From NCBI GenBank assembly GCA_031423795.1, contig JANPGH010000123.1, forward strand, positions 14,206 through 78,205: 64,000 bases of DNA, given 5' to 3'. This stretch comes from Elusimicrobiota bacterium (GTDB taxonomy: Bacteria; Elusimicrobiota; Elusimicrobia; UBA1565; UBA9628). This document shows positions 1-64,000 of this stretch, one piece after another. The notes beneath the pieces were generated by a model. The model did not search any database, had not been told where the DNA came from, and saw only the letters and a program-made list of their open reading frames with translations. Within the stretch, counting starts at the first letter, position 1; every line of letters begins with the position of its first letter. The translations under genes and the position numbers were made by a program.

Positions 1-2949
1 ATCCAATGACGGGGAATTGATGGTGTCGATGGCCAAGACTTTACGCCCATCCTTCAATTGGGTGAGCATCATTCCGATATAACCTTTGGGCGCGTTGGAA
101 TTCCCCTTATGAACGGAGTAGTAAATCGTGTCCTCGTGCATCGCGCGGGTATAGGCTCTTCCTTTTGAGGCCTCATCATTGAAAGAGCAGTCGATTATGC
201 CCATGCGCCCGCGAAACACCGCCAAAAACCCCTGCGGGACCAAGCGATAAACATCCGTTTCACCCGGAACGACCACCAGGCGAGTTTTGGCCAACTCCAC
301 GTAAAGGTCATGGCAAAAATCGCCGATCGCGCGAGCCAAACCCTTTACCGCGCTTATTTGTATTCCCATCGAATCCGGTAGATGATTTTTGTAGTCCTCA
401 TAGACCGTCCGAAAGGCCACTATTTTTTCAGCGATGAAGCCCGTGCCGACCAGGACTCCCCGTATGTCCATGTCCCAATATGCGTCCGTCAGTATCAAAT
501 CCCTCATCAACGCGACCAACTTCTTGGACAGTCTTCTCTCGCCCAACCGCGCACGCGCAATCTCAAAGACGGTGCGATAGTAGGCTTTCGGATTCCTGAG
601 CAACTCCTCCATTATTTCCATGTCCCCGTCATCCGGAAACGCGACGGAAAACCGTTGGCCGGGCGACCACAAGCCCTGATCCTGCGCCTGGCTTCTTTTG
701 AACTGATAGTAGATATTCCTCAACGACAAGCCTTTGTCTTTGGGAAACTCCGCCTCGATCCAACTGAAATCGCGGATCCGGGTTGCGGCGGCGTCGAGTT
801 CCGCCGCGTTGCGATACAAAACTTCTTCACTCAAATCGTTGAGTTCCAGCTGCACCGCCTGCCCGCTGACCGTCATCGCGGGTAATCCTGCCGTCTTGAC
901 GAACAATCTCCGGAAATATTCGGGATGTCGGTCCTGATATGGGGAAATAATATTTACCCTCAAGTCGAAATCTTCCTGGGTTATTTCGATCTCGTGGGAG
1001 CGCACTGCCGTGTAGGCCAGCGCGCGTTCACGGGCACTGTTTGGATCGAAGCCCTTTTGAATGAAGACCTCGGCTTGAGCCTTCAAATCTTGGATAAATG
1101 CGGGGCCGTCGCTGGCCGCCGCGTATTGCCCCGCCAATTGCTCGTCGGCATACGGCAGGCCAAAGTTGCGCCAGCGTTGGAGCTTCTCCTGCTCGGCGGG
1201 AAGCAGAAAAATATGACCCATCTCGGCCATCGCGACATAGACTTTAGTGAGCACCTCCTCAACACGGATATATTTGCGCCTCTCTATTGAAAAAACCTTA
1301 TTTTCCAGGTCATATCGTGAAATGTCAACGCCTTTGCGCAGCATCGCGCCAAAAATCGTCCCTAGGGCCTCGACGGCATCGTTACGCTTCCAATTCTCAT
1401 AAAGCGGCGCCAGCGCGACCTTCCGGCCTTGTTCGATCATCGCAACATAGATATAGGTCAACGCTTCCGTGGCCGCGGAATTTCGGGACGGATTCGTGCC
1501 GTTCATTATGACTATGAGCTTTTTTCTGGGAGCATCCACTCCGCGCCGAACGTCGGCCGCATAGATACGTCCCAGAGCGATGGCCGCCACCCTGACTTCT
1601 GAATCATCCTGGTTATTTAATTGGGATTCGAGCTCGGTTATCGGTATCTCCATGCCGTTAGCTCTCATCGCGGCATAGACCTGCCCGACGGCCCTCGCGA
1701 TCGGCTTCTCCAAATGAAGCGGAAGATGATCGATTTCTCTGAATCGGGAGACCAACGGCTCAATATCGGCCGCGATATGATTTTCGATCTTCGCGGCGAG
1801 CAGATTGCCCGCCAACTCCAGCGTATCTGCGCCCCAATTCAGCTTGTCTTCGAAGAAACGATCCAACGGGGCGGTAGAAACCGGGATTCCCCTTCGGATC
1901 ATCGCCACATATATCTCGCTTAATGCCACCGCGACCTGTCGGCGCACAAGGCGGAAACCGGGGTCATCGAGAAGCCCTTCGATCCATGCCAGGCGAATGT
2001 CCTGGCCTTTGTCGATCATCTCCAAATAGACCGGCGTCAGGATCTCCAGCGGGACCGGCCCAGGAATCGTGCCGCCGCCAAATAACTGGAGTTCCAGTTC
2101 TTCGAGCGGTATCGCCTGGCCTCGGGCGACCATCGCGGCATATATTTGGCCGCGCGCCTTCGCGATCGCGCCGGGGGCCACGTCATCATCAGAAACCGAC
2201 GCGAGCTCTTCGGCAAATTTCCCGGGAGCGGGCAGGCCGCGGCGAATCATCGCCGCGTAAATTTTCCCGAGCGCGCTGCAAGCCGCAATACGCGCTTTGC
2301 GTCCAGCCTCTCCGGGCGTCGCGAGCATCGCTTCTAATCTCGCGTTTGAAAAGCGCCGACCGCCCTTAATCGCCGCGACGTTCATGGCCGCCACGACGTC
2401 GGCTTCATTCTCCGGCTTCAAAGGCATAAGCCGCCGCAGCGACCGCTGCGAAATTTCTTTATCCGAGGGCGAGTTTTTTCCCCACATTGGTGCGCTCGGA
2501 ACGGGATCGACGTTCGCGACGACCGCCGGCGCATTTACCCATGTCGGGCGCCAAGACGCGTCGAAGAATCGATCCAAGACGCCCAGCTTAGCCTCATCCT
2601 TTGAATTGCCCAAGAGAGAACCAATGCGCCGAACCGAAAACAAACCCTCCGCAGCGACGTCCGCGGATTGGGACGCAAGCTCAATCCGTGGCCCTGCCCT
2701 ATATTCGGCGGCCGATTCCGGGCCGAATATGAGCGAATTCGCCCCGAGATTCCAGTTCGGGAAAGTGAACGCCGTGGTGGCGGGTATTTGAACGACGGTA
2801 GGGAGGGATCTTGTCGGAATGACGTGCGGAGCCGCTTTGAGGACGGGCATGCAAAACGCTCCTCCGGGCGCAAAAAACGTCAGCGCACAAACAAAAAGGT
2901 GCCCCGCAGGGCGTGTCAACCAATGAAAGAAATGAGGCGACATTCGCAT
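1..2949 (-). CDS. large secreted repeat protein (HEAT/ARM-like repeats); 3' end lies outside the window
   Basis: Absent from the ORF track because it has no stop in the window. Manual reverse translation of 1..2949 in one frame is uninterrupted (~983 codons). ATG at 2949 gives MRMSPHFFHWLTRPAGHLFVCALTFFAPGGAFC, which looks like a signal peptide. At least 7 degenerate copies of the motif (A)LGxIY(A/V)AMxxRGxxIP follow. The + strand ORFs listed for 382..2791 are its antisense shadows. Confidence 0.7.
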   Translation of the reverse strand, partial: MRMSPHFFHWLTRPAGHLFVCALTFFAPGGAFCMPVLKAAPHVIPTRSLPTVVQIPATTAFTFPNWNLGANSLIFGPESAAEYRAGPRIELASQSADVAAEGLFSVRRIGSLLGNSKDEAKLGVLDRFFDASWRPTWVNAPAVVANVDPVPSAPMWGKNSPSDKEISQRSLRRLMPLKPENEADVVAAMNVAAIKGGRRFSNARLEAMLATPGEAGRKARIAACSALGKIYAAMIRRGLPAPGKFAEELASVSDDDVAPGAIAKARGQIYAAMVARGQAIPLEELELQLFGGGTIPGPVPLEILTPVYLEMIDKGQDIRLAWIEGLLDDPGFRLVRRQVAVALSEIYVAMIRRGIPVSTAPLDRFFEDKLNWGADTLELAGNLLAAKIENHIAADIEPLVSRFREIDHLPLHLEKPIARAVGQVYAAMRANGMEIPITELESQLNNQDDSEVRVAAIALGRIYAADVRRGVDAPRKKLIVIMNGTNPSRNSAATEALTYIYVAMIEQGRKVALAPLYENWKRNDAVEALGTIFGAMLRKGVDISRYDLENKVFSIERRKYIRVEEVLTKVYVAMAEMGHIFLLPAEQEKLQRWRNFGLPYADEQLAGQYAAASDGPAFIQDLKAQAEVFIQKGFDPNSARERALAYTAVRSHEIEITQEDFDLRVNIISPYQDRHPEYFRRLFVKTAGLPAMTVSGQAVQLELNDLSEEVLYRNAAELDAAATRIRDFSWIEAEFPKDKGLSLRNIYYQFKRSQAQDQGLWSPGQRFSVAFPDDGDMEIMEELLRNPKAYYRTVFEIARARLGERRLSKKLVALMRDLILTDAYWDMDIRGVLVGTGFIAEKIVAFRTVYEDYKNHLPDSMGIQISAVKGLARAIGDFCHDLYVELAKTRLVVVPGETDVYRLVPQGFLAVFRGRMGIIDCSFNDEASKGRAYTRAMHEDTIYYSVHKGNSNAPKGYIGMMLTQLKDGRKVLAIDTINSPSLD

Positions 2950-2950
2950 C

Positions 2951-4171
2951 TTAGGGCTTGTGCGGAGGCTTTTGACCTCTTGCCCAAGAGACATCCAGCC
3001 ACATTTTCCTCATCGCCGCCAAATCCGACAAGCTCATCTCGAGGTCGACCGGCAGGAAGTCATCGGATGGCGGCAAATTCAAGAATTCAGGATCAAGGAG
3101 ATAGGCGTGGCCATCGGTTCCTAGCCGAAAATTGAGGTCAACAGGAGATAAATTTAATTCACCCTCGATTACAGAATAGGCATGCCTGATGTCTTGTTCC
3201 ATCATGTCGGTAATCGCGAAGTCCGGCCGACGCTCAAACATTTTTTTCATTGTCTTCCACTCCGAGGTCCCCTCCCATCGCGGACTGGTAAGGTGCGCGC
3301 CGTCGATGTATTTGATAACAGTTCCCAAATTCCCGTCGATTTTCGTGAGGCTGTGAAACCGAGCGACTTTCACCGAGAGATAATGTAAAGCTTTCAACCA
3401 CGTGGCTTCGTTCATCCTGAACATAAGCGGCCTTCGAGAGAGCTTGATGAAGACTTTTTCTCCGTTGAATGTCCCGACGAATCTTTTGATCGTACCCAGG
3501 CCATGCAGGGGATCTCCAGCGTTCCTGGCGCCGATCACTTTCATGTTTTCGATCGACGCCGAATCTATTTGTGGGAAGTTTCGAACGTTTCGAAACAGCA
3601 TGCTGACCGGATCTTTCCCGACCAGAGCGAGATGAAGCGCTAATTGACGCTCCTGGCTGGCCGGTATCGGTATCACGGAACCAGTATTTGTCGCCCCCCA
3701 CGCCGCGGTCACTTGGCTTATTTCGTCTTCGATTTCGTCACGGCGATTTTGTGACATTCTCTCGACCAGCGCGGCTCGCGCCGATTGCAGCGGCTTGAGA
3801 TCTACCTTACCCATACGCACAAATGCCCTTTCGAGAATGCCGAGCCTCGAAAAAAGCTCCGCAGCATGGTCGGGCCGCGCTAAATCTTCGACTCGAATTT
3901 CGTCTGCGGTAACTATTGAGTCATCGTGAATGGCAAAATTCTGCGGGTACCTCGCAAAATCGCCGAGCGGCGAGTTAGGGCGAAGAAATTCATGGACTCG
4001 AGGCCTCAATTCAACCGGCAGTGCGGTAAACATCGATCGCAAGGCGACCGTCGCCTTGGCGGAAGGAACAGTAGACGCTGCGGCAAACCCCCGTTGGCCA
4101 GCGCCGGCGACGATCAGAAGCGCCAGACCTAACCGGCGGTAAACCGACGATCCTTGAAGTCTGCAATACAT
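2951..4171 (-). CDS. secreted protein-kinase-fold protein, paralog A (Kdo/WaaP-like atypical kinase core)
   Basis: Track ORF is 2951..4267. The start was moved to ATG 4171 (MYCRLQGSSVYRRLGLALLIVAGAG...) because this aligns with M1 of paralog B and leaves the conserved 58-bp element non-coding. Signal-peptide-like N-terminus. The C-terminal half carries kinase-like motifs: VFIKL, NEATWL, DLNFRL, LLDPE. The stop lies 1 nt from the start of the 1..2949 gene. Confidence 0.6.
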   Translation of the reverse strand: MYCRLQGSSVYRRLGLALLIVAGAGQRGFAAASTVPSAKATVALRSMFTALPVELRPRVHEFLRPNSPLGDFARYPQNFAIHDDSIVTADEIRVEDLARPDHAAELFSRLGILERAFVRMGKVDLKPLQSARAALVERMSQNRRDEIEDEISQVTAAWGATNTGSVIPIPASQERQLALHLALVGKDPVSMLFRNVRNFPQIDSASIENMKVIGARNAGDPLHGLGTIKRFVGTFNGEKVFIKLSRRPLMFRMNEATWLKALHYLSVKVARFHSLTKIDGNLGTVIKYIDGAHLTSPRWEGTSEWKTMKKMFERRPDFAITDMMEQDIRHAYSVIEGELNLSPVDLNFRLGTDGHAYLLDPEFLNLPPSDDFLPVDLEMSLSDLAAMRKMWLDVSWARGQKPPHKP

Positions 4172-4205
4172 GCAACGATATTTTGAGCTATCGGACAGGA
4201 TTCCG

Positions 4206-4263
4206 ACAGGGTCATCGGGACCCCGCAACGTGGGATAAAAGACCCATCCTCGATATAATCGCC
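4206..4263. repeat. 58-bp conserved upstream element, copy 1
   Basis: acagggtcatCgggaccccgcaacgtgggataaaAgacccatcctCgatataatcgcc. It matches 5541..5598 at 55 of 58 positions and contains the dyad GGGTC-N5-GACCC. Confidence 0.85.
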
Positions 4264-4279
4264 CCACGTGCGACGCGGC

Positions 4280-5506
4280 TTAGGGCTTGCCCGGAGGCTT
4301 CGGGGTGTGCGACGAAGCAACTTCCCGCCACACATCCTTCATTCCCGCTAAATCCGCTAAACTAAGTCTAAGAGGGACGAGCGGAATTTTATGGGATGGC
4401 GGCATATTTAAAAGCTCAGGATCGATGAGATAGGCGCTGCCGTCGGTGCCCAACCTGAAGTTGAGATCGTGCGGGGCCAAATGCAATTCGCCTTCGATCA
4501 CGGAATAGGCGTGCCGAATATCTTGCTCCATTCCGTCAGTGAAAGCGAAATCCGGTTTGCGTTCGAAGATTTTTCTCATACGCCGCCATTCCGGAGTGCC
4601 CGGCTGCCTCACTTCGAAAAGATGTATGCCGTCAACATATTCGGAGACGAGTCCCCAATATCCGGAAATCTCCGTAAGACCGTAGAATCGGGGGACTTTC
4701 ACCGACAGGTCACGCAGAGATTTTAACCACGCGGCTTCGTTAAAAATAAGAAAGGTCTGATTCAAGGTCTGCCGCAAGGAAAGTTTGACGAAGACTTTCT
4801 TCCCGTTTATTACTCCGACAATTCTTCTCAGCGTGCCCTTGCCCATTAAGGGATCCCCCGGATTCTTAGGGCCGATCACCTTCATATGTTCGATCTTCGC
4901 GGCCTCGATATGCGGAAAATCATTGGCCGTTCGAAGGAAAATGTTGATGGGATCTTTTCCAATGAGCGCACGCCGCACCGCGAGCACCCTTTCCTGGGCG
5001 CTGGGCACTGGAGAACCGAGCACCGGCGCCGCCCAAGACCTAGTCTCCTTGGCGACTCGCGCTTCGATTGCGGCGCGATGCTCTTCGGACATCCTCTCGC
5101 CGACGAGCGCCCGAGTCTGGTGCAACGGCCTGAGATCGACATTCCCGACGCGCTTAAGCGCCTCTTCGAGAATTCCGAGCCTTGAAAATAGCTGTGCTGC
5201 ATGATCGGGTTGCGCCAATGCTTTCGTCGCGATTTCATTCGCTGAGGCGATCGCCGCATCGTCGGCCATGAAATCCCGGACCACGTCTCCAACGTGGCTA
5301 ATCGGCGAGTTGGGACGAAGGAATTCATAGGCCCGGGGTTGCAACGACACCGGAAGGGCGGCGAACATCGAGCGTAACGAGTGCGCAACCTTCACGGACG
5401 CAACGCCGTTTGACGCGGCATGACCTGGGCGGGACGCGCCGACGCCGAGCAGGAGGGCCAGGCCCCACGCGCAAAATACCGACCGGCTTGTCTTTCCATC
5501 TTCCAT
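4280..5506 (-). CDS. secreted protein-kinase-fold protein, paralog B
   Basis: 408-aa ORF with signal-like N-terminus MEDGKTSRSVFCAWGLALLLGVGAS. Collinear with paralog A over its full length (e.g. DIRHAYSVIEGEL, DLNFRLGTDG, DPE). Confidence 0.65.
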   Translation of the reverse strand: MEDGKTSRSVFCAWGLALLLGVGASRPGHAASNGVASVKVAHSLRSMFAALPVSLQPRAYEFLRPNSPISHVGDVVRDFMADDAAIASANEIATKALAQPDHAAQLFSRLGILEEALKRVGNVDLRPLHQTRALVGERMSEEHRAAIEARVAKETRSWAAPVLGSPVPSAQERVLAVRRALIGKDPINIFLRTANDFPHIEAAKIEHMKVIGPKNPGDPLMGKGTLRRIVGVINGKKVFVKLSLRQTLNQTFLIFNEAAWLKSLRDLSVKVPRFYGLTEISGYWGLVSEYVDGIHLFEVRQPGTPEWRRMRKIFERKPDFAFTDGMEQDIRHAYSVIEGELHLAPHDLNFRLGTDGSAYLIDPELLNMPPSHKIPLVPLRLSLADLAGMKDVWREVASSHTPKPPGKP

Positions 5507-5540
5507 ATAGCGTTAGTTTGACGAATCGAGTCTTCTTCGA

Positions 5541-5598
5541 ACAGGGTCATTGGGACCCCGCAACGTGGGATAAAGGACCCATCCTTGATATAATCGCC
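5541..5598. repeat. 58-bp conserved upstream element, copy 2 (divergent control region between paralog B and the GlpD-like gene)
   Basis: Same sequence as 4206..4263 with 3 substitutions. Dyad GGGTC ATTGG GACCC at 5544..5558. Confidence 0.85.
5586..5594 (+). promoter_or_regulatory. extended -10 promoter (TGATATAAT), probably giving a leaderless mRNA
   Basis: TG at 5586-87 and TATAAT at 5589-94. The GTG start at 5601 lies 6 nt after the -10 hexamer. There is no Shine-Dalgarno sequence. Confidence 0.45.
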
Positions 5599-5600
5599 GC

Positions 5601-6941
5601 GTGCCCTACGACCTCGTCGTGATCGGCGCCGGCGTAACGGGCGCGGGCGTGGCGCGCGACGCGGCGCTGCGCGGCCTCAAAGTCGCCCTGATTGAGCGCG
5701 GCGAGCCCGGTGGTGGAACGACTAAAGCCTCCACTCACCTAATTCATGGCGGTGTGCGCTATTTGCTGTACGACCGCCTGACCACGCACGCGACGTGCTG
5801 GGATTCCGGCCATATTGTGCGCACGGCCGGCGACCTGATGACCCGCCTGCCTATCGTTTGGCCGGTATATCGTGATCACAAGCGCGGCCTGGAAACCGTC
5901 GAGACTTTATTTGAGGAGTACGATCGGTTTCAGCCGATGAAATACGGTCGCCCACACTTGCGGCTAACTCCGCAAGCGTGTATATCCTTAATACCCGGCC
6001 TCAAGGCGGAGGGATTACGCGGCGCATTGGTATTCGATGAATGGTGGGTCGATGCGCAGGCGCTGGCCGCGCGCACATTGGATTCCGCCAAATCCGCGGG
6101 AGCAGAGGTATTAGTCAGAGCCGCGGCGGACGCTATACTCCGCGAAGGGACACGCGCCGTTGGAGTTAGGGCCGGAGGGAAGGAATTTCGCGGCAAGCTC
6201 GTGATCAACGCCGCCGGGCCCTGGGTGGACAAGGTCGCGCGTTTGGCTGGTGCCAGCCTGCCGCTCCGGCTGATGAAGGGCACGCATCTAATTTGGAATG
6301 ATCCAAAAAAAGTTCCCGTCGGCCTATTGCTCGAAGCGGCCGATCACGAACGATATGTCTTCGTCATTCCCTCGCCGTTGGGCACATGGGTCGGTCCCAC
6401 CGATTTGCCCGGACCCGCCGATCCGGACGCGGCGCGCACGACGCCCGAAGAGGCGAAATACCTGCTCGAATCCGTGCGCCGTTATTTTGCCGATTGGCCA
6501 ATGCAACCGGACGCGACGATCATCGGATCGCGCCCCATCCTGGGCCAGCCGGGCGCTGAGAAACTACTCTCCCGCGACTTCGAGGTGTTCGACCATGAGA
6601 CGCGCGACGGCGTCCCGGGACTGCTCACCATCGGCGGTGGAAAAATGTCCGACTACCGGGCCATGGCCGAAGCCACGGTCGACGCGGCCTGCCTCAAGCT
6701 CGGCATACGCACCAATGGAACCACCGCGCAGTTTAAGCTCGACGGTTCGGCCGTCGGCGAGATTCCCGACTGGAATCCTCCCGCGCCGGGGCTCAAGCAC
6801 TTCCTCAAGACCCGACCGCATCTGCGGGAACTACACGCTCTCGCCCATTTAGGAGGCGCCTTCGGCGCCCATCTGCTGCGGCGCGCGTTGGGACGCTGCC
6901 CGGATTCCGATATCGAAAAATTTCGCGACCACTATGCGTGA
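5601..6941 (+). CDS. FAD-dependent oxidoreductase, glycerol-3-phosphate dehydrogenase/oxidase (GlpA/GlpD)-like
   Basis: N-terminus DLVVIGAGVTGAGVARDAALRGLKVALIERGE...GTTKASTHLIHGGVRYL is the GlpD-type dinucleotide-binding signature. Substrate cannot be proven from sequence. Confidence 0.7.
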   Translation: MPYDLVVIGAGVTGAGVARDAALRGLKVALIERGEPGGGTTKASTHLIHGGVRYLLYDRLTTHATCWDSGHIVRTAGDLMTRLPIVWPVYRDHKRGLETVETLFEEYDRFQPMKYGRPHLRLTPQACISLIPGLKAEGLRGALVFDEWWVDAQALAARTLDSAKSAGAEVLVRAAADAILREGTRAVGVRAGGKEFRGKLVINAAGPWVDKVARLAGASLPLRLMKGTHLIWNDPKKVPVGLLLEAADHERYVFVIPSPLGTWVGPTDLPGPADPDAARTTPEEAKYLLESVRRYFADWPMQPDATIIGSRPILGQPGAEKLLSRDFEVFDHETRDGVPGLLTIGGGKMSDYRAMAEATVDAACLKLGIRTNGTTAQFKLDGSAVGEIPDWNPPAPGLKHFLKTRPHLRELHALAHLGGAFGAHLLRRALGRCPDSDIEKFRDHYA

Positions 6942-7002
6942 CGCGCCAATTTTTTTGTAAAGTGAAGCGTCGGTTACCCATTTCAATTCTCGGAGAGCTC
7001 CC

Positions 7003-7683
7003 ATGAACAACGTTTGGTCACGAATCGAAGCCGTCCTCGAAGAAAAGTCGCTGCTCAAGCACCCCTTTTACCAGGCCTGGAACATGGGCACATTGACGCG
7101 CGAAGACCTCTCCCATTACGCGCAACAGTATTACGCGCAGGAATCCCGGTTTCCGCGATATTTGAGCGCGGTACATTCGAACTGCCCCGACGCCGCGACC
7201 CGCCGCGTGCTACTCGACAACCTCAATCATGAGGAAGCCGGCCCTGACAACCATCCCGAACTGTGGCTGCGCTTTGCCGAAACTGTCGGTGCCGATCGCG
7301 CCTCGGTGCTTTCCGCCGTGCCCCACGCGAAGACGACGGAGTGCGTCGAGTCCTTCGACCGCCTGTCTCGGGGAAGCTGGCAGACCGGTCTGGCCGCTTT
7401 GTATGCCTACGAAGTGCAGCAGCCGACCGTCGCCAAGACCAAGGTCGACGGCCTCGTTTCGAAGTACGGCCTCAATTCGAAAGCGGCCTTGGGCTTCTTC
7501 CAAGTCCACGAGACGCTCGACGCGTGGCATTCGGAGTCCGAAAAGAATATCTTGGACGGTGAAGTGAAGCGCGATCCCGCGTTGGCCGACGAATTGGTTA
7601 AGTCCGTCTCCTCGGCCTGCGACGCGCTAAACGCGTTGCTCGACGGCGTTTGCGAAGCGCGCGGCATCGCCTGCGCCTGCTAA
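7003..7683 (+). CDS. CADD/PqqC/TenA-like haem-oxygenase-fold di-iron protein
   Basis: LLKHPFYQAWNMGTLTREDLSHYAQQYYAQESRFPRYLS and NHPELWLRFAE resemble the CADD (Chlamydia CT610) family. GGAGAG Shine-Dalgarno sequence upstream. Confidence 0.65.
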   Translation: MNNVWSRIEAVLEEKSLLKHPFYQAWNMGTLTREDLSHYAQQYYAQESRFPRYLSAVHSNCPDAATRRVLLDNLNHEEAGPDNHPELWLRFAETVGADRASVLSAVPHAKTTECVESFDRLSRGSWQTGLAALYAYEVQQPTVAKTKVDGLVSKYGLNSKAALGFFQVHETLDAWHSESEKNILDGEVKRDPALADELVKSVSSACDALNALLDGVCEARGIACAC

Positions 7684-7687
7684 ACGC

Positions 7688-8149
7688 TCAGTAAACGCCG
7701 CGCTCCTGGTACCAGGGGATTTTCTTGCTGGACGGTTTCAGGCAATCGATAAAGACGATCACGCGCTCTTGGCCGTACACGTAGCCCCAGCGTCCGGTTC
7801 CCTTTAAGCTTGAGCCGTTGATCACCCCGTCGCTTAGGATGCCCGATCCGTAGTATTGGACCTTGTCCGTTTCTGAGCCGCAGGCGGGCAAATCGACCGC
7901 CGGTATGTTCGCGATGTATTTCGGCACCAAGTCGGTCAGCTTCGCGGGGATTTTTCTCTCCGCCTTGATGTAATCAGCGATAGCACTTTCAATCGATGCC
8001 AAGTTCGTGCGGGCTTTCGTCTCGCGGAAACTCATCTCTTCGTTGCGCGTCGCCCGTTCGAACGTGTCAGAAGTCTCATCGTGCATGAGCGAATTCATGC
8101 ACGCGGACGCCGATAAAATCAACGGAAGCAGAAAAAGTTTCCGTTTCAT
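7688..8149 (-). CDS. lipoprotein with pilin/pseudopilin-like core
   Basis: MKRKLFLLPLILSASAC lipobox. SIESAIADYIKAERKIPAKLTDLVPKYIANIP resembles a pseudopilin helix-loop. The start overlaps the mnmA stop by 4 nt. Confidence 0.5.
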   Translation of the reverse strand: MKRKLFLLPLILSASACMNSLMHDETSDTFERATRNEEMSFRETKARTNLASIESAIADYIKAERKIPAKLTDLVPKYIANIPAVDLPACGSETDKVQYYGSGILSDGVINGSSLKGTGRWGYVYGQERVIVFIDCLKPSSKKIPWYQERGVY

Positions 8150-9210
8150 TGGATTGCTCCTCTCATGATCGTGCCGCCGCCCAAGACGAAGCTGCCGTCG
8201 TAGAACACCGCGGCCTGGCCCGGCGCCGGCGCGCGTTGCGGCGCGTCGAAACGCACGAGAACCGTGCCGTCGGCGTTTAAGGACAGTCCGGCGGACGCCG
8301 GACTGTGTCGATGACGCACCCGCACTTGCGCGCGCACCGAACTAGCGGGCACACCCGCGGTCCAGGTGACGCTGCCGGCGACCAGAGAAGACGCCATCAC
8401 GTCGTTTTCGTCGCCGACGACCAATGTGTTCGTCTCGGGCTTCATACGCACGACATACAGCGGATCAGGCGATGTAACGCCAAGTCCCTTGCGCTGTCCG
8501 ACGGTGTAAGAGGCCAGACCGGAATGTTCGCCGATCACCCTGCCGTCGGTCGATTCAATGGGTCCTGGCATCAAGGTCGCAGCTCCGGCAGACTCGGACC
8601 GCGACGCGACAAAGCCGCGCACATCCCGCTCGGGAACGAAGCAGGTTTCCATGCTTTCCGGCTTGTCGGCGGTGCGCAATCTTAAGGTCCGCGCGCGTGC
8701 GCGCACTTCGTCCTTGGTCAGCGCGCCGACGGGGAACTCCGCCTTCGCCAGCTCTTTGGCCGTCAATGTATAAAGGAAGTAGGTTTGGTCCTTGCGCACA
8801 TCGATGGACGTAGACAGACGTCCATCGATGATTCTTGCATAGTGCCCGGTCGCGACCTTCCCACAGCCCCAGGCCTCGGCTAAATGCAGCAAGTGGCCGA
8901 ACTTCACCGATCGGTTACATTCGACGCACGGATTGGGAGTCGTGCCGTCAAGATAAGCGGCGACGTACGGCTTAATGACTTTCTGCTCGAAGCGTTCGGA
9001 CATGTCGGCCACGTAGTGGGGAATGCCCAGGGCCTCGCAGACACGCTTGGCGTCATCCACGTCCGCCGGAGAGCCGCAGCAGCCGAATCCCGTCGCCGCG
9101 CGCGGCAAGAGCTTCATCGTCACGCCGACGACGTCCTCGCCCCGCTCCTTAAGAATGGCGGCGGCCACCGAACTATCCACACCACCACTCATCGCCGCCA
9201 AAATCCTCAT
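8146..9210 (-). CDS. mnmA: tRNA 2-thiouridine(34) synthase MnmA
   Basis: MRILAAMSGGVDSSVAAAILKERGEDVVGVTMKL PP-loop motif. The start was moved to ATG 9210, which forms an ATGA overlap with the nifS stop (track ORF starts at 9258). Confidence 0.85.
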   Translation of the reverse strand: MRILAAMSGGVDSSVAAAILKERGEDVVGVTMKLLPRAATGFGCCGSPADVDDAKRVCEALGIPHYVADMSERFEQKVIKPYVAAYLDGTTPNPCVECNRSVKFGHLLHLAEAWGCGKVATGHYARIIDGRLSTSIDVRKDQTYFLYTLTAKELAKAEFPVGALTKDEVRARARTLRLRTADKPESMETCFVPERDVRGFVASRSESAGAATLMPGPIESTDGRVIGEHSGLASYTVGQRKGLGVTSPDPLYVVRMKPETNTLVVGDENDVMASSLVAGSVTWTAGVPASSVRAQVRVRHRHSPASAGLSLNADGTVLVRFDAPQRAPAPGQAAVFYDGSFVLGGGTIMRGAIQ

Positions 9211-10361
9211 GCCACGCTCGCCACCGACCGCAGACGACCGATCGCCACCGGCAGGCACTTCAAAAATCGGTCGATATCGGCCTCAGTCGTTCCCCAACCC
9301 ACGGAAATCCTCAAGGATCCGGCGGCAAGCCCGGGGTCAATTCCCATCGCCGTGAGGACGTGCGACGCAAGCGATGCCCCCGAGGAGCAGGCCGGACCGC
9401 TGGACACGCAGAATCCTTCGAGGTCAAGGGCCACGACCAAGTGGTGCCCATCGACCCCGCTGAAGACAAAATTGGAGGTATTCGGCAGGCGCCGCTCCGG
9501 GTGGCCATTGAGGCGCGCATCGCTAATTTTCAGCACGCCGGCTTCCAGGCGTCGCCGAAGAACCAATGCGTGAGCGGCACTCGACTTTAATTCGCGCAAA
9601 GCCAGCTCGCATGCCACGCCGAGGGCGGCGATGCTCGCGACGTTCTCCGTTCCGCCCCGCCTTTCCTTCTCTTGATGGCCGGTCAGGACCGGCGACAGTC
9701 GCACTCCGCGGCGCACGTATAGGGCACCGACCCCTTTCGGTGCGTTGAGCTTGTGCCCAGACAACGAGAGCATGTCGACTCCCAAAGCTTTCACATCGAC
9801 GGCGACCTTGCCTAGGGATTGCACGGCGTCGGTATGCATCAATGCGCCGCGCGCGCGCGCCAAGGCGGCGATCTCGGCGACCGGCTGCAGGACGCCGGTC
9901 TCGTTGTTGGCGTGCATCACGCTGACGACGATCGTGCGCTCATCAATCGACGCGCGAAGCGCGTCGACGGCGACGACGCCATCCGGGCTGCACGGCGCTT
10001 CCCCAATATCGAATCCTCGATGGCGCAATTCGCTCAGCTGACCGCGCACTGCGTCATGCTCGATCCGCGTTGCCAGGACTGTCCCGCGGCCGTTTTTCTC
10101 GGCGCGAGCCTGCCATGCGGCGCCTGAAATCGCGAAGACGTCGGATTCGGTGCCGCCGGAAGTGAAGATGATTTCGGATTGATCGGCAGCCCCGATCAAC
10201 GAGGCGACCGACTCGCGAGCGCGCTCGACGGCCGCCCGCGCCTTTTGTCCCAGCGAGTAGACCGAATTCGGATTGCCGTACCCGTCCCTCAGCCACGGCA
10301 ACATCGCATCGAGGACTTCCGGTCGGATCGGGGTGGTCGCGTTGTGGTCGAGGTAGGTCAT
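9207..10361 (-). CDS. nifS: cysteine desulfurase (NifS/IscS class)
   Basis: MTYLDHNATTPIRPEVLDAM...SGGTESD...SLSGHKLNAPKGVGALYVR (PLP lysine motif)...SSGPACSSG. Confidence 0.85.
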   Translation of the reverse strand: MTYLDHNATTPIRPEVLDAMLPWLRDGYGNPNSVYSLGQKARAAVERARESVASLIGAADQSEIIFTSGGTESDVFAISGAAWQARAEKNGRGTVLATRIEHDAVRGQLSELRHRGFDIGEAPCSPDGVVAVDALRASIDERTIVVSVMHANNETGVLQPVAEIAALARARGALMHTDAVQSLGKVAVDVKALGVDMLSLSGHKLNAPKGVGALYVRRGVRLSPVLTGHQEKERRGGTENVASIAALGVACELALRELKSSAAHALVLRRRLEAGVLKISDARLNGHPERRLPNTSNFVFSGVDGHHLVVALDLEGFCVSSGPACSSGASLASHVLTAMGIDPGLAAGSLRISVGWGTTEADIDRFLKCLPVAIGRLRSVASVA

Positions 10362-11068
10362 TGCCCGAAGCCGAAACCCTTAAAGAGGTCTTCTTCCCCG
10401 CCCGCGGCTTTCCCCGCGGGGGCACCTTCCGCGGCGGGTTTCGGTTCCTCAGCGGCAGGCTTGGTTCCAGGCAGGGTGGCGCCCTTAGGCGCGCCTTTGG
10501 CAGTCACGCCCGATACGATCGTTTTGCGCACGCCTTCGGCGAAAATAATCCGGCCTTTTTTGCGGTCGTAAAACAGGCGGAATTGGCTTTGCTTGGTCTG
10601 CGGTTCGTAAGCCTTACCAAGGTTGTCGCGCTCCTGCTCCCAACCGGGGTTGTAGAGCAAGCGTCCGCGCAAATCGACCTTGTTGCTCAACACCGGAAGG
10701 CTGAAACGGATGCGATAAAATCCGTTGGTATCGGAAACGCCGGGATCGAACGATGAGGTGGCAAATCCGGAGGGCCGGGCCTCGCCTTCCTCCACAACGT
10801 TCTCACCGCTGGCGACCGCGCGCACGACCACACCTTGAATGGGGTTGTCCTTGTAGTCCGTGATCACGCCTTGAATATATCCGTCGAGAAATTGCGTCTT
10901 CTGCGCGACAGAAAACACCAACAACTCGGTGGTTCCGGTCAGCTTTTCGGTGATCGAAAGATCGACGACCCGACCCTCGGCGAAATCCTCGACCACCACA
11001 TTCTTGTTCGAGGGTCCACAGGCGGCGAGCAAAACGAGAAGCCCGACGGTAAAAACACGGCGCAGCAT
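10358..11068 (-). CDS. lipoprotein with carboxypeptidase-regulatory-like beta-sandwich and Pro/Ala/Lys-rich tail
   Basis: MLRRVFTVGLLVLLAAC lipobox. GVVVRAV...TDTNGFYRIRF motif. 19 nt downstream of motB; its stop overlaps the nifS start. Confidence 0.5.
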   Translation of the reverse strand: MLRRVFTVGLLVLLAACGPSNKNVVVEDFAEGRVVDLSITEKLTGTTELLVFSVAQKTQFLDGYIQGVITDYKDNPIQGVVVRAVASGENVVEEGEARPSGFATSSFDPGVSDTNGFYRIRFSLPVLSNKVDLRGRLLYNPGWEQERDNLGKAYEPQTKQSQFRLFYDRKKGRIIFAEGVRKTIVSGVTAKGAPKGATLPGTKPAAEEPKPAAEGAPAGKAAGGEEDLFKGFGFGQ

Positions 11069-11087
11069 GGTTTATTTTACCATTTGA

Positions 11088-11840
11088 CTAGCGTTTCTCG
11101 GCGACAGGCACGGGCGCCTGAGCGTCGGCAGGAGCCGTTGTCGCCGCCGCTTCTGTCGGGGGTGCCGCCGCGGACTTGGCCGCCTTCTCGGCGTTTTCCT
11201 TGGCCAAAGTCGGTTTCGGAATCGATGCGCTTTTCACGAAAAAAACCACGCGCCGATTTTTGGCCCTCCCCTCCGGGGTCGCGTTCGGCACGACGGGCCG
11301 CGCGTCTCCATAACCGACGGCGCCGAGGTGTCCGGCTGGGATCCCGTATTTTTCAATGAGCAGCCGGGCCACGCTGGTCGCACGCGCAGTAGAAAGCTCC
11401 CAGTTCGAGTCGAAATACATGTTGTGGATCGGTTGGTCGTCGGTGTGGCCCTCGACTAAGATCTCGTGATCAGCGCCGAGCCTGCGCAAATTCGGCACGA
11501 GCAACGCGAGCTTGGCGTCCATTTCGGCGGTGGGTTCGGCCGCCCCTGACCCGAAGAACGGGATTCCCCCCTGTTCTTCGATCGAAATCTTGAGACCGTC
11601 CTTGTCGACTGTCACCTCGCCCTTCATTTTGCCCTTGTCCATCATGTCCTTCACGTCGGAAGCAGCCTTCTGGACATTTTTGTTCAAGGCCGCCGATAAC
11701 GCGTAGAGAATGACAAAGAAACAGACGAGCTCCGTCATCAAGTCGGCGTAATTGACCAGCCAGGCGGGCGCCGGGTGCCCGATCTGGCAGACTTTCGGAT
11801 CACTCTCGTCGATGAATCCTCTCGGGGCGCGCAGGGGCAC
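11088..11840 (-). CDS. motB: MotB-type stator protein (OmpA-like peptidoglycan-binding C-terminus)
   Basis: VNYADLMTELVCFFVILYAL (TM helix with the conserved Asp). GHTDDQPI...NWELSTARATSVARLL...NRRVVFFV is an OmpA/MotB domain. Confidence 0.85.
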   Translation of the reverse strand: MPLRAPRGFIDESDPKVCQIGHPAPAWLVNYADLMTELVCFFVILYALSAALNKNVQKAASDVKDMMDKGKMKGEVTVDKDGLKISIEEQGGIPFFGSGAAEPTAEMDAKLALLVPNLRRLGADHEILVEGHTDDQPIHNMYFDSNWELSTARATSVARLLIEKYGIPAGHLGAVGYGDARPVVPNATPEGRAKNRRVVFFVKSASIPKPTLAKENAEKAAKSAAAPPTEAAATTAPADAQAPVPVAEKR

Positions 11841-11849
11841 AATATCTCC

Positions 11850-12638
11850 TTAAGCCGCGGGTGTGGCGGATTTGACGATAATGCGTTCAGACGGGGCGAG
11901 ATAGGCCTTCAAGTTCGCCTCGACGACCGACGGGGTGGCGCCGCTTTGCAGCAGCAAGACACCGCGGATGATAATCTCCTTTACCAGAAGCTCCTCCTCT
12001 GAGCGACGCCGCAGCTTTCCGCCCATCGGCAAGAAAATTAAATAGCCAGATCCCAGGCCGTAGAACGCCGCCGCCAAGGCCAGCGCCATGCGGCGCGGCA
12101 CGGCCGCGACGTCCTCGATCGACGAGAGCATCATGATCATGCCAAGCACAGTGCCAATGATCCCGAACGCCGGCGAATAGGTGCCCATCGCGTTGAGGAT
12201 TTCCTGGCCACCCTTGTGACGCTCGCGAATGAAGCCTATTTCGGTCTCGAGCATGTTGCGGATGAATTCGTGATCCGCGCCATCGACGACCAACTGCACG
12301 CCGCGCCGCAGGAAATCGCTCTTGATTCCCCTGACGTCGTTCTGTAGCGCCAGGAACCCCTCTTTTTTGGCCTTCTGTGAGAGGCTAACGAAGGTCCCGA
12401 CGATGTCAGAAGTGTCCTCGCCGTGGGACATCAGCGTCTTCTTGATCACTTTCCCGACGCCGATGACCTGGCTCAGTGGATAATTGACCAGGGTCGCACA
12501 GACGGTTCCTCCCATGACCATCAGAAGCGCTTCCATGTTCATGAAAGGCTTGAATCCCGAAACACCCTCGCTCATGAAGATTGAGCCGATGCACAGGCCG
12601 AAGAAAATGATGATTCCAGCGATGGTTGCGATGTCCAT
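11850..12638 (-). CDS. motA: MotA/PomA-type stator protein
   Basis: 262 aa with a four-TM pattern. C-terminal AFGIIGTVLGMIMML...ALAAAFYGLGSGYLIFLPMGGKL is typical of the MotA/TolQ/ExbB family. Lies 9 nt upstream of motB. Confidence 0.85.
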   Translation of the reverse strand: MDIATIAGIIIFFGLCIGSIFMSEGVSGFKPFMNMEALLMVMGGTVCATLVNYPLSQVIGVGKVIKKTLMSHGEDTSDIVGTFVSLSQKAKKEGFLALQNDVRGIKSDFLRRGVQLVVDGADHEFIRNMLETEIGFIRERHKGGQEILNAMGTYSPAFGIIGTVLGMIMMLSSIEDVAAVPRRMALALAAAFYGLGSGYLIFLPMGGKLRRRSEEELLVKEIIIRGVLLLQSGATPSVVEANLKAYLAPSERIIVKSATPAA

Positions 12639-12662
12639 GTATGTAAAGCTCCTTAAATTCCC

Positions 12663-12893
12663 TTAACTTGCTTCGCGAATGTAACCAGCGATGGGATTGA
12701 CCGGCTTGCCTGAAGTATTGACGGCGCGCCGGTACTCGACGACTTTGGCGACGACTTCTTCCGATTTTTCGCGGACCAGGACCTTATTGCCGGTCGCCAG
12801 GTGCACGACCGTCTGGGGCCCGGGCTCGAGCGTCTCGATGAGTTCGGCGTTGACGACGACTTCGCCGCCGTTTAGTTTATGAAGGACGATCAC
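12663..12893 (-). CDS. flbD: FlbD-like small flagellar protein
   Basis: MIVLHKLNGGEVVVNAELIETLEPGPQTVVHLATGNKVLVREKSEEVVAKVVEYRR matches the FlbD pattern. The start overlaps the stop of the upstream gene. Confidence 0.75.
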   Translation of the reverse strand: MIVLHKLNGGEVVVNAELIETLEPGPQTVVHLATGNKVLVREKSEEVVAKVVEYRRAVNTSGKPVNPIAGYIREAS

Positions 12894-15301
12894 TGCTCCC
12901 CCTTCCCGAAAAGGCGCTTCGTCCAGGGCGTCTGGCGGGTCTCCTCGATCTTGCCTTCGAGCTGGGCGGCGCGGGTGGCGGCACCCTTCTCGGCCTCGCG
13001 CGCCGCGGCAGCCTCGTCGGTAAGCCGCTTGATCTCCGCGCGCATCGTCTCAAGCTCGCGATTGGACGCGTGCGACGACTCCTCCGTCGCGCGACGCGCT
13101 TCTTGGGCCTTTTTCAATTCACTCTCCGCTCGCTCATGAGCAGTGCGAGCTTCGGCCTCCAAGGCCGACTTCTGCGCGGCGATGTCGGCCTCGAAACGCT
13201 CGCGTTCTGCGCGGATCGACTCCGCTGCGCGCTCACGGTCGGATTGTATCTGTTTTTCGGATTCCGTCCGCGTTTTCTCGAGCACGGCGCGTAGCTGCTC
13301 GATCTGCAATTCCCTTGAGCGCAGGCGTTCAGCCACGGCCTTCTCGAAATCCACCCGCATCGGAGTGAGCTCTTGGTACGCGGCGTCGCGCTCTCCTTGA
13401 GCCCGCTGGGCGTTGACGGATTCCCGTTGCAGTTGAAGGCGCGATTGTTCGACCGCTTCCTGGAGATTTCTCATCGAAACGGATTGCGCAGCACTTAAGC
13501 GTTCGGCCTCCACTTTTTCAGCTTGGAGCTCCGTGATTCGGGCCTCGGCGCGCGTTGCGCGCTCGCGCAAATCGGCCAGCGCAGAACGCGTCGACGCCGC
13601 CTGGGCCCGCTCGGTCTCGAGCGTGCGCTCCGCCTCGATGCGGCGATTTGACTCATATTCGCGAGTGGCGTCGAGCTGTTGGATCTTCTGCGCCGAAGTC
13701 TCATGGCGCAGGCGTTCGCCGGCCAACTCCGCTTCGAGCGCGTGCATCCGCTCATACCAACTCGAGTCCTTGGTCGAAAGTTCCCGCCGCAGGCGCGCGA
13801 TCTCGCCTTCCAGCTCGACTCGCGCGGCGTCGGAATCGGTCCGGCCGGCTTGATGGCGCGCGAGCACTTCCCTCTCGATCTCGGCGCGCAATTTCGTCTC
13901 ATGGAGCCGGATCGAGGCCTCGTTCTCCTGACGCAGCTGATCGGCGATTTTCGACGCACGCTGATTGATCTCGTCTTGCGCGAGAATGCGTAGACGGGCT
14001 TTTTCGGCGTCGACGCTTTGCAGCGCCGAGGATTGAGCTTCCGCGCGGACCTCCTTTTCCCGCTCGACCCACTTGCGCTGCAAGACGACGAACTCCGCCT
14101 TGTAACGTTCCTGGGTCCGCTCCCAATCGCCGGAAGCTTTCTTGAGTTCTATCAGCTGCGAACGCGACGCGGCGGATTGACGTTCCAGCGCGCCGCATAC
14201 AGCCCGCAGGCGCTGAAGCTCGCTTTGGGCGCGCTCTGCTATTGATTTGTGCTGAGCAATATCGGCCTCGTACTCAACTTTTGCGCGGCGCAGTTCGGCG
14301 TCTTTTTCCGCGTCGAAGCGCTGCTTGACCGTCGCAAAATCGCGCTGCAAGCGGTCGACATCGGCCTGCAAACGCTCCTCGCGCTCGCGAGAGCTCGAGC
14401 GCAAACTCGTCAAATCCCGTTCCAGCCTCTCTTGGACCAACGCTCCGCCCTGTCGGGCCAGCGTCAGGTCCGCGCGCAACTGGATTGCCTCCTTTTCGCG
14501 CTCGGCGGCGTTTTGCAGGCGAGCTAACGCCTCGGCCCGGTCGCGGGACAACTCCGAGACGCGTTCATCGAGGATTTTCTTCTCCGAAGACACTTTGGCT
14601 AAATCCGTGTCGGCGCCTTTGAGCTTCTCGGCAAGCGACCGCAGATTGCGGATCTCATCATCCTTTGCCATCGCGATTTTCTGCCAACCCGCTTTTTCTT
14701 CCAGCCACCGACGCTCCATTTCTTGGATGCGCAGCGCGAAATGACCCTCTACTTCCTTCTCCTGCGACTCGCGGGCGCCCATCTGATTTTTGAGCGTCGA
14801 TACCCATGTCTCGCGCTCTTGGGCTAAGCGCGACTCCAATTCCAGCGCCCGCTTTTCCAGTTTAAGCTTTGCTTCCTCAGAATCCTGCTCGCGACGGTCC
14901 CGCCGCAATTTATCTTGTAGTTCTTTGAGGCTGACCTCGACTTTCGCGGCCGTGGTCTGCTCCTCCTGACTCTTGAGCTGGTTGACGAGAAGCTTCTCTC
15001 TCTCGTCCTGCAGCCGCCTTTGCATCTCCTCAAGTTTCTTTTCGTAATCGTTCTTGATCTTATCGACTTTCTCGGCGGCCTCTTTTTCCAGGTCACGCGC
15101 CGGCGCCGGTGCGCCTGAAGGCATTCCGGGCAATCTCATTCCCATCGGGGGAAATGACATGCCGCCTCCCGGCAGCGGAGGCGGAGGCACCATCCCCATT
15201 GCTGGTAAAGGAGGTGGAACGGGCGGCCGACCCGCTGAAGCCGGCAGCGGCGGCGGCACGGGAAGTTTCGGTGGAATCTTGTCGTCAGGCGCCATGGTCA
15301 T
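12890..15301 (-). CDS. 803-aa coiled-coil protein with polyproline N-terminus
   Basis: N-terminus contains PVPPPLP, PVPPPLP and VPPPPLP. The remainder is E/R/K/L/A/Q-rich heptad-like sequence. The AAGGAG Shine-Dalgarno sequence fits the third codon ATG at 15295 better than 15301. Confidence 0.6.
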   Translation of the reverse strand: MTMAPDDKIPPKLPVPPPLPASAGRPPVPPPLPAMGMVPPPPLPGGGMSFPPMGMRLPGMPSGAPAPARDLEKEAAEKVDKIKNDYEKKLEEMQRRLQDEREKLLVNQLKSQEEQTTAAKVEVSLKELQDKLRRDRREQDSEEAKLKLEKRALELESRLAQERETWVSTLKNQMGARESQEKEVEGHFALRIQEMERRWLEEKAGWQKIAMAKDDEIRNLRSLAEKLKGADTDLAKVSSEKKILDERVSELSRDRAEALARLQNAAEREKEAIQLRADLTLARQGGALVQERLERDLTSLRSSSREREERLQADVDRLQRDFATVKQRFDAEKDAELRRAKVEYEADIAQHKSIAERAQSELQRLRAVCGALERQSAASRSQLIELKKASGDWERTQERYKAEFVVLQRKWVEREKEVRAEAQSSALQSVDAEKARLRILAQDEINQRASKIADQLRQENEASIRLHETKLRAEIEREVLARHQAGRTDSDAARVELEGEIARLRRELSTKDSSWYERMHALEAELAGERLRHETSAQKIQQLDATREYESNRRIEAERTLETERAQAASTRSALADLRERATRAEARITELQAEKVEAERLSAAQSVSMRNLQEAVEQSRLQLQRESVNAQRAQGERDAAYQELTPMRVDFEKAVAERLRSRELQIEQLRAVLEKTRTESEKQIQSDRERAAESIRAERERFEADIAAQKSALEAEARTAHERAESELKKAQEARRATEESSHASNRELETMRAEIKRLTDEAAAAREAEKGAATRAAQLEGKIEETRQTPWTKRLFGKGEQ

Positions 15302-15320
15302 CTCTCCTTAATGTTATCGG

Positions 15321-17360
15321 TTAAATCGCTTGGGCCTTCATCCCGTCGACCCATTGACGCAGGCCGGGATCGGGATTTTTGACCAGTACCGCCTCAAATT
15401 CCGCGATCGCCTCGCGCTGTCTCCCCATCTGCACGTAACACGTCCCCAAATACTGCCGCGCTTGCCAGAGTGAAGGATCCTGCGAGAGCGCGTATTCCAA
15501 ATACTGCGCCGCCTGCGGGAACTGCCCGGCGTCATGGCTTTGCACTCCCGCCGAGAAATAGGTTTGCGCCTGCGACGCCTGCGCCGGTGTGGCAAGTGCT
15601 GCGGGTGGAAGTGCTACGGGGGCCGCCGCATGCGCAGCGGCTCCCCCGCCCACCGCGGGACCCGAGCCCGCGCTGAGCAATTGCGCAACGGCCTGCTCGG
15701 CTGCGCGCGTGCGAGGTTCGTACTTGGCTCCCCGGTCGGAAGCCACTTCCTCGGTAAATCCGGAGAATGCGCCTCCACGGCTCTCACGGACGCTCACTTT
15801 TCCTTCCTTTTCCAAAACCTTGACGACGTCCATGATCTTCGAGCGCTCATCCTCGACCTGGCCGGCACTCAATCCCGAGGCGTACTCGATGGATTCCTTG
15901 AGCAAGGACGCCGCACCCGACGACATGTTCGACAGGAACTTGTTCAGGATGTCCGGGGCGGCGCCCTGGAGTGCCTTGGCCATCGATTCGGTCTTGAGTT
16001 CGCGCACGATCACTTGCATGTCGCGATCTGGGAAACCCACCACGTCCTCGAAGCTCATAATAAATTTGCGCACGCGCTGATAAACTTCGGGCTTCTCGTT
16101 CTTAAGATACTCCAGGATATTTGCCCGCGTCATCGTGTCCGCCTCATCGAGCAGTTGTGTCAGGCGCTCCATCCCGCCGACGACGAAATCCACGCTTTCC
16201 TTGATGTCGGCGTCTATCGCCATCAACTGTTCGCGCGTCACTTGGCGAAGTTTCAGGGCCTCGATGGCCACCTTCGCCTGCAGTTCCAGCGGCAACGCGG
16301 TTAGCGTCGCGCGCGCGAGATCCGACTTCATGTAGCTGAGCACGACGGCGATCAGCCACGGCTCGTCACCGCGAACCAGGAACAGGTTCCCGAGTCGCTT
16401 AAAGTTCTCCTCCGTGATGTAGGTGAACGGCTCGAACTTCTTCATGGCGTCCTCCACTTCTTCTTCCTCCGGCGGCGGAGGAGGCGCGTCGTCTGGCTTA
16501 CGGCCCATCATCACATCCAAAGCGGCGGCAGATTCCGACTCCTCGGTGCCGTCTCCCGATCCGTCCTCATCCTCGCCAGTGTCGAGCTTGGACTCGACGT
16601 TAACTTCGGCCGCCGGCTTTTCGCGCAACGCGGCGACATACTGACGGAAGAAGCGGGCGAGCGGTCCGAACAGGAACGAAAGAAAAAGCAGGAGGAGCAG
16701 CGCGTACAAAAGCGGCAGGTACACCGAGGGTTTCTTAAGGTCTTCCTTCCAATCCACCAACGGCGGCTTGTCGAATTGGGTCGGGCGGAAATCGATTTGA
16801 TCGTCGCCGAGCTTCTGGTAGTGGCTCATCGCGTCCTTGATGCGGTCGCGAACGACGTCCCGGGCTTTTTTGTCCTTAAGGACGCCGTCGTCGTGAATCA
16901 CGGTGACTTGGAGCCTTTTAAAGATGGGCTTGACGGAAAACCGCTGTTCGTCGACGCCTTTCATCTGTTGGGCTTGCTGGGCTTGCGATTGCTCGGGCTT
17001 TTCCGGATTTTGCTGGGCGGTGATCGTCTTGGGCTTGGGGATGCCAGGCAAGACGAACGTCGTCTGCATCCCACCGCGCGGCGCAGGCGCCTTCTCCTTG
17101 TATTTTTCGGCCACGCCCATACCGGTGCGCGTGGACTCCTGGCTCTCCGCCTTGACCTCCATTTCCACGTCGACGAACGCGGCGGCCTTGCCCTTGCCGA
17201 GCATGGTATCCAACACATCGTGTTGAATGCGCATTTCCGATTCGGCCTTTACCCGCGTCTGCTCCTGCAGCAGCGCCAAATCGGGCGCGACAACGGCCGC
17301 AAGCGCCGGAGTGAGTACCGGCGCCCCTAAGAGCAGGGCGGCGAGCAAATACATTTGCAT
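15321..17360 (-). CDS. FliF(YscJ)-like periplasmic segment + TM + FliG middle/C-terminal-like domains + TPR, in one polypeptide
   Basis: aa 1-25 signal/TM. aa ~40-200 carry VLDTMLGKGKAAAFVDVEMEV and FKRLQVTVIHDDG...RIKDAMSH...GDDQIDF (FliF ring-motif-like). TM at ~213-235. aa ~310-525 carry GGMERLTQLLDEAD... and FIMSFEDVVGFPDRDMQVIVRELKTESMAKALQGAAPDILNKFLSNMSSGAASLLKESIEY...KVLEKEGKV (FliG_M/FliG_C-like). aa ~600-679 are TPRs. Confidence 0.65.
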   Translation of the reverse strand: MQMYLLAALLLGAPVLTPALAAVVAPDLALLQEQTRVKAESEMRIQHDVLDTMLGKGKAAAFVDVEMEVKAESQESTRTGMGVAEKYKEKAPAPRGGMQTTFVLPGIPKPKTITAQQNPEKPEQSQAQQAQQMKGVDEQRFSVKPIFKRLQVTVIHDDGVLKDKKARDVVRDRIKDAMSHYQKLGDDQIDFRPTQFDKPPLVDWKEDLKKPSVYLPLLYALLLLLFLSFLFGPLARFFRQYVAALREKPAAEVNVESKLDTGEDEDGSGDGTEESESAAALDVMMGRKPDDAPPPPPEEEEVEDAMKKFEPFTYITEENFKRLGNLFLVRGDEPWLIAVVLSYMKSDLARATLTALPLELQAKVAIEALKLRQVTREQLMAIDADIKESVDFVVGGMERLTQLLDEADTMTRANILEYLKNEKPEVYQRVRKFIMSFEDVVGFPDRDMQVIVRELKTESMAKALQGAAPDILNKFLSNMSSGAASLLKESIEYASGLSAGQVEDERSKIMDVVKVLEKEGKVSVRESRGGAFSGFTEEVASDRGAKYEPRTRAAEQAVAQLLSAGSGPAVGGGAAAHAAAPVALPPAALATPAQASQAQTYFSAGVQSHDAGQFPQAAQYLEYALSQDPSLWQARQYLGTCYVQMGRQREAIAEFEAVLVKNPDPGLRQWVDGMKAQAI

Positions 17361-17414
17361 TCCTCTTAAGTGTAAGGGGGTGCTGTTACGAAATCAAGAC
17401 AGAAAGACCCGAAA

Positions 17415-19046
17415 TTAGGGTTTCAAGGATTGGAGAAAGTCCCTGACCGAGCGGTTGTTCGGGTCCAGTTCCAGGACCTTGCGCCAAATCGCGACCGCTT
17501 TGTCTTTCTGGTCCATCAAGAAGAACGACGATCCCATGATCTCGAGCGCGGTCACGTTGTTGGGCTCCAAGTCCAGGACGTCTTGCGCGCGGCGCACCGC
17601 GGAGTCGTAATGGCCCTCGTAGATGGACTGCCGGGCGTCGAAGACCTTTTGGTCGACCCACGTGAACTGCTCGGGGCCCTCCAGCCGGCGCGTTACATCG
17701 GCAACCCCCGCTTCCTTCTCGACCATGTTCAACAGGCCGAGCAATTTCTCGTCGCGCGGGTTCTTGTTGAACGCGTAGCGCAGCGCGTTGACCGAGACCT
17801 TGAGGTCGCGCCCGTCGACGTAGGCGATAGCACCCTTGCGCACGAAGGTTTGCGCTTCCTCTCCGCCGGTGGCTGCCGGGACATAGTTGGTCACCGCAGA
17901 CAGGCGCGCGATCATGGTCTCGACTTGCTTGTTGCCGGGTGCTGCGTCCTGGGCCTGGTTGAACTTCTGTGCGGCCAAGGCGAAGTTTCCTTCCTGGAAA
18001 GCTTCCATTCCCGCTTTTACGAAATTCTTGACTTGCGCCGTCGACCGGTCGGACCGAGATTGGCCGAAGCGGAACGTGATCGAAATGCGCGTGCTGGACC
18101 CCAGGTCATGGATTCCTTGGGCGAGGTCGAGCGTAAAGCTGTTGAAATTGAGTCCGAAGCCGAAATCCGTCTCTTGGATCGACGGCAGCCCCAACAAGCC
18201 GAAGCGGAACGCGAACCAGCGAGAAACCCAATATTCGCCGCCAAAACGCAGCTCGGTCGAGGCGCTGAGCGATTTTTGGATGTCCGCTGAGAGCATCAGG
18301 CGCTCCTTGAACAGGCGCATCGAGTTGCCGAGCTTAATTGTCACCGGGTACTTGTCCTGGGTGTCGCCCTGGGTCTGGGAGAACACATTCTGCATTCCCA
18401 GCCCCACGCGGTAGGACGCTCCCATCGTCTTCATCATCCCTAAGTCCAAGGCCTTGGTGTTGTCGGCGGACCCGCCGACCTTGCGCGTGACCTGTTTGAC
18501 GGTCATGCCGAACAGCGTCGTCTCCGTAATGCCTTTGGCCCAAGACAGCGCCATCGCCTGCTGCTGGTCTTGGAAGCTGCCGTTGGTCTTCACCGAGGTC
18601 ACATCGCCTGATGTCGGGTTGTATACGGCGTCTACCTGCTCGAATCCGCTACCCGTGAACTGAGTCATGCTCAGCGCGAACACCGAGCCGCTCTTAGTTG
18701 GGTGGGCATAGCTGAAATACGTAAGTTTGGTCTGCACGTATAGTGTGGCCTGCATCGTCGTCAACTCTTTGCGCTGGAGCTGGGCCAGGCCGGCCGGGTT
18801 CCAATACGCGGCGGAAGCGTCGTCCGAGATGCCGTAGTAGGCACCGCCCATGGCCATCGCGCGGCCACCGACGCCGAAATTCATGAACTGACCGGTAACA
18901 CCACCGCTCTGGGCCGAGGCGTAAGCGGCGCAAAGGCTCAAAAACAGGCCTATTAGCACGCGCGCGCCACCGACGGCCTTTACTACGGCCGACGCAGGCG
19001 AGACGCGCTTGAGAGCGCGCCCCCTCACGTAGTTATAGGGCATCAC
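17415..19046 (-). CDS. outer-membrane beta-barrel (PorV/UPF0164-like N-terminal motif) with C-terminal TPR domain
   Basis: Signal peptide ...LSLCAAYASAQ. GGRAMAMGGAYYGISDDASAAYWNPAGLAQL motif, then alternating beta-strand pattern ending ...RISITFRF, followed by ~190 aa of TPR-like repeats. The first codon is GTG 19046, followed by ATG 19043. Confidence 0.6.
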   Translation of the reverse strand: MMPYNYVRGRALKRVSPASAVVKAVGGARVLIGLFLSLCAAYASAQSGGVTGQFMNFGVGGRAMAMGGAYYGISDDASAAYWNPAGLAQLQRKELTTMQATLYVQTKLTYFSYAHPTKSGSVFALSMTQFTGSGFEQVDAVYNPTSGDVTSVKTNGSFQDQQQAMALSWAKGITETTLFGMTVKQVTRKVGGSADNTKALDLGMMKTMGASYRVGLGMQNVFSQTQGDTQDKYPVTIKLGNSMRLFKERLMLSADIQKSLSASTELRFGGEYWVSRWFAFRFGLLGLPSIQETDFGFGLNFNSFTLDLAQGIHDLGSSTRISITFRFGQSRSDRSTAQVKNFVKAGMEAFQEGNFALAAQKFNQAQDAAPGNKQVETMIARLSAVTNYVPAATGGEEAQTFVRKGAIAYVDGRDLKVSVNALRYAFNKNPRDEKLLGLLNMVEKEAGVADVTRRLEGPEQFTWVDQKVFDARQSIYEGHYDSAVRRAQDVLDLEPNNVTALEIMGSSFFLMDQKDKAVAIWRKVLELDPNNRSVRDFLQSLKP

Positions 19047-19125
19047 AATTCGGTAGCCTGACGCTCCCGGCGCCCGGGAGTCACGGCTTTGCGCCCCTGG
19101 CTTGCGCCAAGTTTGCCGTTATCGC
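19047..19125 (-). promoter_or_regulatory. candidate c-di-GMP-I (GEMM-I) riboswitch aptamer in the operon leader
   Basis: Minus-strand RNA reads AACGGCAAAC-UUGGC[GCAA]GCCAG-GGGCGCAAAGCC-GUGACUCCCGG[GCG]CCGGGAGCGUCAGGC-UACCGAAUUGUGAUG. By eye this matches the hallmarks recalled from V. cholerae Vc2 (GGGCAAACC, a GNRA-capped hairpin, GGGACGCAAAGCC, a long second hairpin, and the tail ..UUACCG). The tail ends 7 nt before the start codon. No covariance-model scan was run. Confidence 0.55.
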
Positions 19126-19215
19126 CTATCCGTATCTACTGCTCACGCCGCGCCCCAGGATCATCCACCCCCGATCCGAAAGCGGCGTGCAACACGGCTA
19201 GGATGCAACTCTCGT

Positions 19216-19243
19216 ATTGTAACGGGAATATGGCACCTGTCAA
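19216..19243 (-). promoter_or_regulatory. sigma70-like promoter for the 19046..7688 operon
   Basis: The minus strand reads TTGACA (19243-19238), a 16-nt spacer, then TACAAT (19221-19216). Predicted leader is ~160 nt and contains the nested hairpin 19144..19189 (CACGCCGC...GCGGCGUG with inner GGAUC/GAUCC) and the riboswitch-like segment. Confidence 0.55.
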
Positions 19244-19368
19244 GGCCCAGATTCCCTCTGAAACGACGCGTTTTTTTGACTTTTAGGTGGAACGCCCACG
19301 CCCTTTAATTCCGCCGGCCGCCGAATCCGCGGCGATCCCATTTTTTCCATATTTTTATATCGAAACAC

Positions 19369-19397
19369 TTGACGCCACCATGGTCGGGGGCTAAACT
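19369..19397 (+). promoter_or_regulatory. sigma70-like promoter with AT-rich upstream tract; no obvious gene attached
   Basis: TTGACG (19369-74), a 17-nt spacer, then TAAACT (19392-97), preceded by cccattttttccatatttttatat. The next annotated + gene starts 480 nt downstream and has its own promoter. Confidence 0.45.
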
Positions 19398-19840
19398 GCG
19401 ACCGCGACGACTTTATGCTCCGATTTCACCGTACTGATGTTTTCTGCGCCGCGATCGGTGTATGTGTCCAACCAAGCTGTCTTCGACGGCGTAATGAACC
19501 GCTTTCGGCCTAGATTCTGGGGGAGCGTCACCGTTCGTTAGAACTCAACTTAACAACGGCCCAACGTTGGGGGAAAGGTAGCCTCCAATTTTTTAAGGTC
19601 GCTTTTTGGCGACCTTTGATTCGGTTAACAAATTCCATCTCGCTATTTTGTACTTGTTGGTTATACTCGCGTTAGTCCCGGGGGAAGAGCGGATTGTTTT
19701 TGTTTTTAAACTTTATTACCTTTCTCTGTATATGGCCAATGGTTGACTTGGTGTTTTGCAAAGGTCATTCCGGAGCCAATGAGTATGGGCCTGATCCATT
19801 AGCCCCCTCTTAATTCTAGCCTGGACGCAATCTGAGCCCC

Positions 19841-19869
19841 TAGACAACTCCACTTCGCCCTGTTAAACT
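19841..19869 (+). promoter_or_regulatory. promoter (TAGACA-17-TGtTAAACT) giving a leaderless mRNA for 19877..20500
   Basis: -35 TAGACA at 19841-46, TG at 19861-62, -10 TAAACT at 19864-69. ATG at 19877 lies 7 nt after the -10. No Shine-Dalgarno sequence. Confidence 0.5.
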
Positions 19870-19876
19870 TCCGTTT

Positions 19877-20500
19877 ATGCCCGAATCAGAGTCGGATTCT
19901 AAATTAGATAGACAAAAGCTGACTCTTTGGCTGTCGATTGGAGCTGCGATCTCCCTAATTCTGCCACTGCTTATCGCGGCTTATATGCATTGGGGCGGAA
20001 ACGGCGGGCCGGGGGGGCCAGGGATGCGCAATGACGTTTTCGAACATCGCGAAGGCGCCGATCGGCGGATCGTCCCGAACCAAGCCTTGGCCATGCCTGT
20101 AGCGCCGCCGCCGACCAATAAAGTCAACCGCCAAGACCTCGAGAACAGCGGATCTTCTCTCGATTTTATCAAGCCGGCTTCGGAAATCGCCGGTAAAGTC
20201 GCCCCTCCGGCCGCGGTGCCACCAGTCGCCCCGGCTCCCGAAAAGACACCCGTGGCAGCGCCCCCGCCGAAAGCCGTGCATAAACCCGCGCCAAAGAGCA
20301 AAAAGAGTTTCGCAACACCCAAGCTGCAGCCGTCGCGCGGGTTTACGAAGATGGGCGGATCGAAAAATGCGACGCCGACCGCAAATGGTTCCCCGTCGCA
20401 GGGCGGGAGCCAACAGGACTTGCTGAAAAACCTAGTGCCGGAAGCGGCCAACAATCCCCAGCTTCAGCAGTACCTCAACCAACATGGTCAGGGGCAGTAG
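19877..20500 (+). CDS. single-pass membrane protein with Pro/Ala/Lys-rich extracytoplasmic region
   Basis: TM helix LTLWLSIGAAISLILPLLIAAYM followed by a low-complexity P/A/K-rich region. No recognisable family. Confidence 0.45.
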   Translation: MPESESDSKLDRQKLTLWLSIGAAISLILPLLIAAYMHWGGNGGPGGPGMRNDVFEHREGADRRIVPNQALAMPVAPPPTNKVNRQDLENSGSSLDFIKPASEIAGKVAPPAAVPPVAPAPEKTPVAAPPPKAVHKPAPKSKKSFATPKLQPSRGFTKMGGSKNATPTANGSPSQGGSQQDLLKNLVPEAANNPQLQQYLNQHGQGQ

Positions 20501-20503
20501 GGC

Positions 20504-21400
20504 TTAAGCGGCCAGCGGGCGACGGGATTTCAAAACGGTCTCGCCGATCTCGGACAGGTTTTCGACCACCGTGATGCCAGCCGCGCGCATCGCCGCAATC
20601 TTCGACTCGTGGGTTCCCGCTCCACCTTCGACGATCGCGCCCGCGTGGCCCATACGACGGCCCACCGGAGCGGACTTACCGGCAATGAAGCCGAAAACGG
20701 GCTTGGTCATCTTGTCCTTGAAGAATCGCGCCGCGTCCTCTTCGGCCGCACCCCCGATCTCGCCAATCATGACGACGGCTTCGGTCTGGGGATCCGCCTC
20801 GAATTTCGCCAGGATGTCCGAGAAGTTCGAGCCCGCGATCGGGTCGCCGCCGATGCCGACGACCGTCGACTGGCCGAGGCCGCGCTTGGTGAGCTGGTCA
20901 ACGGCTTCGTAGGTCAAGGTACCGGACCGTGAGACGACGCCGATCGACCCGGGTTTATGGATGAATCCGGGCATGATTCCCGCCTTGCACTCTCCGGGCG
21001 TGATCACGCCGGGGCAATTCGGGCCGATGAGCGTGATTTCACGCCCCTGGCGCGACTGGATATCGATGTAGCGCTTGACGCGCGCCATGTCGAGCACGGG
21101 AATGCCCTCGGTAATGCAGATGATCGTCGAGCAGCCCGCGTCGACCGCTTCCATGATCGAGTCCGCGGCGTACGGCGCGGGGACAAATATCAACGAGGCA
21201 AACGCGCCGGTGTTGCGCACCGCGTCGTGCACGGTATTGAACACCGGACGATCGAGGTGGGTCTGGCCGCCTCGGCCGGGGGTTACGCCGGCCACGATTT
21301 GCGAGCCGTATTCGATGCACTGCTTGGCGTGGAAGGAGCCCGCCGAGCCGGTAAATCCTTGCACGAGAATCTTCGAGGATTTGTCGAGGATGATGGACAT
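20504..21400 (-). CDS. sucD: succinate--CoA ligase subunit alpha
   Basis: [45 protein letters not shown]...MGHAGAIV. The start was moved to ATG 21400, just after the sucC stop at 21403 (track ORF starts at 21448). Confidence 0.9.
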
Positions 21401-21402
21401 GG

Positions 21403-22566
21403 TTATTTCCCCTTCGCCGCGTCGACCGCTTTTTGGGCGGCCTCCCAAAGTTCGTCCGCTTGAATCAACGGGATTCCCGAGTCACGGAGAATTTTCTTGC
21501 CCGCGTCGACGTTCGTGCCCTGCAGCCGCACGACGAGCGGGATGCGCAGCTTGATTTTCTTCAAGGCGGCCACCACTCCGGCCGCGATCATATCGCATTT
21601 CACGATGCCGCCGAAGATGTTGATCAAAATCGCCTTGACCTTCTTGTCCTTCAGGATGATTTTGAGCGCGTGCGTCACGCGGGCCTCGTCGGCGGAACCG
21701 CCGACGTCGAGGAAATTCGCCGGACTTCCGCCGGCGAGCGCGATCGTGTCCATGGTCCCCATCGCGAGCCCCGCACCGTTGACCATGCAGCCGATGGTAC
21801 CGTCCAGGCCGACGTAGGAGATGTCGTGTTTTTTGGCCTCGATTTCAAGGGCCGTCGCCTCGTGATCCGGGCGTCTCGCCAAGTCCTTCTGACGGAACAG
21901 GGCGTTGTCGTCGGTGATCATTTTGGCGTCCAACGCCATAATGCCTTTAGGAGTCAAAATCAGCGGATTGATTTCCAGCATCGAGCCGTCCAAGTCGATG
22001 AATGCCTTGACCAAGGCCTTAGTCACGCGACAGAATTCGCCAACTCGGTCGTTCGGAATGGCCAGCGCGAACGCAAGCCGGCGCGCGGCGAAGTCTCTCA
22101 AGCCAACGTTTGGATCGACGCCCATGCGGATGATCGCCTCGGGATGCTCCTCGGCCAAGGTCTCGATTTCCATCCCGCCTTGGGCTGAGGCGATGATGAC
22201 CGGGCCCGCGGATTTGCGGTCCATCACGACGGAGAAATAAAGCTCGCGCTCGATCTTGACGCCGCCTTCAATCAATAATTCATTAACCTTGATCGCTTGG
22301 CCGTGCGTTTGGTGCGTGATCAGGTCCATACCGATCATCGCCTTGGCGAAGGCCGCGGCTTCCTTCGGCGTTTTGGCGAGCTTGATTCCGCCCGCCTTGC
22401 CCCGTCCGCCCGCCAACACCTGAGCCTTGAGCACCCATGGAGCCTTCCCCGCACGCCGCAAAGCTGCTGACAATTGGCCCGTCTTCTTGATCACTCCGCC
22501 GTTCGCGGGGACCGGCACGCCACGCTCCTTCAAAATTTCCTTCGCCTCGAACTCGAGAAGCTTCAT
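21403..22566 (-). CDS. sucC: succinate--CoA ligase subunit beta
   Basis: [20 protein letters not shown]...[20 protein letters not shown]...[10 protein letters not shown]. Confidence 0.9.
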
Positions 22567-22593
22567 TTCATCTCCTTGTCAGCGTTGACGGCG

Positions 22594-23628
22594 TCAGGCG
22601 ACGGTCCAGGTCTCGGGGCCCTTGAGAAGCTTTGCGAGATCGGCCGGCTTTTCCTTCTTCGCGTGGTCGATTTGCCCGGTCATCAGCTCGTGTAGCGCGG
22701 GGCGTTCGACGGAGCGCAGTACGCCGAGCGGCATCGGGTCGCCTATCTGCGCGAGCACGTTGGCCAGCGTGGGTGTGGTCGCGTGCTCATTGTGCGTCAA
22801 CAAATCCGCCGGCGGGTTGGCAGGGTCGAAGGTCACGACCTCGGTCTCCAGGCCCTTCAGACGCAGGCCTTTGTCCTTCTTCGCGCCGAAAATCATCGGC
22901 TTGCCGTGCTGGAGCTTGAGCGTTTTCTCGTCGCGCACACCTTTGGCGATCACTGGATCCCAGACAGCGTCATTGAAGACAATGCAGTTCTGGAAAATCT
23001 CAATGAACGCGGAGCCTTTATGCTTCGCGGCTCGGCCTAACACCTCGGCGAGATGGGGCAGGTCGGTGTCGGCGGCCCGGGCGACGAAGCTCGCCTCGGC
23101 CGCAAGTGCTATTGCAATCGGATTAAGCGGTGCGTCGATCGTCCCCATCGGCGAAGACTTGGTCTTCATGCCGAGTTCCGAAGTCGGCGAATACTGTCCC
23201 TTGGTCAACCCGTAGATCTTATTGTTGAACAACAATATCTTCAAGTCGACGTTGCGCCTGAGGGCGTGTATTAGGTGGTTGCCTCCGATCGACAGGCCGT
23301 CGCCATCGCCGGTGATCACCCAGACTTGGAGCTCGGGGCGCGCGCACTTGACGCCGGTGGCCACCGTCGGAGCGCGGCCGTGGATCGAGTGGAAGCCGTA
23401 GGTGTTCATGTAGTACGGGAACCGCGACGAGCACCCGATTCCCGAGACGAAAACGATGTTCTCTTTGGGAATTCCGACGCTCGGCATCAATTTCTGGACG
23501 ACAGACAAGATCGCGTAGTCGCCGCAGCCGGGGCACCAGCGGACCAATTGGTCCGACTTGAAGTCCTTCGCCTGAAGCACGGGGCCCGACGCGGGCAGGG
23601 TTTCGAGTTCGTCTTGCATATCGGCCAT
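22594..23628 (-). CDS. korB: 2-oxoacid:ferredoxin oxidoreductase beta subunit (2-oxoglutarate type inferred from context)
   Basis: WCPGCGDYAILSVVQKLM...GIGCSSRFPYYMNTYGFHSIHGRAPTVATG...ITGDGDGLSIGGNH (TPP-binding motif). Confidence 0.85.
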   Translation of the reverse strand: MADMQDELETLPASGPVLQAKDFKSDQLVRWCPGCGDYAILSVVQKLMPSVGIPKENIVFVSGIGCSSRFPYYMNTYGFHSIHGRAPTVATGVKCARPELQVWVITGDGDGLSIGGNHLIHALRRNVDLKILLFNNKIYGLTKGQYSPTSELGMKTKSSPMGTIDAPLNPIAIALAAEASFVARAADTDLPHLAEVLGRAAKHKGSAFIEIFQNCIVFNDAVWDPVIAKGVRDEKTLKLQHGKPMIFGAKKDKGLRLKGLETEVVTFDPANPPADLLTHNEHATTPTLANVLAQIGDPMPLGVLRSVERPALHELMTGQIDHAKKEKPADLAKLLKGPETWTVA

Positions 23629-23629
23629 G

Positions 23630-25495
23630 TTACTTGTCCCCCAACAACGATTGAATCCCGGCTTCGATCTCAGACACTTTAAATGGCTGTCCCTTGACCT
23701 TGTTGAGGCCCGTCGCCGGCACCAGGTATTTCGCGCGCAGGACCTTCAAGAACTGGCCCATGTTCAACTCCGGAACGAGAACGTGTTCGTATGCGGCCAG
23801 GATGTCGCCGAGATCCGGAGGCAGGGGATTAAGGTGCCGAATGTGCACCGACGACACGGACTTTCCGGCTTTCTGAAGGTTCTGGACGGCAGCCGTGATC
23901 GCGCCGTACGTGCCGCCCCAACCGACGACGAGGACCTTGCCCTTCTTCTCGCCGAGCACTTCGGTCGGCGGGATGTCTTGGGCGATCTTGTTAACCTTCG
24001 CCGCGCGCAAACGGACCATGCGCTCGTGGTTTTCTGGGTCATAGGACACCGTGCCGGTGATGTCCTGTTTCTCGATACCGCCGATACGGTGTTCGTAGCC
24101 GGCTAGGCCCGGAGCCACCCACGCGCGCGCCATCGTCTCCGGATCGCGCTTGTAGGGCTTCCAATCGGCCGCGGGCGGAGGCGTCGCTTTTTCGAATTTT
24201 TGGAGCTTGCTGGGATCGGGAACGGCCCATGGTTCGGAACCGTTGGCCAAATAACCGTCGGTGAGCAGGAACACGGGTGTCATGTACTTGACCGCCAGGC
24301 GGCAGGCCTCGTACGCCATTTCATAACAGTCTCCCGGTGTGGCCGCGGCGATCACGGGCACCGGGCACTCGCCGTTGCGGCCGTACAAGGCTTGCAGAAG
24401 GTCCGCTTGCTCGGTTTTTGTCGGCAGCCCGGTCGAAGGTCCGCCGCGTTGAACGTTGAGGATGACCAACGGCAGCTCGGTCATTACCGCCAGACCAATC
24501 GCCTCGCCCTTGAGCGCGATGCCCGGACCCGACGTCGTGGTGAGCGCCAGGCAACCCGCAAAAGACGCCCCAATGGCCGATCCGATGGCGGCGATCTCGT
24601 CTTCCGCCTGGAATGTCTTCACTCCGAAATTCTTGTGCTTCGACAGCTCATGCAGGACGTCGGATGCCGGCGTGATTGGGTAGGAGCCCAGCCATAGTTG
24701 CAGTCCCGACAATTGAGAGGCGGTAATGAACCCCAGCGCGGTCGCCTCGTTGCCGGTGATGTTCCGGTACAGGCCGGGCTTGATCGGCGCCTTGCGCACG
24801 CGGAAGTGATGGCCGAAAATTTCCGCCGTCTCGGCGTAAGCGTTGCCCGCGTGCAGCGCGCGATGGTTGGCTTCCACGTACTTCGGGTTCTTCTTGAACT
24901 TATGCTCGATCCATTTTAAGGTGGCGTCCATGGGCCGGTCGTAGAGCCAATACGTCATACCGAGCGCGAAAAAGTTCTTGCAGCGCTCGGTCTCCGTGGC
25001 CGAAAGACCCAGGCCTTCGAGCGCGTTCCGGGTCAGGCGGGACAACTCGACTTGGATCAAGCGAAAATCGGAGAGACTGCCATCGTCCAGCGGATTTTGG
25101 GTGTAACCGGCCTTCACCAAATTGGCCTGGCTGAACGTGTCCTTGTTAACCAACAGAATGCCACCCGTGCGTACATCCTTATAATTGGCCTTCAGGGCCG
25201 CCGGGTTCATCGCGACCAGCACGTCGGGAGCGTCTCCCGGAGTGAGCACTTCGCGCGATGAAAATTGGATTTGGAATCCGGACACACCGGCGATGGTGCC
25301 AACGGGGGCGCGGATCTCGGCGGGAAAGTCGGGAAGGGTGGAGAGGTCGTTTCCGGCGAAGGCGGTAGTGGTGGTGAATTGAGAGCCGGTCAGCTGAATA
25401 CCGTCACCCGAGTCTCCTGCAAAACGAATCACGGCAGATTCAATTTCCTCGACCGGCAGCGCCGCGGGCTTTGAGGTAATGGTGGTGTCGCTCAT
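23630..25495 (-). CDS. korA: 2-oxoacid:ferredoxin oxidoreductase alpha subunit (fused gamma-alpha type)
   Basis: VIRFAGDSGDGIQLTGSQFT...SYPITPASDVLHEL...GLPTKTEQADLLQALYGRNGECP. Its stop lies 1 nt before the korB start. Confidence 0.85.
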   Translation of the reverse strand: MSDTTITSKPAALPVEEIESAVIRFAGDSGDGIQLTGSQFTTTTAFAGNDLSTLPDFPAEIRAPVGTIAGVSGFQIQFSSREVLTPGDAPDVLVAMNPAALKANYKDVRTGGILLVNKDTFSQANLVKAGYTQNPLDDGSLSDFRLIQVELSRLTRNALEGLGLSATETERCKNFFALGMTYWLYDRPMDATLKWIEHKFKKNPKYVEANHRALHAGNAYAETAEIFGHHFRVRKAPIKPGLYRNITGNEATALGFITASQLSGLQLWLGSYPITPASDVLHELSKHKNFGVKTFQAEDEIAAIGSAIGASFAGCLALTTTSGPGIALKGEAIGLAVMTELPLVILNVQRGGPSTGLPTKTEQADLLQALYGRNGECPVPVIAAATPGDCYEMAYEACRLAVKYMTPVFLLTDGYLANGSEPWAVPDPSKLQKFEKATPPPAADWKPYKRDPETMARAWVAPGLAGYEHRIGGIEKQDITGTVSYDPENHERMVRLRAAKVNKIAQDIPPTEVLGEKKGKVLVVGWGGTYGAITAAVQNLQKAGKSVSSVHIRHLNPLPPDLGDILAAYEHVLVPELNMGQFLKVLRAKYLVPATGLNKVKGQPFKVSEIEAGIQSLLGDK

Positions 25496-25574
25496 GCAGT
25501 CATTCTACCCCCGCACACCACGCGGATTCAATTGATTCAGGTCAACGAATGTAAAGACTTTGGCCCGTCGTCAG

Positions 25575-26780
25575 TCAGGTAATTTCGCGCATTTCGAACT
25601 GCATCGTTGTCGCACCACAGTCTATCAAGTCTCCTTCCTTGAGGAGAACCGAACCGGAAATCTTGGAGCCATTGACCAGAGGATATTTGTCGGTCACCGC
25701 CACTAAAACGAACCCCTCGGTTTTCCGATGAATGGACGCGGCCACTTCCGGGGCCGAACCGAAAAGACCCGCCCCCTTTATTGGAATTTGAACCCTATCG
25801 GATTTTCCGATATAAGTGGACGTTCCACGAAGTTCATACTCGCTGGCGCCGATGACGCCTTTGAGGATCCGTAACCAGGCCTGCCGGCGCTCCGTGGCCA
25901 CGGCCTTCGGCGGCAACGCACCGCTGTCGTTCTTCGATTCGGTCTCTTGCGACAAGGCGAGATCGACCACTTCGGCCTTTACGTTCGGTAGCGAGCTTTC
26001 GGGTTTGGCCACGAGGGGATCAAAGGCGTCGAGCTTATCCACCGCGGGCTCGGCTTTGGGTGCCATTGGTTCGGGTTTTAGAGCCGCCGGTTCTGGTTTG
26101 TCGACGGCGGGCTGTGGCTCCGGATCGATCTCGAGATTGGATTTGGGCGGAAACGTCGCCGGCTTCGCCGACGACTCCGTTACGGGTTCGAATTTCGGCA
26201 ATGCTCCCGACGCGGAACCCGACTTCGGCACGCTCGCCGAAGGGAATTCCATCTTCGGCAGATTGGCGGCCGGGAACTCCATTTTCGAGGAGGCTTTGGG
26301 CAGATTTTCCGCCGGCAGGATCGTACCGGGAAGGGGCGGTGGGGACGCCTTGGGGACGCCCGCCGGAGGCACTGCCTTTGGCGTCAGAACGACCGGCGAT
26401 TGCGTCTTGGGGCCTGGCAGCGGCGGATCTGCTTTCGGCTTGACCTGGCCCGGGGCGTCGGTCGGAGAAATCGGCAAAGGCATCGTCGGCGGCTCGGCTT
26501 CGATGAAAACCAGCGTGTGTTTGGCCACGCTGATGATGTCGTGATGACGCAACCCCGCCTTCTTGACTCTCTTGTCGTTGACGAAAGTTCCATTCGTCGA
26601 TTCCAAATCTTCGACGAAGACGGACCCGTTCTGTACGGTGATCCTGCAATGGTGCCCCGAAACAGCGGGATTTTCGATCACCAGATCATTGTCGGGCTTG
26701 CGCCCGACCGACAGCGTGCTCTTGGAAAGCGGAATTTCCTTGATTACCGCTGCGTTGAACTTAAGAAGAAGCTTCTGCAT
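25575..26780 (-). CDS. FHA-domain protein (N-terminal FHA, Pro-rich linker, C-terminal FHA-like domain)
   Basis: LSVGRKPDNDLVIENPAVSGHHCRITVQNGSVFVEDLESTNGTFVND is a canonical FHA domain. The C-terminal YIGKSDRVQIPI...ASIHRK...PLVNGSKI is FHA-like. Confidence 0.8.
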   Translation of the reverse strand: MQKLLLKFNAAVIKEIPLSKSTLSVGRKPDNDLVIENPAVSGHHCRITVQNGSVFVEDLESTNGTFVNDKRVKKAGLRHHDIISVAKHTLVFIEAEPPTMPLPISPTDAPGQVKPKADPPLPGPKTQSPVVLTPKAVPPAGVPKASPPPLPGTILPAENLPKASSKMEFPAANLPKMEFPSASVPKSGSASGALPKFEPVTESSAKPATFPPKSNLEIDPEPQPAVDKPEPAALKPEPMAPKAEPAVDKLDAFDPLVAKPESSLPNVKAEVVDLALSQETESKNDSGALPPKAVATERRQAWLRILKGVIGASEYELRGTSTYIGKSDRVQIPIKGAGLFGSAPEVAASIHRKTEGFVLVAVTDKYPLVNGSKISGSVLLKEGDLIDCGATTMQFEMREIT

Positions 26781-26799
26781 CGATCATTCTCCCTCATTG

Positions 26800-27615
26800 T
26801 CAGCGCTTGAATAGGCGCGAGACAAATCCTCTCACACGTCCTTCCCTACGACCCGACAAGCCCGCGGCCACGACTGTGACGTTGTCCACGCCTCCGGCTG
26901 CACGCGTTTTCAAAATCAGAGCCTCCACAATGAGCTGCGGCTCCCGCAGCGCCGAAATTGTGCGCGAAATCTCTTGGTCCGACACCATTTTCGACAGACC
27001 ATCCGTGGCGACGAGAACGATGTCGCCCGGCAACAACTGATGATCGGTCACGTCCACTTGGACGACCCCTTCGCTGCCCAGCGCGCGCGTAAGGATGTTC
27101 TGCAGGTTAGAACGAGAAGCGTCTTCCATGCTGATCTGGCCGCGGCGGACCTGCTCGCCGACCAAGGAATGGTCCTGCGTCAATTGTGAGAGCTCCTCCT
27201 GGCGATGCAAATAAAGTCGGCTGTCGCCGACATGGGCGACCGTCACCGAACTTGAGTCTATGATCGCCGCAACCACCGTCGTTCCCATGCCCGAATCTTT
27301 CGGGAAAGCCTGGCCTTTACGGAAAATCACCTCATTGGCCGACTGGACGCAAAATTCGAGTTGACGCCCACGCGGACTCAACCCCGGGCTGCCTCCCCGA
27401 GGAAGGAAAGGCGGATTGCTTGCGTTTATCTTGCGCGCGAATTCGACGATCGTTTTGGTCGCGATATCGCTGGCCACCTCACCCGAATTATGGCCCCCCA
27501 TACCGTCAGCGACGACGATCAAACCCAATCGGGCGTCGACGGCGAAATTGTCCTCGTTATTCTTGCGCACACATCCTGGATCTGTAGCGCCCGTGATCAC
27601 CAAAGTGTCCCTCAT
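26800..27615 (-). CDS. PP2C-family Ser/Thr phosphatase
   Basis: TDPGCVRKNNEDNF...VADGMGGHNSGEVAS...VATDGLSKMVSD...GGVDNVTVV. Confidence 0.85.
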   Translation of the reverse strand: MRDTLVITGATDPGCVRKNNEDNFAVDARLGLIVVADGMGGHNSGEVASDIATKTIVEFARKINASNPPFLPRGGSPGLSPRGRQLEFCVQSANEVIFRKGQAFPKDSGMGTTVVAAIIDSSSVTVAHVGDSRLYLHRQEELSQLTQDHSLVGEQVRRGQISMEDASRSNLQNILTRALGSEGVVQVDVTDHQLLPGDIVLVATDGLSKMVSDQEISRTISALREPQLIVEALILKTRAAGGVDNVTVVAAGLSGRREGRVRGFVSRLFKR

Positions 27616-30419
27616 TGGGGCTCCGTCGGCGGCGGGGTGAGCCGCACGGTTTGATCCGGACCGGTGCTCGTCGGAGTTTTGGGCATCGGCGTGGGCATCG
27701 ACTGATATTTCGACAGCTCGCGACCCGCCGCTCGGAGGATGGCGTCGAGCTCTGGCAAATCGCCGGAGGGAAACTCGCCCGCTTTCGAGGCGAACGCGGG
27801 CGGAGTCATTATCGGCGCCATGCGCATGGTCTCCTCTTCAAAGACCGGCGAGGTGATCGGACTCGTTGTCCGGTTGATATCGGCCTTCGGGGCGCTGATG
27901 ACCACAACGCTCGATGTGAGCGCGGTACGAAGTGCTGCCGCCATCTCTGACCCCCGCTGGAAACGATCATCGGGGTTTTTCTGAAGCCCGCGCTCAACGA
28001 CCCCCTTCAGAGCGGCGGGAATGGCCGGATTGATAACACGGATGTCGGGAGTCGGGTCGTTGGCAATCTGGAATAGAAGAGTTCCAATGCCGTCGCCGCC
28101 CTTGAACGGCTTTTCCCCGGTCAAAAGTTCGAAGAGCGCGACCGTCAACGAAAATAAATCGGAACGACCATCGACTTTGCGCCCTGCAACCTGTTCGGGG
28201 CTCATGTAGGAGGGCGTGCCCATCACGGTTCCTGTAGCGGTGTTCGACGAGGCGGTGATGCGGGCAATCCCGAAATCGGCCACCCGCACCGAGCCGTCCT
28301 TGATCAGCATAATATTCGCGGGCTTAATGTCGCGGTGCACGATTCCCTGTTTGTGGGCGTAGTCGAGGGCATCGGCGACGGTGGAGATATATTCAACGAC
28401 CTTGCCCATCGGCAAGAGCGTGTCCTTGGACGTGTTCTTCGTCAAATCCTGGCCATCGAGCAATTCCATCGCGATATACGCGACGTCATTTTCCTCTCCG
28501 GCGTCGAAAATCCGCACGATGTTCGGATGATTGAGCGTTCCGGCCGACTCGGCTTCGCGAAAAAACCGTTCTTTGATCTCCTTGACCGACCCGACGTTGG
28601 AATCCCCCTCCAACATCAAAGTTTTGATCGCGACCATCCGATTAATGTTCGGATCACGTCCGAGATACACGACTCCCATCGCACCGCGGCCCAATTCTTT
28701 TTCAATCTCGTACCGCCCTAACGTGGGCTGAGTCACACCGTCGGTCAGCAGTAGCGTGCTCTTCTTTTTGACTTCGCCGATGGTCCCGAATACGGCCCCG
28801 TCGGCCGCCGCCTTGAGCATGGTTATCTTCGCTGTGATGTCTCGGTAATTTGGATCCTCGGTGGCGATGTGCTCCAGAACGGACGCCGCCTTGGCGAGCT
28901 GGCGTTTGCGTTCAAAATCGAGGGCCAAATTATACAGCGCTTCTTTCAAATTCTGGTCGAGCGGGCATAAGCGGAATTTATCGAAGGCAAGATCAAACAT
29001 CCCCTGGCCTTGAAAGGACAAGCCCAACATCTTGTTCGTTTCAATAGCGGACGTTTCGGCTAGCTCCTTGCCCTTTTCCGTCACCAGGATTTTTTTAGAG
29101 ATGGCGAAGACAAATCCAGCCAACAGCAGCGCAAGCGGATGCCCGATCTTGACCCATTCGCCGGAAACGAAGAAGAAAGTTCCCGCGGACGCAATTGCGA
29201 CAGCGATCATCGTCGAAAGAACCACGCCCCAAAAAGCACGCAAGCGCGGAAGGCCCAATATCACGAAAAGACCGACGGCTACTATTGTGGCGACCTCCAC
29301 AAGGCGTGCCCACAGCGGACGCGTGACAAAACGTTGGTGTATGAAGTTCTCGACGGCATGGGCCATAATTTCGACAGACGAAACTTCGCCGGCCATCGGC
29401 GTCGAAAAATTGGACTGCGTTCTTGACGCGGTCAGGCCCAGCAGCACGATCTTATCCTTGAAAAAATCTGGCGCGATCGACGCGGTCAAAAGCTGTTGAT
29501 AGGGAATGCGCTTAATCACCTGCGCGCTTGGTGGACCGAGGAAGGTCACGGAAGTGAGTCCATCTTCGTCGAGCGGAACGTGAAGCTTCCCCGCCTGCAA
29601 CCCCGCTCCCGGCGTGAAATGAAGGTCCTCTGGGGTCAGTCCGAAATAACTCATCGCGACGCGCAAAGCAAACGACGGGATCAAGGACTTATCGTATTGG
29701 TACAGCGGTGCGGCTCGACGTACGACGCCATCGGATTCCGGAAGCAAATTCGCGTGGCCGATCCCGCCAGCCGCAGCCGCAAACGACTCGATCGGAGCGA
29801 TGATTTTTTCGGCCATCGGCAGCGATTCTTCGCGAATCGGAACTGCAATGGCGCAGCGCGCAATCTCTGGGGACAAAGCGGGCGATTTAGCTCCGGTCGG
29901 GTTTGCCACGAACAAAAGCGGCATTATGACGTTTCCCGCAGCCGAGACGGACGCCAGCAACCGGGCGTCCGAATCAAGCGCCGATGACACATCCGAGAAT
30001 TCCTTGGAAAAGTCCACTCCGCGCTGGACTAGTTCGCGCTTGACCAGCAATTGCTTGTAACGACCTTCGAGCTGCCGGATTTGATTCAAGCCCTGATTTT
30101 CTTCAGGCTCCGAGAAAAGAATGTTCAGCCCGATGACCCGCGGCTTATCCTGCGCGATGCGGTCCACCGCGTCGGCAATCGCAGACCGCGGCCACGGCCA
30201 GCGGCCTTTTTGGGCGATCGCGTCGTCATCGATGGCGACGATGACGATTTCCTCAGGAGATTTTAACGTTTCCATTAACTTCGAACGCAGGTCGTATGCC
30301 TTGAATTCGACGGCCTCAAGCAACGGCCCCGCGAACACTCCAAAATAGGAGCCCAAGACGAAAAGGGTGAGCGCCGAACCGATGCCCACGTCAAGAGCAA
30401 GAGATTTATTGGCGTTCAT
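27612..30419 (-). CDS. CHASE2 sensor domain / transmembrane / Ser-Thr protein kinase
   Basis: The N-terminal ~380 aa fit a CHASE2 pattern (KAYDLRSKL...IVIVAIDDDAIAQKGRWPWPRS...), followed by TM helices. Kinase core: LGRGAMGVVYLGRD...VAIKTL...HRDIKPANIML...DFGIAR...GTPSYMSPE. ATGA overlap with the PP2C gene. Confidence 0.8.
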   Translation of the reverse strand: MNANKSLALDVGIGSALTLFVLGSYFGVFAGPLLEAVEFKAYDLRSKLMETLKSPEEIVIVAIDDDAIAQKGRWPWPRSAIADAVDRIAQDKPRVIGLNILFSEPEENQGLNQIRQLEGRYKQLLVKRELVQRGVDFSKEFSDVSSALDSDARLLASVSAAGNVIMPLLFVANPTGAKSPALSPEIARCAIAVPIREESLPMAEKIIAPIESFAAAAGGIGHANLLPESDGVVRRAAPLYQYDKSLIPSFALRVAMSYFGLTPEDLHFTPGAGLQAGKLHVPLDEDGLTSVTFLGPPSAQVIKRIPYQQLLTASIAPDFFKDKIVLLGLTASRTQSNFSTPMAGEVSSVEIMAHAVENFIHQRFVTRPLWARLVEVATIVAVGLFVILGLPRLRAFWGVVLSTMIAVAIASAGTFFFVSGEWVKIGHPLALLLAGFVFAISKKILVTEKGKELAETSAIETNKMLGLSFQGQGMFDLAFDKFRLCPLDQNLKEALYNLALDFERKRQLAKAASVLEHIATEDPNYRDITAKITMLKAAADGAVFGTIGEVKKKSTLLLTDGVTQPTLGRYEIEKELGRGAMGVVYLGRDPNINRMVAIKTLMLEGDSNVGSVKEIKERFFREAESAGTLNHPNIVRIFDAGEENDVAYIAMELLDGQDLTKNTSKDTLLPMGKVVEYISTVADALDYAHKQGIVHRDIKPANIMLIKDGSVRVADFGIARITASSNTATGTVMGTPSYMSPEQVAGRKVDGRSDLFSLTVALFELLTGEKPFKGGDGIGTLLFQIANDPTPDIRVINPAIPAALKGVVERGLQKNPDDRFQRGSEMAAALRTALTSSVVVISAPKADINRTTSPITSPVFEEETMRMAPIMTPPAFASKAGEFPSGDLPELDAILRAAGRELSKYQSMPTPMPKTPTSTGPDQTVRLTPPPTEPQ

Positions 30420-30536
30420 TAATAGTGCCGGTGAGATTGCCCCTTTGTAATATTTCTCAATTCGGGCTCAGTGTAGCGGACGACCGGCAACGTGTCAACC
30501 CCGAATTAACACGAAATTAACGTGCTTAACCAAGTT

Positions 30537-31130
30537 TTAACGCGACTGGTCGCGGCCTAGGAGTTTCCACCCCAACGGGAGCAGGCCTGCGGAAAGACCC
30601 GCCTTGATGAGGTCTCCGGGAATAAAAGGCCATAAACCCGCCGTGAGTAACTTATCAGAGGGAAGGAATCGGGAAAGGCCCAAGATCCCCAGTCCGAATA
30701 TCGGCACACTACCGGCAAGCATCATATAAAACGCCCGTATGGGCGTGCGATCCCAGCCGTGTTCCGCCAGGAGCCCGACGACATACGCCCCCACGGGGAA
30801 TCCCGCGAGATATCCGCCCGTGGGACCGACCAAATGCAGCGCTCCTGCTGCTCCGCCGGCGAATACCGGCATTCCCGCCGCTCCCTCAAGAAGATAGAGC
30901 AGCACCGACGCCGCCCCACGCTGAGCGCCGAGCAGCGCTCCCGCGTATAACACGCCCAAGGTGGCACCCGAAATCGGAACCGGGGTGAACGGCAGCTTGA
31001 TTTGAACCTGCGCGCACACGGCGATGAACAGGCTTGACACAACGACGGATAAAGCGTCGGCCAACGCACCCGACGGCAAAAACGAGTCGGCAAGCACTGG
31101 AGCCGGCGAGGACAAGGTTTTCATTTTCAT
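30537..31130 (-). CDS. bioY: biotin transporter BioY
   Basis: VQIKLPFTPVPISGATLGVLYAGALLGAQRGAASVLLYLLEGAAGMPVFAGG... is typical of BioY. Confidence 0.8.
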   Translation of the reverse strand: MKMKTLSSPAPVLADSFLPSGALADALSVVVSSLFIAVCAQVQIKLPFTPVPISGATLGVLYAGALLGAQRGAASVLLYLLEGAAGMPVFAGGAAGALHLVGPTGGYLAGFPVGAYVVGLLAEHGWDRTPIRAFYMMLAGSVPIFGLGILGLSRFLPSDKLLTAGLWPFIPGDLIKAGLSAGLLPLGWKLLGRDQSR

Positions 31131-31157
31131 GTCTCCTGGAAATCCAGCTTACTAAAT

Positions 31158-31186
31158 TTGACGCGACTCCTCGGAAAAGCGACAAT
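31158..31186 (+). promoter_or_regulatory. promoter TTGACG-17-GACAAT, leaderless GTG start
   Basis: -35 at 31158-63, -10 at 31181-86. The in-frame GTG at 31193 lies 6 nt downstream. Confidence 0.35.
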
Positions 31187-31192
31187 CACAGT

Positions 31193-31429
31193 GTGGAACC
31201 CACCGATCCCGTCAAGCTCGCAGAATACCTGGATCGCCTAAGCGCGGGCCTGGAACAGACCGCCGAAAATCTGAAGTTCGAGATCCCCTACTACAAACCC
31301 GACGACATCCAGGGCCACTACGCGAAAAAATATCTCACTTCGGTCGAAGAACATCTCGCGCAGACGAAAGCCCGCCTCGAAGACATCCGCAAATCCCTTC
31401 CCCCCGCGCCCAAACCCGAAGGCCACTGA
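31193..31429 (+). CDS. small hypothetical protein (78 aa)
   Basis: This is the C-terminal part of track ORF 31034..31429 (VEPTDPVKLAEYLDRLSAGLEQTAENLKFEIPYYKPDDIQGHYAKKYLTSVEEHLAQTKARLEDIRKSL...), with coding-like composition. The upstream part of the track ORF overlaps bioY in antisense. Confidence 0.4.
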   Translation: MEPTDPVKLAEYLDRLSAGLEQTAENLKFEIPYYKPDDIQGHYAKKYLTSVEEHLAQTKARLEDIRKSLPPAPKPEGH

Positions 31430-31436
31430 AAAAACT

Positions 31437-31508
31437 TGGGCCGTGAGGGGATCGAACCCCCGACCTTTCCCGTGTAAGGGGATCGCTCTACCGCTGAGCT
31501 AACGGCCC
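31437..31508 (-). tRNA. tRNA-Val (anticodon TAC)
   Basis: The reverse complement GGGCCGTTAGCTCAGCGGTAGAGCGATCCCCTTACACGGGAAAGGTCGGGGGTTCGATCCCCTCACGGCCCA folds as a cloverleaf. Anticodon loop is CTTACAC. Confidence 0.9.
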
Positions 31509-31517
31509 ATCCTCTGG

Positions 31518-31526
31518 AGTTTATCA
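31518..31526 (-). promoter_or_regulatory. extended -10 (TGATAAACT) for tRNA-Val
   Basis: The minus strand reads TGATAAACT, ending 9 nt before the tRNA 5' end. Confidence 0.4.
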
Positions 31527-31581
31527 GGTTTCGCTCCCAGGCGCGAGTCCCGCCGAGAATTAGGCCCCGACGATGTTGATG

Positions 31582-31590
31582 TGATATAAT
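31582..31590 (+). promoter_or_regulatory. extended -10 (TGATATAAT) for tRNA-Asp
   Basis: gTGaTATAAT ends 9 nt before the tRNA 5' end. Same 9-mer as at 5586. Confidence 0.45.
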
Positions 31591-31599
31591 GGCCGCGCT

Positions 31600-31677
31600 G
31601 GGGTCATGGTGTAGCTGGCCTAACACGCTGCCCTGTCAAGGCAGAGATCGCGGGTTCGAATCCCGTTGACCCCGCCA
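31600..31677 (+). tRNA. tRNA-Asp (anticodon GTC), CCA encoded
   Basis: GGGGTCATGGTGTAGCTGGCCTAACACGCTGCCCTGTCAAGGCAGAGATCGCGGGTTCGAATCCCGTTGACCCCGCCA. Anticodon loop is CTGTCAA. Confidence 0.9.
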
Positions 31678-33381
31678 GTTTAGCCTCAAATTAACCACCG
31701 CTGTTCCCTTGACAGGCTGCGGATGGGTTGAAGTATCGGTCGCATTTGCCTCCCGCCGTCTTAATGTCTCATGGGGGCCAAATGCGACCGCTTTTTTTCC
31801 TCCAAGGGCTCGCTGGAAATCGGAGATGGCGATTTCGTGCGTCTTCACGTCGATCCCATCCTTGCGGACCATCACTTCCCGAATCAGCAGCCCGATAATC
31901 TGGACTTGAAGCGATAGGGGAATCCTGTTGAAGAATCGCGCGAAGCGCTGCAACGCTCCCTGCACGACGTCAACGTCGTAGACCACGCGCTTCCTGAAGG
32001 CCAGCTGCGCCTCCAATTGGACCGAGTGGGCCTCGAGCGTTCTCTTCGTCTCTTCCAATCGGCCGACTTCCTCGGCGGCATTACGCGACGCCCCGCCCTG
32101 CTTGGCCAGATTTAACAGTCCCTGGATTTCCCGCTGAACGCCCTGGAGGCGGTCATCAACCTCACGCTTCTCCTTTTCGAGCGGCCGGATCGAGGCCTTA
32201 GAAAGAACATCGGCCTTCTGCGTCACCCTCTCCAAGAACGCCCGGTCCCAGCCGACCGCCGCCAATTTCTCGACCAGGTATTCCTCGACTTTGTCCGCGT
32301 TCACGCTCCCAAACGAGCACCGCGCCGAGATGCCGTTCCGTTGGGCCAGACACTTGTAATATCGGTACGTCTTGCCCTTCTTGATCCGAGCGTAACCGGC
32401 CACCACGCCGCCGCACACGCCGCACCGGATCAGGCCTTTGAGGAGAAAGCCATGCCTGTTCGCGGCGTAGTGAATCTCCCCGCCCCGGTGGTTGTGGCCG
32501 GCGAGCAATTTCTGGACGCGCTCGAAGACGTCGGGTGCCACGATAGCCTGATGCTGGCCGGGGAACTCCTTGCGGGTCCGCTCGTTGGTGATAAGCCCGA
32601 TGTAGAGCTTGCGCCGTAGCGTTCGCCCCACGGCGTCCATGTCCCAGGGCTTGCCACCATAAAGTTTGCCGATCAAAGTCTTGTAGGTCTTGCGGCGGTA
32701 GCCCAGGCGGTTGAGCTCCTCGGCCACGCGGATCGAGGACTCATGTTCGAGGTAGAGGGTGAAGATGCGCCGAACGAGATCGGCCTCGCTCTCGTTGACC
32801 ACCAGCAGCTTGTCCCTGATGTCGTAGCCAAGCGGCGGCAGCCCCGCGCACCATAGCCCTTTGCCGGCGCGGGCGAGATGAAAATCCTTGGACCTCTCCA
32901 CGTCCATCTCCCGGTCGTACTGGGCGAACTGGACCATGATCGCCGTCATAAGCCGGCCCTGCGGGCTCTTCGTGTCGATCGACTCCGTGGCCGAGATGAA
33001 GGCGACGTTGCGTTTCTCGAACAACTCCAGCAGATAGTGGAAATCCTTGCTGTTGCGAGTAAGCCTATCCAGCTTGTAGACGATGACGCCCTGGACCTTG
33101 CCCTCCTCGATGGCCTTGAGAAGCCGCTTGATGGCGGGGCGCTTGAGATTCTTTCCCGACTCGGCCGGATCATCGAAAGCCTCGGGGTACTCCTGCCACC
33201 CCTTCTCCCGCTGGATCGCTATGTAGCTGCGGGCGCAGGTCTTCTGGTTATCAAGCGAGGTGACGGCACCGTTGAGATTTTCGTCGTTGCTTTTCCTCGT
33301 GTAGATCGCGATCTGGACAGGGCGCGCTCCGACGGCCGCCGCCTCGCCGCCCATCACTCCCACCCCCTCATTGTTCGCCAT
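31636..33381 (-). CDS. large serine recombinase/integrase
   Basis: Resolvase catalytic N-terminus (VQIAIYTRKSNDE...YKLDRLTRN), recombinase domain, zinc ribbon (CGVCGG...YYKC) and C-terminal coiled coil. The last 14 codons (..WRGQRDSNPRSLP) are the reverse complement of tRNA-Asp. Confidence 0.85.
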   Translation of the reverse strand: MANNEGVGVMGGEAAAVGARPVQIAIYTRKSNDENLNGAVTSLDNQKTCARSYIAIQREKGWQEYPEAFDDPAESGKNLKRPAIKRLLKAIEEGKVQGVIVYKLDRLTRNSKDFHYLLELFEKRNVAFISATESIDTKSPQGRLMTAIMVQFAQYDREMDVERSKDFHLARAGKGLWCAGLPPLGYDIRDKLLVVNESEADLVRRIFTLYLEHESSIRVAEELNRLGYRRKTYKTLIGKLYGGKPWDMDAVGRTLRRKLYIGLITNERTRKEFPGQHQAIVAPDVFERVQKLLAGHNHRGGEIHYAANRHGFLLKGLIRCGVCGGVVAGYARIKKGKTYRYYKCLAQRNGISARCSFGSVNADKVEEYLVEKLAAVGWDRAFLERVTQKADVLSKASIRPLEKEKREVDDRLQGVQREIQGLLNLAKQGGASRNAAEEVGRLEETKRTLEAHSVQLEAQLAFRKRVVYDVDVVQGALQRFARFFNRIPLSLQVQIIGLLIREVMVRKDGIDVKTHEIAISDFQRALGGKKAVAFGPHETLRRREANATDTSTHPQPVKGTAVVNLRLNWRGQRDSNPRSLP

Positions 33382-33399
33382 AGACCGCGCCTCCCGCCA

Positions 33400-33576
33400 T
33401 CATGAATTACCTTCGTTCCCGCTTGGAATCAAGGCCTTTCTTCCCGGTTCTCCGACGAAAGATTCAGGCCCCAACTCTCCCGATTCGGCCAAGGCGACGA
33501 GCCCCTCAGCAAATAGATCGGCCAAAGCGTCCAGCCGATCCGCAGGCGTCGTCTGCCTCGGCGGTTCAAAATGCAT
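33400..33576 (-). CDS. small acidic hypothetical protein (58 aa)
   Basis: MHFEPPRQTTPADRLDALADLFAEGLVALAESGELGPE... Its ATG overlaps the upstream stop (TGATG). It lies 18 nt upstream of the recombinase start, which has a GGGAGG Shine-Dalgarno sequence. Confidence 0.35.
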   Translation of the reverse strand: MHFEPPRQTTPADRLDALADLFAEGLVALAESGELGPESFVGEPGRKALIPSGNEGNS

Positions 33577-33689
33577 CAGTCGTCCCATCCCAGCCGCCGC
33601 CCGCATGCTTCGCACAGGACCGAGGCCAAGGCGTCGGCCCGCTCCTCGGGGATCATCTGATCATCGGGATACCAACGCTGCGGCTTCAT
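33576..33689 (-). CDS. very small hypothetical protein (37 aa)
   Basis: MKPQRWYPDDQMIPEERADALASVLCEACGRRLGWDD. ATGA overlap with the upstream gene and a GGAGGG Shine-Dalgarno sequence. Below the track length cut-off. Confidence 0.3.
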   Translation of the reverse strand: MKPQRWYPDDQMIPEERADALASVLCEACGRRLGWDD

Positions 33690-34132
33690 GACCCACCCTC
33701 CTTCCTGCTGAGAAGGATGGAAATCACCTGGCCCGGATAGTGGAAGCTGGGCCAGGCGGCCACGTCGGCCTTAAGCCCGTGCCGCTCGCAGAACGCGACC
33801 AGCTTGCGCATCGTCTCCCACTCGAGACCGTAAGGCTGCGTGACGTACATGGCCGGCTTGCCGTTTTGAAGCCACAGCGTGTCATGATCTCCCGAGGGAG
33901 GGACGCAATCTTTCAAGTTGCATTGTCTGCCCCATAGCCGCTGCACACACAGCCTGCCATCCGACTGCTTGAATCCCTTGCCCGCGAACGCTTGGTAGTG
34001 GTTCTCGGCCACGGCCTCGGCATAAACCGAGCTCACCGCATCCATCCCTTGCGCCTCGAGCAGTTCCCGCAGCGCCCTCAAAGCCCGCAGGTATTGCTCC
34101 GTCCTTTTCTCGCCACTCGCAAACTGTCTCAT
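33686..34132 (-). CDS. hypothetical protein (148 aa)
   Basis: The start was moved to ATG 34132, preceded by AGGAGGAGGAG, just after the terL stop at 34146. No recognisable family. Confidence 0.5.
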   Translation of the reverse strand: MRQFASGEKRTEQYLRALRALRELLEAQGMDAVSSVYAEAVAENHYQAFAGKGFKQSDGRLCVQRLWGRQCNLKDCVPPSGDHDTLWLQNGKPAMYVTQPYGLEWETMRKLVAFCERHGLKADVAAWPSFHYPGQVISILLSRKEGGS

Positions 34133-34145
34133 AACGCTCCTCCTC

Positions 34146-35558
34146 CTAGATCCACCCCAGGTCATCACTAAACGCAATCCGCGGCTCGGTCCTTTGGACG
34201 TTCATCGCCCGAAGCGCCAAGACCAACGCGTCGAGCAAATCGTCGTCGCCGTTGGGAAAGTCCGTCATCTCTCCTTCAAGCTGAGAAACCCACTTGGCGA
34301 ACTCGGGCCGCGGAAGCCGCAACGTCCCATTCTCGACTAAGGGAGCCACGGCGCTGATACGCGCCTCCTTGGGATCGGTCACGGGAACCATCTTAAGCGG
34401 CATGCGCCGAGCCTCTGGATCAACGCGAAGAAGCTGGCCAAAAACGCCTTGATAACCCACCGACTCGGCGACGATGAGGACGGGGTTGAATACCCGCCAG
34501 ATGCGCTTGGCATGGGCGATCTGATCGACGACTCCAATTTGGCCGCGGAAAGCGTCGATGACGAAGGCAGTGCCCGCCTTGTCAAACCCAGCAACGACAT
34601 AAGCGAACTTCGAGGCGTTTTTCTTTTCGCTGATCGCCAAGTCGATTCCCACATACACTCGAAGGCCCTCGGGTATCTTGTCGAATCGGCCGCTTTCGAT
34701 CCATTCGACCCGAAACGTCGAGTCTTCCTGGCCAGTGATGTCATTTAGGAATTGGGTTCGGTAGGCCGAGCTGCCCATGTTGGCCCTGAGGCGATCAAGC
34801 GTCTCGGGCGGGAATTTCTCTGGGAAAAGAATCCTGCGGGTCCCATCGGCTTCCGTCCACTCGCTTCTTTGCTCGATCACTTTCCAGTTCTTAAAACCGG
34901 GATCGGACGCGATTATGCCGGCGAGATCGTCCTTATGCCACCGCGTCATGCAGATCACGATTTTTCCGTTGGGCTCCAAGATCGGCAGGACCGTCTTCTG
35001 AAACCAGGACAGGACTTTCTTGCGTTGAAAAGGCGAGCCGGAGTTTTTCTCGCCTTGAGGATCGTCGATAATGACCAAATCCGAGTGTTGGCTGACGATG
35101 GTGCCGCCCATGCCCGCCACGCTGATGCTGGGCTCTTTCAATATGCGATCGCGCGGGATCGTTATTTTCTCGCTGGTCCAGGTTTCGCTTAAAGTGCCCC
35201 AGTGGCCGTAGGTCTCCTTAAAGCGATCGGTGGATATATGGGCCTTGATTGCCCCTAGAAAATCGCGGGAATTCCCGAGGATCTCGTTGAGCAGGAGCAC
35301 CCTGAGATTTTTGTTCTGGGTCAGGCTCCATAAGGCAAAGGCGACGCTGATGCAACTCGTCTTCATATGGCCTCTGGGACTCAAAAGCAAGACGAATTGA
35401 TGGCGCAGGATTTCCTGGTACCAGCGGAGGTGGAACTCGGTTAAATCCCGATACCCACAAACATCGCGCGCGAAAGTGAAAAGATCGAGCAAGCGGGCCT
35501 GCTCTTGAGCGTCCATGGGAAGCAGCTTGCGGGGATCAGAGTCCATAGTCATAGGCAT
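34146..35558 (-). CDS. terL: phage terminase large subunit
   Basis: ATPase motifs LLLSPRGHMKTS (Walker A-like) and DLVIIDD (Walker B). C-terminal RNaseH-like nuclease motifs VYVGIDLA, AESVGYQ, DDLLDALVLAL. Confidence 0.75.
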   Translation of the reverse strand: MPMTMDSDPRKLLPMDAQEQARLLDLFTFARDVCGYRDLTEFHLRWYQEILRHQFVLLLSPRGHMKTSCISVAFALWSLTQNKNLRVLLLNEILGNSRDFLGAIKAHISTDRFKETYGHWGTLSETWTSEKITIPRDRILKEPSISVAGMGGTIVSQHSDLVIIDDPQGEKNSGSPFQRKKVLSWFQKTVLPILEPNGKIVICMTRWHKDDLAGIIASDPGFKNWKVIEQRSEWTEADGTRRILFPEKFPPETLDRLRANMGSSAYRTQFLNDITGQEDSTFRVEWIESGRFDKIPEGLRVYVGIDLAISEKKNASKFAYVVAGFDKAGTAFVIDAFRGQIGVVDQIAHAKRIWRVFNPVLIVAESVGYQGVFGQLLRVDPEARRMPLKMVPVTDPKEARISAVAPLVENGTLRLPRPEFAKWVSQLEGEMTDFPNGDDDLLDALVLALRAMNVQRTEPRIAFSDDLGWI

Positions 35559-35711
35559 CGCTCCTGGCGCAAAAACTGGCGCAAATTAAATTTTTGGGAT
35601 ACTTGCCCCGATCGGCGACCAAAAATCCCGCTTTTTCCATCAATGGCCCAGGAGCCGATTCTCCGTCGAGAAACGACTGCACCTAATACCCCATTAGGTG
35701 CGGTCAATGGG

Positions 35712-36278
35712 CTAACGTGGCGCATGTTTTTCCTCGCTCGGCGGCGCGTCGTAGGCGCTTGGGCCCGCCTCTGCGGCCTTTTCTAGAGCGGCGCGATCGG
35801 CCTCGTCCAGGCTCTTAACGGGCTCTACCGTTACCTCAACGATTTTGGGAGTCTCGATGACTTCAGACAGCGATCTCTGAAAAATCATCAAGGTTTCCGA
35901 CGCTTTTTGTCTCTCGGGCAGCCGAGGCACAGTCCTGGCAGCCGGCATCAACGTCCTCAGCTTGACTACGGCCTCGATCATGGAAGCCACGTCCCGCGGC
36001 GTGGACTTGGGGGCCAGAGCGATTCCCTGGCGCATATAGCTCTCAAGGACCGCCCAGAACAGCCGCTCGCGTTGGCGGGCGGTGCCGACCTGGGCCGACG
36101 CCTCCACGTTCTGCTCTTTGGCCTCGGCCGGCAACCTTGCGCTTTCCGCGCAGCGCCGCACCGAAGAGCGGGACATTCCTTTCTCTTTGGCCAGCGCCGA
36201 GGGGCTCTCGCCCGCCGCCACCCGGGCTGCGAGTTCGGCTATGAGCTCATTTTGGTATTTGGGTTTTCTGCCTTTCAT
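35712..36278 (-). CDS. HTH protein in the terminase small subunit position
   Basis: N-terminus KPKYQNELIAELAARVAAGESPSALAKEKGMSRSSVRRCAE is helix-turn-helix-like. It lies immediately upstream of terL. The TerS call rests on position only. Confidence 0.4.
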   Translation of the reverse strand: MKGRKPKYQNELIAELAARVAAGESPSALAKEKGMSRSSVRRCAESARLPAEAKEQNVEASAQVGTARQRERLFWAVLESYMRQGIALAPKSTPRDVASMIEAVVKLRTLMPAARTVPRLPERQKASETLMIFQRSLSEVIETPKIVEVTVEPVKSLDEADRAALEKAAEAGPSAYDAPPSEEKHAPR

Positions 36279-36317
36279 GTTTTGTTGCCTCCTCTAGGTT
36301 TATGAGCCAGCATCCTC

Positions 36318-36584
36318 TCAAGGCAGAAGATCGGTCTTGTCTGCCTTGAACCAGATTTCTTGGCAGCCGCCGCAGACTAAAACCAGGCGGTAGAGATCAG
36401 TGACTCGGCGATAGATCATGTGTACGCGCCAATCCCGGCTTCCACAGTTGCAGACAACCTGGGCCGGGTTTTCATCATAGGGCCACCGCTCTGTTGACTT
36501 GGTCGGCTTCAAATCCGGCATAGGACCACTGCTAGATTCAACAATCACGAGTCTTTTCATGCCGAACACCATTTCGTCTTTCAT
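36318..36584 (-). CDS. small Cys-pair (zinc-ribbon-like) protein
   Basis: VVCNCGSRDW...LVCGGCQEIW. Overlaps the upstream gene by 4 nt. Confidence 0.45.
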   Translation of the reverse strand: MKDEMVFGMKRLVIVESSSGPMPDLKPTKSTERWPYDENPAQVVCNCGSRDWRVHMIYRRVTDLYRLVLVCGGCQEIWFKADKTDLLP

Positions 36585-36982
36585 GACTTACCTCCGTTTT
36601 TATTTATTTTTTTGCCTTCTGTAGGTCTTACGTCAAACCAGGGCATAAACGTAACTTTGTCCTGTTTTTTAGAAAGCACGACGCCCACGCGCTTGCTTCC
36701 CACCTGCCACAGCCGGCCGGCGCCAAGCGGCGTGGCGACAGTCTTGTTCACAAAAGGATAAAGGCGCGCTGGACCTTGGCCGAATTTCGCCTCGCATTCG
36801 CGGCTCTCAGCCGGCCACGGAATGCCCAGGTAAGCCAAGACCTCCGCTTTGCGGCTCTTGATCTCGGCCGGCAACTCGGCGGCCTGGGACGGAGCGCAGG
36901 CGTGGGCACACTTGTAGCGAAGCGCGCCATCGTGGATGGAGAGGCAATAGCCCAGCTCGCGGAGCGCCTCGACAACTCTCAT
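36581..36982 (-). CDS. hypothetical protein (133 aa)
   Basis: ATGA overlap with the primase gene stop. No recognisable family. Confidence 0.45.
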   Translation of the reverse strand: MRVVEALRELGYCLSIHDGALRYKCAHACAPSQAAELPAEIKSRKAEVLAYLGIPWPAESRECEAKFGQGPARLYPFVNKTVATPLGAGRLWQVGSKRVGVVLSKKQDKVTFMPWFDVRPTEGKKINKNGGKS

Positions 36983-39900
36983 AGCGAGCCCTCCATGAGA
37001 TCGAGCTCGGCTTGACCCTCGGCCGGTGAACCTGGTGAACCTGCGGGCATAGGTTCACTCTGAGGTTCACTTTGAAATTCCGATTTATTTTCCAGGTGAA
37101 AACCGTTAGTCAGTGAACCTGGTGAACCTGTTTGGCACTCACCGTTTCCTCCCGGTATATATATTTCTTTTTCATGAGGAAAAATCTCCTCGCCTCGTGC
37201 ATATGGGTTGGAAAAAGGTTCACTAGGTTCACCGTCATCGGATAGCATTGGATTTACAATCACTTTTTTAGGTGAACCTATCGGTGAACCTGGGGTGAAC
37301 CTCGCCGGAGGTTCACCTACGGGCGTCGCCTCGGCCTGACTGGGCATGGCTACAAGCCGCCATTTCTTGGCCCGCTGGCGCTCCCCGACCAAAACGATCC
37401 GCAAGCTCTCGAACTGGCGGTCGCGCAGCTTGACCAATTCCTGGCCCAACTTCGTCTTTTGAGCTTTTTCGGTACCCTTGCCGAGGTCGATAGGCTCGTC
37501 CAAAGCATTCGCCAGCTCAAAGAGCTCGGAAACGCCGACCTCTTGGTCGCCGAACTTCTCCCACCAAACTTTCACGAATCCGCGCCAGATGGCTCCCTCG
37601 AAATCCGAGTTCGAATAAAGATCGGCGAGGTTGCCCAAGAATCCCTTGATCCCAGCCACCTCGAGAATCCCGCCCATGATCCGACTCCAAGAATCGAACA
37701 TTCCAAGGGCCTGGCCTTTCCAAAGCGGGCGACCGGCCGCAAACCAGGCTCGAATCAAAGTCAGCGCCGACCAAAGAAGCTCCGCTCGGTGCTCCCTGAC
37801 CCAGCTGCGCAGATCCGGATGCCGGAATCCTTGCCTGAGCCATGGACAGTCCACCTTGGCGTCCAGGCGAATGCGGACGGTTCGACGGGATACCTCATGC
37901 GACAGCGAGGCATTATTTCCACTCGCAATCCAAACCGCTCGCACCGGAAGGCGGATAATCTTGGACTGGCCCAGGATTCGGTCCTCCCAAAAAGAGCAGG
38001 TCAGCGCCGATGAAAACGCCGCCGAGTCCAGACGTCGTCTTAGGTTGTCGATGACGATGATGCTGGGCAGCCCCATCAATTTCGAAGAAATCCTCTTTCG
38101 CATCTCGTCCTCATCGCGGCCCTCGGTCATCAAGGCCGGCCAGCGGCCCAAGGCGATGTAAGCCAGGACCTCCGTTAAAAGGCCCTTGCCGGTCCCCGGC
38201 GAGGGAGCCTCGATGAGGTGCAGCGGGGTGGGGCCGTCGATCAATTCTCGTATCAACGGCAGAAGGACAATGGCTATCGCATGAGCTAGCTCGGAATCGC
38301 TGACGAACGGGAAATCCCAAAGCAGATCCCTGATCAAGCCGGTCGCCTTTTCGATCTCAGATGATGTCGGCCGATCGGAAACGGGCGGCAGGGAAAATCC
38401 AGGCAGCGGCGCGTAATATGTGCGGCCAAGTTCGTGATAGCCGGGCGTTGATTGCAGGCTGCCGTTGTTGAAAAAGACGGGGAATTCGATGATTCGATTT
38501 AAGATCGGTAGCGGAGGGTTAGGATCAGCCAGCATGTCGCGAACCATATCCATCGGCGGAGGGACAGGAATGATGCTCTCCTCCTCGCCCTTCTTTTTGA
38601 TGATGAAGAAATGCGCGGCACGAGCCAACGCATGCCGCGTCCGGTCGAGGTTGAGATCTCGGGATATCTCGATACTCTCGTCGTCCCTCTCGATGCGCAT
38701 CAAGAGGCCCCCGCAGCGGAAGTAACGCTCCGGCCGGTTGGCCTTGTTTAGAGCCCTCCAAGCCTTCGCCGCGGTCCGTTTAAGCTCGCCATCCTCGGCA
38801 GAGATCCAAGGGAGATCGTCGCCCTGTTCTGCGAACTCGGAATCATCTTGAGAACCGCCGGGGATGGATTGATGTCGGGGCTCCTTGGCCTTTTCCTTTT
38901 CCAGCCGCCTCTGCTCGGAGAGAACCTGGTCTAGGAGCTTGGGCTTAAGGCCGGTGATTTTCTCGATTTCTTCAAGAGCCCGCTTGCGCTCAAGGGCGGG
39001 GCAACGCACGAGGCGGCCGATCGCCTCCGTCAGAAGCGCGTTGCGCTCCTTTTCATCCGCGGCCGCGGGCCACTTTTCCTTAATGGTCGCCAGCTCCGCG
39101 TCCACATCGACCGGCGGCTGCTCCGGCGCTTTCTTGACGCCATCGCGCTCACGCCACAATCCCAACGACTTCAAGACGCCTTTCTTGTGCCGGTCCCAGC
39201 CGATCACGTCCTTAAAATCTTTCCAGTGAGCGTTGCTGTCGTGCTTGCAGGAGGCCGAGTAGCGGCCATCGGCCTCGACCATGACGCAGCACTCAAAAGT
39301 GTGGCCGTCGTCATCTTTGTGGTGAGGGCATTTCTCAAAAATGAAAAGCGTCCGCCCGCCTTTCTCTTCTTTTCGAAAGCCAAAACCGGATAGAGTCAGA
39401 ACACCTTCCAAAACCGCGAGACCCTCCTCGCGCGTCCAGGAGCGTTTGCCGTCGGAAGTTGGCGCGGCAGGTTGAACAGAAGAAGGCTTTGGCTTCTGCC
39501 GCTCCTTGAGTTCTTGACGATACGCATCCAGTACGTCCTTGAGTTTGGCGAAGAGGTCGATGTCTTCCGGGGCCGCATTGGGATCGATGCTCGCCCAGCG
39601 ATGCGGCCGCTTGCCCACCAGGTTGGCGCCTTTTACGTTCAACGTGCCATAAAGCCGCAGGATGCGCGCGGGATTAAAGATGGTCGTATCCACCTTGGCT
39701 TGGCCCGTGTTGAAATGTTCCGCAAGCCAGTGAAGCAGGAGCTTCGACTCTTCCGCGGCCCGGGCCAGGTCCTCGCCTTTGTAAGGAATGGTCGGAATGA
39801 GCAGGTGATAGCCGTTGCCCGAGTCCGCCCAGATCGCCTCGATCCCGTTTTCCAAGAACCACTCTCTGACCTTCTGGGCGACCAAAAAAGCGCCTTGTTT

Positions 39901-40425
39901 TTCCTCGTCGCTGGCTGAAATTTGACTTTTGCGCTCGGGATCGACATCTACGCCGAACATGTCATATGCGACGATGTCCGCATCCGAGGTGGTCTGCTCG
40001 GCATACTTGATGCAGTTCGCCACACGGCCAAGAAGATCGGGGTCGACAGGTCGTAGACTGAAATAGATATTGGCTTCGCCGATCCGCGGGTAATCCCCGT
40101 AGGGAAGTTTTGATCTAGGCGAGATAGATAGCGGCTGGATCGCTTTGATGAGCTCACGCCAATGATCCTTGTCAAAATAACCACACCACACAGCCTTCTT
40201 TCCGCCGGACCCACCAAGGATGCGTACTTCAGTGACGCCGCCGTGCGCGTCGTGCCGGGCCGTGATCCACTGCACAAATGGAATAAGGCTCTCCCGGCAT
40301 GCGGGAGACTCCAGGTACAGCTTGGTTTCACCGACTGGTTCTTTCATCATTTTTCCTGTCCCAACAAAAAGGCGCTGCCCCCCGGCCTTTAGGCCGGAGT
40401 GGCAGCGCCTCGGTTTTCCCGACAA
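36979..40425 (-). CDS. primase-polymerase (AEP) fused to a P-loop helicase-like domain; replication initiator
   Basis: AEP motifs FGVDVD, SGNGYHLLI and NPARILRLYGTLNVKG. Cys/His cluster CPHHKDDDGHTFEC...CKH. P-loop-like APSPGTGKG and Walker-B-like SIIVIDN. The C-terminal tail is encoded by the iteron array. Confidence 0.7.
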   Translation of the reverse strand: MSGKPRRCHSGLKAGGQRLFVGTGKMMKEPVGETKLYLESPACRESLIPFVQWITARHDAHGGVTEVRILGGSGGKKAVWCGYFDKDHWRELIKAIQPLSISPRSKLPYGDYPRIGEANIYFSLRPVDPDLLGRVANCIKYAEQTTSDADIVAYDMFGVDVDPERKSQISASDEEKQGAFLVAQKVREWFLENGIEAIWADSGNGYHLLIPTIPYKGEDLARAAEESKLLLHWLAEHFNTGQAKVDTTIFNPARILRLYGTLNVKGANLVGKRPHRWASIDPNAAPEDIDLFAKLKDVLDAYRQELKERQKPKPSSVQPAAPTSDGKRSWTREEGLAVLEGVLTLSGFGFRKEEKGGRTLFIFEKCPHHKDDDGHTFECCVMVEADGRYSASCKHDSNAHWKDFKDVIGWDRHKKGVLKSLGLWRERDGVKKAPEQPPVDVDAELATIKEKWPAAADEKERNALLTEAIGRLVRCPALERKRALEEIEKITGLKPKLLDQVLSEQRRLEKEKAKEPRHQSIPGGSQDDSEFAEQGDDLPWISAEDGELKRTAAKAWRALNKANRPERYFRCGGLLMRIERDDESIEISRDLNLDRTRHALARAAHFFIIKKKGEEESIIPVPPPMDMVRDMLADPNPPLPILNRIIEFPVFFNNGSLQSTPGYHELGRTYYAPLPGFSLPPVSDRPTSSEIEKATGLIRDLLWDFPFVSDSELAHAIAIVLLPLIRELIDGPTPLHLIEAPSPGTGKGLLTEVLAYIALGRWPALMTEGRDEDEMRKRISSKLMGLPSIIVIDNLRRRLDSAAFSSALTCSFWEDRILGQSKIIRLPVRAVWIASGNNASLSHEVSRRTVRIRLDAKVDCPWLRQGFRHPDLRSWVREHRAELLWSALTLIRAWFAAGRPLWKGQALGMFDSWSRIMGGILEVAGIKGFLGNLADLYSNSDFEGAIWRGFVKVWWEKFGDQEVGVSELFELANALDEPIDLGKGTEKAQKTKLGQELVKLRDRQFESLRIVLVGERQRAKKWRLVAMPSQAEATPVGEPPARFTPGSPIGSPKKVIVNPMLSDDGEPSEPFSNPYARGEEIFPHEKEIYIPGGNGECQTGSPGSLTNGFHLENKSEFQSEPQSEPMPAGSPGSPAEGQAELDLMEGSL
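37025..37317. repeat. iteron array (GGTGAACCT / AGGTTCACC) flanking an AT-rich tract: candidate replication origin
   Basis: Twelve copies of the core GTGAACCT/AGGTTCAC, starting at 37025, 37034, 37051, 37063, 37112, 37121, 37216, 37225, 37271, 37283, 37294 and 37309, plus a degenerate copy at 37095. Both orientations occur. An AT-rich stretch gtatatatatttctttttcatgaggaaaaatc at 37155..37186 lies between the two iteron clusters. Confidence 0.7.
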
Positions 40426-40435
40426 CGCTATTGCT

Positions 40436-40615
40436 TTACGAGTTTTTCAGTGTTTCCGCTTCGAAGTCGTGCATTTTCAGTGTCTCTTCGATCTTGACAT
40501 GGACAATTTTTCCGTTCTCCCAACAGAGGATGGTCTTGCCAAAAAAGCGCTTCGCGCGCGTACGCCGAATCCATTTCAGAAGCAGCTCATCGGTGATATG
40601 CGAGTTTCCATTCAT
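40436..40615 (-). CDS. small hypothetical protein (59 aa, YezD/DUF2292-like pattern)
   Basis: MNGNSHITDELLLKWIRRTRAKRFFGKTILCWENGKIVHVKIEETLK... The internal ATG was chosen so that the ORF does not overlap 40636..40929. Confidence 0.35.
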   Translation of the reverse strand: MNGNSHITDELLLKWIRRTRAKRFFGKTILCWENGKIVHVKIEETLKMHDFEAETLKNS

Positions 40616-40635
40616 GGCTATCTTCACGCTAATTC

Positions 40636-40929
40636 TTACGCGCAAGCCTCGGACCTGAAAACCTCGACCTTGAAAGAATCGCGCCCCATCGTCTTCCTCA
40701 GCGATTCCAAGAAAAGTCGGATTAGGTACTCCCCGCAACCCGGCTGCCCCTCGATGATCCAGCCAGGATTTCGGCCAGAGCGCATCATCCCGACTTCCTG
40801 AAGGCGCTTCCTCCCAAACAATGGCTCGACCGTGGCGCAGGCCTCGGCCAAGAGCCGCGAGGCGAGCTTGAGGTCCGCCGCGCTCTTAAATCGAATGCCG
40901 TAGAGCTCCGCCTCCGTCTTCATCGTCAT
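40636..40929 (-). CDS. hypothetical protein (97 aa)
   Basis: ATG is preceded by AAGGGGGA. No recognisable family. Confidence 0.4.
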   Translation of the reverse strand: MTMKTEAELYGIRFKSAADLKLASRLLAEACATVEPLFGRKRLQEVGMMRSGRNPGWIIEGQPGCGEYLIRLFLESLRKTMGRDSFKVEVFRSEACA

Positions 40930-40994
40930 GATTCCCCCTTGCCCGTCCTAACTTTCACACTCCGCTTCATTTCGCTACCCTAATCGGCAAAAAA

Positions 40995-41888
40995 TTATTC
41001 TAACTGATGCGCCAAATGAAGGGCTTGGTACCGCGTTGGCGTATTGAGCGGCAGCATTGCCCCCGTGTCCAGCTTCTCCTTTTGCCGGCCCCGGGCGATC
41101 AGCCCGCAGAATCGGCTGGTCATGAGCTGGGATAAATAGGCCTGCGCCGCGCTGAACGTGCAGGTCGTCAAGGGAACATTTCGATGAGCCGCCACGCATT
41201 CCTCCCAATGTATCCGTTGAATCACATGATCCAACTCGTCGCGGCACTTGATGGCGTAATCAGGTCCGACCTTGATCTTGCCCCCGGAACGAGCGTAACA
41301 AACGAGATCCAACGCTTTTAGGAATCCGGAAAAATACCCGAACTGGGTCGTGCGCAGCGCCTCTTCTATTTTCTCGTGAGCCCGCTGCTGAACTACTAAT
41401 CCCCAGGTGTAATCGGCGAGACTGATCATCAGGGTCAGATAATAGAGGTTCGCGGCCTCGTGTCCCAGGTCAGCGTCCGTCTTCTCCCGCTGCGGCGCCA
41501 GCTCGTGAAGCTCCTTAAGCATCTTGAGAAATAGATCGAAAAAGCCGTCCAGGTACTCGGCCAGCAGTTTGTGCACGGCCTTCTTGAATTCAGGCTCCGA
41601 GGCCCATTTTCTCTCCAAGGTATAGCTGCTCTCGATTCTTTCCGCGAGCAGCTTATGGCTGCGAAGAGTCCAGTTGCCGAGGACCAGCATGAGCACTTGC
41701 GCCATGAATTTCTTTTTGGGGACCGGGCGCTTCTCATCGCGCGGGATGCCCTTGCGCTCGGGCTCCGCGTAGTTCTGGCATTTCTTAAAGGTCCACTCCA
41801 CGAGATCGAATCGCAGCACGAACTCCTCGCGGCTGAGAAACGGTCGCGGAGGATTAAGGCGCGTCATCCGATCCATCACATCTACCAT
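40995..41888 (-). CDS. hypothetical all-helical protein (298 aa)
   Basis: The start was moved to ATG 41888 (MVDVMDRMTRL...), immediately downstream of its own promoter. The track ORF start at 41984 would overlap the XerD-like gene. Confidence 0.5.
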   Translation of the reverse strand: MVDVMDRMTRLNPPRPFLSREEFVLRFDLVEWTFKKCQNYAEPERKGIPRDEKRPVPKKKFMAQVLMLVLGNWTLRSHKLLAERIESSYTLERKWASEPEFKKAVHKLLAEYLDGFFDLFLKMLKELHELAPQREKTDADLGHEAANLYYLTLMISLADYTWGLVVQQRAHEKIEEALRTTQFGYFSGFLKALDLVCYARSGGKIKVGPDYAIKCRDELDHVIQRIHWEECVAAHRNVPLTTCTFSAAQAYLSQLMTSRFCGLIARGRQKEKLDTGAMLPLNTPTRYQALHLAHQLE

Positions 41889-41898
41889 GGTAGCAATA

Positions 41899-41926
41899 TT
41901 ATTACAGATGTTAATATAGTTGTCAA
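41899..41926 (-). promoter_or_regulatory. strong promoter in an AT-rich island (TTGACA-16-TAATAA / TGtAATAAT)
   Basis: The minus strand reads TTGACAACTATATTAACATCTGTAATAATATTGCTACCATG. The ATG lies 9-10 nt after the -10, giving a leader of 0-3 nt. Confidence 0.5.
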
Positions 41927-41956
41927 GGGCTTTTGCGAACCGTTTTTCTGCAAGGA

Positions 41957-42841
41957 TCAGAACCGCGGATGCGCCCGCTCGCAAGTCTCACGCATAAAGG
42001 CGGCGCTTACATGGGTGTATCTTTGAGTCGAGGTCACACTCCGATGCCCTAAAATTTCCTGCACGACCCTGAGGCTTGCTCCCCCTTCGAGGAGCCGTGT
42101 CGCCGCACTGTGGCGGATTTTGTGGGGATGCACGCCATCCTTGAGTCCCGCTCGGCGCGCAAGCTCCCGGAGCTGACACCAGAAGTCCGTCCTTGAAATC
42201 GGCCGGCCGCGATAGCTTAGAAACAGAATCTCCCGCTCTCCGGGAAAGTGTTTCTGCCTTGAGGACAGGTACTTTGTCAGAGCTTCTTGAGCACGCGGAC
42301 CCAGGGGCAAAACCCTCTCGCGCCCGCCTTTGCCATGCACGCGGACCCAGCCTTCCTCCATATTAAGCTGATCCAACTTTAGGTTGGCCATTTCGGAAAC
42401 CCTCATACCAGTCGTGTAGAGCATCTGAAGCGCAGCGCGAGTCCGCACGAGATGAAACTTGTCGCCCGTGGGCATCGCCAGAAGTTTTTCCATATCGACA
42501 CTGGTCAAGGGCTCGGGCAAGCGCTGCTTATACTTCGGCAAGCTCATGCCGGCAGTTGGGTCGCAAGCAGCCGCTCCTCGATCCCTGAGAAAACGATGAA
42601 ATTGGCGGACAGCGATTGCCGCGGAAAAAACGCTCGCGCTTCTTAACCCATCGTTCTTGCGCCGCTCGAGGTAAGCCAGGACGTCCTCACGGCCGGCTGA
42701 ACAAACCTCGAGTTGCCGCGCCGCCAGGAATTTGAGGTAGCTCCTGATCTGATAGCGATATGAAGACCAGGTGCGCGGAGACAGATTACGCTCCACATTA
42801 AGATAGCGAATGAATTCATCCAACAGGCTCCCATCGCTCAT
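41957..42841 (-). CDS. XerC/XerD-family tyrosine recombinase
   Basis: N-terminal SAM-like domain (FIRYLNVERNLSPRTWSSYRYQIRSYLKFL). Catalytic residues in context: TGMRVSE...HKIRHSAATRLLEGG...LGHRSVTSTQRYTHV. Confidence 0.8.
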   Translation of the reverse strand: MSDGSLLDEFIRYLNVERNLSPRTWSSYRYQIRSYLKFLAARQLEVCSAGREDVLAYLERRKNDGLRSASVFSAAIAVRQFHRFLRDRGAAACDPTAGMSLPKYKQRLPEPLTSVDMEKLLAMPTGDKFHLVRTRAALQMLYTTGMRVSEMANLKLDQLNMEEGWVRVHGKGGRERVLPLGPRAQEALTKYLSSRQKHFPGEREILFLSYRGRPISRTDFWCQLRELARRAGLKDGVHPHKIRHSAATRLLEGGASLRVVQEILGHRSVTSTQRYTHVSAAFMRETCERAHPRF

Positions 42842-43200
42842 GGTTTCCTCGCTCGGCCCATTACAAGTTCGTAGTCTCGATCACAACCTCGACTATCATA
42901 GAGCTATCCCCATCGTTCGTTTGCCGACCCGATTCCGCGAACCTTACCATCGGGACAGCATGAAGTTACAGCGATTTCGCTAAGGAAGCAAGGCCTTTCT
43001 TCGTCGGAAAGACGAGAATCTTCGCCGAATTCGCAACACGTTGCGACGTTCGGCCTGGAATTCAGGGCTCCGAACCGGGGACATAAATCGCTCGAGTTCG
43101 GGGGAAGAGGGTTACAACATGGAAAGTATCGCTATCACCGACCGCGATCTTGCGGCGCCGGATGGTGAAGTACAGGATGCTTTCATGTTTCGCGACTCAA

Positions 43201-45666
<2,466 letters not shown>

Positions 45667-45696
45667 TTTTATGCCTTTATCCTTCCCGTCTTCAAT

Positions 45697-46944
45697 TCAC
45701 CAAACCAGCAGAAGCAACGCCCCAGCGGCCAGTGAGCAGAGCCACGGCATGAGGAGCGCCTTGAAGAACGCCCTGCCCCCCATGAATCCGGCGATGGCTC
45801 CCTTGAAGAACACGTTCGACATGCCGGCGATGATGATGAGAGGCCAGCCTTCATGAGGAAGGAGTTTGCCGGTTCCGACAAGCCTTGATGTCGACAAGGT
45901 GATTGCGTCCATATCAGTGACACCGGATACGGCGGCGACGACCGCCAAGCCCCCGTTGCCGAGGTATTTCCTGGAAAAAGCCACTGCGAACAATATGATC
46001 GCGTAAAGAACACCGAAGGCCAGCGCGGTTCTTAATTCAGCCGGGTTGTCTTGAGCCGGCATGCCCCTGCCGCCGCTTTTGAGATTTTTCCAAAGCCACA
46101 GCGTGGAAAGCATTGAAACCAAAAACATGACGCCGAGCGGCAGCCATATGGCTTGAAAAGAAGGGGCCGCCACAAGGACTTCCAGAAAAAGACGGACGTA
46201 TACGGTCGTCCATGCAATGAGGACGACGACCGCGTTTTGCGGGATGGTGCCGACGAGTTCCTTGGAGCGCCTCGCGTAGCTGGTGGTGGTCGCCGTGCTC
46301 GAGATCACCCCGCCCAGTATTCCGCCCAATATGATCCCGGCTCCTTCGCCGAAGAACTTGTAGATGACATAACCCAACAGCGAGACGGCGACGATGACGA
46401 CCACCATCAGCCAGATATCGTGAGGGTTCAGAACCGCGAGCGGACCAAAAAACTGATTGGGAACGATCGGGAGAATCACCAGAGAAATCAAGACGAACTG
46501 CATGATCGCCCGAATCTCCTTGTCGCTGAAACGCTTCGCCAATCCATGAAGCTCCATCTTCGCCTGCAAGACGACGGCCACTATGCCGGCAAGCGCGGCC
46601 CCGAGCCATATCGGTCCGTGGACGAGAACGCCCGCGCAATACATGAGGAGCATGGCGAGTTCGGTCACGAGCCCGGAGTGGCCCGACGCGTGATCCGTCT
46701 TTATTGAAAGACGGCCGCCTATCATGGCCGCGATGACGCCGAAAAAACCCGCTCCTATGATCCACCCACCATACTTTTCGGCGAGCAGGGCGCACACGGT
46801 CCCGAACACGGAGATCAGCGAGAATGTTCTGATGCCGGCGAGCGGCGAGTCGGCCCTTTGCCGCTCAAGCCCGACGAGAAGGCCCAGTGCCAGAGATATG
46901 ATGAGCTGATGAAAGGGATGGACGTCTTGAATACTTAACAACAC
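45697..46944 (-). CDS. MgtC/SapB-family membrane protein with DUF4010-like extension
   Basis: 415-aa polytopic membrane protein. The N-terminus LALGLLVGLERQ...AGIRTF is MgtC-like. Confidence 0.55.
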   Translation of the reverse strand: MLLSIQDVHPFHQLIISLALGLLVGLERQRADSPLAGIRTFSLISVFGTVCALLAEKYGGWIIGAGFFGVIAAMIGGRLSIKTDHASGHSGLVTELAMLLMYCAGVLVHGPIWLGAALAGIVAVVLQAKMELHGLAKRFSDKEIRAIMQFVLISLVILPIVPNQFFGPLAVLNPHDIWLMVVVIVAVSLLGYVIYKFFGEGAGIILGGILGGVISSTATTTSYARRSKELVGTIPQNAVVVLIAWTTVYVRLFLEVLVAAPSFQAIWLPLGVMFLVSMLSTLWLWKNLKSGGRGMPAQDNPAELRTALAFGVLYAIILFAVAFSRKYLGNGGLAVVAAVSGVTDMDAITLSTSRLVGTGKLLPHEGWPLIIIAGMSNVFFKGAIAGFMGGRAFFKALLMPWLCSLAAGALLLLVW

Positions 46945-46991
46945 GAAGCCCCCCCTTCTTCGCGCATCATGTCCCGCTCACGAACTCCATA

Positions 46992-47228
46992 TTAAGGCTT
47001 CCTACCAAGGACTGGAGCGCTGGATGACGGTACGATGAACGACGGTTCATCGGGCGCCGTATGAAGCGGCAGCCCGTGACCGCGGTCATCGTGCCCCGCG
47101 CTCCCTGTGCGAAGCGCTGATGACGAGGAGCCGGACGTGACGGGATGGCCCGACCATTGAAAGGTCGAACACGCCCCAAACAGGAGAACGGGCGCGCCAA
47201 GAAGCACCACAATTTCAAGGCTTCTCAT
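46992..47228 (-). CDS. small lipoprotein, Ser/His-rich (78 aa)
   Basis: MRSLEIVVLLGAPVLLFGAC lipobox with a GGGGAG Shine-Dalgarno sequence 6 nt upstream. It competes with the overlapping ORF 46967..47218, which lacks such signals. Confidence 0.4.
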   Translation of the reverse strand: MRSLEIVVLLGAPVLLFGACSTFQWSGHPVTSGSSSSALRTGSAGHDDRGHGLPLHTAPDEPSFIVPSSSAPVLGRKP

Positions 47229-47301
47229 AAATTCTCCCCAATGTTTTTGTACCCATGCAGTTGACCGTCGCCGGAGGTCCGCTACGCAGACCGTTTTTTT
47301 G

Positions 47302-47982
47302 TCATGACTTCCCCGAGAACTCGCTGATCGGATGGGCTCGGCAACATTCCGGCAACTCTTCTTTGATCAGATCGACGGCCTTCGCAGCCTTCTCCAGAAA
47401 GTTCTCCGTACTCTCGATGAAGAAGCGCCGGGGATGACCGTCCCAGACTTGAGCGATCCGCTTATCGACCCTGGCGGCCTCAAGCGCGGACTCGGTGCGG
47501 ACCGGATTGCTGTGATTGTATCCCCGCTCTAGCGAAGTGCTTCGCATGTGAATAACCGCCTGATAGCGGGCGAATTCCTCAGCGCGCCGCGCCCCCACTT
47601 CCTCCCAGAATAGTTCCTCGGGACCGGGCCAGTAGGCCAGGCCATCCAACGTCCCCCGGTCGCAGAGCGTAATCGCCGACTCCTGCTCATCCGTGACGAG
47701 GCGTTCGAGCTCGCGTTGCACATGGAAGATCGCGCGCTGTGCGGCTTTCTTTCCCGGGATCGTATTCTTGCGCCAGAAGCCCCCGCCAAAAATGATGCTG
47801 GCAGCCTCAGGCAGTACTGCCACATGCCTGCAGAAGTTCTTTTTCACGATCTCAAGAACGGCGGTCTTGCCGGCTCCAGGGCCGCCGGTCAAGACCACGC
47901 GCCGGCACCCATGCGTGGGGTCCTGGCATCTGCAGGCGACCGGATCAGTCGAGCTCAAGGGTGTCTCCGTAGGATGGAGCAA
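47302..47982 (-). CDS. P-loop ATPase (AAA_28/NadR-kinase-like)
   Basis: VVLTGGPGAGKTAVLE Walker A motif. Overlaps the upstream gene by 38 nt as annotated; the start is uncertain. Confidence 0.55.
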   Translation of the reverse strand: MLHPTETPLSSTDPVACRCQDPTHGCRRVVLTGGPGAGKTAVLEIVKKNFCRHVAVLPEAASIIFGGGFWRKNTIPGKKAAQRAIFHVQRELERLVTDEQESAITLCDRGTLDGLAYWPGPEELFWEEVGARRAEEFARYQAVIHMRSTSLERGYNHSNPVRTESALEAARVDKRIAQVWDGHPRRFFIESTENFLEKAAKAVDLIKEELPECCRAHPISEFSGKS

Positions 47983-49348
47983 CGACGCCGGTCCAACCGT
48001 CCTTATTCAAACGTGCGGCCAGGGCGTCTCGTTGGGTGGGATCGCCATGCACGAGAATGATGCGGCGCGGCTGGGGTTTGAGTCCTCCGATGAAAGCGAG
48101 GATGTCATCGCGGTCAGCGTGGGCGGAGAGGCTGTGCATCGCCTCGACTTTGGCGCGTACGCTGTGCTCGAGACCGAAGATGCGCACCTTGTCCGCCCCA
48201 TCAAGCAGCCTGCGGCCGAGGGTGCCGGACGCCTGGTAGCCGACTATCAGCACGATCGTGTTAGGCTTGTCGATGCTGTTTCTGAGGTGATGGAGGATGC
48301 GGCCGCCCTCGCACATGCCCGACGCCGAGAGGATCACCATCGGACCCGTCCGCTCCATGAGCGCCTTCGACTCTGCAACGGAGCGGACGTATTTGACGGT
48401 CTTGAAGCCGAACGGGTCCTCGGAATCGCCGATGGTGGCCAGGTATTTCGGATCGAAGCAGAAGCACTCGGAATGCTTGCGGAAGATGTCCGAGACATTG
48501 ACCGCCATCGGACTATCGACGTACACGGGGATTTTTGGGATCGAGCCCTGCCGCCTAAGCTTTTCGAGAACGAAGACGATCTCTTGGGTGCGCTCAAGGG
48601 CGAAACTCGGGATGAGAAGTTTTCCTTTGCTTTCGATGATGCGGCGAATCACATCCGTCAGCCGGCTCTCGACAAGATCGAGCCCCTCATGGAGCCGATC
48701 CCCGTAGGTGCACTCGATCATGAGATAGTCGACGTCGGGCGGCGGCTTGGGCGGCTCCATGAGAAGCGTCTCGCGACGGCCGAGGTCTCCCGTGTAGAGA
48801 ATGCGGCGAGGGCCGCTCGTCGTCTTGACATCCACCTGAATCATCGCGGACCCCAAAATGTGCCCCGCGTTGAGAAGCGTGGCGACAGCCCCGCCCGCGA
48901 TCTCAAACGGCACGTCGTACTTGTGCTCTCGGAGGAGAGCGAGCGTCGCGCCGGCGTCCGTGTCATCGTAGAGAGGCTCGATGCGTTGGCCGTCCTTGGC
49001 GTGAATCTTGTTGAAGAACTTCGCGTCTTCGAGCTGAAGGTGGGCCGAGTCCAGGAGCATGACGCCGCAGAGGTCGCGCGTGGGCCGCGTGCAGTGGATG
49101 GGAGCGGTGAGCCCGTTCTTGGCCAGAATGGGCAGGCCGCCCGTATGGTCGATATGGGCGTGGGAGACGATGACGCCGGCAAGTTCGCGCGGCTTGAAGG
49201 GTAGGCTGCGATTCTTATCCATCGATTCACGTCGATGGCCCTGAAACATGCCGCAATCGAGGAGAATCTTCGCACCGCCAGTTTCCAACAGATGCCGCGA
49301 GCCGGTCACCTCGCCTGCAGCGCCGAAGAACGACAACCTTATTCCCAT
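47945..49348 (-). CDS. MBL-fold beta-CASP hydrolase (RNA-metabolising metallo-beta-lactamase family)
   Basis: SHAHIDHTGGLP (HxHxDH), ...GDLG..., ...SAHAD..., ...LVHG. GAGGAG Shine-Dalgarno sequence upstream. Confidence 0.75.
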   Translation of the reverse strand: MGIRLSFFGAAGEVTGSRHLLETGGAKILLDCGMFQGHRRESMDKNRSLPFKPRELAGVIVSHAHIDHTGGLPILAKNGLTAPIHCTRPTRDLCGVMLLDSAHLQLEDAKFFNKIHAKDGQRIEPLYDDTDAGATLALLREHKYDVPFEIAGGAVATLLNAGHILGSAMIQVDVKTTSGPRRILYTGDLGRRETLLMEPPKPPPDVDYLMIECTYGDRLHEGLDLVESRLTDVIRRIIESKGKLLIPSFALERTQEIVFVLEKLRRQGSIPKIPVYVDSPMAVNVSDIFRKHSECFCFDPKYLATIGDSEDPFGFKTVKYVRSVAESKALMERTGPMVILSASGMCEGGRILHHLRNSIDKPNTIVLIVGYQASGTLGRRLLDGADKVRIFGLEHSVRAKVEAMHSLSAHADRDDILAFIGGLKPQPRRIILVHGDPTQRDALAARLNKDGWTGVVAPSYGDTLELD

Positions 49349-49575
49349 AACAGTACTCCTCGTCGCGACGGCAGCGACCTATTCCGTCGGCTTGTAGCCC
49401 GCCTTGTCAACGAGCAACATTCCAGCCAAGCGTCAGCGTTGATTGAACTGCTCCGCAACGCCTAATGCAATCTAGGACACGTCATTGTTCTGTGCAGCCA
49501 ATGTAACAAGGCCAGCCCCTGAAGCAGCGAGCTCCTGTGGATTATCCCCAATGCCTAAACCCCTAACAATGCGAG

Positions 49576-49601
49576 GTAATACGCATGTCCCTGCGTATTA
49601 C
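49576..49601. promoter_or_regulatory. perfect 10-bp inverted repeat (candidate operator or hairpin) in the divergent control region
   Basis: GTAATACGCA-tgtccc-TGCGTATTAC, located between the MBL operon start (49348) and the cusC start (49756). Confidence 0.35.
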
Positions 49602-49755
49602 TCCGCATTGGCGCGCTCTATGGAAGAAGGTACCGTGAGGAGCAAGGCAAGGGAGACCGCCGATGAAACCGTTTGACGAGTGTATTTGCGCGGTCTAAAA
49701 ACCCTTACAACCGCGCCATAGCTTCGCGCTGGCAGAAGTGTTGCTATGAATTAAG

Positions 49756-51177
49756 ATGAGCCGCTTACTGGCTATTTGGGAAACACTGATGATGCGATTT
49801 TCGTTGTCTTGCCTCTGTCTTACGCTCCTAAGCAGTGTCTGCTTTGGAGCGCCCCTCACGTTGCAGGGATATCTGGATCAGGTTGAGGCCGCCAATCCGG
49901 TCATCCAAGCGGCGCGGGCGCACGCTTCAGCCAGTACATCCCGGGTCAGAGCGACATCCACCCTGGACGACCCCTTCGTGGCCGCGGGCATCGATCAAGT
50001 CCCCTTTTCCGGACCGGACATGACGTCGGTCACACGGTATCAACTGAGCCAGGCTCTACCCTTTCCGGGCAAGCTGTCGGCCAAGCGGCGCGCGGCGGAA
50101 GGCCGTGCTCGCTCATCGGATTACGATGCGCAGACCGTCCGCCGCCAGACGCTCGTCCAAGCCGAGCAACTGTTTCTCAAGGCGTATTTCAACGGACAAG
50201 TGCTTGAGTGGAACGCCCGTCTGGGCAAGCTGTTTGACGACCTAACCGAGAGCGCCAAGATCCGCTACAAGACAGGCGGATCAGCGCATCATGAGTGGCT
50301 TCTCGCCAAGCTTGAGTCCTCGACCTTGTCTGTCGAGAAGCTCAAACTTGAACGAGAGCGTAAGACCTTGACGGCCCAACTCAACGAGTTGCGCAACGTC
50401 CCCGCTACTGAGTCCATAGAGATCGTTCCGGTCGAGTTTTCGACTGCGCCCATCGTGGAGGATTCATTGGCCGATCAGCCGGAACTCCGGTCGCTCAACG
50501 CCGTGGCCGACGCCGCGAACGCGGACCGTCGGCAGGCCCGGCTTTCCTATCTGCCCGATTTCGTGGTTCAAGGCATGGCCATGCGGCCGCGTGCGGCAGG
50601 TATGGAAGGTTCGGGTAATTGGGGCGCGATGCTCGGCATGAACCTGCCGATCTTCTTCTACAGGAAGCAGGCCGGACTTGTTGCCGCAGCCGACAGTGAG
50701 AGAAAGGCGGCCTTGGCCGAGGAGGACGTCATCAAGAACAGACTGGCGGCCGAACTCGTGGAAGGAAAAGAACAGTTGCGGACGGCCCAGGACATAGTGG
50801 CCCTTTACGAGAAAGAGATCATCCCCGTGACGCAGATCGCCGCGAAGAACGCGGAAGCGGCCTATGCGTCCAAGCAAGCCCCGCTCTCCCAATTCATCGA
50901 GGCGCTCAAGGTCCAGCGCACGCAAGACCTGGAGCTTTTGGCGGCGCGCATCGACCTCGAGTCTGCACGAATCCGCATCAAGGACCTTCTCTCCTCGCCG
51001 CCGTTGCTGCGGCTAGCGCCGGTCCGTCCCACGCTGCTGGGCGGCGGCGCCATGGGAAGCGCCGAAATGGGCGTGTCCGGTACGGTCAACATGGGTCGGG
51101 GCATGAGCGGACCGACACGCAAGGCGTCGAATGCGCCCGCTGCCGCGCAGCCCTCGGGAATGGGAGAGATGCAATGA
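49756..51177 (+). CDS. cusC: TolC-family outer-membrane efflux protein (CusC/CzcC-like)
   Basis: Signal peptide followed by the duplicated TolC-like helical/beta pattern. First gene of a C-B-A efflux operon. 4-nt overlap with the next gene. Confidence 0.7.
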   Translation: MSRLLAIWETLMMRFSLSCLCLTLLSSVCFGAPLTLQGYLDQVEAANPVIQAARAHASASTSRVRATSTLDDPFVAAGIDQVPFSGPDMTSVTRYQLSQALPFPGKLSAKRRAAEGRARSSDYDAQTVRRQTLVQAEQLFLKAYFNGQVLEWNARLGKLFDDLTESAKIRYKTGGSAHHEWLLAKLESSTLSVEKLKLERERKTLTAQLNELRNVPATESIEIVPVEFSTAPIVEDSLADQPELRSLNAVADAANADRRQARLSYLPDFVVQGMAMRPRAAGMEGSGNWGAMLGMNLPIFFYRKQAGLVAAADSERKAALAEEDVIKNRLAAELVEGKEQLRTAQDIVALYEKEIIPVTQIAAKNAEAAYASKQAPLSQFIEALKVQRTQDLELLAARIDLESARIRIKDLLSSPPLLRLAPVRPTLLGGGAMGSAEMGVSGTVNMGRGMSGPTRKASNAPAAAQPSGMGEMQ

Positions 51178-52334
51178 CGAAATCACTTCAAATTACCTTC
51201 GGAATCTGTCTGACGTTGTCTCAGGCATCCGCAGTTTGGGCCCAACATCAGCATGGGCAGCCGGCGCATGAGTCTGTACCCACCCCCGCTCCCGTCTCCG
51301 GCGCCAAGGCCGTCAAGGAGGAGCCGCGCGCCGCGGTGGACATCCCTCCAGATCAGCAGGCGCGCATGGGCATAGCGACCGCCGTGGCCGTGAAAAAAGC
51401 GGTCGCTCATACGATTCGCACGGTGGGCATCGTCACAGCCGACGAAAGACGTGAGGCGCACGTGCATACGCGAATCAGCGGCTGGATCGAGAAGATCTAC
51501 GCCGACTATGTCGGCAAACCGGTCAGCAAAGGGCAGCCGCTGTTCGGCCTCTACAGTCCCGAACTCCTAGCGACTCAGGAAGAGTATTTGGCGGCTCGCG
51601 GCAAAGGTGATACCGGTCAAGAGATCGCCGGCGTCGCTCTGGAGCGGCTCAAGCTTTGGCAGGTTCCACGCAGCCAGATAGAACGCCTCGATCGCACGGG
51701 CCACGCGGAGCGAGCCGTCACGTTTGAGTCGCCGGTCGATGGGATTATCGTGGAGAAAACGGCAATACAGGGCATGTACATCACTCCTGAGATGGAGCTT
51801 TACCATATCGCCGATCTCAGCACCATTTGGATCGTGGCCACGCTCTACCAGTACGACCTCGCGCTGATCAAAGCCGGCGACAAGGCCGACGTGCAGCTGC
51901 CGTATAATCCATCGAAGACCTTCAGCGCCAAAATCACCTATATCAATCCGGAGCTCGACGTCCAGACCCGGACGGCTAAAGCCCGAATTGAGTTCCCGAA
52001 CAAGGATACCGTCCTCAAACCCGGGATGTTCGCCAACGTGGAGATCAAGAAGGACCTGGGAACCGTTATCGTCGTGCCCGAAGACGCCGTCATCGACACG
52101 GGCGTTCGTCAGATCGTCTTCGTGCGCGTCTCGCCCGTCCGCTTCGAACCCCGCGAGGTTACGGTCGGAGCGCGGGCGGACGGCCAGTTCGTCGTACTTT
52201 CCGGTTTGAAGGAAGGCGAGACGGTCGTCACAAGCGCGCACTTCCTCATCGACGCAGAGAGCAAGGTCCAGGCGGCCCTTCTCAAAGGGGCGCAGCCTTC
52301 TCCCGCCGGCCACGGATCGCACAAAGGGAACTAA
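51174..52334 (+). CDS. cusB: RND efflux periplasmic adaptor (CusB/CzcB-like)
   Basis: ...RISGWIEKIYADYVGKPVSKGQPLFGLYSPELLATQEEYL...VTFESPVDGIIVEK...VVPEDAVIDTG... Confidence 0.75.
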   Translation: MTKSLQITFGICLTLSQASAVWAQHQHGQPAHESVPTPAPVSGAKAVKEEPRAAVDIPPDQQARMGIATAVAVKKAVAHTIRTVGIVTADERREAHVHTRISGWIEKIYADYVGKPVSKGQPLFGLYSPELLATQEEYLAARGKGDTGQEIAGVALERLKLWQVPRSQIERLDRTGHAERAVTFESPVDGIIVEKTAIQGMYITPEMELYHIADLSTIWIVATLYQYDLALIKAGDKADVQLPYNPSKTFSAKITYINPELDVQTRTAKARIEFPNKDTVLKPGMFANVEIKKDLGTVIVVPEDAVIDTGVRQIVFVRVSPVRFEPREVTVGARADGQFVVLSGLKEGETVVTSAHFLIDAESKVQAALLKGAQPSPAGHGSHKGN

Positions 52335-52339
52335 CGTAA

Positions 52340-55300
52340 ATGATCGCGAAGATTATCGGCTGGTGCGGCAGAAACCCGAAGATCACCCTCGCGGTGGGTC
52401 TGGCTTTCGCTCTGTGGGGCGGCTACTGCCTCAAGAACAGCAAAATCGACGCCATCCCCGACCTCTCCGAGACGCAGGTCATCATCTTCACGGAATGGAT
52501 GGGGCGCAGTCCGGACTTGATCGAGAACCAGATCACCTATCCGCTGGTGACCGCGATGCTGTCGGCGCCCAACGTCTCGGTGGTGCGCGGGTTCTCGATG
52601 TTCGGGATGTCGTTCGTCTACGTGATCTTCAAGGACGGGACCGATCTCTACTGGGCCAGGTCGCGCGTGCTCGAATATTTGTCCAAGCTCTCGGGCAATC
52701 TACCGACCGGAGTGACCCCGACCATAGGCCCGGATGCCAGCGGCGTCGGGTGGGTCTTCCAGTACGCGCTCGTTGACAAAACGGGCAAGCGTGATCTGGC
52801 AGAGATCCGCACCTTTCAGGACTGGTACTTGCGGTATTGGCTCTCTTCTGTGCCCGGCGTCGCCGAAGTGGCCTCGATCGGCGGGTATCAGAAGCAATTC
52901 CAGGTCGAGGTTGACCCAAATCGGATGGCGGCGCTCAAGATCCCGCTGGATCGCGTCGTGGCGGCGATTCGAAGCAGCAACAAAGACGTCGGAGGCAGGA
53001 CGCTCGAGGTCAGCGAACGCGAATACTACGTCCGCGGGCTGGGCTACGTCAAGAAGCCGGCCGACCTCGAGAACGTCACGATCGGCCTGGGGTCGGGCGG
53101 AGTCCCCATCCGCATCGCCGATGTCGGCCGGGTGACTTTGGGCCCGAACATCAAGCGCGGCGTGTCGGACCTGGATGGAAAGGGCGACGCGGTGGGCGGC
53201 GTGGTCGTCATGAGGCAGGGCGAGGACGCCTCCCGCGTGATCGACGCGATCAAAAAGAAGCTCGAAGAAGTAAAGCCTGGATTTCCCGAAGGCTTGGAGG
53301 TCAAGATCATTTATGACCGCTCCTCCCTGATCCGCGAGGCTGTCGCCACTTTGGAAGAAAACGTCGTCGAAGAAATCATTATCGTCTGCCTCGTGATCAT
53401 GCTCTTTCTTTTCCATTTTCGAAGCGCGCTGATCGTGGCCATCACTTTGCCGGTGTCGGTCCTGATCTCATTCATCCCGATGTACTACCTCGGCATGGGC
53501 CTCAACATCATGTCGATGGGCGGCATCATCCTGGCCATCGGCGACGTGGTCGACGGCGTCGTTGTCTTCATCGAAAACGCCCACAAGAAACTGGCGGCCG
53601 GAGAGGGCGCGGGCAAGTCGCCGACCGAACTCGCCATCGAGGCCTGTTCCGAACTGGGACCATCCATCTTCAGCTCGCTTCTGATCATCGCGGTTTCGTT
53701 TCTGCCGATCTTCGCCCTCCAGGCCCAAGAGGGCAAGCTCTTCCACCCTCTCGCCTACACGAAGACCTTCGCCATGCTCGTTGCCGCCGTGGTCTCCATC
53801 ACGATGACTCCGCCCCTCATCGCCATCTTCGTCAGGGGCAAGATCCGCTCCGAGGAAGAGAATCCCGTCAACCGGACCCTTCAGAATCTGTACAAACCGG
53901 CGTTGGATTGGTGCTTGCGTCACGGGAAGAGCGTGCTAGGCGGCATGGCGCTCTTGACGGCAGTGGCCGTCCTCGCCTTCATGCGTCTTGGCTCGGAATT
54001 CATGCCGCCACTCTGGGAAGGCGACCTCCTCTATATGCCGATTACGGTGCCTGGAATCTCGGTAACCTCGGCGACAGACTTATTGACCCGTCAGGGGGCC
54101 GCCATAAAGGCAGTCCCCGAGGTCGAGACCGTCTTCGGCAAAGCCGGCCGCTACGAAACGCCGACGGACCCCGCGCCGCTGTCGATGTTCGAGTACACGA
54201 TCCGTCTCAAGCCTCGCGCCCAGTGGCGCAAGGGCGTCTCGCAAGACGGCTTGGTCGCCGAACTCGATCGGGCCGTGGCCGTTCCCGGTCTCAATAGGGC
54301 CTGGACCAAGCCCGTGCGCGGGCGCACCGACATGCTGAGCACGGGAATTCGGACTCCCATCGGCATCAAAATCTTCGGTAAGGACCTCCAGGTTATCCAA
54401 GGTATCGGCGAGCAACTGGAACGCGCGCTCAAGGACGTCCGCGGGACCCGCAGCGTCTATGCCGAGCGTATCGGCGGCGGCTACTACCTGGACTTCGAGC
54501 CCGACCGGGCCATGCTCCAGCGCTACGGCCTCAATGTCGGCGACGCGCAGATGATCATCGAGACGGCCATCGGTGGTATGGATGTCTCTCAAACAATCGA
54601 CGGACGCGAACGCTATACGATCAACGTCCGCTATCCGCGCGAGCTTCGAGACGACGTTGAGAAGCTGAGCCGGATACTGGTCCCGACTCCGACCGGAACG
54701 GTCGTGCCCCTCGGCCAACTCGGGAAGCTGACCATGCGCAGCGGACCTCCCATGGTCCTCGATGAGAACGGCTCGCTGGCCGGCTACGTCTATATCGACT
54801 TAAAAGACCGCGACCCGGGCGGCTACGTGAGCGACGCCAAGGCGGCTGTCGCCAAAAGCGTCCAGCTGCCCCAGGGGTACTTCCTGTCCTGGACGGGTCA
54901 GTACGAATACCTCGTCCGCATGCAGCGCCGCATGAAGATCGTCCTACCGCTGACGTTGGCGCTGGTGTTCATGCTCCTCTATTTCAGCCTGAGATCGGTG
55001 GGCAAGAGCCTTATGGTCATGATCTCCGTGCCGCTGTCGCTAGTGGGCGGCATCCTCCTCATGTGGGCACTCGGCTACAACACAAGTGTCGCCGTCTGGG
55101 CCGGCGCTATCGCGCTTATCGGCGTCGCCGTCGAGACGACTTCGATTATGGTTGTCTTTTTAGACGAAGCCTGGCAGGCGCGGGCCAAAAAGGGGCAACT
55201 CAAAAGCGAGGACGATTTCCGCAACGCCACTTGCGAGGGCGCGCGAAAGTGCCTGCGTCCCGTGCTCATGGCCGTGGGCATGAACATTTTCGGCCTGATG

Positions 55301-55465
55301 CCGGTTATGATCGCGACCGGCCTTGGCGCCGACGTCATGAAGCGCATCTCCTCGCCCATGTTTGGCGGCCTGCTTTCGCTGACTTTGCTGACCTTGGTGG
55401 TGATTCCGGTGGTCTATAAGATGCGGGAACAGCGCCTCGTGCTGAAGAACGGAGAAACTCCATGA
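52340..55465 (+). CDS. cusA: CusA/CzcA-family heavy-metal RND transporter
   Basis: 1041 aa with 12-TM RND architecture. MIAKIIGWCGRNPKITLAV...DAIPDLSETQVIIFTEWMGRSPDLIENQITYPL is typical of the HME-RND family. Confidence 0.85.
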   Translation: MIAKIIGWCGRNPKITLAVGLAFALWGGYCLKNSKIDAIPDLSETQVIIFTEWMGRSPDLIENQITYPLVTAMLSAPNVSVVRGFSMFGMSFVYVIFKDGTDLYWARSRVLEYLSKLSGNLPTGVTPTIGPDASGVGWVFQYALVDKTGKRDLAEIRTFQDWYLRYWLSSVPGVAEVASIGGYQKQFQVEVDPNRMAALKIPLDRVVAAIRSSNKDVGGRTLEVSEREYYVRGLGYVKKPADLENVTIGLGSGGVPIRIADVGRVTLGPNIKRGVSDLDGKGDAVGGVVVMRQGEDASRVIDAIKKKLEEVKPGFPEGLEVKIIYDRSSLIREAVATLEENVVEEIIIVCLVIMLFLFHFRSALIVAITLPVSVLISFIPMYYLGMGLNIMSMGGIILAIGDVVDGVVVFIENAHKKLAAGEGAGKSPTELAIEACSELGPSIFSSLLIIAVSFLPIFALQAQEGKLFHPLAYTKTFAMLVAAVVSITMTPPLIAIFVRGKIRSEEENPVNRTLQNLYKPALDWCLRHGKSVLGGMALLTAVAVLAFMRLGSEFMPPLWEGDLLYMPITVPGISVTSATDLLTRQGAAIKAVPEVETVFGKAGRYETPTDPAPLSMFEYTIRLKPRAQWRKGVSQDGLVAELDRAVAVPGLNRAWTKPVRGRTDMLSTGIRTPIGIKIFGKDLQVIQGIGEQLERALKDVRGTRSVYAERIGGGYYLDFEPDRAMLQRYGLNVGDAQMIIETAIGGMDVSQTIDGRERYTINVRYPRELRDDVEKLSRILVPTPTGTVVPLGQLGKLTMRSGPPMVLDENGSLAGYVYIDLKDRDPGGYVSDAKAAVAKSVQLPQGYFLSWTGQYEYLVRMQRRMKIVLPLTLALVFMLLYFSLRSVGKSLMVMISVPLSLVGGILLMWALGYNTSVAVWAGAIALIGVAVETTSIMVVFLDEAWQARAKKGQLKSEDDFRNATCEGARKCLRPVLMAVGMNIFGLMPVMIATGLGADVMKRISSPMFGGLLSLTLLTLVVIPVVYKMREQRLVLKNGETP

Positions 55466-58173
55466 GCTCTATAGCTGTCCTTAACAGACAAAAGCAGCAG
55501 CACGAGGCGCTTCAGGCTCGTCGAAACCAGGCGGGGAAGGCCTACGCCGATCTGATGAGCCCCTGGAGTTCCGAGGGCGATGCCGTCTGCAAGGAGCTTT
55601 CATCCGATCCCCAAGCGGGTCTCTCTCAAGGTGAAGTAACGGAGCGGCTGGAATTATACGGCCCGAACGCTCTTAAGGCGGAGCGCAAGACGCCTTGGTA
55701 CAAGCGGCTGCTGGCTCAATTCATGAGTCCTGTCGTGATCACGCTCATTATTGCCACGGTCATCTCGGCTTTCCTCGGCGAGCGGGCGGACGCCATCGCG
55801 ATTATCTCCATCGTGATCATCAACGCCATCGTCGGGTATCTTCAGGAGGCGAAGGCAGAGCAGGCCGTCGAGGCACTCAAGCGAATGTCCGCTCCGAAGG
55901 CCCGGGTCCTCAGAGGCGCAAACGTGATCGAGGTCGAAGCCCGTGATGTATGCCCAGGCGACATCCTCGTGCTGGAAGCAGGCGACTTTATCGCCGCGGA
56001 CGCCCGGCTGATTGTCGCCAGCCAATTGTCCACGGATGAGGCGGTCCTGACCGGGGAGTCGCTACCCGTCACCAAGACAACGAAGGTCCTTCCCAAGGAA
56101 ACTCCTCTGGCCGACCGGCTCAACATGCTCTTCGCCGGGACGGCCGTCGCCGGCGGCAGCGCCAGAGCTGTCGTCGTCGAGACGGGAATGAATACTGAGA
56201 TAGGCCGGATCGCAGGCATGATCGAGTCCGCCGGAGAGAGCCGGACCCCATTGCAGGAGCGCCTGGAGCAAGTCAGCTCGAAATTGCTTATTTTCTGCAT
56301 CGGTGTCGTCATTGTCGTCGCCATCTTCGGTCTCATTCATAAAGACCCGTGGATAGAGGTGTTGATGACCGGGATCAGTCTCGCCGTCGCCGCCATCCCC
56401 GAGGGACTGCCCGCCATCGTCACGCTCGCATTGGCGCTGGCAGTCAGGCGCATGTCGAAACGCAACGCCATCGTCAGGCACCTGCCCGCCGTAGAGACAT
56501 TGGGTTCCACGGACGTCATCTGCACCGACAAGACGGGAACGCTTACGACGGGAAAGATGGGCGTGCGCGATGTCGTCGTGGGAGCGAAAGCGTCCGTGGC
56601 GACGGATTCAGCGTCGTTAAACGGCGACGAGGGATTCGCAAATCTCGTCAGATCCTCCGTGCTCTGTTCGAACGCTTCGTTGGGAGACAAAGGGCAGGGC
56701 ATCGGCGATCCCACGGAAGTCGCTCTACTCCAACTCGCGAAGGAACACGGAGTCGATGGCGCCGCGCTCAATCACGAACATCCACGAATCGCGGAATGGA
56801 GCTTCGAGAGCGTACGAAAACGCATGAGCGTCGCTGTCTCCGACGGCGGCAAGTCGGTTCTGCACGTCAAAGGAGCGCCGGAGTCCGTTCTAGCACGATG
56901 CACGCTTTCCGAGTCCGATAAGCAGACGATCTCGGCGCAGATCGAGGCGCTTTCCTCCCAAGGAAGGCGGCTGCTGGCCGTCGCCTCACGGACCCTGGGA
57001 GAATCTCCCGCGGAGCTTCCCGCGAAGCAATTTACGGCGGATGCGGTCGAATCCGGGCTCACCTTCCTCGGATTGGTGGCCATGGCCGATCCCCCCCGCG
57101 CCGAGAGCATCGACGCGATCAGCAAGTGCCACGGCGCCGGCATCAAGGTCGTCATGATCACCGGGGACCATCCGATCACGGCGAAAGCCATCGCCACCGA
57201 GCTTGGCATCATCTTGCCGGGCAAATTCGACCAGGTGTTGACCGGCCCCGACCTCGACGCGCTCTCGGACGAGGCGCTGGTCAAGCGGGTCGAGCAGGTG
57301 GCGGTCTATGCCCGAGTTTCCCCCGAGCACAAACTTCGGATTGTGAAAGCCTGGAAGACCCAGGGCAGCGTCGTGGCGATGACCGGCGACGGGGTCAACG
57401 ACGCTCCCGCGCTCAAAGAGGCATCCATCGGAGTTTCCATGGGCAAAGGCGGAACGGAGGTCGCCCGCCAGGCATCCTCGATGATCCTGGCTGACGATAA
57501 CTTCGCCACCATTGTCTCCGCCGTTGAGGAAGGGCGAGCCATATTCGGAAATATCCGAAGAAGCATCCAGTATCTGTTATCGGGCAATCTGGCTGAGATC
57601 CTCATCATGCTGGGAGCAGCGGTCCTCGGCTGGCCCGCTCCGCTGGCTCCAATACATCTGTTGTGGATCAACCTCGTGACCGACGGCTTGCCCGCTTTGG
57701 CTCTGGCGGCAGAACCGGTACCGAAAGGACTCCTGACGAGCACGGGACGGCCGTCGCCGGCTTCATTTTTCGATCGCAACTTTTATCAGGAGATGATCCT
57801 TGTCGGCGTCACCGTCACGGTCCTGGCTTTGGCTGTGTACGGCTACAGCATGCGTTACGAAGACGAGATAACGGCCCGCACCCACGTTTTTACGTTCCTC
57901 GTCTTCGCGGAGCTATTCCGCTCTTTCGCCAACAGGAGCGAAACGAAAACATTCTTTCAACTCGGCCCAGCTTCGAACCTTTACCACCTGGGGGCCGTGT
58001 CCGTGCCGATCACGTTTCAGATGATGCTTCACCATACGACCTGGTTCCAAACCTTCTTCAAGGTGAGAATGGTGAACTGGACCGAGTGCCTCGTACTGCT
58101 GGCTTTGACCTTGGTCCCCGTCACATTTCTCGAGGTTAGGAAATATATGCGATTCGGGAGGACAGCGTCATGA
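55462..58173 (+). CDS. P2-type (SERCA/PMCA-like) cation-transporting ATPase
   Basis: TGESLPV, ICTDKTGTLT, AIPEGLPA, MTGDGVNDAPALK. ATGA overlap with the cusA stop. Confidence 0.8.
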   Translation: MSSIAVLNRQKQQHEALQARRNQAGKAYADLMSPWSSEGDAVCKELSSDPQAGLSQGEVTERLELYGPNALKAERKTPWYKRLLAQFMSPVVITLIIATVISAFLGERADAIAIISIVIINAIVGYLQEAKAEQAVEALKRMSAPKARVLRGANVIEVEARDVCPGDILVLEAGDFIAADARLIVASQLSTDEAVLTGESLPVTKTTKVLPKETPLADRLNMLFAGTAVAGGSARAVVVETGMNTEIGRIAGMIESAGESRTPLQERLEQVSSKLLIFCIGVVIVVAIFGLIHKDPWIEVLMTGISLAVAAIPEGLPAIVTLALALAVRRMSKRNAIVRHLPAVETLGSTDVICTDKTGTLTTGKMGVRDVVVGAKASVATDSASLNGDEGFANLVRSSVLCSNASLGDKGQGIGDPTEVALLQLAKEHGVDGAALNHEHPRIAEWSFESVRKRMSVAVSDGGKSVLHVKGAPESVLARCTLSESDKQTISAQIEALSSQGRRLLAVASRTLGESPAELPAKQFTADAVESGLTFLGLVAMADPPRAESIDAISKCHGAGIKVVMITGDHPITAKAIATELGIILPGKFDQVLTGPDLDALSDEALVKRVEQVAVYARVSPEHKLRIVKAWKTQGSVVAMTGDGVNDAPALKEASIGVSMGKGGTEVARQASSMILADDNFATIVSAVEEGRAIFGNIRRSIQYLLSGNLAEILIMLGAAVLGWPAPLAPIHLLWINLVTDGLPALALAAEPVPKGLLTSTGRPSPASFFDRNFYQEMILVGVTVTVLALAVYGYSMRYEDEITARTHVFTFLVFAELFRSFANRSETKTFFQLGPASNLYHLGAVSVPITFQMMLHHTTWFQTFFKVRMVNWTECLVLLALTLVPVTFLEVRKYMRFGRTAS

Positions 58174-58580
58174 TATCCAATGCTCCCATGTACATCATCG
58201 ACAGCGGCAGGACGGTCCACGATATCCAAAAGGATTTCCCCCGAGTCGCGTCGCGGCACAAATATGGAGTCCTGGCGGTTTACGATCTCCGTCAAAAGAT
58301 GCATGAGAAAGGCATCGCTTTCGCGCACGACTGCCTTGTCTTTTCGGTATGCAATCCCAAGCAGGCCAAGCATGTGCTGGAGGCAAACATGGGGATTTCC
58401 GCCCTCCTCCCGTGCCGCATATCCGTCTATAGAGAAAACAACCGCACGAAGATCGCGACAGTGAGGCCCACGGTTCTATTGAGCGCCCTCGGACACGCGC
58501 AACTCAAAGTGGCCGAGGACGTAGAGCGTAATCTCCTGCAAATCATGGAAGAACTGGCCGCACCGAAAAAGAAAAGATGA
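58170..58580 (+). CDS. DUF302-family protein
   Basis: Size and the pattern ...LVFSVCNPKQAKHVLEANMGISALLPCRISVY... fit DUF302. ATGA overlap with the ATPase gene. Confidence 0.55.
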   Translation: MISNAPMYIIDSGRTVHDIQKDFPRVASRHKYGVLAVYDLRQKMHEKGIAFAHDCLVFSVCNPKQAKHVLEANMGISALLPCRISVYRENNRTKIATVRPTVLLSALGHAQLKVAEDVERNLLQIMEELAAPKKKR

Positions 58581-58611
58581 GCTGGGCCGAGTGACAACGA
58601 AGGAGGATGTT

Positions 58612-58848
58612 ATGCATACAGGCGGCTGCTGCGGCGATAAAATGCGGGCGAATTGGGTCCTTTGGATTCTTCTTGCTTCCGTTGGCATCTACGCGGTCAT
58701 GGAGCATCGGAATCATCTGTTTCGGGCATTGCCTTACCTGATCTTCCTTGCTTGCCCGCTGATGCATCTCTTCCACGGTCACGCGCATCAAGGGAATCAT
58801 CAAGATGTCCAGCACGGCACTCCCCCTCTTCCCACTCAAAAGAAGTGA
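58612..58848 (+). CDS. DUF2933-like small membrane protein, Cys/His-rich
   Basis: MHTGGCCGDKMRANWVLWILLASVGIYAVMEHRNHL...CPLMHLFHGHAHQGNH. AGGAGG Shine-Dalgarno sequence at 58601. Confidence 0.5.
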   Translation: MHTGGCCGDKMRANWVLWILLASVGIYAVMEHRNHLFRALPYLIFLACPLMHLFHGHAHQGNHQDVQHGTPPLPTQKK

Positions 58849-58853
58849 CACCG

Positions 58854-59723
58854 ATGAACCATGATCATTTTATTGTTCCGCCGGGAAAAAAGATTCGCCT
58901 GAAGAATTACGATCCCGGATTCACGTGTCATTACAAGAACAAGGACGAGGCCTCCGAGAAACTGCGGAAGGACATCAAGCGGCTGGCGAAATATCAGAAC
59001 GTGCTCTATGCACACAAAACATACGCGCTGCTCGTGATGCTGCAGGCGATGGACACAGCCGGTAAAGACGGCGTGATCCGGCATGTGATGTCGGGCGTAA
59101 ATCCGCAGGGCACGCAAGTCCATTCTTTCAAAGCTCCTACAGCGGAAGAGCTTGGCCATGATTTCCTCTGGCGGAACATGAAGGCTTTGCCGGAACGCGG
59201 CGGAATCGGCATTTTCAACCGCTCGTACTACGAAGAGGTGCTTGTCGTCCGCGTCCATCCGGAGATTCTGAAGGCGCAAAACCTGCCGCCTGGAACAACG
59301 GGAAAAACCATTTGGAAGCATCGCTTCGACGAAATCAATAGTTTCGAAAAGTATCTTGTCCGGAACGGAATCGTCGTCTTGAAATTCTTTCTCAACCTCT
59401 CGAAAGAAGAGCAGAAACGCCGACTGCTCGCACGCATCAATACGCCGGAGAAGAACTGGAAGTTTTCCTTCAACGATGCCAAGGAGCGCGCGTACTGGGA
59501 TGACTACATGAACGCCTTTGAGGACACCTTAAATCACACCAGCACTGAACACGCGCCGTGGCACATCATCCCCGCCGATAACAAATGGTTCACCCGCACG
59601 GCTGTCGCCGACGTGATAATCGAAAAACTCAAATCGCTCAAATTGAGCTACCCGGCGGTCAGCGAAGAGCACCGGAAGCATCTTCTCGAGGCTAAAGTGC
59701 TCTTGGAAAATGAACCTGCCTAA
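58854..59723 (+). CDS. ppk2: polyphosphate kinase 2 family protein
   Basis: ...YALLVMLQAMDTAGKDGVIRHVMSGVNPQG...FNRSYYEEVLVVRVH... is the PPK2 signature. The start was moved to ATG 58854 (track ORF starts at 58653, overlapping the previous gene). Confidence 0.8.
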   Translation: MNHDHFIVPPGKKIRLKNYDPGFTCHYKNKDEASEKLRKDIKRLAKYQNVLYAHKTYALLVMLQAMDTAGKDGVIRHVMSGVNPQGTQVHSFKAPTAEELGHDFLWRNMKALPERGGIGIFNRSYYEEVLVVRVHPEILKAQNLPPGTTGKTIWKHRFDEINSFEKYLVRNGIVVLKFFLNLSKEEQKRRLLARINTPEKNWKFSFNDAKERAYWDDYMNAFEDTLNHTSTEHAPWHIIPADNKWFTRTAVADVIIEKLKSLKLSYPAVSEEHRKHLLEAKVLLENEPA

Positions 59724-59762
59724 AAAATGATCCGACTCAATGACACGTGTAAGGAGATAACC

Positions 59763-60332
59763 ATGAAAACATCCGCAGGAAACCTATCAGAGAAGTTGAA
59801 AGAGTCAGGTTCGACGAACAAGAGTGTAGTCGTCGCCGTCTATGACACTCACGTAGAGGCGGAGCAAGCGGTTCGTGAAATCCAGAAATCGGGATTCGAC
59901 ATGCAGAAACTGTCTATCGTGGGCAAGGATTACCAGACTGAAGAACAGGTAGTCGGCTATTACTCCACAGGCAATCGCATGAAATCGTGGGGCAAGACGG
60001 GAGCCTTCTGGGGTGGAATATGGGGGCTGATGTTTGGGTCAGCCTTCTTCCTTGTTCCTGGCATCGGACCACTGCTCGCAGCCGGACCGCTTGTCGGGTG
60101 GATAGTTGGTGCACTGGAAAGCGCGGTAGTGGTTGGCGGCTTGAGCGTGCTAGGCGCGGGCCTGTCTAGTATCGGGATTCCCGAAGACAGCGTCATCGAA
60201 TACGAGACGCAGATCAAAGCCGGGAAGTTCGTCATCATTGCCCACGGCTCGCCGGACGAAGTGAACAAGACCAAAGGCGCCCTCGCGGGGACCAAGCATC
60301 AAGGCATGAAAGAACATTCCTGCTGCGCGTAA
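59763..60332 (+). CDS. general-stress/DUF1269-like membrane protein
   Basis: VVVAVYDTHVEAEQAVREIQKSGFDMQKLSIVGKD followed by a Gly-rich TM segment. AAGGAG Shine-Dalgarno sequence at 59751. Confidence 0.5.
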   Translation: MKTSAGNLSEKLKESGSTNKSVVVAVYDTHVEAEQAVREIQKSGFDMQKLSIVGKDYQTEEQVVGYYSTGNRMKSWGKTGAFWGGIWGLMFGSAFFLVPGIGPLLAAGPLVGWIVGALESAVVVGGLSVLGAGLSSIGIPEDSVIEYETQIKAGKFVIIAHGSPDEVNKTKGALAGTKHQGMKEHSCCA

Positions 60333-60424
60333 GCGACGTTTTATGAAGACGGTAGCGGCGATAAGCACTCGTCGTAATAGGGCTTCGTCGCCGCTGCTGT
60401 CTTCAAGTCTCTGAGAGTTGACCC

Positions 60425-61633
60425 ATGGAATCTGCATTGCCTTGCGTTCTGACAATCAACGCCGGCTCATCGAGCATCCGATTTGCAGTGCATGAGGCAG
60501 GCGAAACGCCGCAGCGGCGGCTTGCTGGGAAGATCGAGCGTATCGGTTTGAGCGGCACGAATTTGATCGTCAACAGTCCGGCTGGGAAACCGCAAGTCCT
60601 TCGCGACCTTGTCGCCGCCGACCACCGTGCGGCTGTAGATTTTCTTCTGGACTGGATTGAGACCCAGCCGATCTTCGCGACGGTTAAAGCCGTGGGACAC
60701 CGCGTAGTGCACGGCATGAAGCATTCCGAACCGGAGCGGATAACGCCGAAGCTGCTCGCAGAACTGCGCTGCATCACGCCATTTGCTCCTATTCACCTGC
60801 CGCAGGAGATCGGACTGATCGACGCGTTCTTGCGGCGGTATCCGAAACTGCCTCAGGTCGCATGCTTCGACACGGCGTTTCACCGAACCATGCCGCGGGT
60901 CGCCAAGTTGTTGCCGATCCCGCGACGCTATGCGGCAAAAGGCGTCGAGCGTTACGGCTTCCATGGCCTGTCCTATACCTATTTGATGGAGGAACTCGAC
61001 CGCCTCGATCCCGCGGCCGCGAAGGGCCGCGTGATTCTCGCGCACCTCGGTAATGGCGCCAGCCTGGCTGCCGTTCGCCACGGTAAAAGCATCGATACCA
61101 GCATGGGCTTTACTCCCGCGGCAGGATTGGTGATGAGTACGCGCACAGGGGACCTCGATCCCGGCTTGATTTACTACCTCGCGCGCACCGAGCGCATGAC
61201 CGGAACGCAATTCCAGCGGATGATATGCCATGAATCAGGTCTGCTCGGGGTTTCTGAGACCAGCTCCGACCTGCGCGATTTGTGCGCTCGTGAAGCCGCC
61301 GATGTCCGGGCGGCGGAGGCGGTGGAGCTGTTTTGTTACCAGGCGAGAAAATGGATCGGCTCCTTTGCCGCGGCATTGGGCGGCCTGGACACGCTTATTT
61401 TCGCCGCGGGCATCGGTGAAAACGCGCCCCTCATTCGAAAGCGAATCTGCGACGGGCTCGGCTTTCTCGGCATCGAACTAAACAAAAGGAGCAATGCGAA
61501 GAATGCTCCTCTGATTTCATCGGAAGCCGCTCGCGTCAAGGTGCGGGTCATCCACACCGATGAGGAGCTCATGATCGCGAGGTCTGTCTCCCGCATTCTC
61601 AATCTCGGCCCGATTCGAAATTCTAAATCATGA
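60425..61633 (+). CDS. ackA: acetate kinase
   Basis: [15 protein letters not shown]...GHRVVHG...FDTAFH...YGFHGLSY...AHLGNGASL...GIGENA... Confidence 0.85.
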
Positions 61634-64000
61634 AAACCAGAGTGCTCGCGCCGGACCTTCTCCATAAGATCGATGCCTACTGGCGGGCCGCCAACTATCT
61701 ATCTGTCGGACAAATTTATCTTCACGACAATCCGCTCCTGAAACGGCCGCTGACGCTCGCGGATGTGAAGCGCATGCTGCTAGGCCACTGGGGCACGACT
61801 CCCGGGCAGAACTTCATTTATGCGCACCTGAACCGGGTCATCAAAAAATACGGCCTCGACATGATTTATGTTTCCGGCCCCGGGCACGGCGGCCCGGCCG
61901 TCGTGAGCAACACTTATCTCGAGGGTACTTACAGCGAGATATATCCCACCATCAGCCAGGACGAGGCCGGGCTTCGGAAGCTTTTTACTCAGTTTTCGTT
62001 TCCCGGAGGAATTCCCAGCCACGCATCACCGGAGACGCCCGGTTCGATTCACGAGGGCGGCGAGCTCGGCTATTCGCTCAGCCATTCATTCGGGGCGGTG
62101 TTCGACAACCCTGATCTCATTGTCGCCTGCGTCGTCGGCGATGGCGAGGCGGAGACGGGTCCTCTGGCCACCGCATGGCATTCGAACAAGTTTCTCGATC
62201 CAGTGACCGATGGCGCGGTGCTTCCGATCCTGCATCTCAACGGCTACAAGATTTCCAACCCGACCCTCCTCTCCCGCATCACCCGCGAAGAATTGGAACA
62301 GTTGCTCCGCGGCTACGGGTGGACGCCCTACTTCGTCGAGGGTCACGAGCCCGAACTCATGCATGAGGCCATGGCCGAGACGCTCGACGCGGCGGTGGAA
62401 CAGATCAGAAAATTCCAGCAAGATGCCCGCGTCCACGGCAACTTTGTGCGTCCACGCTGGCCGATGATCGTTCTCAAATCACCCAAAGGCTGGACGGGGC
62501 CGAAGATAGTCGATGGTTTGCAGATAGAAGGCGCCTTCCGGTCGCATCAGGTGCCACTCCACCCGGCCGCCCATCCCGAACACCTTAAGCTGTTGGAAGA
62601 CTGGTTGAGGAGTTACCGGCCAGAAGAAGTCTTCGATGCGCAAGGCCGCCTGAAATCGGAACTGGCCGAACTTGCCCCCGAAGGCAAACGACGCATGGGC
62701 GCCAATCCCCATGCCAATGGCGGCATCCTGCTCCGCGACCTGCGGATGCCGGATTTCCGCGACTACGCGGTCGAGGTGCCCTTACCCGGAGTACGCGGCA
62801 TCGGCGACACGCATGTGCTCGGACGTTTTCTGCGCGATGTGACGAAACTGAACAGGGAACAGCGAAATTTCCGGGTCTTTGGTCCCGACGAGACGCTCTC
62901 CAACGGCCTTGAAGCCCTCTTTGAAGAGACCAACCGCCAATGGGACGCCACGACCGCGCCGAACGACGAATTTCTTGCGCCCACTGGGCGCGTGATGGAA
63001 ATGCTCAGCGAGCACCAATGCGAGGGGTGGCTCGAGGGCTACCTGCTCACCGGGCGGCATGGCCTCTTCAACTGCTACGAGGCGTTCATTCACATCGTCG
63101 ATTCGATGTTCAATCAGCACGCCAAGTGGCTGAAAGTCACGTCGCACCTGCCGTGGCGGCGAAAGATCGCATCGCTCAACTACCTGCTGGCCTCGCATGT
63201 CTGGCGCCAGGATCACAACGGCTTCACGCATCAAGATCCCGGGTTCATCGACCACGTCGTGAACAAGAAGGCCGAGGTCGTACGCGTTTACCTTCCGCCG
63301 GATGCGAACTGCCTGCTCTCGGTGATCGATCACTGCCTGCGCAGTCGCCATTACGTCAACGTCGTGATCGCCGGCAAACACCCGGCGCCGCAGTGGCTGA
63401 CGATGGATGCTGCGGTCACGCACTGCGCCAAGGGAATCGGCATCTGGCAGTGGGCGAGTAACGACCAAGGCGCGGCCCCCGACGTCGTCATGGCCTGCTG
63501 CGGAGACGTCCCCACGCTAGAGACCCTAGCCGCCGTTTCCATCTTACGCGAGCATTTGCCCAATCTTAGAATCCGAGTCGTCAACGTCGTCGATCTCATG
63601 AAGCTGCAGCCGCAAACCGAGCACCCACACGGATTGAGCGACATGGATTTCGACGCGCTCTTCACCAAAGACAAGCCGGTCATCTTCGCCTTCCACGGCT
63701 ATCCAACTCTGATCCACAGGCTCACTTACCGCCGCGCCAACCACGACAACATCCATGTCCGCGGCTACAAGGAAGAGGGCACCATCACCACGCCCTTCGA
63801 CATGACCGTGCTAAACGATCTGGACCGCTTCCATCTCGTGATGGATACCATTGACCGACTGCCTCAGACCGGCGATAAGGGCATATCCCTGAAGCAACAG
63901 CTCAAGGATAAACTGATCGAGCACAAAAACCACATCGACCAATACGGCGAGGACCTACCGGAAATCCGCCATTGGAAGTGGGATGCGCCCAACGATGGGA
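61630..64000 (+). CDS. xfp: phosphoketolase (xylulose-5-P/fructose-6-P), 3' end outside the window
   Basis: Absent from the ORF track because it has no stop in the window. Manual translation from ATG 61630 (ATGA overlap with the ackA stop) gives [37 protein letters not shown]...[18 protein letters not shown]...[36 protein letters not shown]... Confidence 0.85.

Follow-up and report, generated by a model that had tools for sequence, protein, structure and literature searches.

A conserved Elusimicrobiota gene cluster that may encode an ion-driven, non-flagellar rotor-stator machine

A gene cluster in a 64-kb stretch of Elusimicrobiota DNA (the whole of which is called the window here) encodes, in the reading we favour, a cyclic-dinucleotide-regulated, ion-driven, envelope-spanning rotor-stator machine that is not a flagellum and that acts on a surface adhesin. 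We put the probability of this reading at roughly 0.6; rotation, ring formation and all protein-protein contacts are inferred, with no experiment or image behind them. An initial annotation, made from sequence alone, had proposed a pared-down, ion-driven machine other than a canonical flagellum, and this proposal is supported, with domains, recurrence and non-flagellar partners in agreement. Its statement that the system was undescribed held only in part, as a preprint had noted orphan motAB, flbD and fliG genes in Elusimicrobiota, leaving their role open. New here are the riboswitch, a probable eighth member, the recurrence in about 70 loci and the link to giant and C-terminal domain (CTD) genes in relatives. 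If the reading is true, flagellar motor parts have been recruited to a function other than swimming.

Operon layout and leader

The cluster comprises seven tightly packed genes, all on the minus strand. All ORFs were found where the initial annotation had placed them, and its description of a single gene string with short gaps or overlaps held at every junction.

19216..19243, minus strand: sigma-70-like promoter TTGACA-16-TACAAT (consensus scan, 11/12 positions; function inferred)
19048..19126, minus strand: c-di-GMP-I-class (GEMM-I clan) riboswitch aptamer, very probable (Rfam; best match GGC variant RF03167)
17415..19046, minus strand: Protein A, 543 aa; signal peptide, PorV/PorQ-family barrel, C-terminal TPR
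17415/17360, minus strand: A/B junction, 54-nt gap
15321..17360, minus strand: Protein B, 679 aa, with an N-terminal signal or TM segment (Pfam, NCBIfam, PDB match, AF2 models, Foldseek, hydropathy)
16779-17279, minus strand: Protein B residues 28-194, FliF RBM3/collar-like periplasmic domain
16644-16733, minus strand: Protein B residues 210-239, TM helix, with an acidic linker between it and FliG_M
16194-16379, minus strand: Protein B residues 328-389, FliG_M (E 1e-8)
15792-16109, minus strand: Protein B residues 418-523, FliG_C (E 1e-23)
15327-15599, minus strand: Protein B residues 588-678, cytoplasmic TPR
15321/15301, minus strand: B/C junction, 19-nt gap
12890..15301, minus strand: Protein C, 803 aa, cytoplasmic; Pro-rich N-terminus, then helix/coiled-coil-type sequence
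12890-12893, minus strand: C/FlbD junction, 4-nt overlap
12663..12893, minus strand: FlbD-family protein, 76 aa (PF06289, E 1e-21)
12663/12638, minus strand: FlbD/MotA junction, 24-nt gap
11850..12638, minus strand: MotA-type stator A subunit, 262 aa (MotA_ExbB E 3e-27, plus MotA_N)
11850/11840, minus strand: MotA/MotB junction, 9-nt gap
11088..11840, minus strand: MotB-type stator B subunit, 250 aa; TM helix, plug, OmpA-like peptidoglycan-binding domain
11088/11068, minus strand: MotB/G junction, 19-nt gap
10358..11068, minus strand: Protein G, 236 aa, lipoprotein, lipobox LLAAC; conserved C-terminal tail ...EEDLFKGFGFGQ
10358-10361, minus strand: G/nifS junction, 4-nt overlap
9207-10361, minus strand: nifS (strong NifS profile match)
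8146-9258, minus strand: mnmA (strong MnmA profile match)
7688..8149, minus strand: Protein J, 153 aa, lipoprotein, lipobox SASAC (synteny)

The promoter lies about 90 nt upstream of the aptamer. Its sequence match, already pointed out in the initial annotation, was confirmed; since the consensus scan finds 5 promoter-like sites in the region versus 2.9 expected, the match alone is weak evidence. The leader of about 160 nt had also been described as structured, which held in part: the whole leader folds no better than shuffled sequence (z = -1.25), but 19126..19048 matches a riboswitch.

This aptamer scores 58.7 bits in Rfam against a gathering score of 59 (E 5.8e-12), 0.3 bit under the threshold, and its 3' end lies 2 nt from the GTG and 5 nt from the ATG of the barrel gene. 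At the homologous position, all 6 relatives tested pass Rfam gathering, either with the GGC variant (L036, 69.2 bits; L002, 63.2; L015, 61.8) or with canonical RF01051 (L078, 61.2 bits; L040, 58; L022, 37.6). Compensatory changes occur in 11 of 17 pairs in an alignment of 27 sequences, and a covariance model built in this analysis returned 54 matches from about 46 sources, all on the operon strand and, except for one weak match (L034), all upstream of the barrel gene or of a small CTD ORF. About 45 related loci conserve the element 5' of their barrel gene; some relatives carry two tandem copies. It resembles c-di-GMP-I (GEMM-I) riboswitches of Rfam clan CL00126 in its full-length aptamer-model match and covarying helices, and differs in that the window copy falls slightly under the curated threshold and is best matched by the GGC variant, for which, to our knowledge, no ligand specificity has been established. 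Sequence match and covariation, without ligand-binding data, support assignment to the c-di-GMP-I class. Such a riboswitch would set expression of the operon, and because it abuts the start codon, control is probably translational. The 5' leader of a motility- or adhesion-type operon is reportedly the classic c-di-GMP-I context (Sudarsan et al. 2008), and control by this class would tie the machine to the motile/sessile decision.

At the other end of the operon, the initial annotation had counted nifS-mnmA among the flanking products of the cluster. This did not hold, and we consider the pair (8146..10361) to be probable co-oriented passengers outside the machine. In L003, L011, L013, L016, L020 and L022, G and J have neither nifS nor mnmA between them; J directly follows G in L003 and L022 and is separated from it by 50-160 nt in the other four, while elsewhere it comes after nifS-mnmA. 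J, which gave no informative match in profile (Pfam, NCBIfam) or PDB searches, probably closes the operon as its eighth member, an inference from synteny only.

Rotor, stator and envelope proteins

In Protein B, as shown by sequence and fold, a TM helix lies between a FliF RBM3/collar domain and the middle and C domains of FliG. Its FliG_MC matches T. maritima FliG (1lkv) at E 3.5e-30 in a PDB sequence search. The YscJ_FliF_C match is weak (E 0.007); the N-terminal 250 residues, modelled separately (pLDDT 81.6), return FliF MS-ring/RBM3-collar structures as their best 18 PDB matches in Foldseek (E 5e-9 to 1e-3, probability 1.00). The AF2 models also return FliG structures in Foldseek, and precomputed PF08345 matches exist on several homologues. 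The single protein with FliF-like and FliG-like parts proposed by the initial annotation is upheld by profile searches, PDB match and Foldseek, with a C-terminal TPR added; profile searches likewise uphold its FlbD, MotA and MotB assignments, so that FliF, FliG and FlbD are all supported.

Several canonical elements are missing from Protein B. FliG_N was not detected by profile search, PDB match or model, which find only FliG_M and FliG_C, and RBM1 and RBM2 are absent, the periplasmic part being about 170 residues long and matching only RBM3/collar structures. The FliM-binding EHPQR motif is not conserved (DEPW..E in the window, EEPW..E in the family consensus). Numbered by an E. coli FliG sequence whose key positions checked out, the FliG_C torque residues are changed in the window as K264 to Q, R281 to G, D288 to E, D289 to S and R297 to S; the D289 position is E in most relatives. 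Family-wide motifs are ILDxILGxGK, LPGxPxPK, IKxxxVT and RGDxL...F, the last followed by the TM helix.

MotA and MotB constitute a flagellar-type ion-driven stator by sequence and fold, with plug, peptidoglycan-binding domain and channel Asp present. MotA matches C. sporogenes MotA (6ysf/8ucs) over its full length at E 1e-54, and its best NCBIfam models are flagellar MotP/PomA/MotA (205-220 bits, under the equivalog cut-offs). MotB matches MotB_plug (E 4e-12), OmpA (E 5e-15) and NCBIfam MotD/MotB (124-153 bits), and its translation carries the conserved channel Asp in the TM helix (YADLMT). A Tol-Pal/ExbBD-TonB identity, which would call for a TolQ/ExbB-type A subunit whose cytoplasmic domain is short and a TolR/ExbD-type B subunit, was rejected, as all best NCBIfam matches of the A subunit are MotA/PomA/MotP and the B subunit has the MotB plug and OmpA domain. 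The R90 position of MotA is K in the window, with K/R kept in the family, and the E98 position is Q in the window's clade. Since the MotA-E98/FliG-R281 pair is uncharged (Q, G) and K264 and R297 are lost, the canonical electrostatic interface is only partly kept; of the charged FliG/MotA contacts, only the acidic-FliG/basic-MotA pair remains.

Protein A, called an outer-membrane barrel with a periplasmic TPR tail in the initial annotation, proved to be so in profile searches, which place the barrel in the PorV/PorQ family: PorV_fam (NF033709) scores 101 bits versus a cut-off of 90, with weaker matches to PorQ, PorV2, Toluene_X and UPF0164, while the NCBIfam equivalog models PorV, PorQ and PorV2 remain far under cut-off. 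The barrel spans residues ~53-327 and the TPR, predicted to be periplasmic, ~330-540; TPR_2 and TPR_19 exceed their cut-offs.

Protein C has no Pfam or NCBIfam match. Residues 1-70 are 36% Pro. The next ~730, of helix or coiled-coil type, are enriched in E/A/R/L/Q/K and include 2 Pro among 733 residues; the protein has no TM segment. The 803-aa coiled coil initially annotated is confirmed as an ORF, its coiled-coil nature backed by composition only. In Endomicrobiia-type loci another protein of some 1600 aa, rich in helix and ending in a TPR, precedes the Protein C homologue. Protein G has no Pfam, NCBIfam or PDB match; across 14 homologues its mean column identity is 56% with the tail conserved, and it follows MotB in most loci of Elusimicrobia-type clades. 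Its lipobox agrees with the lipoprotein call, while a 'beta-sandwich' fold rests on the initial annotation alone.

Recurrence, surface proteins and proposed mechanism

Whether the neighbourhood recurs in relatives had been left to a check: about 70 MAG loci of Elusimicrobiota share it, even where identity of the fusion protein drops to about 25-30%. Among 68 non-redundant loci, A adjoins B upstream in 51 of the 59 with enough sequence, and B is followed by a Protein C homologue in 49/57; FlbD is present in 41/57, MotA in 40/54 and MotB in 37/51. These counts err on the low side, since no flank reaches beyond 10 kb. Complete genomes with the cluster are GCA_965283875.1, OY969767.1 and OZ218778.1.

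In many relatives the barrel gene comes directly after a giant gene, with products of 11,658-16,931 aa, or after a small ORF, and both kinds of product end in a T9SS type-A-like CTD. Such a CTD ORF immediately precedes the barrel gene in 28 of 58 related loci, always in that position where present. TIGR04183 scores 24.1 bits (cut-off 23) on a giant protein tail in L077 and 18 bits, below that cut-off, in L078. No CTD-bearing gene occurs in the 64-kb window, nor adjoins the barrel in the window's nearest clade. PorV-type barrels bind T9SS C-terminal domains, and together with the adjoining CTD genes of relatives this makes a surface-adhesin output likely.

We propose that copies of Protein B form a ring in the membrane, equivalent to a minimal MS-ring with its FliG ring, which the stator units would turn or load using a proton or sodium gradient. 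The cytoplasmic TPR of Protein B and the giant coiled-coil protein would form the inner part of the machine. Collar loops of the ring, bearing the conserved LPGxPxPK, and lipoproteins G and J may connect to the periplasmic TPR of the PorV/PorQ-type barrel, and the machine would serve to move, load or anchor a surface adhesin, as in gliding-type motility, adhesion control or secretion.

Several observations count against this reading: the CTD-bearing gene is missing in the window and nearest clade, the MotA-E98/FliG-R281 charge pair is uncharged, the cluster has no translocon, one clade (L039, L043, L044, L046, L050, L057, L060) has B-FlbD-MotA-MotB with no adjoining barrel, and L080, a distant fusion homologue, has no MotAB within 10 kb.

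Alternative readings and known systems

The rival that survives best, though unlikely, is that the same machine serves secretion or assembly, as a T9SS analogue in which MotAB and a FliF-FliG ring replace PorLM/GldLM and the motor energises export or surface attachment of CTD giant proteins that the PorV/PorQ-like barrel receives. For it speak the above-cut-off PorV/PorQ family match, the type-A sorting domain match of a giant protein tail, the constant position of CTD ORFs directly upstream of the barrel gene, and the need of T9SS secretion for a 5:2 motor (PMC8986121, PMC10202324). However, Pfam/NCBIfam found no PorL/M (GldL/M), PorK/N, SprA/Sov, PorU or GldJ in the cluster, which encodes no outer-membrane translocon, and the motor, translocon, ring and sortase families are also absent from annotated flanks of relatives; moreover, the window's clade lacks an adjoining CTD gene, and the large cytoplasmic coiled-coil proteins have no T9SS counterpart.

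An ordinary flagellum, with its other genes elsewhere in the genome and Protein B as an unusual MS-ring/C-ring protein, is very improbable. In its favour, MotA, MotB, FlbD and FliG_MC are all of flagellar type, the flbD-motA-motB order is that of flagellar operons, as in spirochaetes and Firmicutes, and the preprint reports complete flagellar sets in a few Elusimicrobiota. Against it, Protein B has neither FliG_N nor EHPQR, nor FliF RBM1/2, the part in contact with the export gate, and its regular companions are a PorV-like barrel together with coiled-coil and CTD proteins. No other flagellar gene (export gate, rod, hook, filament, FliM/N) was found in the window, a claim of the initial annotation that holds within the scope of Pfam scans of 20 ORFs and reading of the remaining translations rather than a profile search per ORF, nor in the Pfam-annotated flanks of relatives. 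According to the preprint, most free-living Elusimicrobiota carry motAB, flbD and fliG yet lack flagellar structural genes; absence of a flagellar regulon from the remaining genome is a possibility that rests on this statement alone.

Equally doubtful is Tol-Pal/Ton-style tethering or mechanosensing, in which the stator would pull the barrel via periplasmic linkers, serving signalling or the integrity of the envelope, and would neither rotate in a sustained way nor have an adhesin as cargo. The MotA/ExbB/TolQ superfamily contains systems with non-rotary output, TPR proteins and lipoproteins typically serve as envelope linkers, and no CTD gene adjoins the barrel in the window's clade; but MotA scores best against flagellar stators rather than TolQ/ExbB, the whole phylum retains a ring-forming RBM3 and a FliG torque domain, and riboswitch control and the giant-protein link suggest surface behaviour. 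A Zorya-like anti-phage defence system, with a MotAB-like stator and long coiled-coil tail, is virtually ruled out: a MotAB-like pair does adjoin a very long coiled-coil protein and MotB gives weak ZorB matches (generic ZorB/MotB similarity), but MotA has no ZorA match, PADLOC finds nothing on A, B, C, D, G or J, nucleases or helicases of ZorC/ZorD type are missing, the coiled coil is encoded by a gene of its own, and the chromosomal context is conserved across the phylum rather than a defence island.

The rotor-stator machine we favour shares with the flagellar motor MotA, MotB with plug and OmpA-like domain, FlbD, the gene order, the FliG middle and C domains and the FliF RBM3/collar fold. 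It differs in carrying FliF and FliG parts on one polypeptide without FliG_N, RBM1 or RBM2 and with an extra cytoplasmic TPR, in the loss of EHPQR and of charge at R281, K264 and R297, and in its barrel, giant coiled-coil and CTD partners. Whereas FliG_N of the flagellar motor binds the FliF C-terminus, FliG_MC in Protein B follows a TM helix and acidic linker. The Vibrio FliF-FliG fusion (PDB 8z4d/8z4g) likewise has both in one chain; 8z4d is a 945-residue engineered/spontaneous-type fusion chain solved as S-ring, and such fusions assemble into MS-rings. These join full-length FliF to full-length FliG in a flagellated cell, whereas Protein B is natural, is reduced to RBM3, the TM helix and FliG_MC, and carries a TPR in addition.

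Myxococcus Agl-Glt and Zorya ZorAB are ion-driven 5:2-type motors with large coiled-coil, envelope-spanning partners, and the proposed Elusimicrobiota machine would resemble them in this combination; the Agl motor is TolQR-like, ZorA has a fused tail (and PADLOC finds no ZorA among the cluster proteins scanned), and neither is known to have a FliG/FliF partner. With T9SS and Bacteroidota gliding (GldLM/PorLM; PorV, PorQ, PorP/SprF; SprB), described as confined to the FCB group, to which Elusimicrobiota do not belong, the cluster shares an ion-driven MotA-superfamily inner-membrane motor, a PorV/PorQ-family outer-membrane barrel and, in relatives only, a giant surface protein with a type-A-like CTD whose gene adjoins the barrel. 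It differs in that the Elusimicrobiota motor would be MotAB with a FliF-FliG ring rather than GldLM, the barrel has a TPR tail, and control would lie with a c-di-GMP riboswitch.

Gene content of the operon and its FliF-FliG fusion

Translation of the open reading frames (ORFs) confirmed an unbroken minus-strand string in the window, and every intergenic gap and 4-nt overlap listed in the initial annotation held exactly at the level of ORF coordinates.

Open reading frames of the minus-strand string
17415-19046, minus strand: A, outer-membrane barrel with TPR repeats, 543 aa
15321-17360, minus strand: B, FliF-FliG fusion, 679 aa
12890-15301, minus strand: C, putative coiled-coil-type protein, 803 aa
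12663-12893, minus strand: D, FlbD, 76 aa
11850-12638, minus strand: E, MotA, 262 aa
11088-11840, minus strand: F, MotB, 250 aa
10358-11068, minus strand: G, lipoprotein, 236 aa
9207-10361, minus strand: nifS
8146-9258, minus strand: mnmA
7688-8149, minus strand: J, lipoprotein, 153 aa

Window G+C is ~60%, and the cluster shows no compositional break. The promoter-like sequence annotated for the string (TTGACA-16-TACAAT) is present at 19243..19216; it is only suggestive as evidence, because by consensus scan the region holds five sites of this kind, where 2.9 are expected. In six related loci, nifS and mnmA are missing from the interval between G and J, and J either adjoins G (L003, L022) or starts 50-160 nt beyond it (L011, L013, L016, L020). 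Gene order therefore makes it likely that J is a cluster member and that nifS-mnmA are passengers acquired by insertion.

Profile searches assign A to the PorV/PorQ family of outer-membrane barrels, followed by TPR repeats (NCBIfam NF033709, 101 bits, cut-off 90), D to FlbD (E 1e-21) and F to MotB, carrying plug and OmpA domains. E is MotA: its top models are the flagellar MotP/PomA/MotA equivalogs (205-220 bits, every one under its cut-off), and among solved structures it matches Clostridium sporogenes MotA over its full length (E 1e-54). Pfam/NCBIfam searches gave no profile match for C, and hydropathy revealed no TM or signal segment in it; its N-terminus is 36% proline and the remaining 733 residues are E/A/R/L/Q/K-rich with two prolines, so we infer from composition and hydropathy that C is a cytoplasmic coiled-coil-type protein. 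G and J returned no informative profile match in Pfam/NCBIfam and nothing in PDB sequence searches, so that the putative β-sandwich fold of G rests on the initial annotation alone.

B, the fusion protein, matches FliG_M (E 1e-8), FliG_C (E 1e-23) and a C-terminal TPR, with TM or signal segments at residues 2-31 and 210-239 by hydropathy. A search of solved structures aligned residues 310-530 with T. maritima FliG_MC (E 3.5e-30), and residues 50-186 gave a weak YscJ_FliF_C match (E 0.007). When 32 full-length representatives of the family, 21-55% identical to B, are aligned, the conserved motifs ILDxILGxGKxxVxVxxEL, LPGxPxPK, IKxxxVTxxxD and RGDxLxxxxxxF emerge, the last directly followed by a TM helix (FLFGPL); we take these motifs to resemble both halves of FliF RBM3. 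Structure matches of the full-length AF2 model (pLDDT 76.5) comprise FliG and many FliF MS-ring entries. For residues 1-250, modelled separately from a 36-sequence alignment (pLDDT 81.6), the top 18 PDB matches are all FliF (RBM3/collar, S-ring, MS-ring; E 5e-9 to 1e-3, probability 1.00, target-normalised TM ~0.5), and T3SS PrgK ranks only below them. Together with PF08345 matches precomputed on several B homologues, the RBM3-like motifs and FliF-only top matches therefore show, by sequence and predicted fold, that B is a natural FliF(RBM3/collar)-TM-FliG(MC)-TPR fusion, without RBM1/2 and without FliG_N.

A similar TPR tail, L.L.P.N..L..WL, ends A (17415-17480), B (15321-15390) and a ~1600-aa protein of one related locus (L053, ~16500-16590), and from this shared tail it is possible that the periplasmic and cytoplasmic TPR modules are related via duplication.

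No flagellar gene was found elsewhere in the window, where ten further ORFs were searched against Pfam and all other translations were read by eye. This remainder includes POR/sucCD genes, an FHA/PP2C/Ser-Thr-kinase group, metal-efflux and P-type ATPase genes, and two adjacent paralogues (2951-4267 and 4280-5506, minus strand; 438 and 408 aa), apparently secreted and without a Pfam match. A probable integrated phage-like or integrative element occupies 30537-42841 (minus strand), and metal-resistance genes come after it (a Cu P-type ATPase, MgtC/DUF4010, CzcCBA-like genes and another P-type ATPase).

Genes of the phage-like element
31636-33381, minus strand: serine recombinase
34146-35558, minus strand: terminase large subunit (Terminase_6C)
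35712-36278, minus strand: resolvase-type HTH protein
36979-40425, minus strand: primase/helicase-like ORF, 1148 aa
41957-42841, minus strand: tyrosine recombinase

Conservation, leader riboswitch and putative giant partner proteins

The nearest database proteins to B come from Elusimicrobiota MAGs (412 matches), one of which, P0001, is the same protein with its start called 2 codons later. Residues 1-540 retrieved 76 proteins at E<1e-30 from 1.84 billion representatives, and the matches include many full-length fusions, with identity as low as 23-30%. Scanning a single genome for each GTDB species yielded 72 loci, including two complete chromosomes; it was built on a 12-sequence alignment and a single search pattern, so its reach is limited. 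Elusimicrobia, Elusimicrobiota or Endomicrobiia is the label of nearly all these loci; a few read only 'bacterium' and one Ignavibacteria. Complete or near-complete genomes with the cluster include GCA_965283875.1 (contig CBDIQC010000001.1), OY969767.1 and OZ218778.1.

Gene order, scored by phmmer over 68 non-redundant loci, places A adjacent upstream of B in 51/59 loci, with C (49/57), FlbD (41/57), MotA (40/54) and MotB (37/51) downstream. These counts are underestimates, because Endomicrobiia-type loci carry between B and C an extra helix-rich protein of ~1600 aa with a C-terminal TPR, which moves the stator genes beyond the 10-kb flank. Pfam-annotated neighbourhoods at 70% and 55% identity reproduce the gene order of the window.

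Several related loci hold further copies or neighbours. Directly upstream of the main cluster, L040 has a second, far more divergent barrel/FliF-FliG-like/MotA/MotB set (4-6482); paralogous systems therefore coexist in one genome. L067, from the same MAG as L053, encodes between parA and parB a soluble 346-aa FliG_M/FliG_C/TPR paralogue without a FliF part or TM helix (9129-11918). In L022, a sequence matching a domain of group II introns (RF00029, 51.9 bits; 18585-18665) lies a few kb downstream of the cluster. The distant FliF-FliG fusion P0215 (L080, 1084-7814) lacks a TPR and has PF08345 on record; it sits with a TPR protein, a Tricorn/PD40 β-propeller protein and two response-regulator-GAF proteins, with no MotAB within 10 kb. 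Given its undetermined taxonomy, different context and lack of nearby MotAB, we do not use it as evidence of spread outside the phylum. P0283 was likewise rejected as a system member: this FliG-domain protein is of another kind, and its context is KaiC/RecA-like.

The leader of the operon had been annotated as structured, which held in part: its riboswitch portion is significant, but taken as a whole the leader (166 nt) shows no unusual stability relative to shuffled sequence (z = -1.25). Rfam places a c-di-GMP-I-class aptamer at 19126..19048 (minus strand), best matched by the GGC variant RF03167 at 58.7 bits, marginally under the gathering score of 59 (E 5.8e-12). All six relatives tested have an aptamer in the same place at gathering threshold, three of the GGC variant (61.8-69.2 bits) and three canonical c-di-GMP-I (37.6-61.2 bits, gathering score 35), and an alignment of 27 copies reveals compensatory changes at 11 of 17 predicted pairs. 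A custom covariance model from this alignment, searched on both strands of 73 sources (1.27 Mb), gave 54 matches in ~46 sources, always on the operon strand; with the exception of a weak match in L034 (E 0.006), they sit immediately before A or before a small ORF that precedes it. Tandem copies occur in seven loci (L042, L047, L051, L052, L053, L054, L058); tandem pairs, such as that at 7340-7733 of L053, lie upstream of a small CTD ORF and the barrel gene. In the window, 2 nt separate the end of the aptamer from the GTG of A and 5 nt from its ATG, and because the aptamer abuts the start codon, control probably acts on translation, as inferred from position and with its ON/OFF sense undetermined. 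To our knowledge, no ligand has been established for RF03167. Between the predicted transcription start and the aptamer lies a long GC-rich hairpin (19127-19209, minus strand) without an Rfam match.

Distant and moderately close relatives carry a very large gene immediately upstream of the barrel gene. Its called products reach 16,931 aa (L077, 1-8090), 12,795 aa (L078, 1-8076) and 11,658 aa (L079, 1-8076), among the largest bacterial proteins; they are T/S/N/G/V-rich and have no Pfam match on record. Similar T/S/N/G/V-rich ORFs overrun the locus end in 12 loci, all stopping just before A. All these proteins close with a conserved ~105-aa C-terminal domain (CTD; consensus SNYPNPFD.RKGG.EGKT.I.Y.L....V.ITIYDLLGY...WDG.N..G..V.KGGYI.RIK...IRKIGVIH) that resembles the T9SS type-A sorting domain TIGR04183 (24.1 bits in L077, cut-off 23; 18 bits in L078) and also matches the PorU CTD region and FlgD-Ig-like models. 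A CTD HMM found the domain in 31/80 sources, directly upstream of A in every locus, at the end of a giant ORF or in a CTD-only ORF of 135-190 aa; L072 and L077 have one further weak match downstream on the opposite strand. Because PorV-type barrels bind T9SS CTDs (literature abstracts), we consider the CTD-barrel adjacency a meaningful functional link, for which the evidence here is genomic only.

By tblastn and HMM, the CTD is absent from the window and its nearest clade, in which its place upstream is taken by sucCD and a membrane protein rich in proline. In the window, the latter is a divergently transcribed protein of 207 aa with one TM segment, a long Pro-rich stretch, a TonB/TolA-like layout and no Pfam match (19877-20500, plus strand); along with sucCD it adjoins the cluster in this clade only, and it may have no tie to the cluster. 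The distant cluster of L077 has as neighbours (15806-19481) another barrel of the PorV/PorQ family (447 aa, 119 bits), a protein of 461 aa whose tail is weakly CTD-like, and a protein with a PilZ domain.

Proposed mechanism and alternatives

Sequence and fold establish a flagellar-type stator and a ring-building FliF domain fused to stator-facing FliG domains; a CTD-binding-family outer-membrane barrel, a cyclic-dinucleotide-class riboswitch and phylum-wide conservation as one unit are established from sequence. We favour, with a probability of about 0.6 and on wholly computational evidence, a non-flagellar MotAB/FliG-driven cell-surface machine, leaving movement versus secretion unresolved. 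B would form a membrane ring, turned or loaded by MotA5B2 units, whose collar loops, together with lipoproteins G and J, may contact A at its periplasmic TPR, for which the invariant tail at the C-terminus of G (EEDLFKGFGFGQ) is a candidate ligand. A would grip a surface protein by its CTD. On the cytoplasmic side, the TPR of B would provide an inner scaffold or track together with the coiled-coil protein(s), and the output would be movement, loading or anchoring of an adhesin.

A secretion-type variant of the same machine remains possible. A bolder reading, which we think clearly less likely than not, is that Elusimicrobiota possess a surface machine driven by a rotary motor and distinct from the two kinds already known, hence a third: an exapted minimal rotor (FliF-RBM3/FliG-MC ring), turned by MotAB, would drive or load a giant adhesin with a T9SS-like CTD through the PorV-like barrel under control of the cyclic-dinucleotide riboswitch. 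Less likely than this exaptation, and improbable in itself, is a preserved pre-flagellar rotor-stator module that was never associated with a type III export apparatus. An ordinary flagellum with its remaining genes elsewhere is unlikely, because FliG_N, the FliM site and RBM1/2 are missing and the non-flagellar partners are constant. A Tol/Ton-like tether or sensor is possible but improbable, and it leaves the retained ring and torque domains unexplained. A Zorya system, rejected by PADLOC, is all but excluded.

If the favoured reading is true, a phylum-wide torque core (MotAB and FliG on a FliF ring) operates in the absence of any export apparatus, rod, hook or filament; the rotor-stator pair would be a transferable module, a natural minimal rotor would become available to structural and biophysical studies, and flagellar motor evolution would be informed by exaptation in either direction. 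Its association with a PorV-type barrel, with a c-di-GMP-class riboswitch and with proteins of up to ~17,000 aa, among the largest on record in bacteria, points to a mode of surface motility, adhesion or secretion that has gone unrecognised, and could explain possible movement of apparently non-flagellated, partly magnetotactic Elusimicrobiota. On the bolder reading, if true, the system would be a counterpart of the Bacteroidota gliding/T9SS engine that arose independently from flagellar parts.

Comparison with the flagellar motor and other known systems

We compared the rotor-stator interface with that of the flagellar motor, numbering FliG via an E. coli sequence verified at the diagnostic positions. 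The FliM-binding EHPQ..R of flagellar FliG is DEPW..E in B (family consensus EEPW..E). K264 is replaced by Q, D288 by E and R297 by S in B, R281 by G family-wide, and D289 by S in B but by E in most relatives. On the stator side, MotA R90 corresponds to K in E (K or R in relatives), whereas E98 corresponds to Q in the window's clade and E in more distant clades. Of the charge pairs of the flagellar motor, R90-D289 and E98-R281 (PMC7564593), the first is preserved in kind and the second is uncharged on both sides in the window. We do not claim clean covariation of MotA E98 with FliG R281, since R281 is Gly family-wide even where MotA retains Glu. Inferred from sequence alone, the interface fits a cognate but remodelled contact.

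A preprint on magnetotactic Elusimicrobiota reports motAB, flbD and fliG in most free-living members, with flagellar structural genes missing, and calls the role of MotAB unclear and its part in twitching enigmatic. This was the one passing mention of the gene set in the literature searched, in which we found no description of the system; Elusimicrobia go unmentioned in an mBio 2025 survey of MotAB stators. Neither FliG nor the MS-ring is known to us outside flagella. In the literature searched, no described system joins a FliF-FliG rotor, a MotAB stator, a PorV-type barrel, CTD giants and a c-di-GMP-class riboswitch in an apparently flagellum-free setting. On evidence that is all computational, and with the bare gene set already noticed once, the parts are homologous to known families and their combination is new.

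Follow-up and report, generated by a model that had tools for sequence, protein, structure and literature searches.

A Natural FliF-FliG-TPR Fusion in a Conserved Non-Flagellar Gene Module of Elusimicrobiota: A Candidate Rotor Subunit

What is a protein that joins parts of the flagellar components FliF and FliG doing in a stretch of DNA without genes for an export apparatus, rod, hook, or filament? The window analyzed here, a 64-kb stretch of an Elusimicrobiota genome, contains an open reading frame encoding exactly the 679-aa sequence quoted in a preliminary description, where the domain order was given as a signal-like segment, a FliF-like periplasmic part, a transmembrane (TM) segment, an acidic/proline linker, FliG_M/FliG_C, and TPRs. 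All of these were found, the FliF part via family-level and structural evidence. Most free-living Elusimicrobiota are without structural flagellar genes yet retain motAB, flbD, and fliG, in a role termed "enigmatic", and a few genomes of the phylum carry complete flagellar gene sets (Uzun et al., 10.1101/2022.07.08.499144); the absence of flagellar genes from Elusimicrobia is also reported in PMC7031533. Our reading, to which we assign a probability of about 0.6, is that an ion-driven machine derived from the flagellum, but without a filament, has the 679-aa protein as its rotor subunit; its ring formation, rotation, and function are inferred.

A natural fusion of FliF and FliG parts

The FliG half is matched directly. 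Both FliG_M (PF14841, aa 328-389, E 1.1e-8, 35.7 bits against a cut-off of 25) and FliG_C (PF01706, aa 418-523, E 1.2e-23, 83.8 bits against 23.3) exceed their Pfam cut-offs, and aa 310-530 align to T. maritima FliG_MC (1lkv, E 3.5e-30, phmmer against the PDB). The NCBIfam equivalog for FliG, TIGR00207, reaches 104.4 bits, below its cut-off of 226.7, and is covered at model positions 115-329 only. FliG_N was not found with Pfam, PF14842 giving only 11.9 bits in a stretch that overlaps FliG_M. The T. maritima EHPQ is aligned with DEPW in the fusion; across the family EHPQ(R) becomes (D/E)EPW, with E333, P334, and W335 invariant. In flagellar FliG_M, the EHPQR motif binds FliM.

The FliF half was identified from relatives and from a structural model. 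The YscJ/FliF profile PF01514, which had been proposed alongside the two FliG profiles, did not match. PF08345 scores a weak 17.2-20.5 bits on the window protein alone (cut-off 23.8); it is matched, and no other family is, by 17 of 20 N-terminal domains of the family (best E 5e-11), and among distant members there are scores above the threshold, P0183 reaching 34.8 bits. Full-length family profiles were swamped by TPR and FliG matches, and the search against the PDB therefore used the N-terminal domain only; this profile finds Salmonella FliF (E 1e-7) and aligns collinearly with its residues 239-290 and 355-439. With the AlphaFold2 (AF2) model (pLDDT 77.6) as a Foldseek query against the PDB, the top 18 matches are all FliF MS-ring structures or models in the RBM3/collar (E 5e-8 to 2e-4), highly specific yet geometrically loose (TM 0.3-0.49). 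Among solved structures, the RBM3/beta-collar matches are FliF S-rings plus a weak match to SpoIIIAG. On this family-level and predicted structural basis, we assign the periplasmic domain to the FliF RBM3/beta-collar (S-ring) domain, in agreement with the FliF-like character first proposed for it. Its disordered insert carries an invariant LPGIPxPK. The periplasmic part had been called far shorter than that of FliF, and indeed its ~185 residues all align within FliF 239-439; RBM1/RBM2 were not found, there being no PF01514 match and no periplasmic residue outside that range. In FliF, RBM1/RBM2 (the inner M-ring) surround the export gate.

Hydropathy gives exactly two hydrophobic segments, aa 2-31 and aa 210-239. 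A conserved A-x-A stands directly before a conserved APDL in the family alignment, and the first 24 residues are probably a cleavable signal peptide, with cleavage inferred from hydropathy and alignment. The invariant residues of the second segment lie within LPLLxALLxLLxLxFLFGPL. The linker that follows is of low complexity and stands where a FliF C-tail and FliG_N would otherwise be. Since the fusion omits RBM1/RBM2, the FliF C-tail, and FliG_N, its domain boundaries agree with the suggestion that a covalent link stands in for the FliF_C-FliG_N contact. At the C-terminus, Pfam TPR_19 covers aa 610-664, TPR_2 is matched twice, and PDB TPR proteins align over aa 596-664 (Table 1).

A frameshift or misassembly joining two genes can be excluded because the full-length architecture is kept in hundreds of independent assemblies; the fusion is a natural, genuine protein. 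A database survey found the full architecture in >400 protein clusters, in 123 Elusimicrobiota species genomes by a peptide-pattern search, and in a second clade in Ca. Aminicenantes. We note that the all-Elusimicrobiota outcome of the peptide-pattern search is partly by construction, because the patterns recognize that clade specifically; the Aminicenantes members came to light by different means.

Table 1. Positions of the seven genes, their domains, and the promoter candidate within the 64-kb window
Feature	Residues	Position (nt)	Strand	Basis or remark
Sigma-70-like promoter candidate, TTGACA-16-TACAAT, 11 of 12		19216..19243	-	~170 bp upstream of gene 1
Gene 1, outer-membrane protein: signal peptide, PorV/PorQ-family barrel, C-terminal TPRs	543 aa	17415..19046	-	
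Gene 1 beta-barrel	53-327	18066..18890	-	NCBIfam NF033709
Gene 1 TPRs	~470-538	17433..17639	-	Pfam TPR_2/TPR_19
Gene 2, FliF(RBM3)-FliG(M,C)-TPR fusion	679 aa	15321..17360	-	candidate rotor subunit
N-terminal hydrophobic segment	1-24	17289..17360	-	hydropathy, family alignment
Periplasmic FliF RBM3/beta-collar-like domain, predicted alpha-beta[insert]-beta-alpha-beta	25-209	16734..17288	-	AF2, Foldseek, profiles
Single transmembrane helix	210-239	16644..16733	-	hydropathy; AF2 helix 211-244; conserved motif
Acidic/proline-rich flexible linker	240-309	16434..16643	-	variable, gap-rich in family alignment
FliG middle and C-terminal domains	310-530	15771..16433	-	PDB 1lkv; Pfam FliG_M/FliG_C
Torque helix NMSSGAASLLKESIEY	478-493	15882..15929	-	alignment to T. 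maritima FliG
Cytoplasmic C-terminal TPR domain, two to three repeats	596-664	15369..15575	-	Pfam TPR_19/TPR_2; PDB TPR alignments
Gene 3, cytoplasmic polyproline/coiled-coil protein	803 aa	12890..15301	-	composition, heptad analysis
Gene 4, FlbD, small flagellar stator-associated protein	76 aa	12663..12893	-	Pfam PF06289
Gene 5, MotA, flagellar-type stator A subunit	262 aa	11850..12638	-	PDB, Pfam
Gene 6, MotB: TM helix, channel Asp33, plug, OmpA-like peptidoglycan-binding domain	250 aa	11088..11840	-	
Gene 7, lipoprotein	236 aa	10358..11068	-	lipobox ...LLAAC

The seven-gene module and its stator

The fusion is the second of seven tightly packed genes on one strand, a context absent from the preliminary description. 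They encode, in order, a PorV/PorQ-family barrel with TPRs, the FliF-FliG-TPR fusion, a polyproline/coiled-coil protein, FlbD, MotA, MotB, and a lipoprotein. Intergenic gaps run from -4 to 54 bp, the start of gene 4 overlapping the stop of gene 3 by 4 bp, and no terminator signal above chance was found inside the module. The promoter candidate is a consensus match only, one of 5 sites in the region against 3.1 expected. Taken together, the small gaps, the one good promoter match, and the lack of an internal terminator indicate that the seven genes form an operon. Their order and strand are identical in all loci long enough to show it, and the order is invariant across lineages only 40% identical; the same module core occurs in Aminicenantes and other lineages.

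Genes 4 to 6 encode a stator. FlbD is recognized by PF06289 (E 1e-21, 76.7 bits, cut-off 24.7) and also lies upstream of motA in Aminicenantes loci; the order flbD-motA-motB matches flagellar operons of Spirochaetes and Firmicutes. MotA aligns over its full length to C. sporogenes MotA (8ucs/6ysf, E 1e-54) and to PomA (E 9e-44) in the PDB, has the Pfam domains MotA_ExbB and MotA_N, and keeps P156 and P204 in 63 of 63 sequences. MotB has MotB_plug and OmpA domains (PF13677 and PF00691) and PDB MotB matches, with D33 invariant in 60 of 60 sequences. The NCBIfam equivalog cut-offs for the MotAB stator are not reached (220 against 394), and the stator is thus a divergent member. Judged by its sequence features (expanded cytoplasmic domain, plug, peptidoglycan-binding domain), MotAB is of the flagellar type, the "FIT" group in the classification framework of PMC12505986, and not of the generic Tol/Exb type. 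FlbD, MotA, and MotB are almost always encoded with the fusion; no MotAB lies closer than 10 kb in one divergent locus (L086).

The remaining partners are non-flagellar proteins and constant neighbors of the rotor gene: gene 1 adjoins it in 76 of 80 loci, gene 3 is present in 73 of 80, and gene 7 in 52 of 80, its absences falling at contig ends. Gene 1 matches the PorV/PorQ family model NF033709, covering the entire model (101 bits, cut-off 90, E 9.6e-29) and stays far below the cut-offs of the PorV and PorQ equivalog models themselves; FadL and UPF0164 (Pfam) are weakly matched as well. The first 70 residues of the gene 3 product are 36% proline with PPPLP motifs, a polyproline N-terminus conserved in both phyla. 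A helical, coiled-coil-like region of ~720 aa follows (heptad periodicity z = 4.4, 1 Pro in 720 aa), and the protein ends in a basic tail, WTKRLFGKGEQ; neither a Pfam or NCBIfam match nor a hydrophobic segment was found in this protein. The lipoprotein is predicted to be mostly beta-strand, from a low-confidence AF2 model (pLDDT 52.8) too poor for a structure search, and its extreme C-terminus, (D/E)DLFKGFGFG(Q/P), is nearly invariant. No counterpart was called in two Aminicenantes loci examined.

In 27 of 61 loci a giant protein carrying a T9SS-like sorting domain neighbors the module, and in many related lineages such a protein heads the operon. Of five sequences tested with the type-A sorting-domain model TIGR04183, one passes the cut-off of 23 (L083, 24.7 bits) and four score 17.6-22.2. 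The giant neighbors consistently match the sorting-domain ends of PorU, PorZ, and M6-like models and carry a YPNP motif. No sorting-domain protein was found in the 64-kb window (best HMM E 0.33; tblastn negative), and neither the window locus nor its close relatives have an adjacent sorting-domain gene.

The torque interface and the case for a rotor

In the 1lkv alignment the torque helix reads NMSSGAASLLKESIEY against NMSKRAAALLKDELEY in T. maritima, as previously described: the flagellar Arg (R281 in E. coli) is G482 here, and D288 and D289 correspond to E489 and S490. The altered rotor-stator charge interface suspected from this helix is real and reaches beyond it: where E. coli FliG has K264, R281, and R297, the fusion family has Q, G, and S/T. 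Mapped by fixed spacing in the alignment, with the E. coli FliG-MotA contact pairs taken from PMC12505986, the equivalents of K264, R281, D288, D289, and R297 are Q465, G482, E489, S490, and S498, which leaves one charge (E489). With three of the five charged residues of the torque interface lost, the contact could be weakened or of a different kind. On the stator side, the MotA next to the fusion retains the basic pair K91 K92, and at the position equivalent to MotA E98 there is Gln in 52 of 63 family members and Glu in 11, Elusimicrobiales and Aminicenantes among them. Strict co-variation of MotA(E98) with FliG(R281) was considered and holds only partly, as the FliG Arg equivalent is absent in nearly every fusion family member. 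Because the MotA Glu is kept in those 11 of 63, these residue patterns are suggestive only; they appear to be an ordered, lineage-specific loss and are no proof of contact.

In the machine that we infer, RBM3 would drive ring assembly in the inner membrane; FliF RBM3 forms a 33-35-mer S-ring. The covalently attached FliG_C domains would face peptidoglycan-anchored FlbD-MotA5B2 units, and ion flow through these would push the FliG torque helix and turn the ring, across an interface reduced to one polarity, MotA K91/K92 (+) against FliG E489 (-). Strongly reduced torque-interface charges also speak for a reading without a complete rotating ring, with FliG_MC only a docking site that recruits or activates MotAB and the module acting as a force transducer or scaffold, that is, a trans-envelope tether or a linear coupler like Tol-Pal, TonB, or Myxococcus Agl-Glt. 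Such a device would suit a module that spans all envelope layers (outer-membrane barrel with TPRs, lipoprotein, peptidoglycan-binding MotB, inner-membrane protein, and cytoplasmic coiled coil). TPR lipoproteins co-occur with MotAB/TolQR-like motors in Agl-Glt, and the RBM-like domain is also fused to MotA/ExbB-like channels (P0181, P0204). However, in the matched solved structures (FliF S-rings and, weakly, SpoIIIAG) the RBM3/beta-collar is known only as a ring builder, the stator has the plug and expanded cytoplasmic domain of the flagellar type in the PMC12505986 framework rather than the Tol/Exb form, and Elusimicrobia are reported to own a separate Tol-Pal system (PMC12204202). We consider a non-rotary transducer unlikely.

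The fusion might instead be an ordinary flagellar rotor that merely replaces separate FliF and FliG, the other flagellar genes lying elsewhere. Engineered FliF-FliG fusions assemble rings and are reportedly functional in Salmonella, only 64 kb of the genome was seen, and complete flagellar sets do exist in a few Elusimicrobiota (10.1101/2022.07.08.499144). Against this, the fusion lacks the RBM1/RBM2 domains around the export gate, FliG_N, and the EHPQR FliM-binding motif, and its constant neighbors are non-flagellar. No flagellar gene besides the module's own was found in the window, including those for the export apparatus, rod, hook, filament, and FliM/FliN, and none in the called or tblastn-screened flanks of related loci. 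Structural flagellar genes are also reported absent in most Elusimicrobiota holding fliG, motAB, and flbD (10.1101/2022.07.08.499144; PMC7031533). The fusion belongs to a conserved non-flagellar seven-gene module, with the flagellar status of the whole genome unverified, and a conventional flagellar role seems improbable.

Still harder to sustain is a stator regulator, in which a membrane-anchored FliG_C would either keep MotAB inactive, as a decoy or parking site, or report ion-motive force, while signaling partners would be brought in by the TPRs. FliG/MgtE_N-type domains serve as sensors elsewhere, the fusion has a weak MgtE_N match (Pfam), and its charged ridge is altered, but this would leave the RBM3 ring domain and the outer-membrane partners without a role, and most of these genomes have no other rotor for MotAB to serve (10.1101/2022.07.08.499144). 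That the genes are decaying flagellar leftovers without present function, in a phylum reported to be mostly non-flagellated with a few flagellar homologues kept (10.1101/2022.07.08.499144), is effectively refuted by purifying selection on the fusion and the other six genes (dN/dS 0.07-0.25 for all seven, dS ~1), by the invariant gene order, catalytic residues, and many motifs, and by the same architecture and partner genes in a second phylum.

For the filament-less rotor that we favor, the inferred lack of an export gate, rod, hook, filament, and switch complex means that torque cannot reach a propeller. It would instead pass to the other module proteins. In the cytoplasm, the polyproline N-terminus of the coiled-coil protein is probably bound by the rotor TPRs; in the periplasm, the collar may face the TPRs of the PorV-like barrel and the C-terminal peptide of the lipoprotein. 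The most likely job, and the least certain step, would be to drive the movement or other handling of very large proteins at the cell surface, as GldLM/PorLM motors do in type IX secretion and gliding, because many related lineages encode, at the start of the operon, a giant protein with a sorting domain resembling the T9SS type-A form. We tentatively suggest, as a possibility with the odds against it, that Elusimicrobiota and Ca. Aminicenantes, and thus no fewer than two phyla, have a kind of rotary machine across the envelope that has not been described before, in which a MotAB-driven RBM3-FliG rotor powers T9SS-like secretion of giant adhesins (up to about 17,000 residues) or their gliding-like movement over the cell surface. 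A more radical alternative, descent from a rotary ring-plus-stator device that predates the flagellar export apparatus and filament, is not excluded.

Relation to known motors

The module shares with the flagellar motor core homologous RBM3/beta-collar, FliG_M, FliG_C, FlbD, MotA, and MotB, the membrane topology as inferred from sequence, and the conserved MotB channel Asp, MotA prolines, plug, and peptidoglycan-binding domain. It differs in joining FliF and FliG parts in one polypeptide with a C-terminal TPR domain, without RBM1/RBM2, FliF C-tail, FliG_N, or EHPQR and with the K264, R281, and R297 equivalents lost; in the absence of nearby genes for FliM/FliN, the export apparatus, the rod, the hook, or the filament; and in its constant partners, the PorV/PorQ-type barrel, coiled-coil protein, and lipoprotein. 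Engineered FliF-FliG fusions from Salmonella and Vibrio alginolyticus (PDB 8z4d/8z4g) likewise place MS-ring and FliG parts in one chain at 1:1, and S-rings of the Vibrio construct contain 34-35 subunits. Such proteins were made in the laboratory from complete FliF and FliG, whereas the fusion described here is natural, lies outside the flagellum, and deletes everything before RBM3 and everything between RBM3/TM2 and FliG_M. A literature search covering natural FliF-FliG fusions, FliG together with PorV, motAB in Elusimicrobiota, and non-flagellar FliG gave nothing beyond the engineered constructs and what Uzun et al. remark at the KEGG level.

Should the inferred mode of action be correct, the torque core (S-ring, FliG_MC, and stator) can exist and be of use where switch complex, export gate, and filament are all missing, and evolution has redeployed it for another envelope function. 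It would then offer motor biophysics a naturally minimal rotor with a fixed 1:1 FliF:FliG ratio and a single-polarity interface, and an answer to why non-flagellated Elusimicrobiota, magnetotactic ones included, keep fliG, flbD, and motAB, the puzzle of Uzun et al. A ring and stator that work together without type III export would also supply an intermediate or derivative missing from debates on the origin of the flagellum.

With the T9SS and gliding machinery of Bacteroidota, the module has in common a PorV/PorQ-family outer-membrane barrel, a co-encoded ion-driven motor in the inner membrane that belongs to the 5:2 superfamily, and, in related loci only, a giant protein with a putative YPNP-type Ig-like sorting domain at its end. 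In contrast to T9SS, its motor pairs a true MotAB stator with a FliF/FliG rotor and is not GldLM/PorLM, its barrel carries a TPR domain, and it occurs in Elusimicrobiota and Aminicenantes, not Bacteroidota. Myxococcus Agl-Glt is likewise a trans-envelope assembly of a MotAB/TolQR-like motor, TPR proteins, outer-membrane barrels, and lipoproteins, and the NCBIfam GltE and Tgl TPR models match weakly; Agl, however, is of the TolQR type with no FliG/FliF partner, and homology is limited to the TPRs. Tol-Pal under another name was rejected, given the flagellar-type stator and the separate Tol-Pal system reported in Elusimicrobia (PMC12204202). Zorya (ZorAB) is another non-flagellar use of a MotAB-like 5:2 motor. 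A Zorya or other defense identity was also rejected: PADLOC gives only generic MotB-ZorB similarity, the other module proteins match nothing, ZorA, ZorC, and ZorD are missing, and the MotA is flagellar-type. Standalone RBM-like proteins and RBM-MotA-like fusions also occur, on contigs too short for reading gene context; in P0181 and P0204, the RBM-like domain is fused directly to a MotA/ExbB-like channel.

Domain composition and spread of the fusion protein

The 679-aa product named in the preliminary description is encoded by a minus-strand ORF (see the table below), and the FliG middle and C-terminal domains claimed for it both pass their Pfam cut-offs, FliG_M at aa 328-389 (35.7 bits vs 25) and FliG_C at aa 418-523 (83.8 bits vs 23.3). 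A phmmer search of PDB sequences aligns residues 310-530 to 1lkv, a T. maritima FliG fragment comprising the middle and C-terminal domains (E 3.5e-30), and the torque-helix difference noted previously is directly visible in this alignment ('NMSSGAASLLKESIEY' in the fusion vs 'NMSKRAAALLKDELEY' in T. maritima FliG). TPRs are found at the C-terminus, as claimed, at aa ~596-664. Exactly two hydrophobic segments are present, aa 2-31 and aa 210-239, the latter followed by an acidic/proline linker (residues 240-309). They account for the signal/TM segment and the single TM helix described before, with the reservation that signal cleavage is only inferred; the first segment, after which comes a conserved A-x-A, probably serves as a signal peptide that is cleaved off. 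Both FliG_N and the C-terminal tail of FliF are missing from the fusion, and the FliM-binding EHPQ(R) motif is replaced by (D/E)EPW, which is invariant throughout the family.

The proposed FliF-like nature of the periplasmic domain is borne out at the family level, the window sequence alone scoring 17.2 bits against PF08345 (YscJ_FliF_C), under the Pfam cut-off of 23.8. Distant full-length relatives pass this cut-off (P0183, 34.8 bits; P0202, 30.6; P0170, 24.8; P0165, 24.2), and isolated N-terminal domains of the family match PF08345 and no other family in 17 of 20 cases. A profile restricted to the N-terminal domain, run against sequences in the PDB, matches Salmonella FliF (E 1e-7) collinearly with FliF 239-290 and 355-439, corresponding to RBM3 and the beta-collar, as well as Vibrio FliF (1e-4) and the ring-builder SpoIIIAG (0.03). 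An AlphaFold2 model of the periplasmic domain (pLDDT 77.6) has the order alpha-beta-(disordered insert)-beta-alpha-beta, with two strands of 19-20 residues. Its best 18 PDB fold matches all belong to FliF, as structures or models of the MS-ring that cover RBM3/collar (E 5e-8 to 2e-4, probability 1.0), and the unrelated proteins that come after them have E >0.01. The TM-scores of the FliF matches are low (0.3-0.49), as expected when an isolated monomer is set against chains within rings. At the level of sequence and predicted structure, these three independent tests (Pfam relatives, profile, and fold) settle the FliF identity of the N-terminal domain. Judged from them, the periplasmic part is the S-ring-forming domain of FliF only, with RBM1 and RBM2 absent, which agrees with the earlier remark that it is far shorter than that of FliF.

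Full-length copies of the architecture, 55-82% identical, are present in the best 120 of 412 matching protein clusters and, at identities down to 39%, in 123 species-representative Elusimicrobiota genomes, which rules out an assembly artefact. Elusimicrobiaceae MAGs are among the carriers of the module. Searching 1.84 billion cluster representatives exhaustively with residues 1-240 returned only 84 relatives; the family is therefore narrow. About 45 clusters form a more distant clade, which belongs to Ca. Aminicenantes as judged from the gene for ribosomal protein S9 that their contigs also carry. One member of the P0165 cluster (RLE71917.1, on a 4.9-kb contig) is labeled "Thermoprotei archaeon" in NCBI, most likely a binning error for a bacterial FliF/FliG/TPR protein.

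The seven-gene module and its neighbors

The fusion is the second of seven co-directional, tightly packed genes (gaps of -4 to 54 bp), with a near-consensus candidate promoter upstream of gene 1; terminator-like sites within the module are no more frequent than expected by chance. The flbD gene is small enough to be hidden by a 150-aa ORF cut-off. In gene order, the six larger genes were found in 76, 80, 73, 64, 61, and 52 of 80 loci, with the absences falling at contig ends. Order and strand are identical in all related loci long enough to show them, and the flanking genes differ between loci. Across the family, the channel Asp of MotB never varies, and neither do two prolines of MotA.

Features of the window and of related loci
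Feature	Position	Strand	Description
Gene 1			543-aa outer-membrane protein; PorV/PorQ family barrel (101 bits vs NCBIfam cut-off of 90); C-terminal TPRs
Gene 2	15321..17360	-	FliF-FliG-TPR fusion
Gene 3			803-aa protein, no TM segment; first 70 residues 36% proline, then ~720 residues helical, coiled-coil-like (heptad periodicity z = 4.4)
Gene 4			FlbD (PF06289, E 1e-21)
Gene 5			MotA (E 1e-54 to C. sporogenes MotA)
Gene 6			MotB; plug and OmpA-like domain
Gene 7	10358..11068	-	236-aa lipoprotein; C-terminal end (D/E)DLFKGFGFG(Q/P), almost invariant across phylum
iscS (cysteine desulfurase), then mnmA	8146..10361	-	iscS start overlaps stop of gene 7 by 4 bp
Divergent gene	19877..20500	+	207-aa protein; one TM helix; proline/alanine-rich tail, TonB/TolA-like in style
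Signaling cluster	25575..30419	-	~6 kb upstream of module; FHA-domain protein with Yop-YscD_cpl-like match, PP2C phosphatase, 935-aa CHASE2 Ser/Thr kinase
Probable mobile element or prophage remnant	31636..42841		GC dips to 55-57%
Large serine recombinase	31636..33381
Terminase-like protein	34146..35558
HTH_7 protein	within 31636..42841
1148-aa ORF	36979..40425		No family match
Tyrosine integrase	41957..42841
Housekeeping and metal-handling genes	20504..25495 and 43201..58173	- (first)	sucCD, two-subunit 2-oxoacid:ferredoxin oxidoreductase; further on, copper-type P-type ATPase, MgtC/DUF4010, CusCBA-like RND efflux, second P-type ATPase
P0181	L084, 3333..4451		RBM3-like domain fused to channel
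Giant ORF at module head	L046, L051-L057, L060-L079, L081		Upstream of PorV-like gene
Giant neighbor	L086, 1..7241		Gene leaves locus

The lipoprotein tail ('EEDLFKGFGFGQ') carries a motif, DLF[KRS]GFGFG, that also occurs in short standalone proteins of RBM3-like type (P0160, P0166, P0174, P0182, and P0187), within their insert loop. This sharing suggests that the motif is a short docking peptide with an as yet unidentified receptor, possibly a TPR domain. Two proteins of 333-372 aa, P0181 and P0204, have a FliF RBM3-like periplasmic domain fused directly to a MotA/ExbB-type channel (PF01618), which is a different way to join a ring-building domain with a 5:2 motor subunit. Downstream, mnmA still adjoins the module in Elusimicrobiales, there without iscS; given this persistence and the 4-bp iscS overlap, the module may be cotranscribed with tRNA thiolation genes. 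The divergent 207-aa gene is kept beside the module only in the window's subclade (23/80 loci).

The PorV-like gene is immediately preceded by a co-directional giant ORF in 27 of the 61 loci that extend far enough upstream, mainly in Elusimicrobiales, deeper lineages, and Aminicenantes. Their length of >2,500 aa is a lower bound, as the genes run past the 10-kb flank; the neighbor in the divergent locus L086 is called at 17,141 aa and, if this is right, would rank among the largest bacterial proteins. The giants are mutually homologous across >2,500 residues and nearly without Pfam domains besides a C-terminal domain of ~100 aa with a YPNP motif and an Ig-like pattern, which matches the C-terminal sorting-domain portions of PorU, PorZ, and M6-like cargo models. 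One sequence exceeds the TIGR04183 cut-off of 23 (24.7 bits), and four others reach 17.6-22.2 bits. Bacteroidota PorV binds such C-terminal sorting domains. No giant or sorting-domain gene was found near the module in the window or its close relatives, so the T9SS-like link is made by the family and not by this locus.

Proposed rotor-stator interface and mechanism

E. coli MotA R90 contacts FliG D288/D289, and MotA E98 contacts FliG R281 (PMC12505986). Mapped by fixed spacing within alignments, the rotor equivalents of E. coli K264, R281, D288, D289, and R297 are Q465, G482, E489, S490, and S498, and the window MotA has K91 (K92 next) for R90 and Q99 for E98. The charge interface is altered, as the preliminary description suggested, with Gly for the basic residue and Glu-Ser for the acidic pair. 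The rotor Arg is lost in nearly all members of both phyla, E489 is invariant, and the MotA Lys/Arg is retained; the MotA Glu has become Gln in 52 of 63 sequences, remaining in some Elusimicrobiales and in Aminicenantes. The simplest reading of the sequences is that the rotor basic residues went first, followed in the window's lineage by the partnerless MotA acid, which would leave one polarity, stator (+) vs rotor (-). Such losses fit a genuine MotA-FliG partnership without proving one.

We infer, with a probability of roughly 60%, that the fusion and MotAB form a rotor-stator core. Going beyond the observed domain composition, homologies, gene set, intact stator residues, and altered interface, RBM3 would assemble the fusion as an inner-membrane ring, and PG-anchored FlbD-MotAB units would push its tethered FliG_C domains. 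As a rod, hook, filament, export gate, and switch are all lacking, the output would pass to partner proteins encoded in the module itself. In the cytoplasm, the probable ligand of the rotor TPRs is the polyproline N-terminus of the coiled-coil protein, which is universally conserved. A connection with the outer membrane is probably formed in the periplasm by the collar, the PorV-like barrel's TPRs, and the lipoprotein C-terminal peptide. Most likely, the machine would serve to energize secretion, anchoring, or movement of giant surface proteins, a tentative proposal made by analogy with GldLM/PorLM.

A nonrotary force coupler or scaffold would also suit the trans-envelope make-up of the module; we consider it unlikely, as RBM3-type domains are known from rings only and the stator is of the flagellar type. 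An ordinary flagellar rotor, with the other flagellar genes elsewhere in the genome, is harder still to sustain. No flagellar genes occur outside the module in the rest of the 64-kb window, the part of this genome on which absence was judged. The fusion lacks RBM1/2, FliG_N, and EHPQR, and its partner proteins are nonflagellar. Most free-living Elusimicrobiota are reported to be without structural flagellar genes yet to retain motAB, flbD, and fliG, in a role termed "enigmatic" (Uzun et al., 10.1101/2022.07.08.499144), and Doud et al. (PMC7031533) likewise note that flagellar genes are absent from the phylum. For a stator regulator or decoy we see very little room. A decaying relic is effectively excluded by conservation, dN/dS being 0.07-0.25 for all seven genes against close relatives.

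Novelty and other contents of the window

In the literature that could be searched, the only precedents are engineered FliF-FliG fusions and a KEGG-level remark by Uzun et al. (10.1101/2022.07.08.499144); neither the fusion architecture nor the seven-gene module nor the PorV/giant-protein association was found described there. Public annotations of the family read "FliG C-terminal domain-containing" or "tetratricopeptide repeat protein". The parts are all of known kinds; their combination and their setting outside flagellar gene clusters appear new, and there is a real chance that the module is a distinct class of machine. Elsewhere, the window carries the signaling cluster, the probable mobile element, and the housekeeping and metal-handling genes listed in the table.

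Follow-up and report, generated by a model that had tools for sequence, protein, structure and literature searches.

In Clostridioides difficile, the Cd1 riboswitch in the flgB leader switches off the flagellar operon by premature transcription termination, in keeping with the general observation that c-di-GMP represses motility genes. GEMM-I variants that sense cGAMP carry an A at position 20. The reference member of the c-di-GMP-I class is Vc2, from the tfoY leader of Vibrio cholerae. In the numbering used here, the ligand is contacted by G20, A47, and C92 (PMC4744006, PMC5888326), and C44, three positions before A47, pairs with G83 (PMC4744006, PMC5888326, PMC3764141). Positions conserved in more than 95% of sequences include C22, A23, A25, G42, G45, A48, and A49, a list to which position 43 does not belong (PMC3764141). 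Free-living Elusimicrobiota have no flagellar structural genes, yet they possess motAB and fliG homologues, whose role has been called unclear (bioRxiv 10.1101/2022.07.08.499144).

Here, we analyzed a 64-kb stretch of Elusimicrobiota DNA, which we call the window, and found a c-di-GMP-I aptamer in the leader of an operon that encodes a FliG-like protein, MotA, and MotB (Table 1). Like Vc2, this element shows the aptamer family, the helix order, and the bases G20, A47, and C92 (PMC4744006, PMC5888326), as well as the C44-G83 inter-helix pair, a GNRA loop on the first hairpin, and a setting without an intrinsic terminator. It differs from Vc2 in that the loop is GCAA rather than GAAA, the columns of the 11-nt receptor are deleted in the second hairpin, position 43 is G instead of A, only 5 nt separate the aptamer from the start codon, which has no Shine-Dalgarno (SD) sequence, and an extra domain of ~85 nt is present on the 5' side. 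The likeness to Cd1 is one of layout, since in both cases a class I switch heads a long motor-protein operon and a single second-messenger input would gate a whole machine; unlike Cd1, the window has no terminator, its control is predicted to act at initiation, and its operon is not flagellar. Two further relatives are set apart by single bases: the c-di-GMP-I-GGC variant (RF03167) has high overall similarity, but the window lacks its defining G47, and the cGAMP-sensing GEMM-Ib riboswitches of Geobacter share the fold but have A20 where the window has G20.

Table 1. Positions of the leader elements and operon genes within the window
Feature	Coordinates	Strand	Basis or remark
-35 box TTGACA	19238..19243	-	box conserved in orthologs
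-10 box TACAAT	19216..19221	-	TACACT/TATACT at same alignment columns in orthologs
5' accessory domain, ~85 nt	19125..19209	-	folds and covariation in orthologs
5' domain, single-stranded tail GUUGCAU (7 nt), followed by three-tier hairpin		-	
5' domain, outer stem	19202-19194 with 19133-19125	-	
5' domain, middle stem	19189-19182 with 19151-19144	-	
5' domain, apical stem	19177-19173 with 19162-19158	-	
5' domain, G-rich apical loop	19172-19163	-	GGGGUUG motif kept
Candidate pseudoknot, upstream arm GGGGCG	19151..19156	-	3' side of 5'-domain internal loop
Candidate pseudoknot, downstream arm UGCCCU	19037..19042	-	last two AUG bases and next four
c-di-GMP-I (GEMM-I) aptamer	19049..19127	-	RF01051 62.4 bits and ortholog alignment
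Aptamer P1	C19124-G19051, G19123-C19052	-	
Aptamer P1a	G19116/C19115 with G19092/C19091	-	
Aptamer P1b	19111-19106 with 19101-19096; GCAA loop 19105-19102	-	
Aptamer P2	19088-19055	-	
Aptamer key bases	G20=19117, C44=19093, A47=19090, G83=19062, C92=19053	-	
Spacer UUGUG, 5 nt, A/U-rich, no Shine-Dalgarno	19044..19048	-	aptamer tail to start codon
ATG start codon of gene 1	19041..19043	-	frame open ~540 aa in orthologs
Predicted 10-bp hairpin GGGGCGCGCU-CUCA-AGCGCGUCUC	19000..19023	-	ViennaRNA minimum-free-energy fold
Gene 1: PorV/PorQ-family outer-membrane beta-barrel, C-terminal TPR, long signal peptide	17415..19043	-	NF033709 and TPR matches
Gene 2: signal peptide and periplasmic domain, a single membrane helix, middle and C-terminal FliG domains, then TPR	15321..17354	-	
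Gene 3: 803 aa, proline-rich N-terminus, then ~700 aa charged coiled-coil-like	12890..15301	-	translation
Gene 4: flagellar-type MotA/PomA stator subunit, 262 aa	11850..12638	-	Pfam, PDB
Gene 5: MotB stator; plug, channel aspartate in YADLMT, OmpA-like peptidoglycan-binding domain	11088..11840	-	
Gene 6: 236-aa lipoprotein, LLAAC lipobox	10358..11068	-	

A c-di-GMP-I aptamer in the 5' leader

When the whole window was compared with Rfam (4227 families), three matches exceeded the curated thresholds. Two are tRNAs, and the third is a c-di-GMP-I element (RF01051) at 19127..19049 on the minus strand, which reaches 62.4 bits (gathering score, 35 bits; E 7.9e-10) and covers model positions 1-87 of 87. 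The c-di-GMP-II family (RF01786) gave no match at its gathering score in the window and none at E<=10 in 18900-19300, and a permissive Rfam search of this shorter region (E<=10) returned nothing beyond the c-di-GMP-I clan, so that the flanks match no known family. An earlier interpretation made from the letters alone (the sequence-only reading) had called a GEMM-I element here and had named these two models, the second as a control, as the check; the call holds. All five features that it listed are found on the minus strand where it placed them: ACGGCAAAC at 19119-19111, a first hairpin of 6 bp (CUUGGC[GCAA]GCCAGG, 19111-19096), GGGCGCAAAGCC at 19096-19085, a long interrupted hairpin at 19088-19055, and the tail UACCGAAUUGUGAUG at 19055-19041. 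Only one detail of the long hairpin needs revision, as its bulge had been drawn at G19064-C19063 and the Rfam-consistent register is C19063-G19062.

P1 is only 2-3 bp long. In the GCAA loop of the first hairpin, the G and the final A are invariant among orthologs. The consensus receptor columns (CUAA / uAu) of the second hairpin, into which such a loop would dock, are deleted in the RF01051 alignment. The promoter (19243-19216), the aptamer (19127-19049), and the ATG (19043) all lie on the minus strand, which places the aptamer in sense orientation in the 5' leader. Judged by its sequence, the element is confirmed as a real member of the c-di-GMP-I riboswitch class, with a match far beyond chance. 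It is an additional member of a well-known class, and its context is what adds interest.

The aptamer is retained and covaries across Elusimicrobia

A scan of one genome per species yielded 53 loci, all from Elusimicrobia, with 41-83% protein identity. We found the aptamer at the same place in every one of the 47 loci that include the region upstream of gene 1, with one copy per locus (148 kb scanned). A signature pattern detected it in 45 loci and missed L043 and L020, both of which are among the 11 loci with Rfam confirmation; in L020, the first hairpin is enlarged by an insertion of 60 nt. In an alignment of the 47 leaders, 96.3% of cells in the proposed aptamer structure are standard pairs, compared to 30-47% in controls with partners slid by 1-3 columns. 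Compensatory changes on both sides occur in 21 of 32 pairs, and none of 500 shuffles reached the observed values. Such changes affect five of the six pairs in P1b and three of the five in the apical part of P2, with 98-100% of cells paired. P1 and P1a are invariant and therefore uninformative on covariation. Homologues of the FliG-like protein of gene 2 come essentially all from Elusimicrobiota metagenome-assembled genomes.

Ligand-contacting bases match the c-di-GMP type

The window carries the canonical c-di-GMP triad (G19117, A19090, and C19053). Across the 47 leaders, A47 and C92 are present in all, and position 20 is G in 45, the window among them, and A in two (L041 and L047). A48, A49, C44, G45, and G83 are likewise invariant, and the same is true of every highly conserved position listed above (C22, A23, A25, G42, G45, A48, and A49) and of the C44-G83 pair (n=47). 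The sequence-only reading had rightly recognized a c-di-GMP-type G but assigned it to the nucleotide adjacent to CAAAC; G20 is instead 19117, the G that opens GGCAAAC and precedes CAAAC by two nucleotides. Since both nucleotides are G, the conclusion on ligand type is unaffected.

In seven related loci, the same element is named either RF01051 or RF03167. When a short stretch of the window was searched, RF03167 was the best clan member with 58.7 bits, below its gathering score of 59, and six orthologs exceeded that cut-off (61-67 bits). The defining base of the GGC variant, as taken from the Rfam consensus GACGCGAAG, is a G at position 47 (GCGAAG), whereas the corresponding sequence in the window and its relatives is GGCGCAAAG, which has an A at this position (GCAAAG) in 47/47. 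GGC-variant identity was rejected on account of A47 and the score of the window, and A47 in place of G47 marks the near-threshold match as a cross-hit. A cGAMP riboswitch (GEMM-Ib) was rejected for the window on the basis of G19117 in place of A20.

The sole consistent departure from the Rfam consensus is a G at position 43, which never varies among the orthologs. We had considered G43 as a hallmark of the clade that makes an alternative GGGC partner, and this idea was dropped after a metagenome scan found the same base in 12 unrelated GEMM-I riboswitches. Since these unrelated examples share it, G43 is ordinary variation.

Gene 1 starts at the aptamer without a Shine-Dalgarno sequence

TTGACA and TACAAT, separated by 16 nt, form a sigma-70-type promoter with 11 of 12 matches at 19243-19216, the only strong promoter-like site within 7000-19300. 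Transcription is predicted from this site to start near 19209, which would give gene 1 a leader of about 165 nt, and the aptamer lies 90 nt downstream of the promoter. The program-called open reading frame of gene 1 begins at GTG 19046. The sequence-only reading was right that a start, given as GTG/ATG, adjoins the aptamer tail, but the true start is the ATG at 19043 and not the GTG, since the ATG found 1-7 nt after CCGAA in orthologs opens the full frame of ~540 aa. This distance applies to 46 of the 47 orthologs, and in the remaining one, it is 14 nt.

The absence of an SD sequence, which had also been claimed beforehand, is borne out and conserved. An SD-like 4-mer precedes only 3 of 47 gene 1 starts, two of them being the aptamer's own strand, compared to 19 of 26 other well-supported genes of the window, a count that includes genes 2-5 of the operon with their SD sequences (AAGGAG). 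We found no intrinsic terminator between the aptamer and gene 1, where there is no space for one. The predicted 10-bp hairpin falls within the first 45 nt of the gene 1 coding sequence, a place taken in other orthologs by a different hairpin (GGGGC-UUGA-CCCCU).

A 5' accessory domain and a candidate pseudoknot onto the start codon

The conserved structured domain of ~85 nt that lies 5' of the aptamer is new here. Its outer stem abuts the base just before the 5' strand of P1, and the same architecture folds on its own in about 40 of the 47 orthologs. Compensatory changes are seen at all eight pairs of the outer stem, at four of five in the apical stem, and in the middle stem too. MAFFT set subgroups one column out of register in this domain, and the alignment-light scan given below was used in place of a covariance model. 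No Rfam family matches the domain in 18900-19300, even at E<=10. The most divergent orthologs (L020, L023, L041, L047, and L043) have it in reduced form or not at all.

The internal loop of this domain can pair with the start region of gene 1 (19156-19151 with 19042-19037), which would be a pseudoknot if the 5' domain stays intact. Two reading-frame registers (AUG-CCC and AUG-GCC-C) both retain the GCCC that follows the start. This GCCC is also kept in L026 and L007 despite a mutated AUG and a shifted start, and it is absent from the four orthologs without a 5' domain (L020, L023, L041, and L047). This pattern points to selection on RNA rather than on protein. The two arms also change in step (AGGGCA/UGCCCU, AGCGGG(U/C)/GCCCGCU, AUGGGCC/GGCCCAU, GGGCC/GGCCC, and GGCCG/UGGCC). 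An alignment-free duplex test gave -11.4 kcal/mol for cognate and -10.05 kcal/mol for non-cognate arms (permutation p<=0.0002), and an unbiased scan of ~1300 segment pairs, with every true helix on top (z -11.6 to -6.7), placed the candidate next as the strongest non-nested signal (z -6.6 and -5.8; aptamer P2, z -5.5), with the shuffle statistics for the pseudoknot being inflated by the relatedness of the sequences. Once the alignment was anchored on the GGG/CCC cores, 75% of cells pair versus 28-39% in slid controls, and the covariation score is 0.197 versus 0.02-0.06. A core of 4 bp never varies, and about one-third of the sequences have no extension beyond it. We describe a covarying pseudoknot between the 5' domain and the start-codon region as a new but provisional candidate.

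Other partners for the start region were tried and rejected, namely the G-rich apical loop (p 0.06), a G-run in the coding sequence (p 0.56; scan z -4.4), and the GCAU of the 5' tail with AUGC, which is weak and lost in the AUGG class. The G-run of the aptamer gave no cognate signal in the duplex test, and since G43 never varies, a pairing with it would leave no such signal.

A downstream FliG-like and MotAB operon with no export, hook, or filament genes

The sequence-only reading had placed the aptamer ahead of a motor operon, and Pfam and PDB matches agree that a FliG-like protein, MotA, and MotB are encoded there. Gene 1 matches NCBIfam NF033709 with 101 bits (cut-off 90). The gene 2 product matches FliG_C (1.2e-23) and FliG_M (1.1e-8) in Pfam, its residues 308-528 match the FliG structure 1lkv in the PDB (E 3.4e-30), and its periplasmic domain has a weak FliF-C-like match (E 0.007). 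An identical protein of 677 aa (P0001) is present in public data and starts two codons inside the 679-aa open reading frame. Gene 4 matches MotA_ExbB in Pfam (3.3e-27) and MotA in the PDB (8ucs/6ysf, E ~1e-54). We found no match for gene 3 in Pfam, NCBIfam, PADLOC, or the PDB, and no family match for gene 6. Genes 1-6 are syntenic in every ortholog locus that extends far enough, and the aptamer always precedes the same six.

The operon contains no genes for a flagellar export apparatus, hook, or filament. A Zorya anti-phage system was considered and rejected, as the similarity of MotB to ZorB is only generic, ZorA, ZorC, and ZorD are absent, and the MotA is of the flagellar type. No GGDEF, EAL, HD-GYP, or PilZ domain was matched by Pfam in the scanned open reading frames of the window; regular-expression matches to GGDEF, EAL, and HD-GYP in the window and the 53 loci were false, falling in gene 1 or in proteins with no Pfam domain. 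Our literature searches returned nothing that links Elusimicrobia to c-di-GMP riboswitches or that describes a non-flagellar FliG machine or operon.

Proposed mechanism and alternatives

We favor, with modest rather than strong confidence, a class I c-di-GMP riboswitch that acts on translation initiation of gene 1 and represses it when ligand is bound; binding of the ligand, the translational level, and the direction are what we infer from the leader. In this model, the sigma-70 promoter gives rise to a long transcript with the riboswitch in its 5' leader. Control would be exerted on initiation at gene 1, and this would probably carry over to the entire PorV-like/FliG-like/MotAB operon. With c-di-GMP bound, P1 and the three-helix junction would lock, the initiation region would be occluded, and expression would fall. 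Roughly 20 nt ahead of a start codon fall under the 30S subunit, and at gene 1, these nucleotides are the 3' strands of P1 and P2. With just 7 nt between P1's 3' strand and the SD-less start, a 30S subunit could load only if the 3' portion of the aptamer were open. Initiation is also the obvious target since there is no terminator and no SD sequence and the spacer is held at 1-7 nt.

In most orthologs, the 5' domain probably reinforces this repression by pairing of its internal loop with the last base of the AUG and a few bases beyond it. If the start region is tethered close to the domain by P1, the domain and the pseudoknot would strengthen the lock as an add-on. L020, L023, L041, and L047, which lack the domain, have A-rich, unstructured start regions straight after the aptamer, and since nothing else is present in these simple orthologs, ligand could only reduce access to the start. 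Repression may also be argued from the usual effect of c-di-GMP on motility genes, though only by analogy. More tentatively, the leader as a whole might be a composite platform, in which a 5' hairpin domain and a start-codon pseudoknot on an SD-less mRNA let c-di-GMP gate a non-flagellar, envelope-spanning FliG-MotAB rotary machine; we regard this fuller picture as possible but doubtful. The same degree of doubt attaches to the idea that such a composite expression platform, here in a phylum without flagella, is undescribed so far.

The same ligand could instead activate, with the 5'-domain loop or another G-run hiding the start in the free state and P1, once formed in the bound state, drawing the start region away and freeing it for ribosomes. 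An activating GEMM-I switch is already known from V. cholerae (Vc1; PMC4744006), and the covarying pairing of 19156-19151 with 19042-19037 takes in the G of the AUG. For P1 and the pseudoknot to form together, the linker of 7-11 nt would, by a geometric argument, need to span a stacked helix of ~20 bp; if the two were unable to coexist, ligand would free the start codon. Comparison of free and aptamer-enforced folds of the 47 leaders showed no consistent change in the accessibility of the start: the bound form was the more open one in 20 leaders and the less open one in 8, the other 19 did not change, and the differences are small. Orthologs without the 5' domain and GCCC nevertheless keep the aptamer against the AUG with no evident sequestering partner, and only the 4-bp core of the pseudoknot is present in about a third of the sequences. 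We consider activation rather unlikely and repression at initiation the better explanation.

An untranslated SD-less first gene would be exposed to Rho, and c-di-GMP sensing might have its main output in Rho-dependent termination or mRNA decay in the leader or gene 1, for which the lack of an intrinsic terminator and the long, structured leader and early coding region would be suited. However, the AUG is held at a tight, conserved distance from the aptamer and the SD sequence has been lost, both of which point to initiation. The simplest view is that any effect of Rho or decay would be a consequence of blocked translation and not a substitute for it, and we consider this output improbable. There is a still slimmer chance that the aptamer responds to 3'3'-cGAMP or to the unidentified ligand of the c-di-GMP-I-GGC variant class. 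This idea draws on RF03167 being the best clan member (58.7 bits), on the six orthologs above its cut-off of 59, and on A20 in L041 and L047, as in cGAMP-sensing variants; it is countered by A47 in the window and all 47 orthologs where RF03167 has G47 and by the combination of G20, C92, and a below-cut-off RF03167 score in the window. A fortuitous match, or a degenerate remnant without regulatory function, is practically negligible as an explanation given the E value of 7.9e-10, the presence in 47/47 loci whose proteins are down to 41% identical, and the compensatory changes.

Significance of the riboswitch-operon association

Since the operon is always headed by a c-di-GMP riboswitch in the loci examined, the FliG-MotAB machine would belong to the decision between motile and sessile life, and the riboswitch ties an unexplained non-flagellar machine with rotor and stator to a bacterial lifestyle signal. 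The interest of the locus comes from three things: the invariable link to a rotor-stator operon, the SD-less start at the aptamer, and the 5' domain with its candidate pseudoknot. If the composite platform proves true, it would be the first regulatory handle on the FliG-MotAB machine. The leader also offers an easy experimental entry point to this machine and a compact model, with a testable pseudoknot, for riboswitch control of an SD-less start codon. For annotation, our comparison carries a warning that the Rfam model of the GGC variant can outscore its parent model on sequences with the canonical A47.

A conserved upstream domain and the start of gene 1

Comparison of the orthologs revealed that the stems of the accessory hairpin element 5' of the c-di-GMP-I aptamer (the 5' domain) covary and that a GGGGUUG motif in its apical loop is conserved, while a search of Rfam returned no family matching this element. 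Covariation between two arms, one in the domain's internal loop and the other around the start codon, points to a candidate pseudoknot. On the start-codon side, GCCC 3' of the AUG is kept across two reading-frame registers, and orthologs without the 5' domain also lack GCCC after the AUG, a joint loss. Gene 1 opens with ~60 nt that encode an extension of ~20 aa, followed by an otherwise normal signal peptide, and this N-terminal extension may exist mainly for reasons at the RNA level.

Features of the operon, its surroundings and related loci
Feature	Position	Strand	Remark
5' domain, three-tier hairpin, ~85 nt	19125-19209	-	conserved; between transcription start and aptamer
Candidate pseudoknot arms	19151-19156 with 19037-19042	-	covarying long-range pairing
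Structured 5' end of gene 1	18960-19040	-	first ~60 nt, strong structure
10-bp hairpin in early gene 1	19023-19000	-	
FliG-like gene	15321-17354	-	residues from alignment to T. maritima FliG
MotA gene	11850-12638	-	residues from alignment to Clostridium MotA
Cysteine desulfurase (IscS-like), mnmA, 153-aa lipoprotein-like gene	7688-10361	-	after gene 6
tRNA gene	31437-31508	-	
tRNA gene	31600-31674	+	
A20 riboswitch, L041 ortholog	678-759		position 20 is A, not G
A20 riboswitch, L047 ortholog	8198-8275		position 20 is A, not G
L020 aptamer	3502-3626		35.9 bits, just over cut-off

Divergent aptamers in related loci

The aptamers of two related Elusimicrobia loci, L041 and L047, read AAUAGCAAAC around A20, the same G-to-A change at the ligand-specificity base that marks cGAMP-sensing GEMM-Ib variants. 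Judged from this base, a ligand switch ahead of the same operon is possible in these two loci. In a third relative, L020, the first aptamer hairpin is interrupted by an insertion of ~60 nt, the 5' domain is missing, and an AUGCCCG string lies immediately upstream of the aptamer. We also found that the GGC-variant model RF03167 scores higher than the parent model in six loci (L006, L011, L015, L022, L023, and L041), whose aptamers exceed the variant model's own cut-off despite the canonical A47, so that automatic annotation would wrongly label them as the variant class.

The rotor-stator interface and downstream genes

In E. coli numbering, the charges of the FliG ridge are mostly gone (K264Q, R281G, D289S, and R297S), while D288 is replaced by E with its charge retained; MotA carries K, still positive, at position 90 and Q at position 98. 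The E98-R281 pair therefore seems lost on both partners, and the R90-D288 pair is retained. This residue pattern fits a cognate yet divergent rotor-stator interface.

Stop and start codons overlap from gene 6 to the IscS-like cysteine desulfurase gene and on to mnmA, which the 153-aa lipoprotein-like gene follows. Since this last gene lies directly after gene 6 in five relatives that lack iscS and mnmA (L028, L029, L034, L038, and L053), its product may be part of the machine.

Other regions of the window

Signalling genes cluster at 25575-30419 (minus strand); their products are a protein with an FHA domain, a PP2C phosphatase, and a Ser/Thr protein kinase of 935 aa with a CHASE2 sensor. The region 31437-42841 probably represents a mobile element or an integrated prophage: next to its two tRNA genes lie genes for a large serine recombinase, a protein resembling a terminase large subunit, and a tyrosine integrase, together with an ORF of 1148 aa that matches no family. 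The metal-handling region (43201-58173) holds a heavy-metal P-type ATPase with YHS/HMBD domains, an MgtC/DUF4010 protein, a CusCBA-like efflux operon (outer-membrane/HlyD/RND), and a second cation P-type ATPase.
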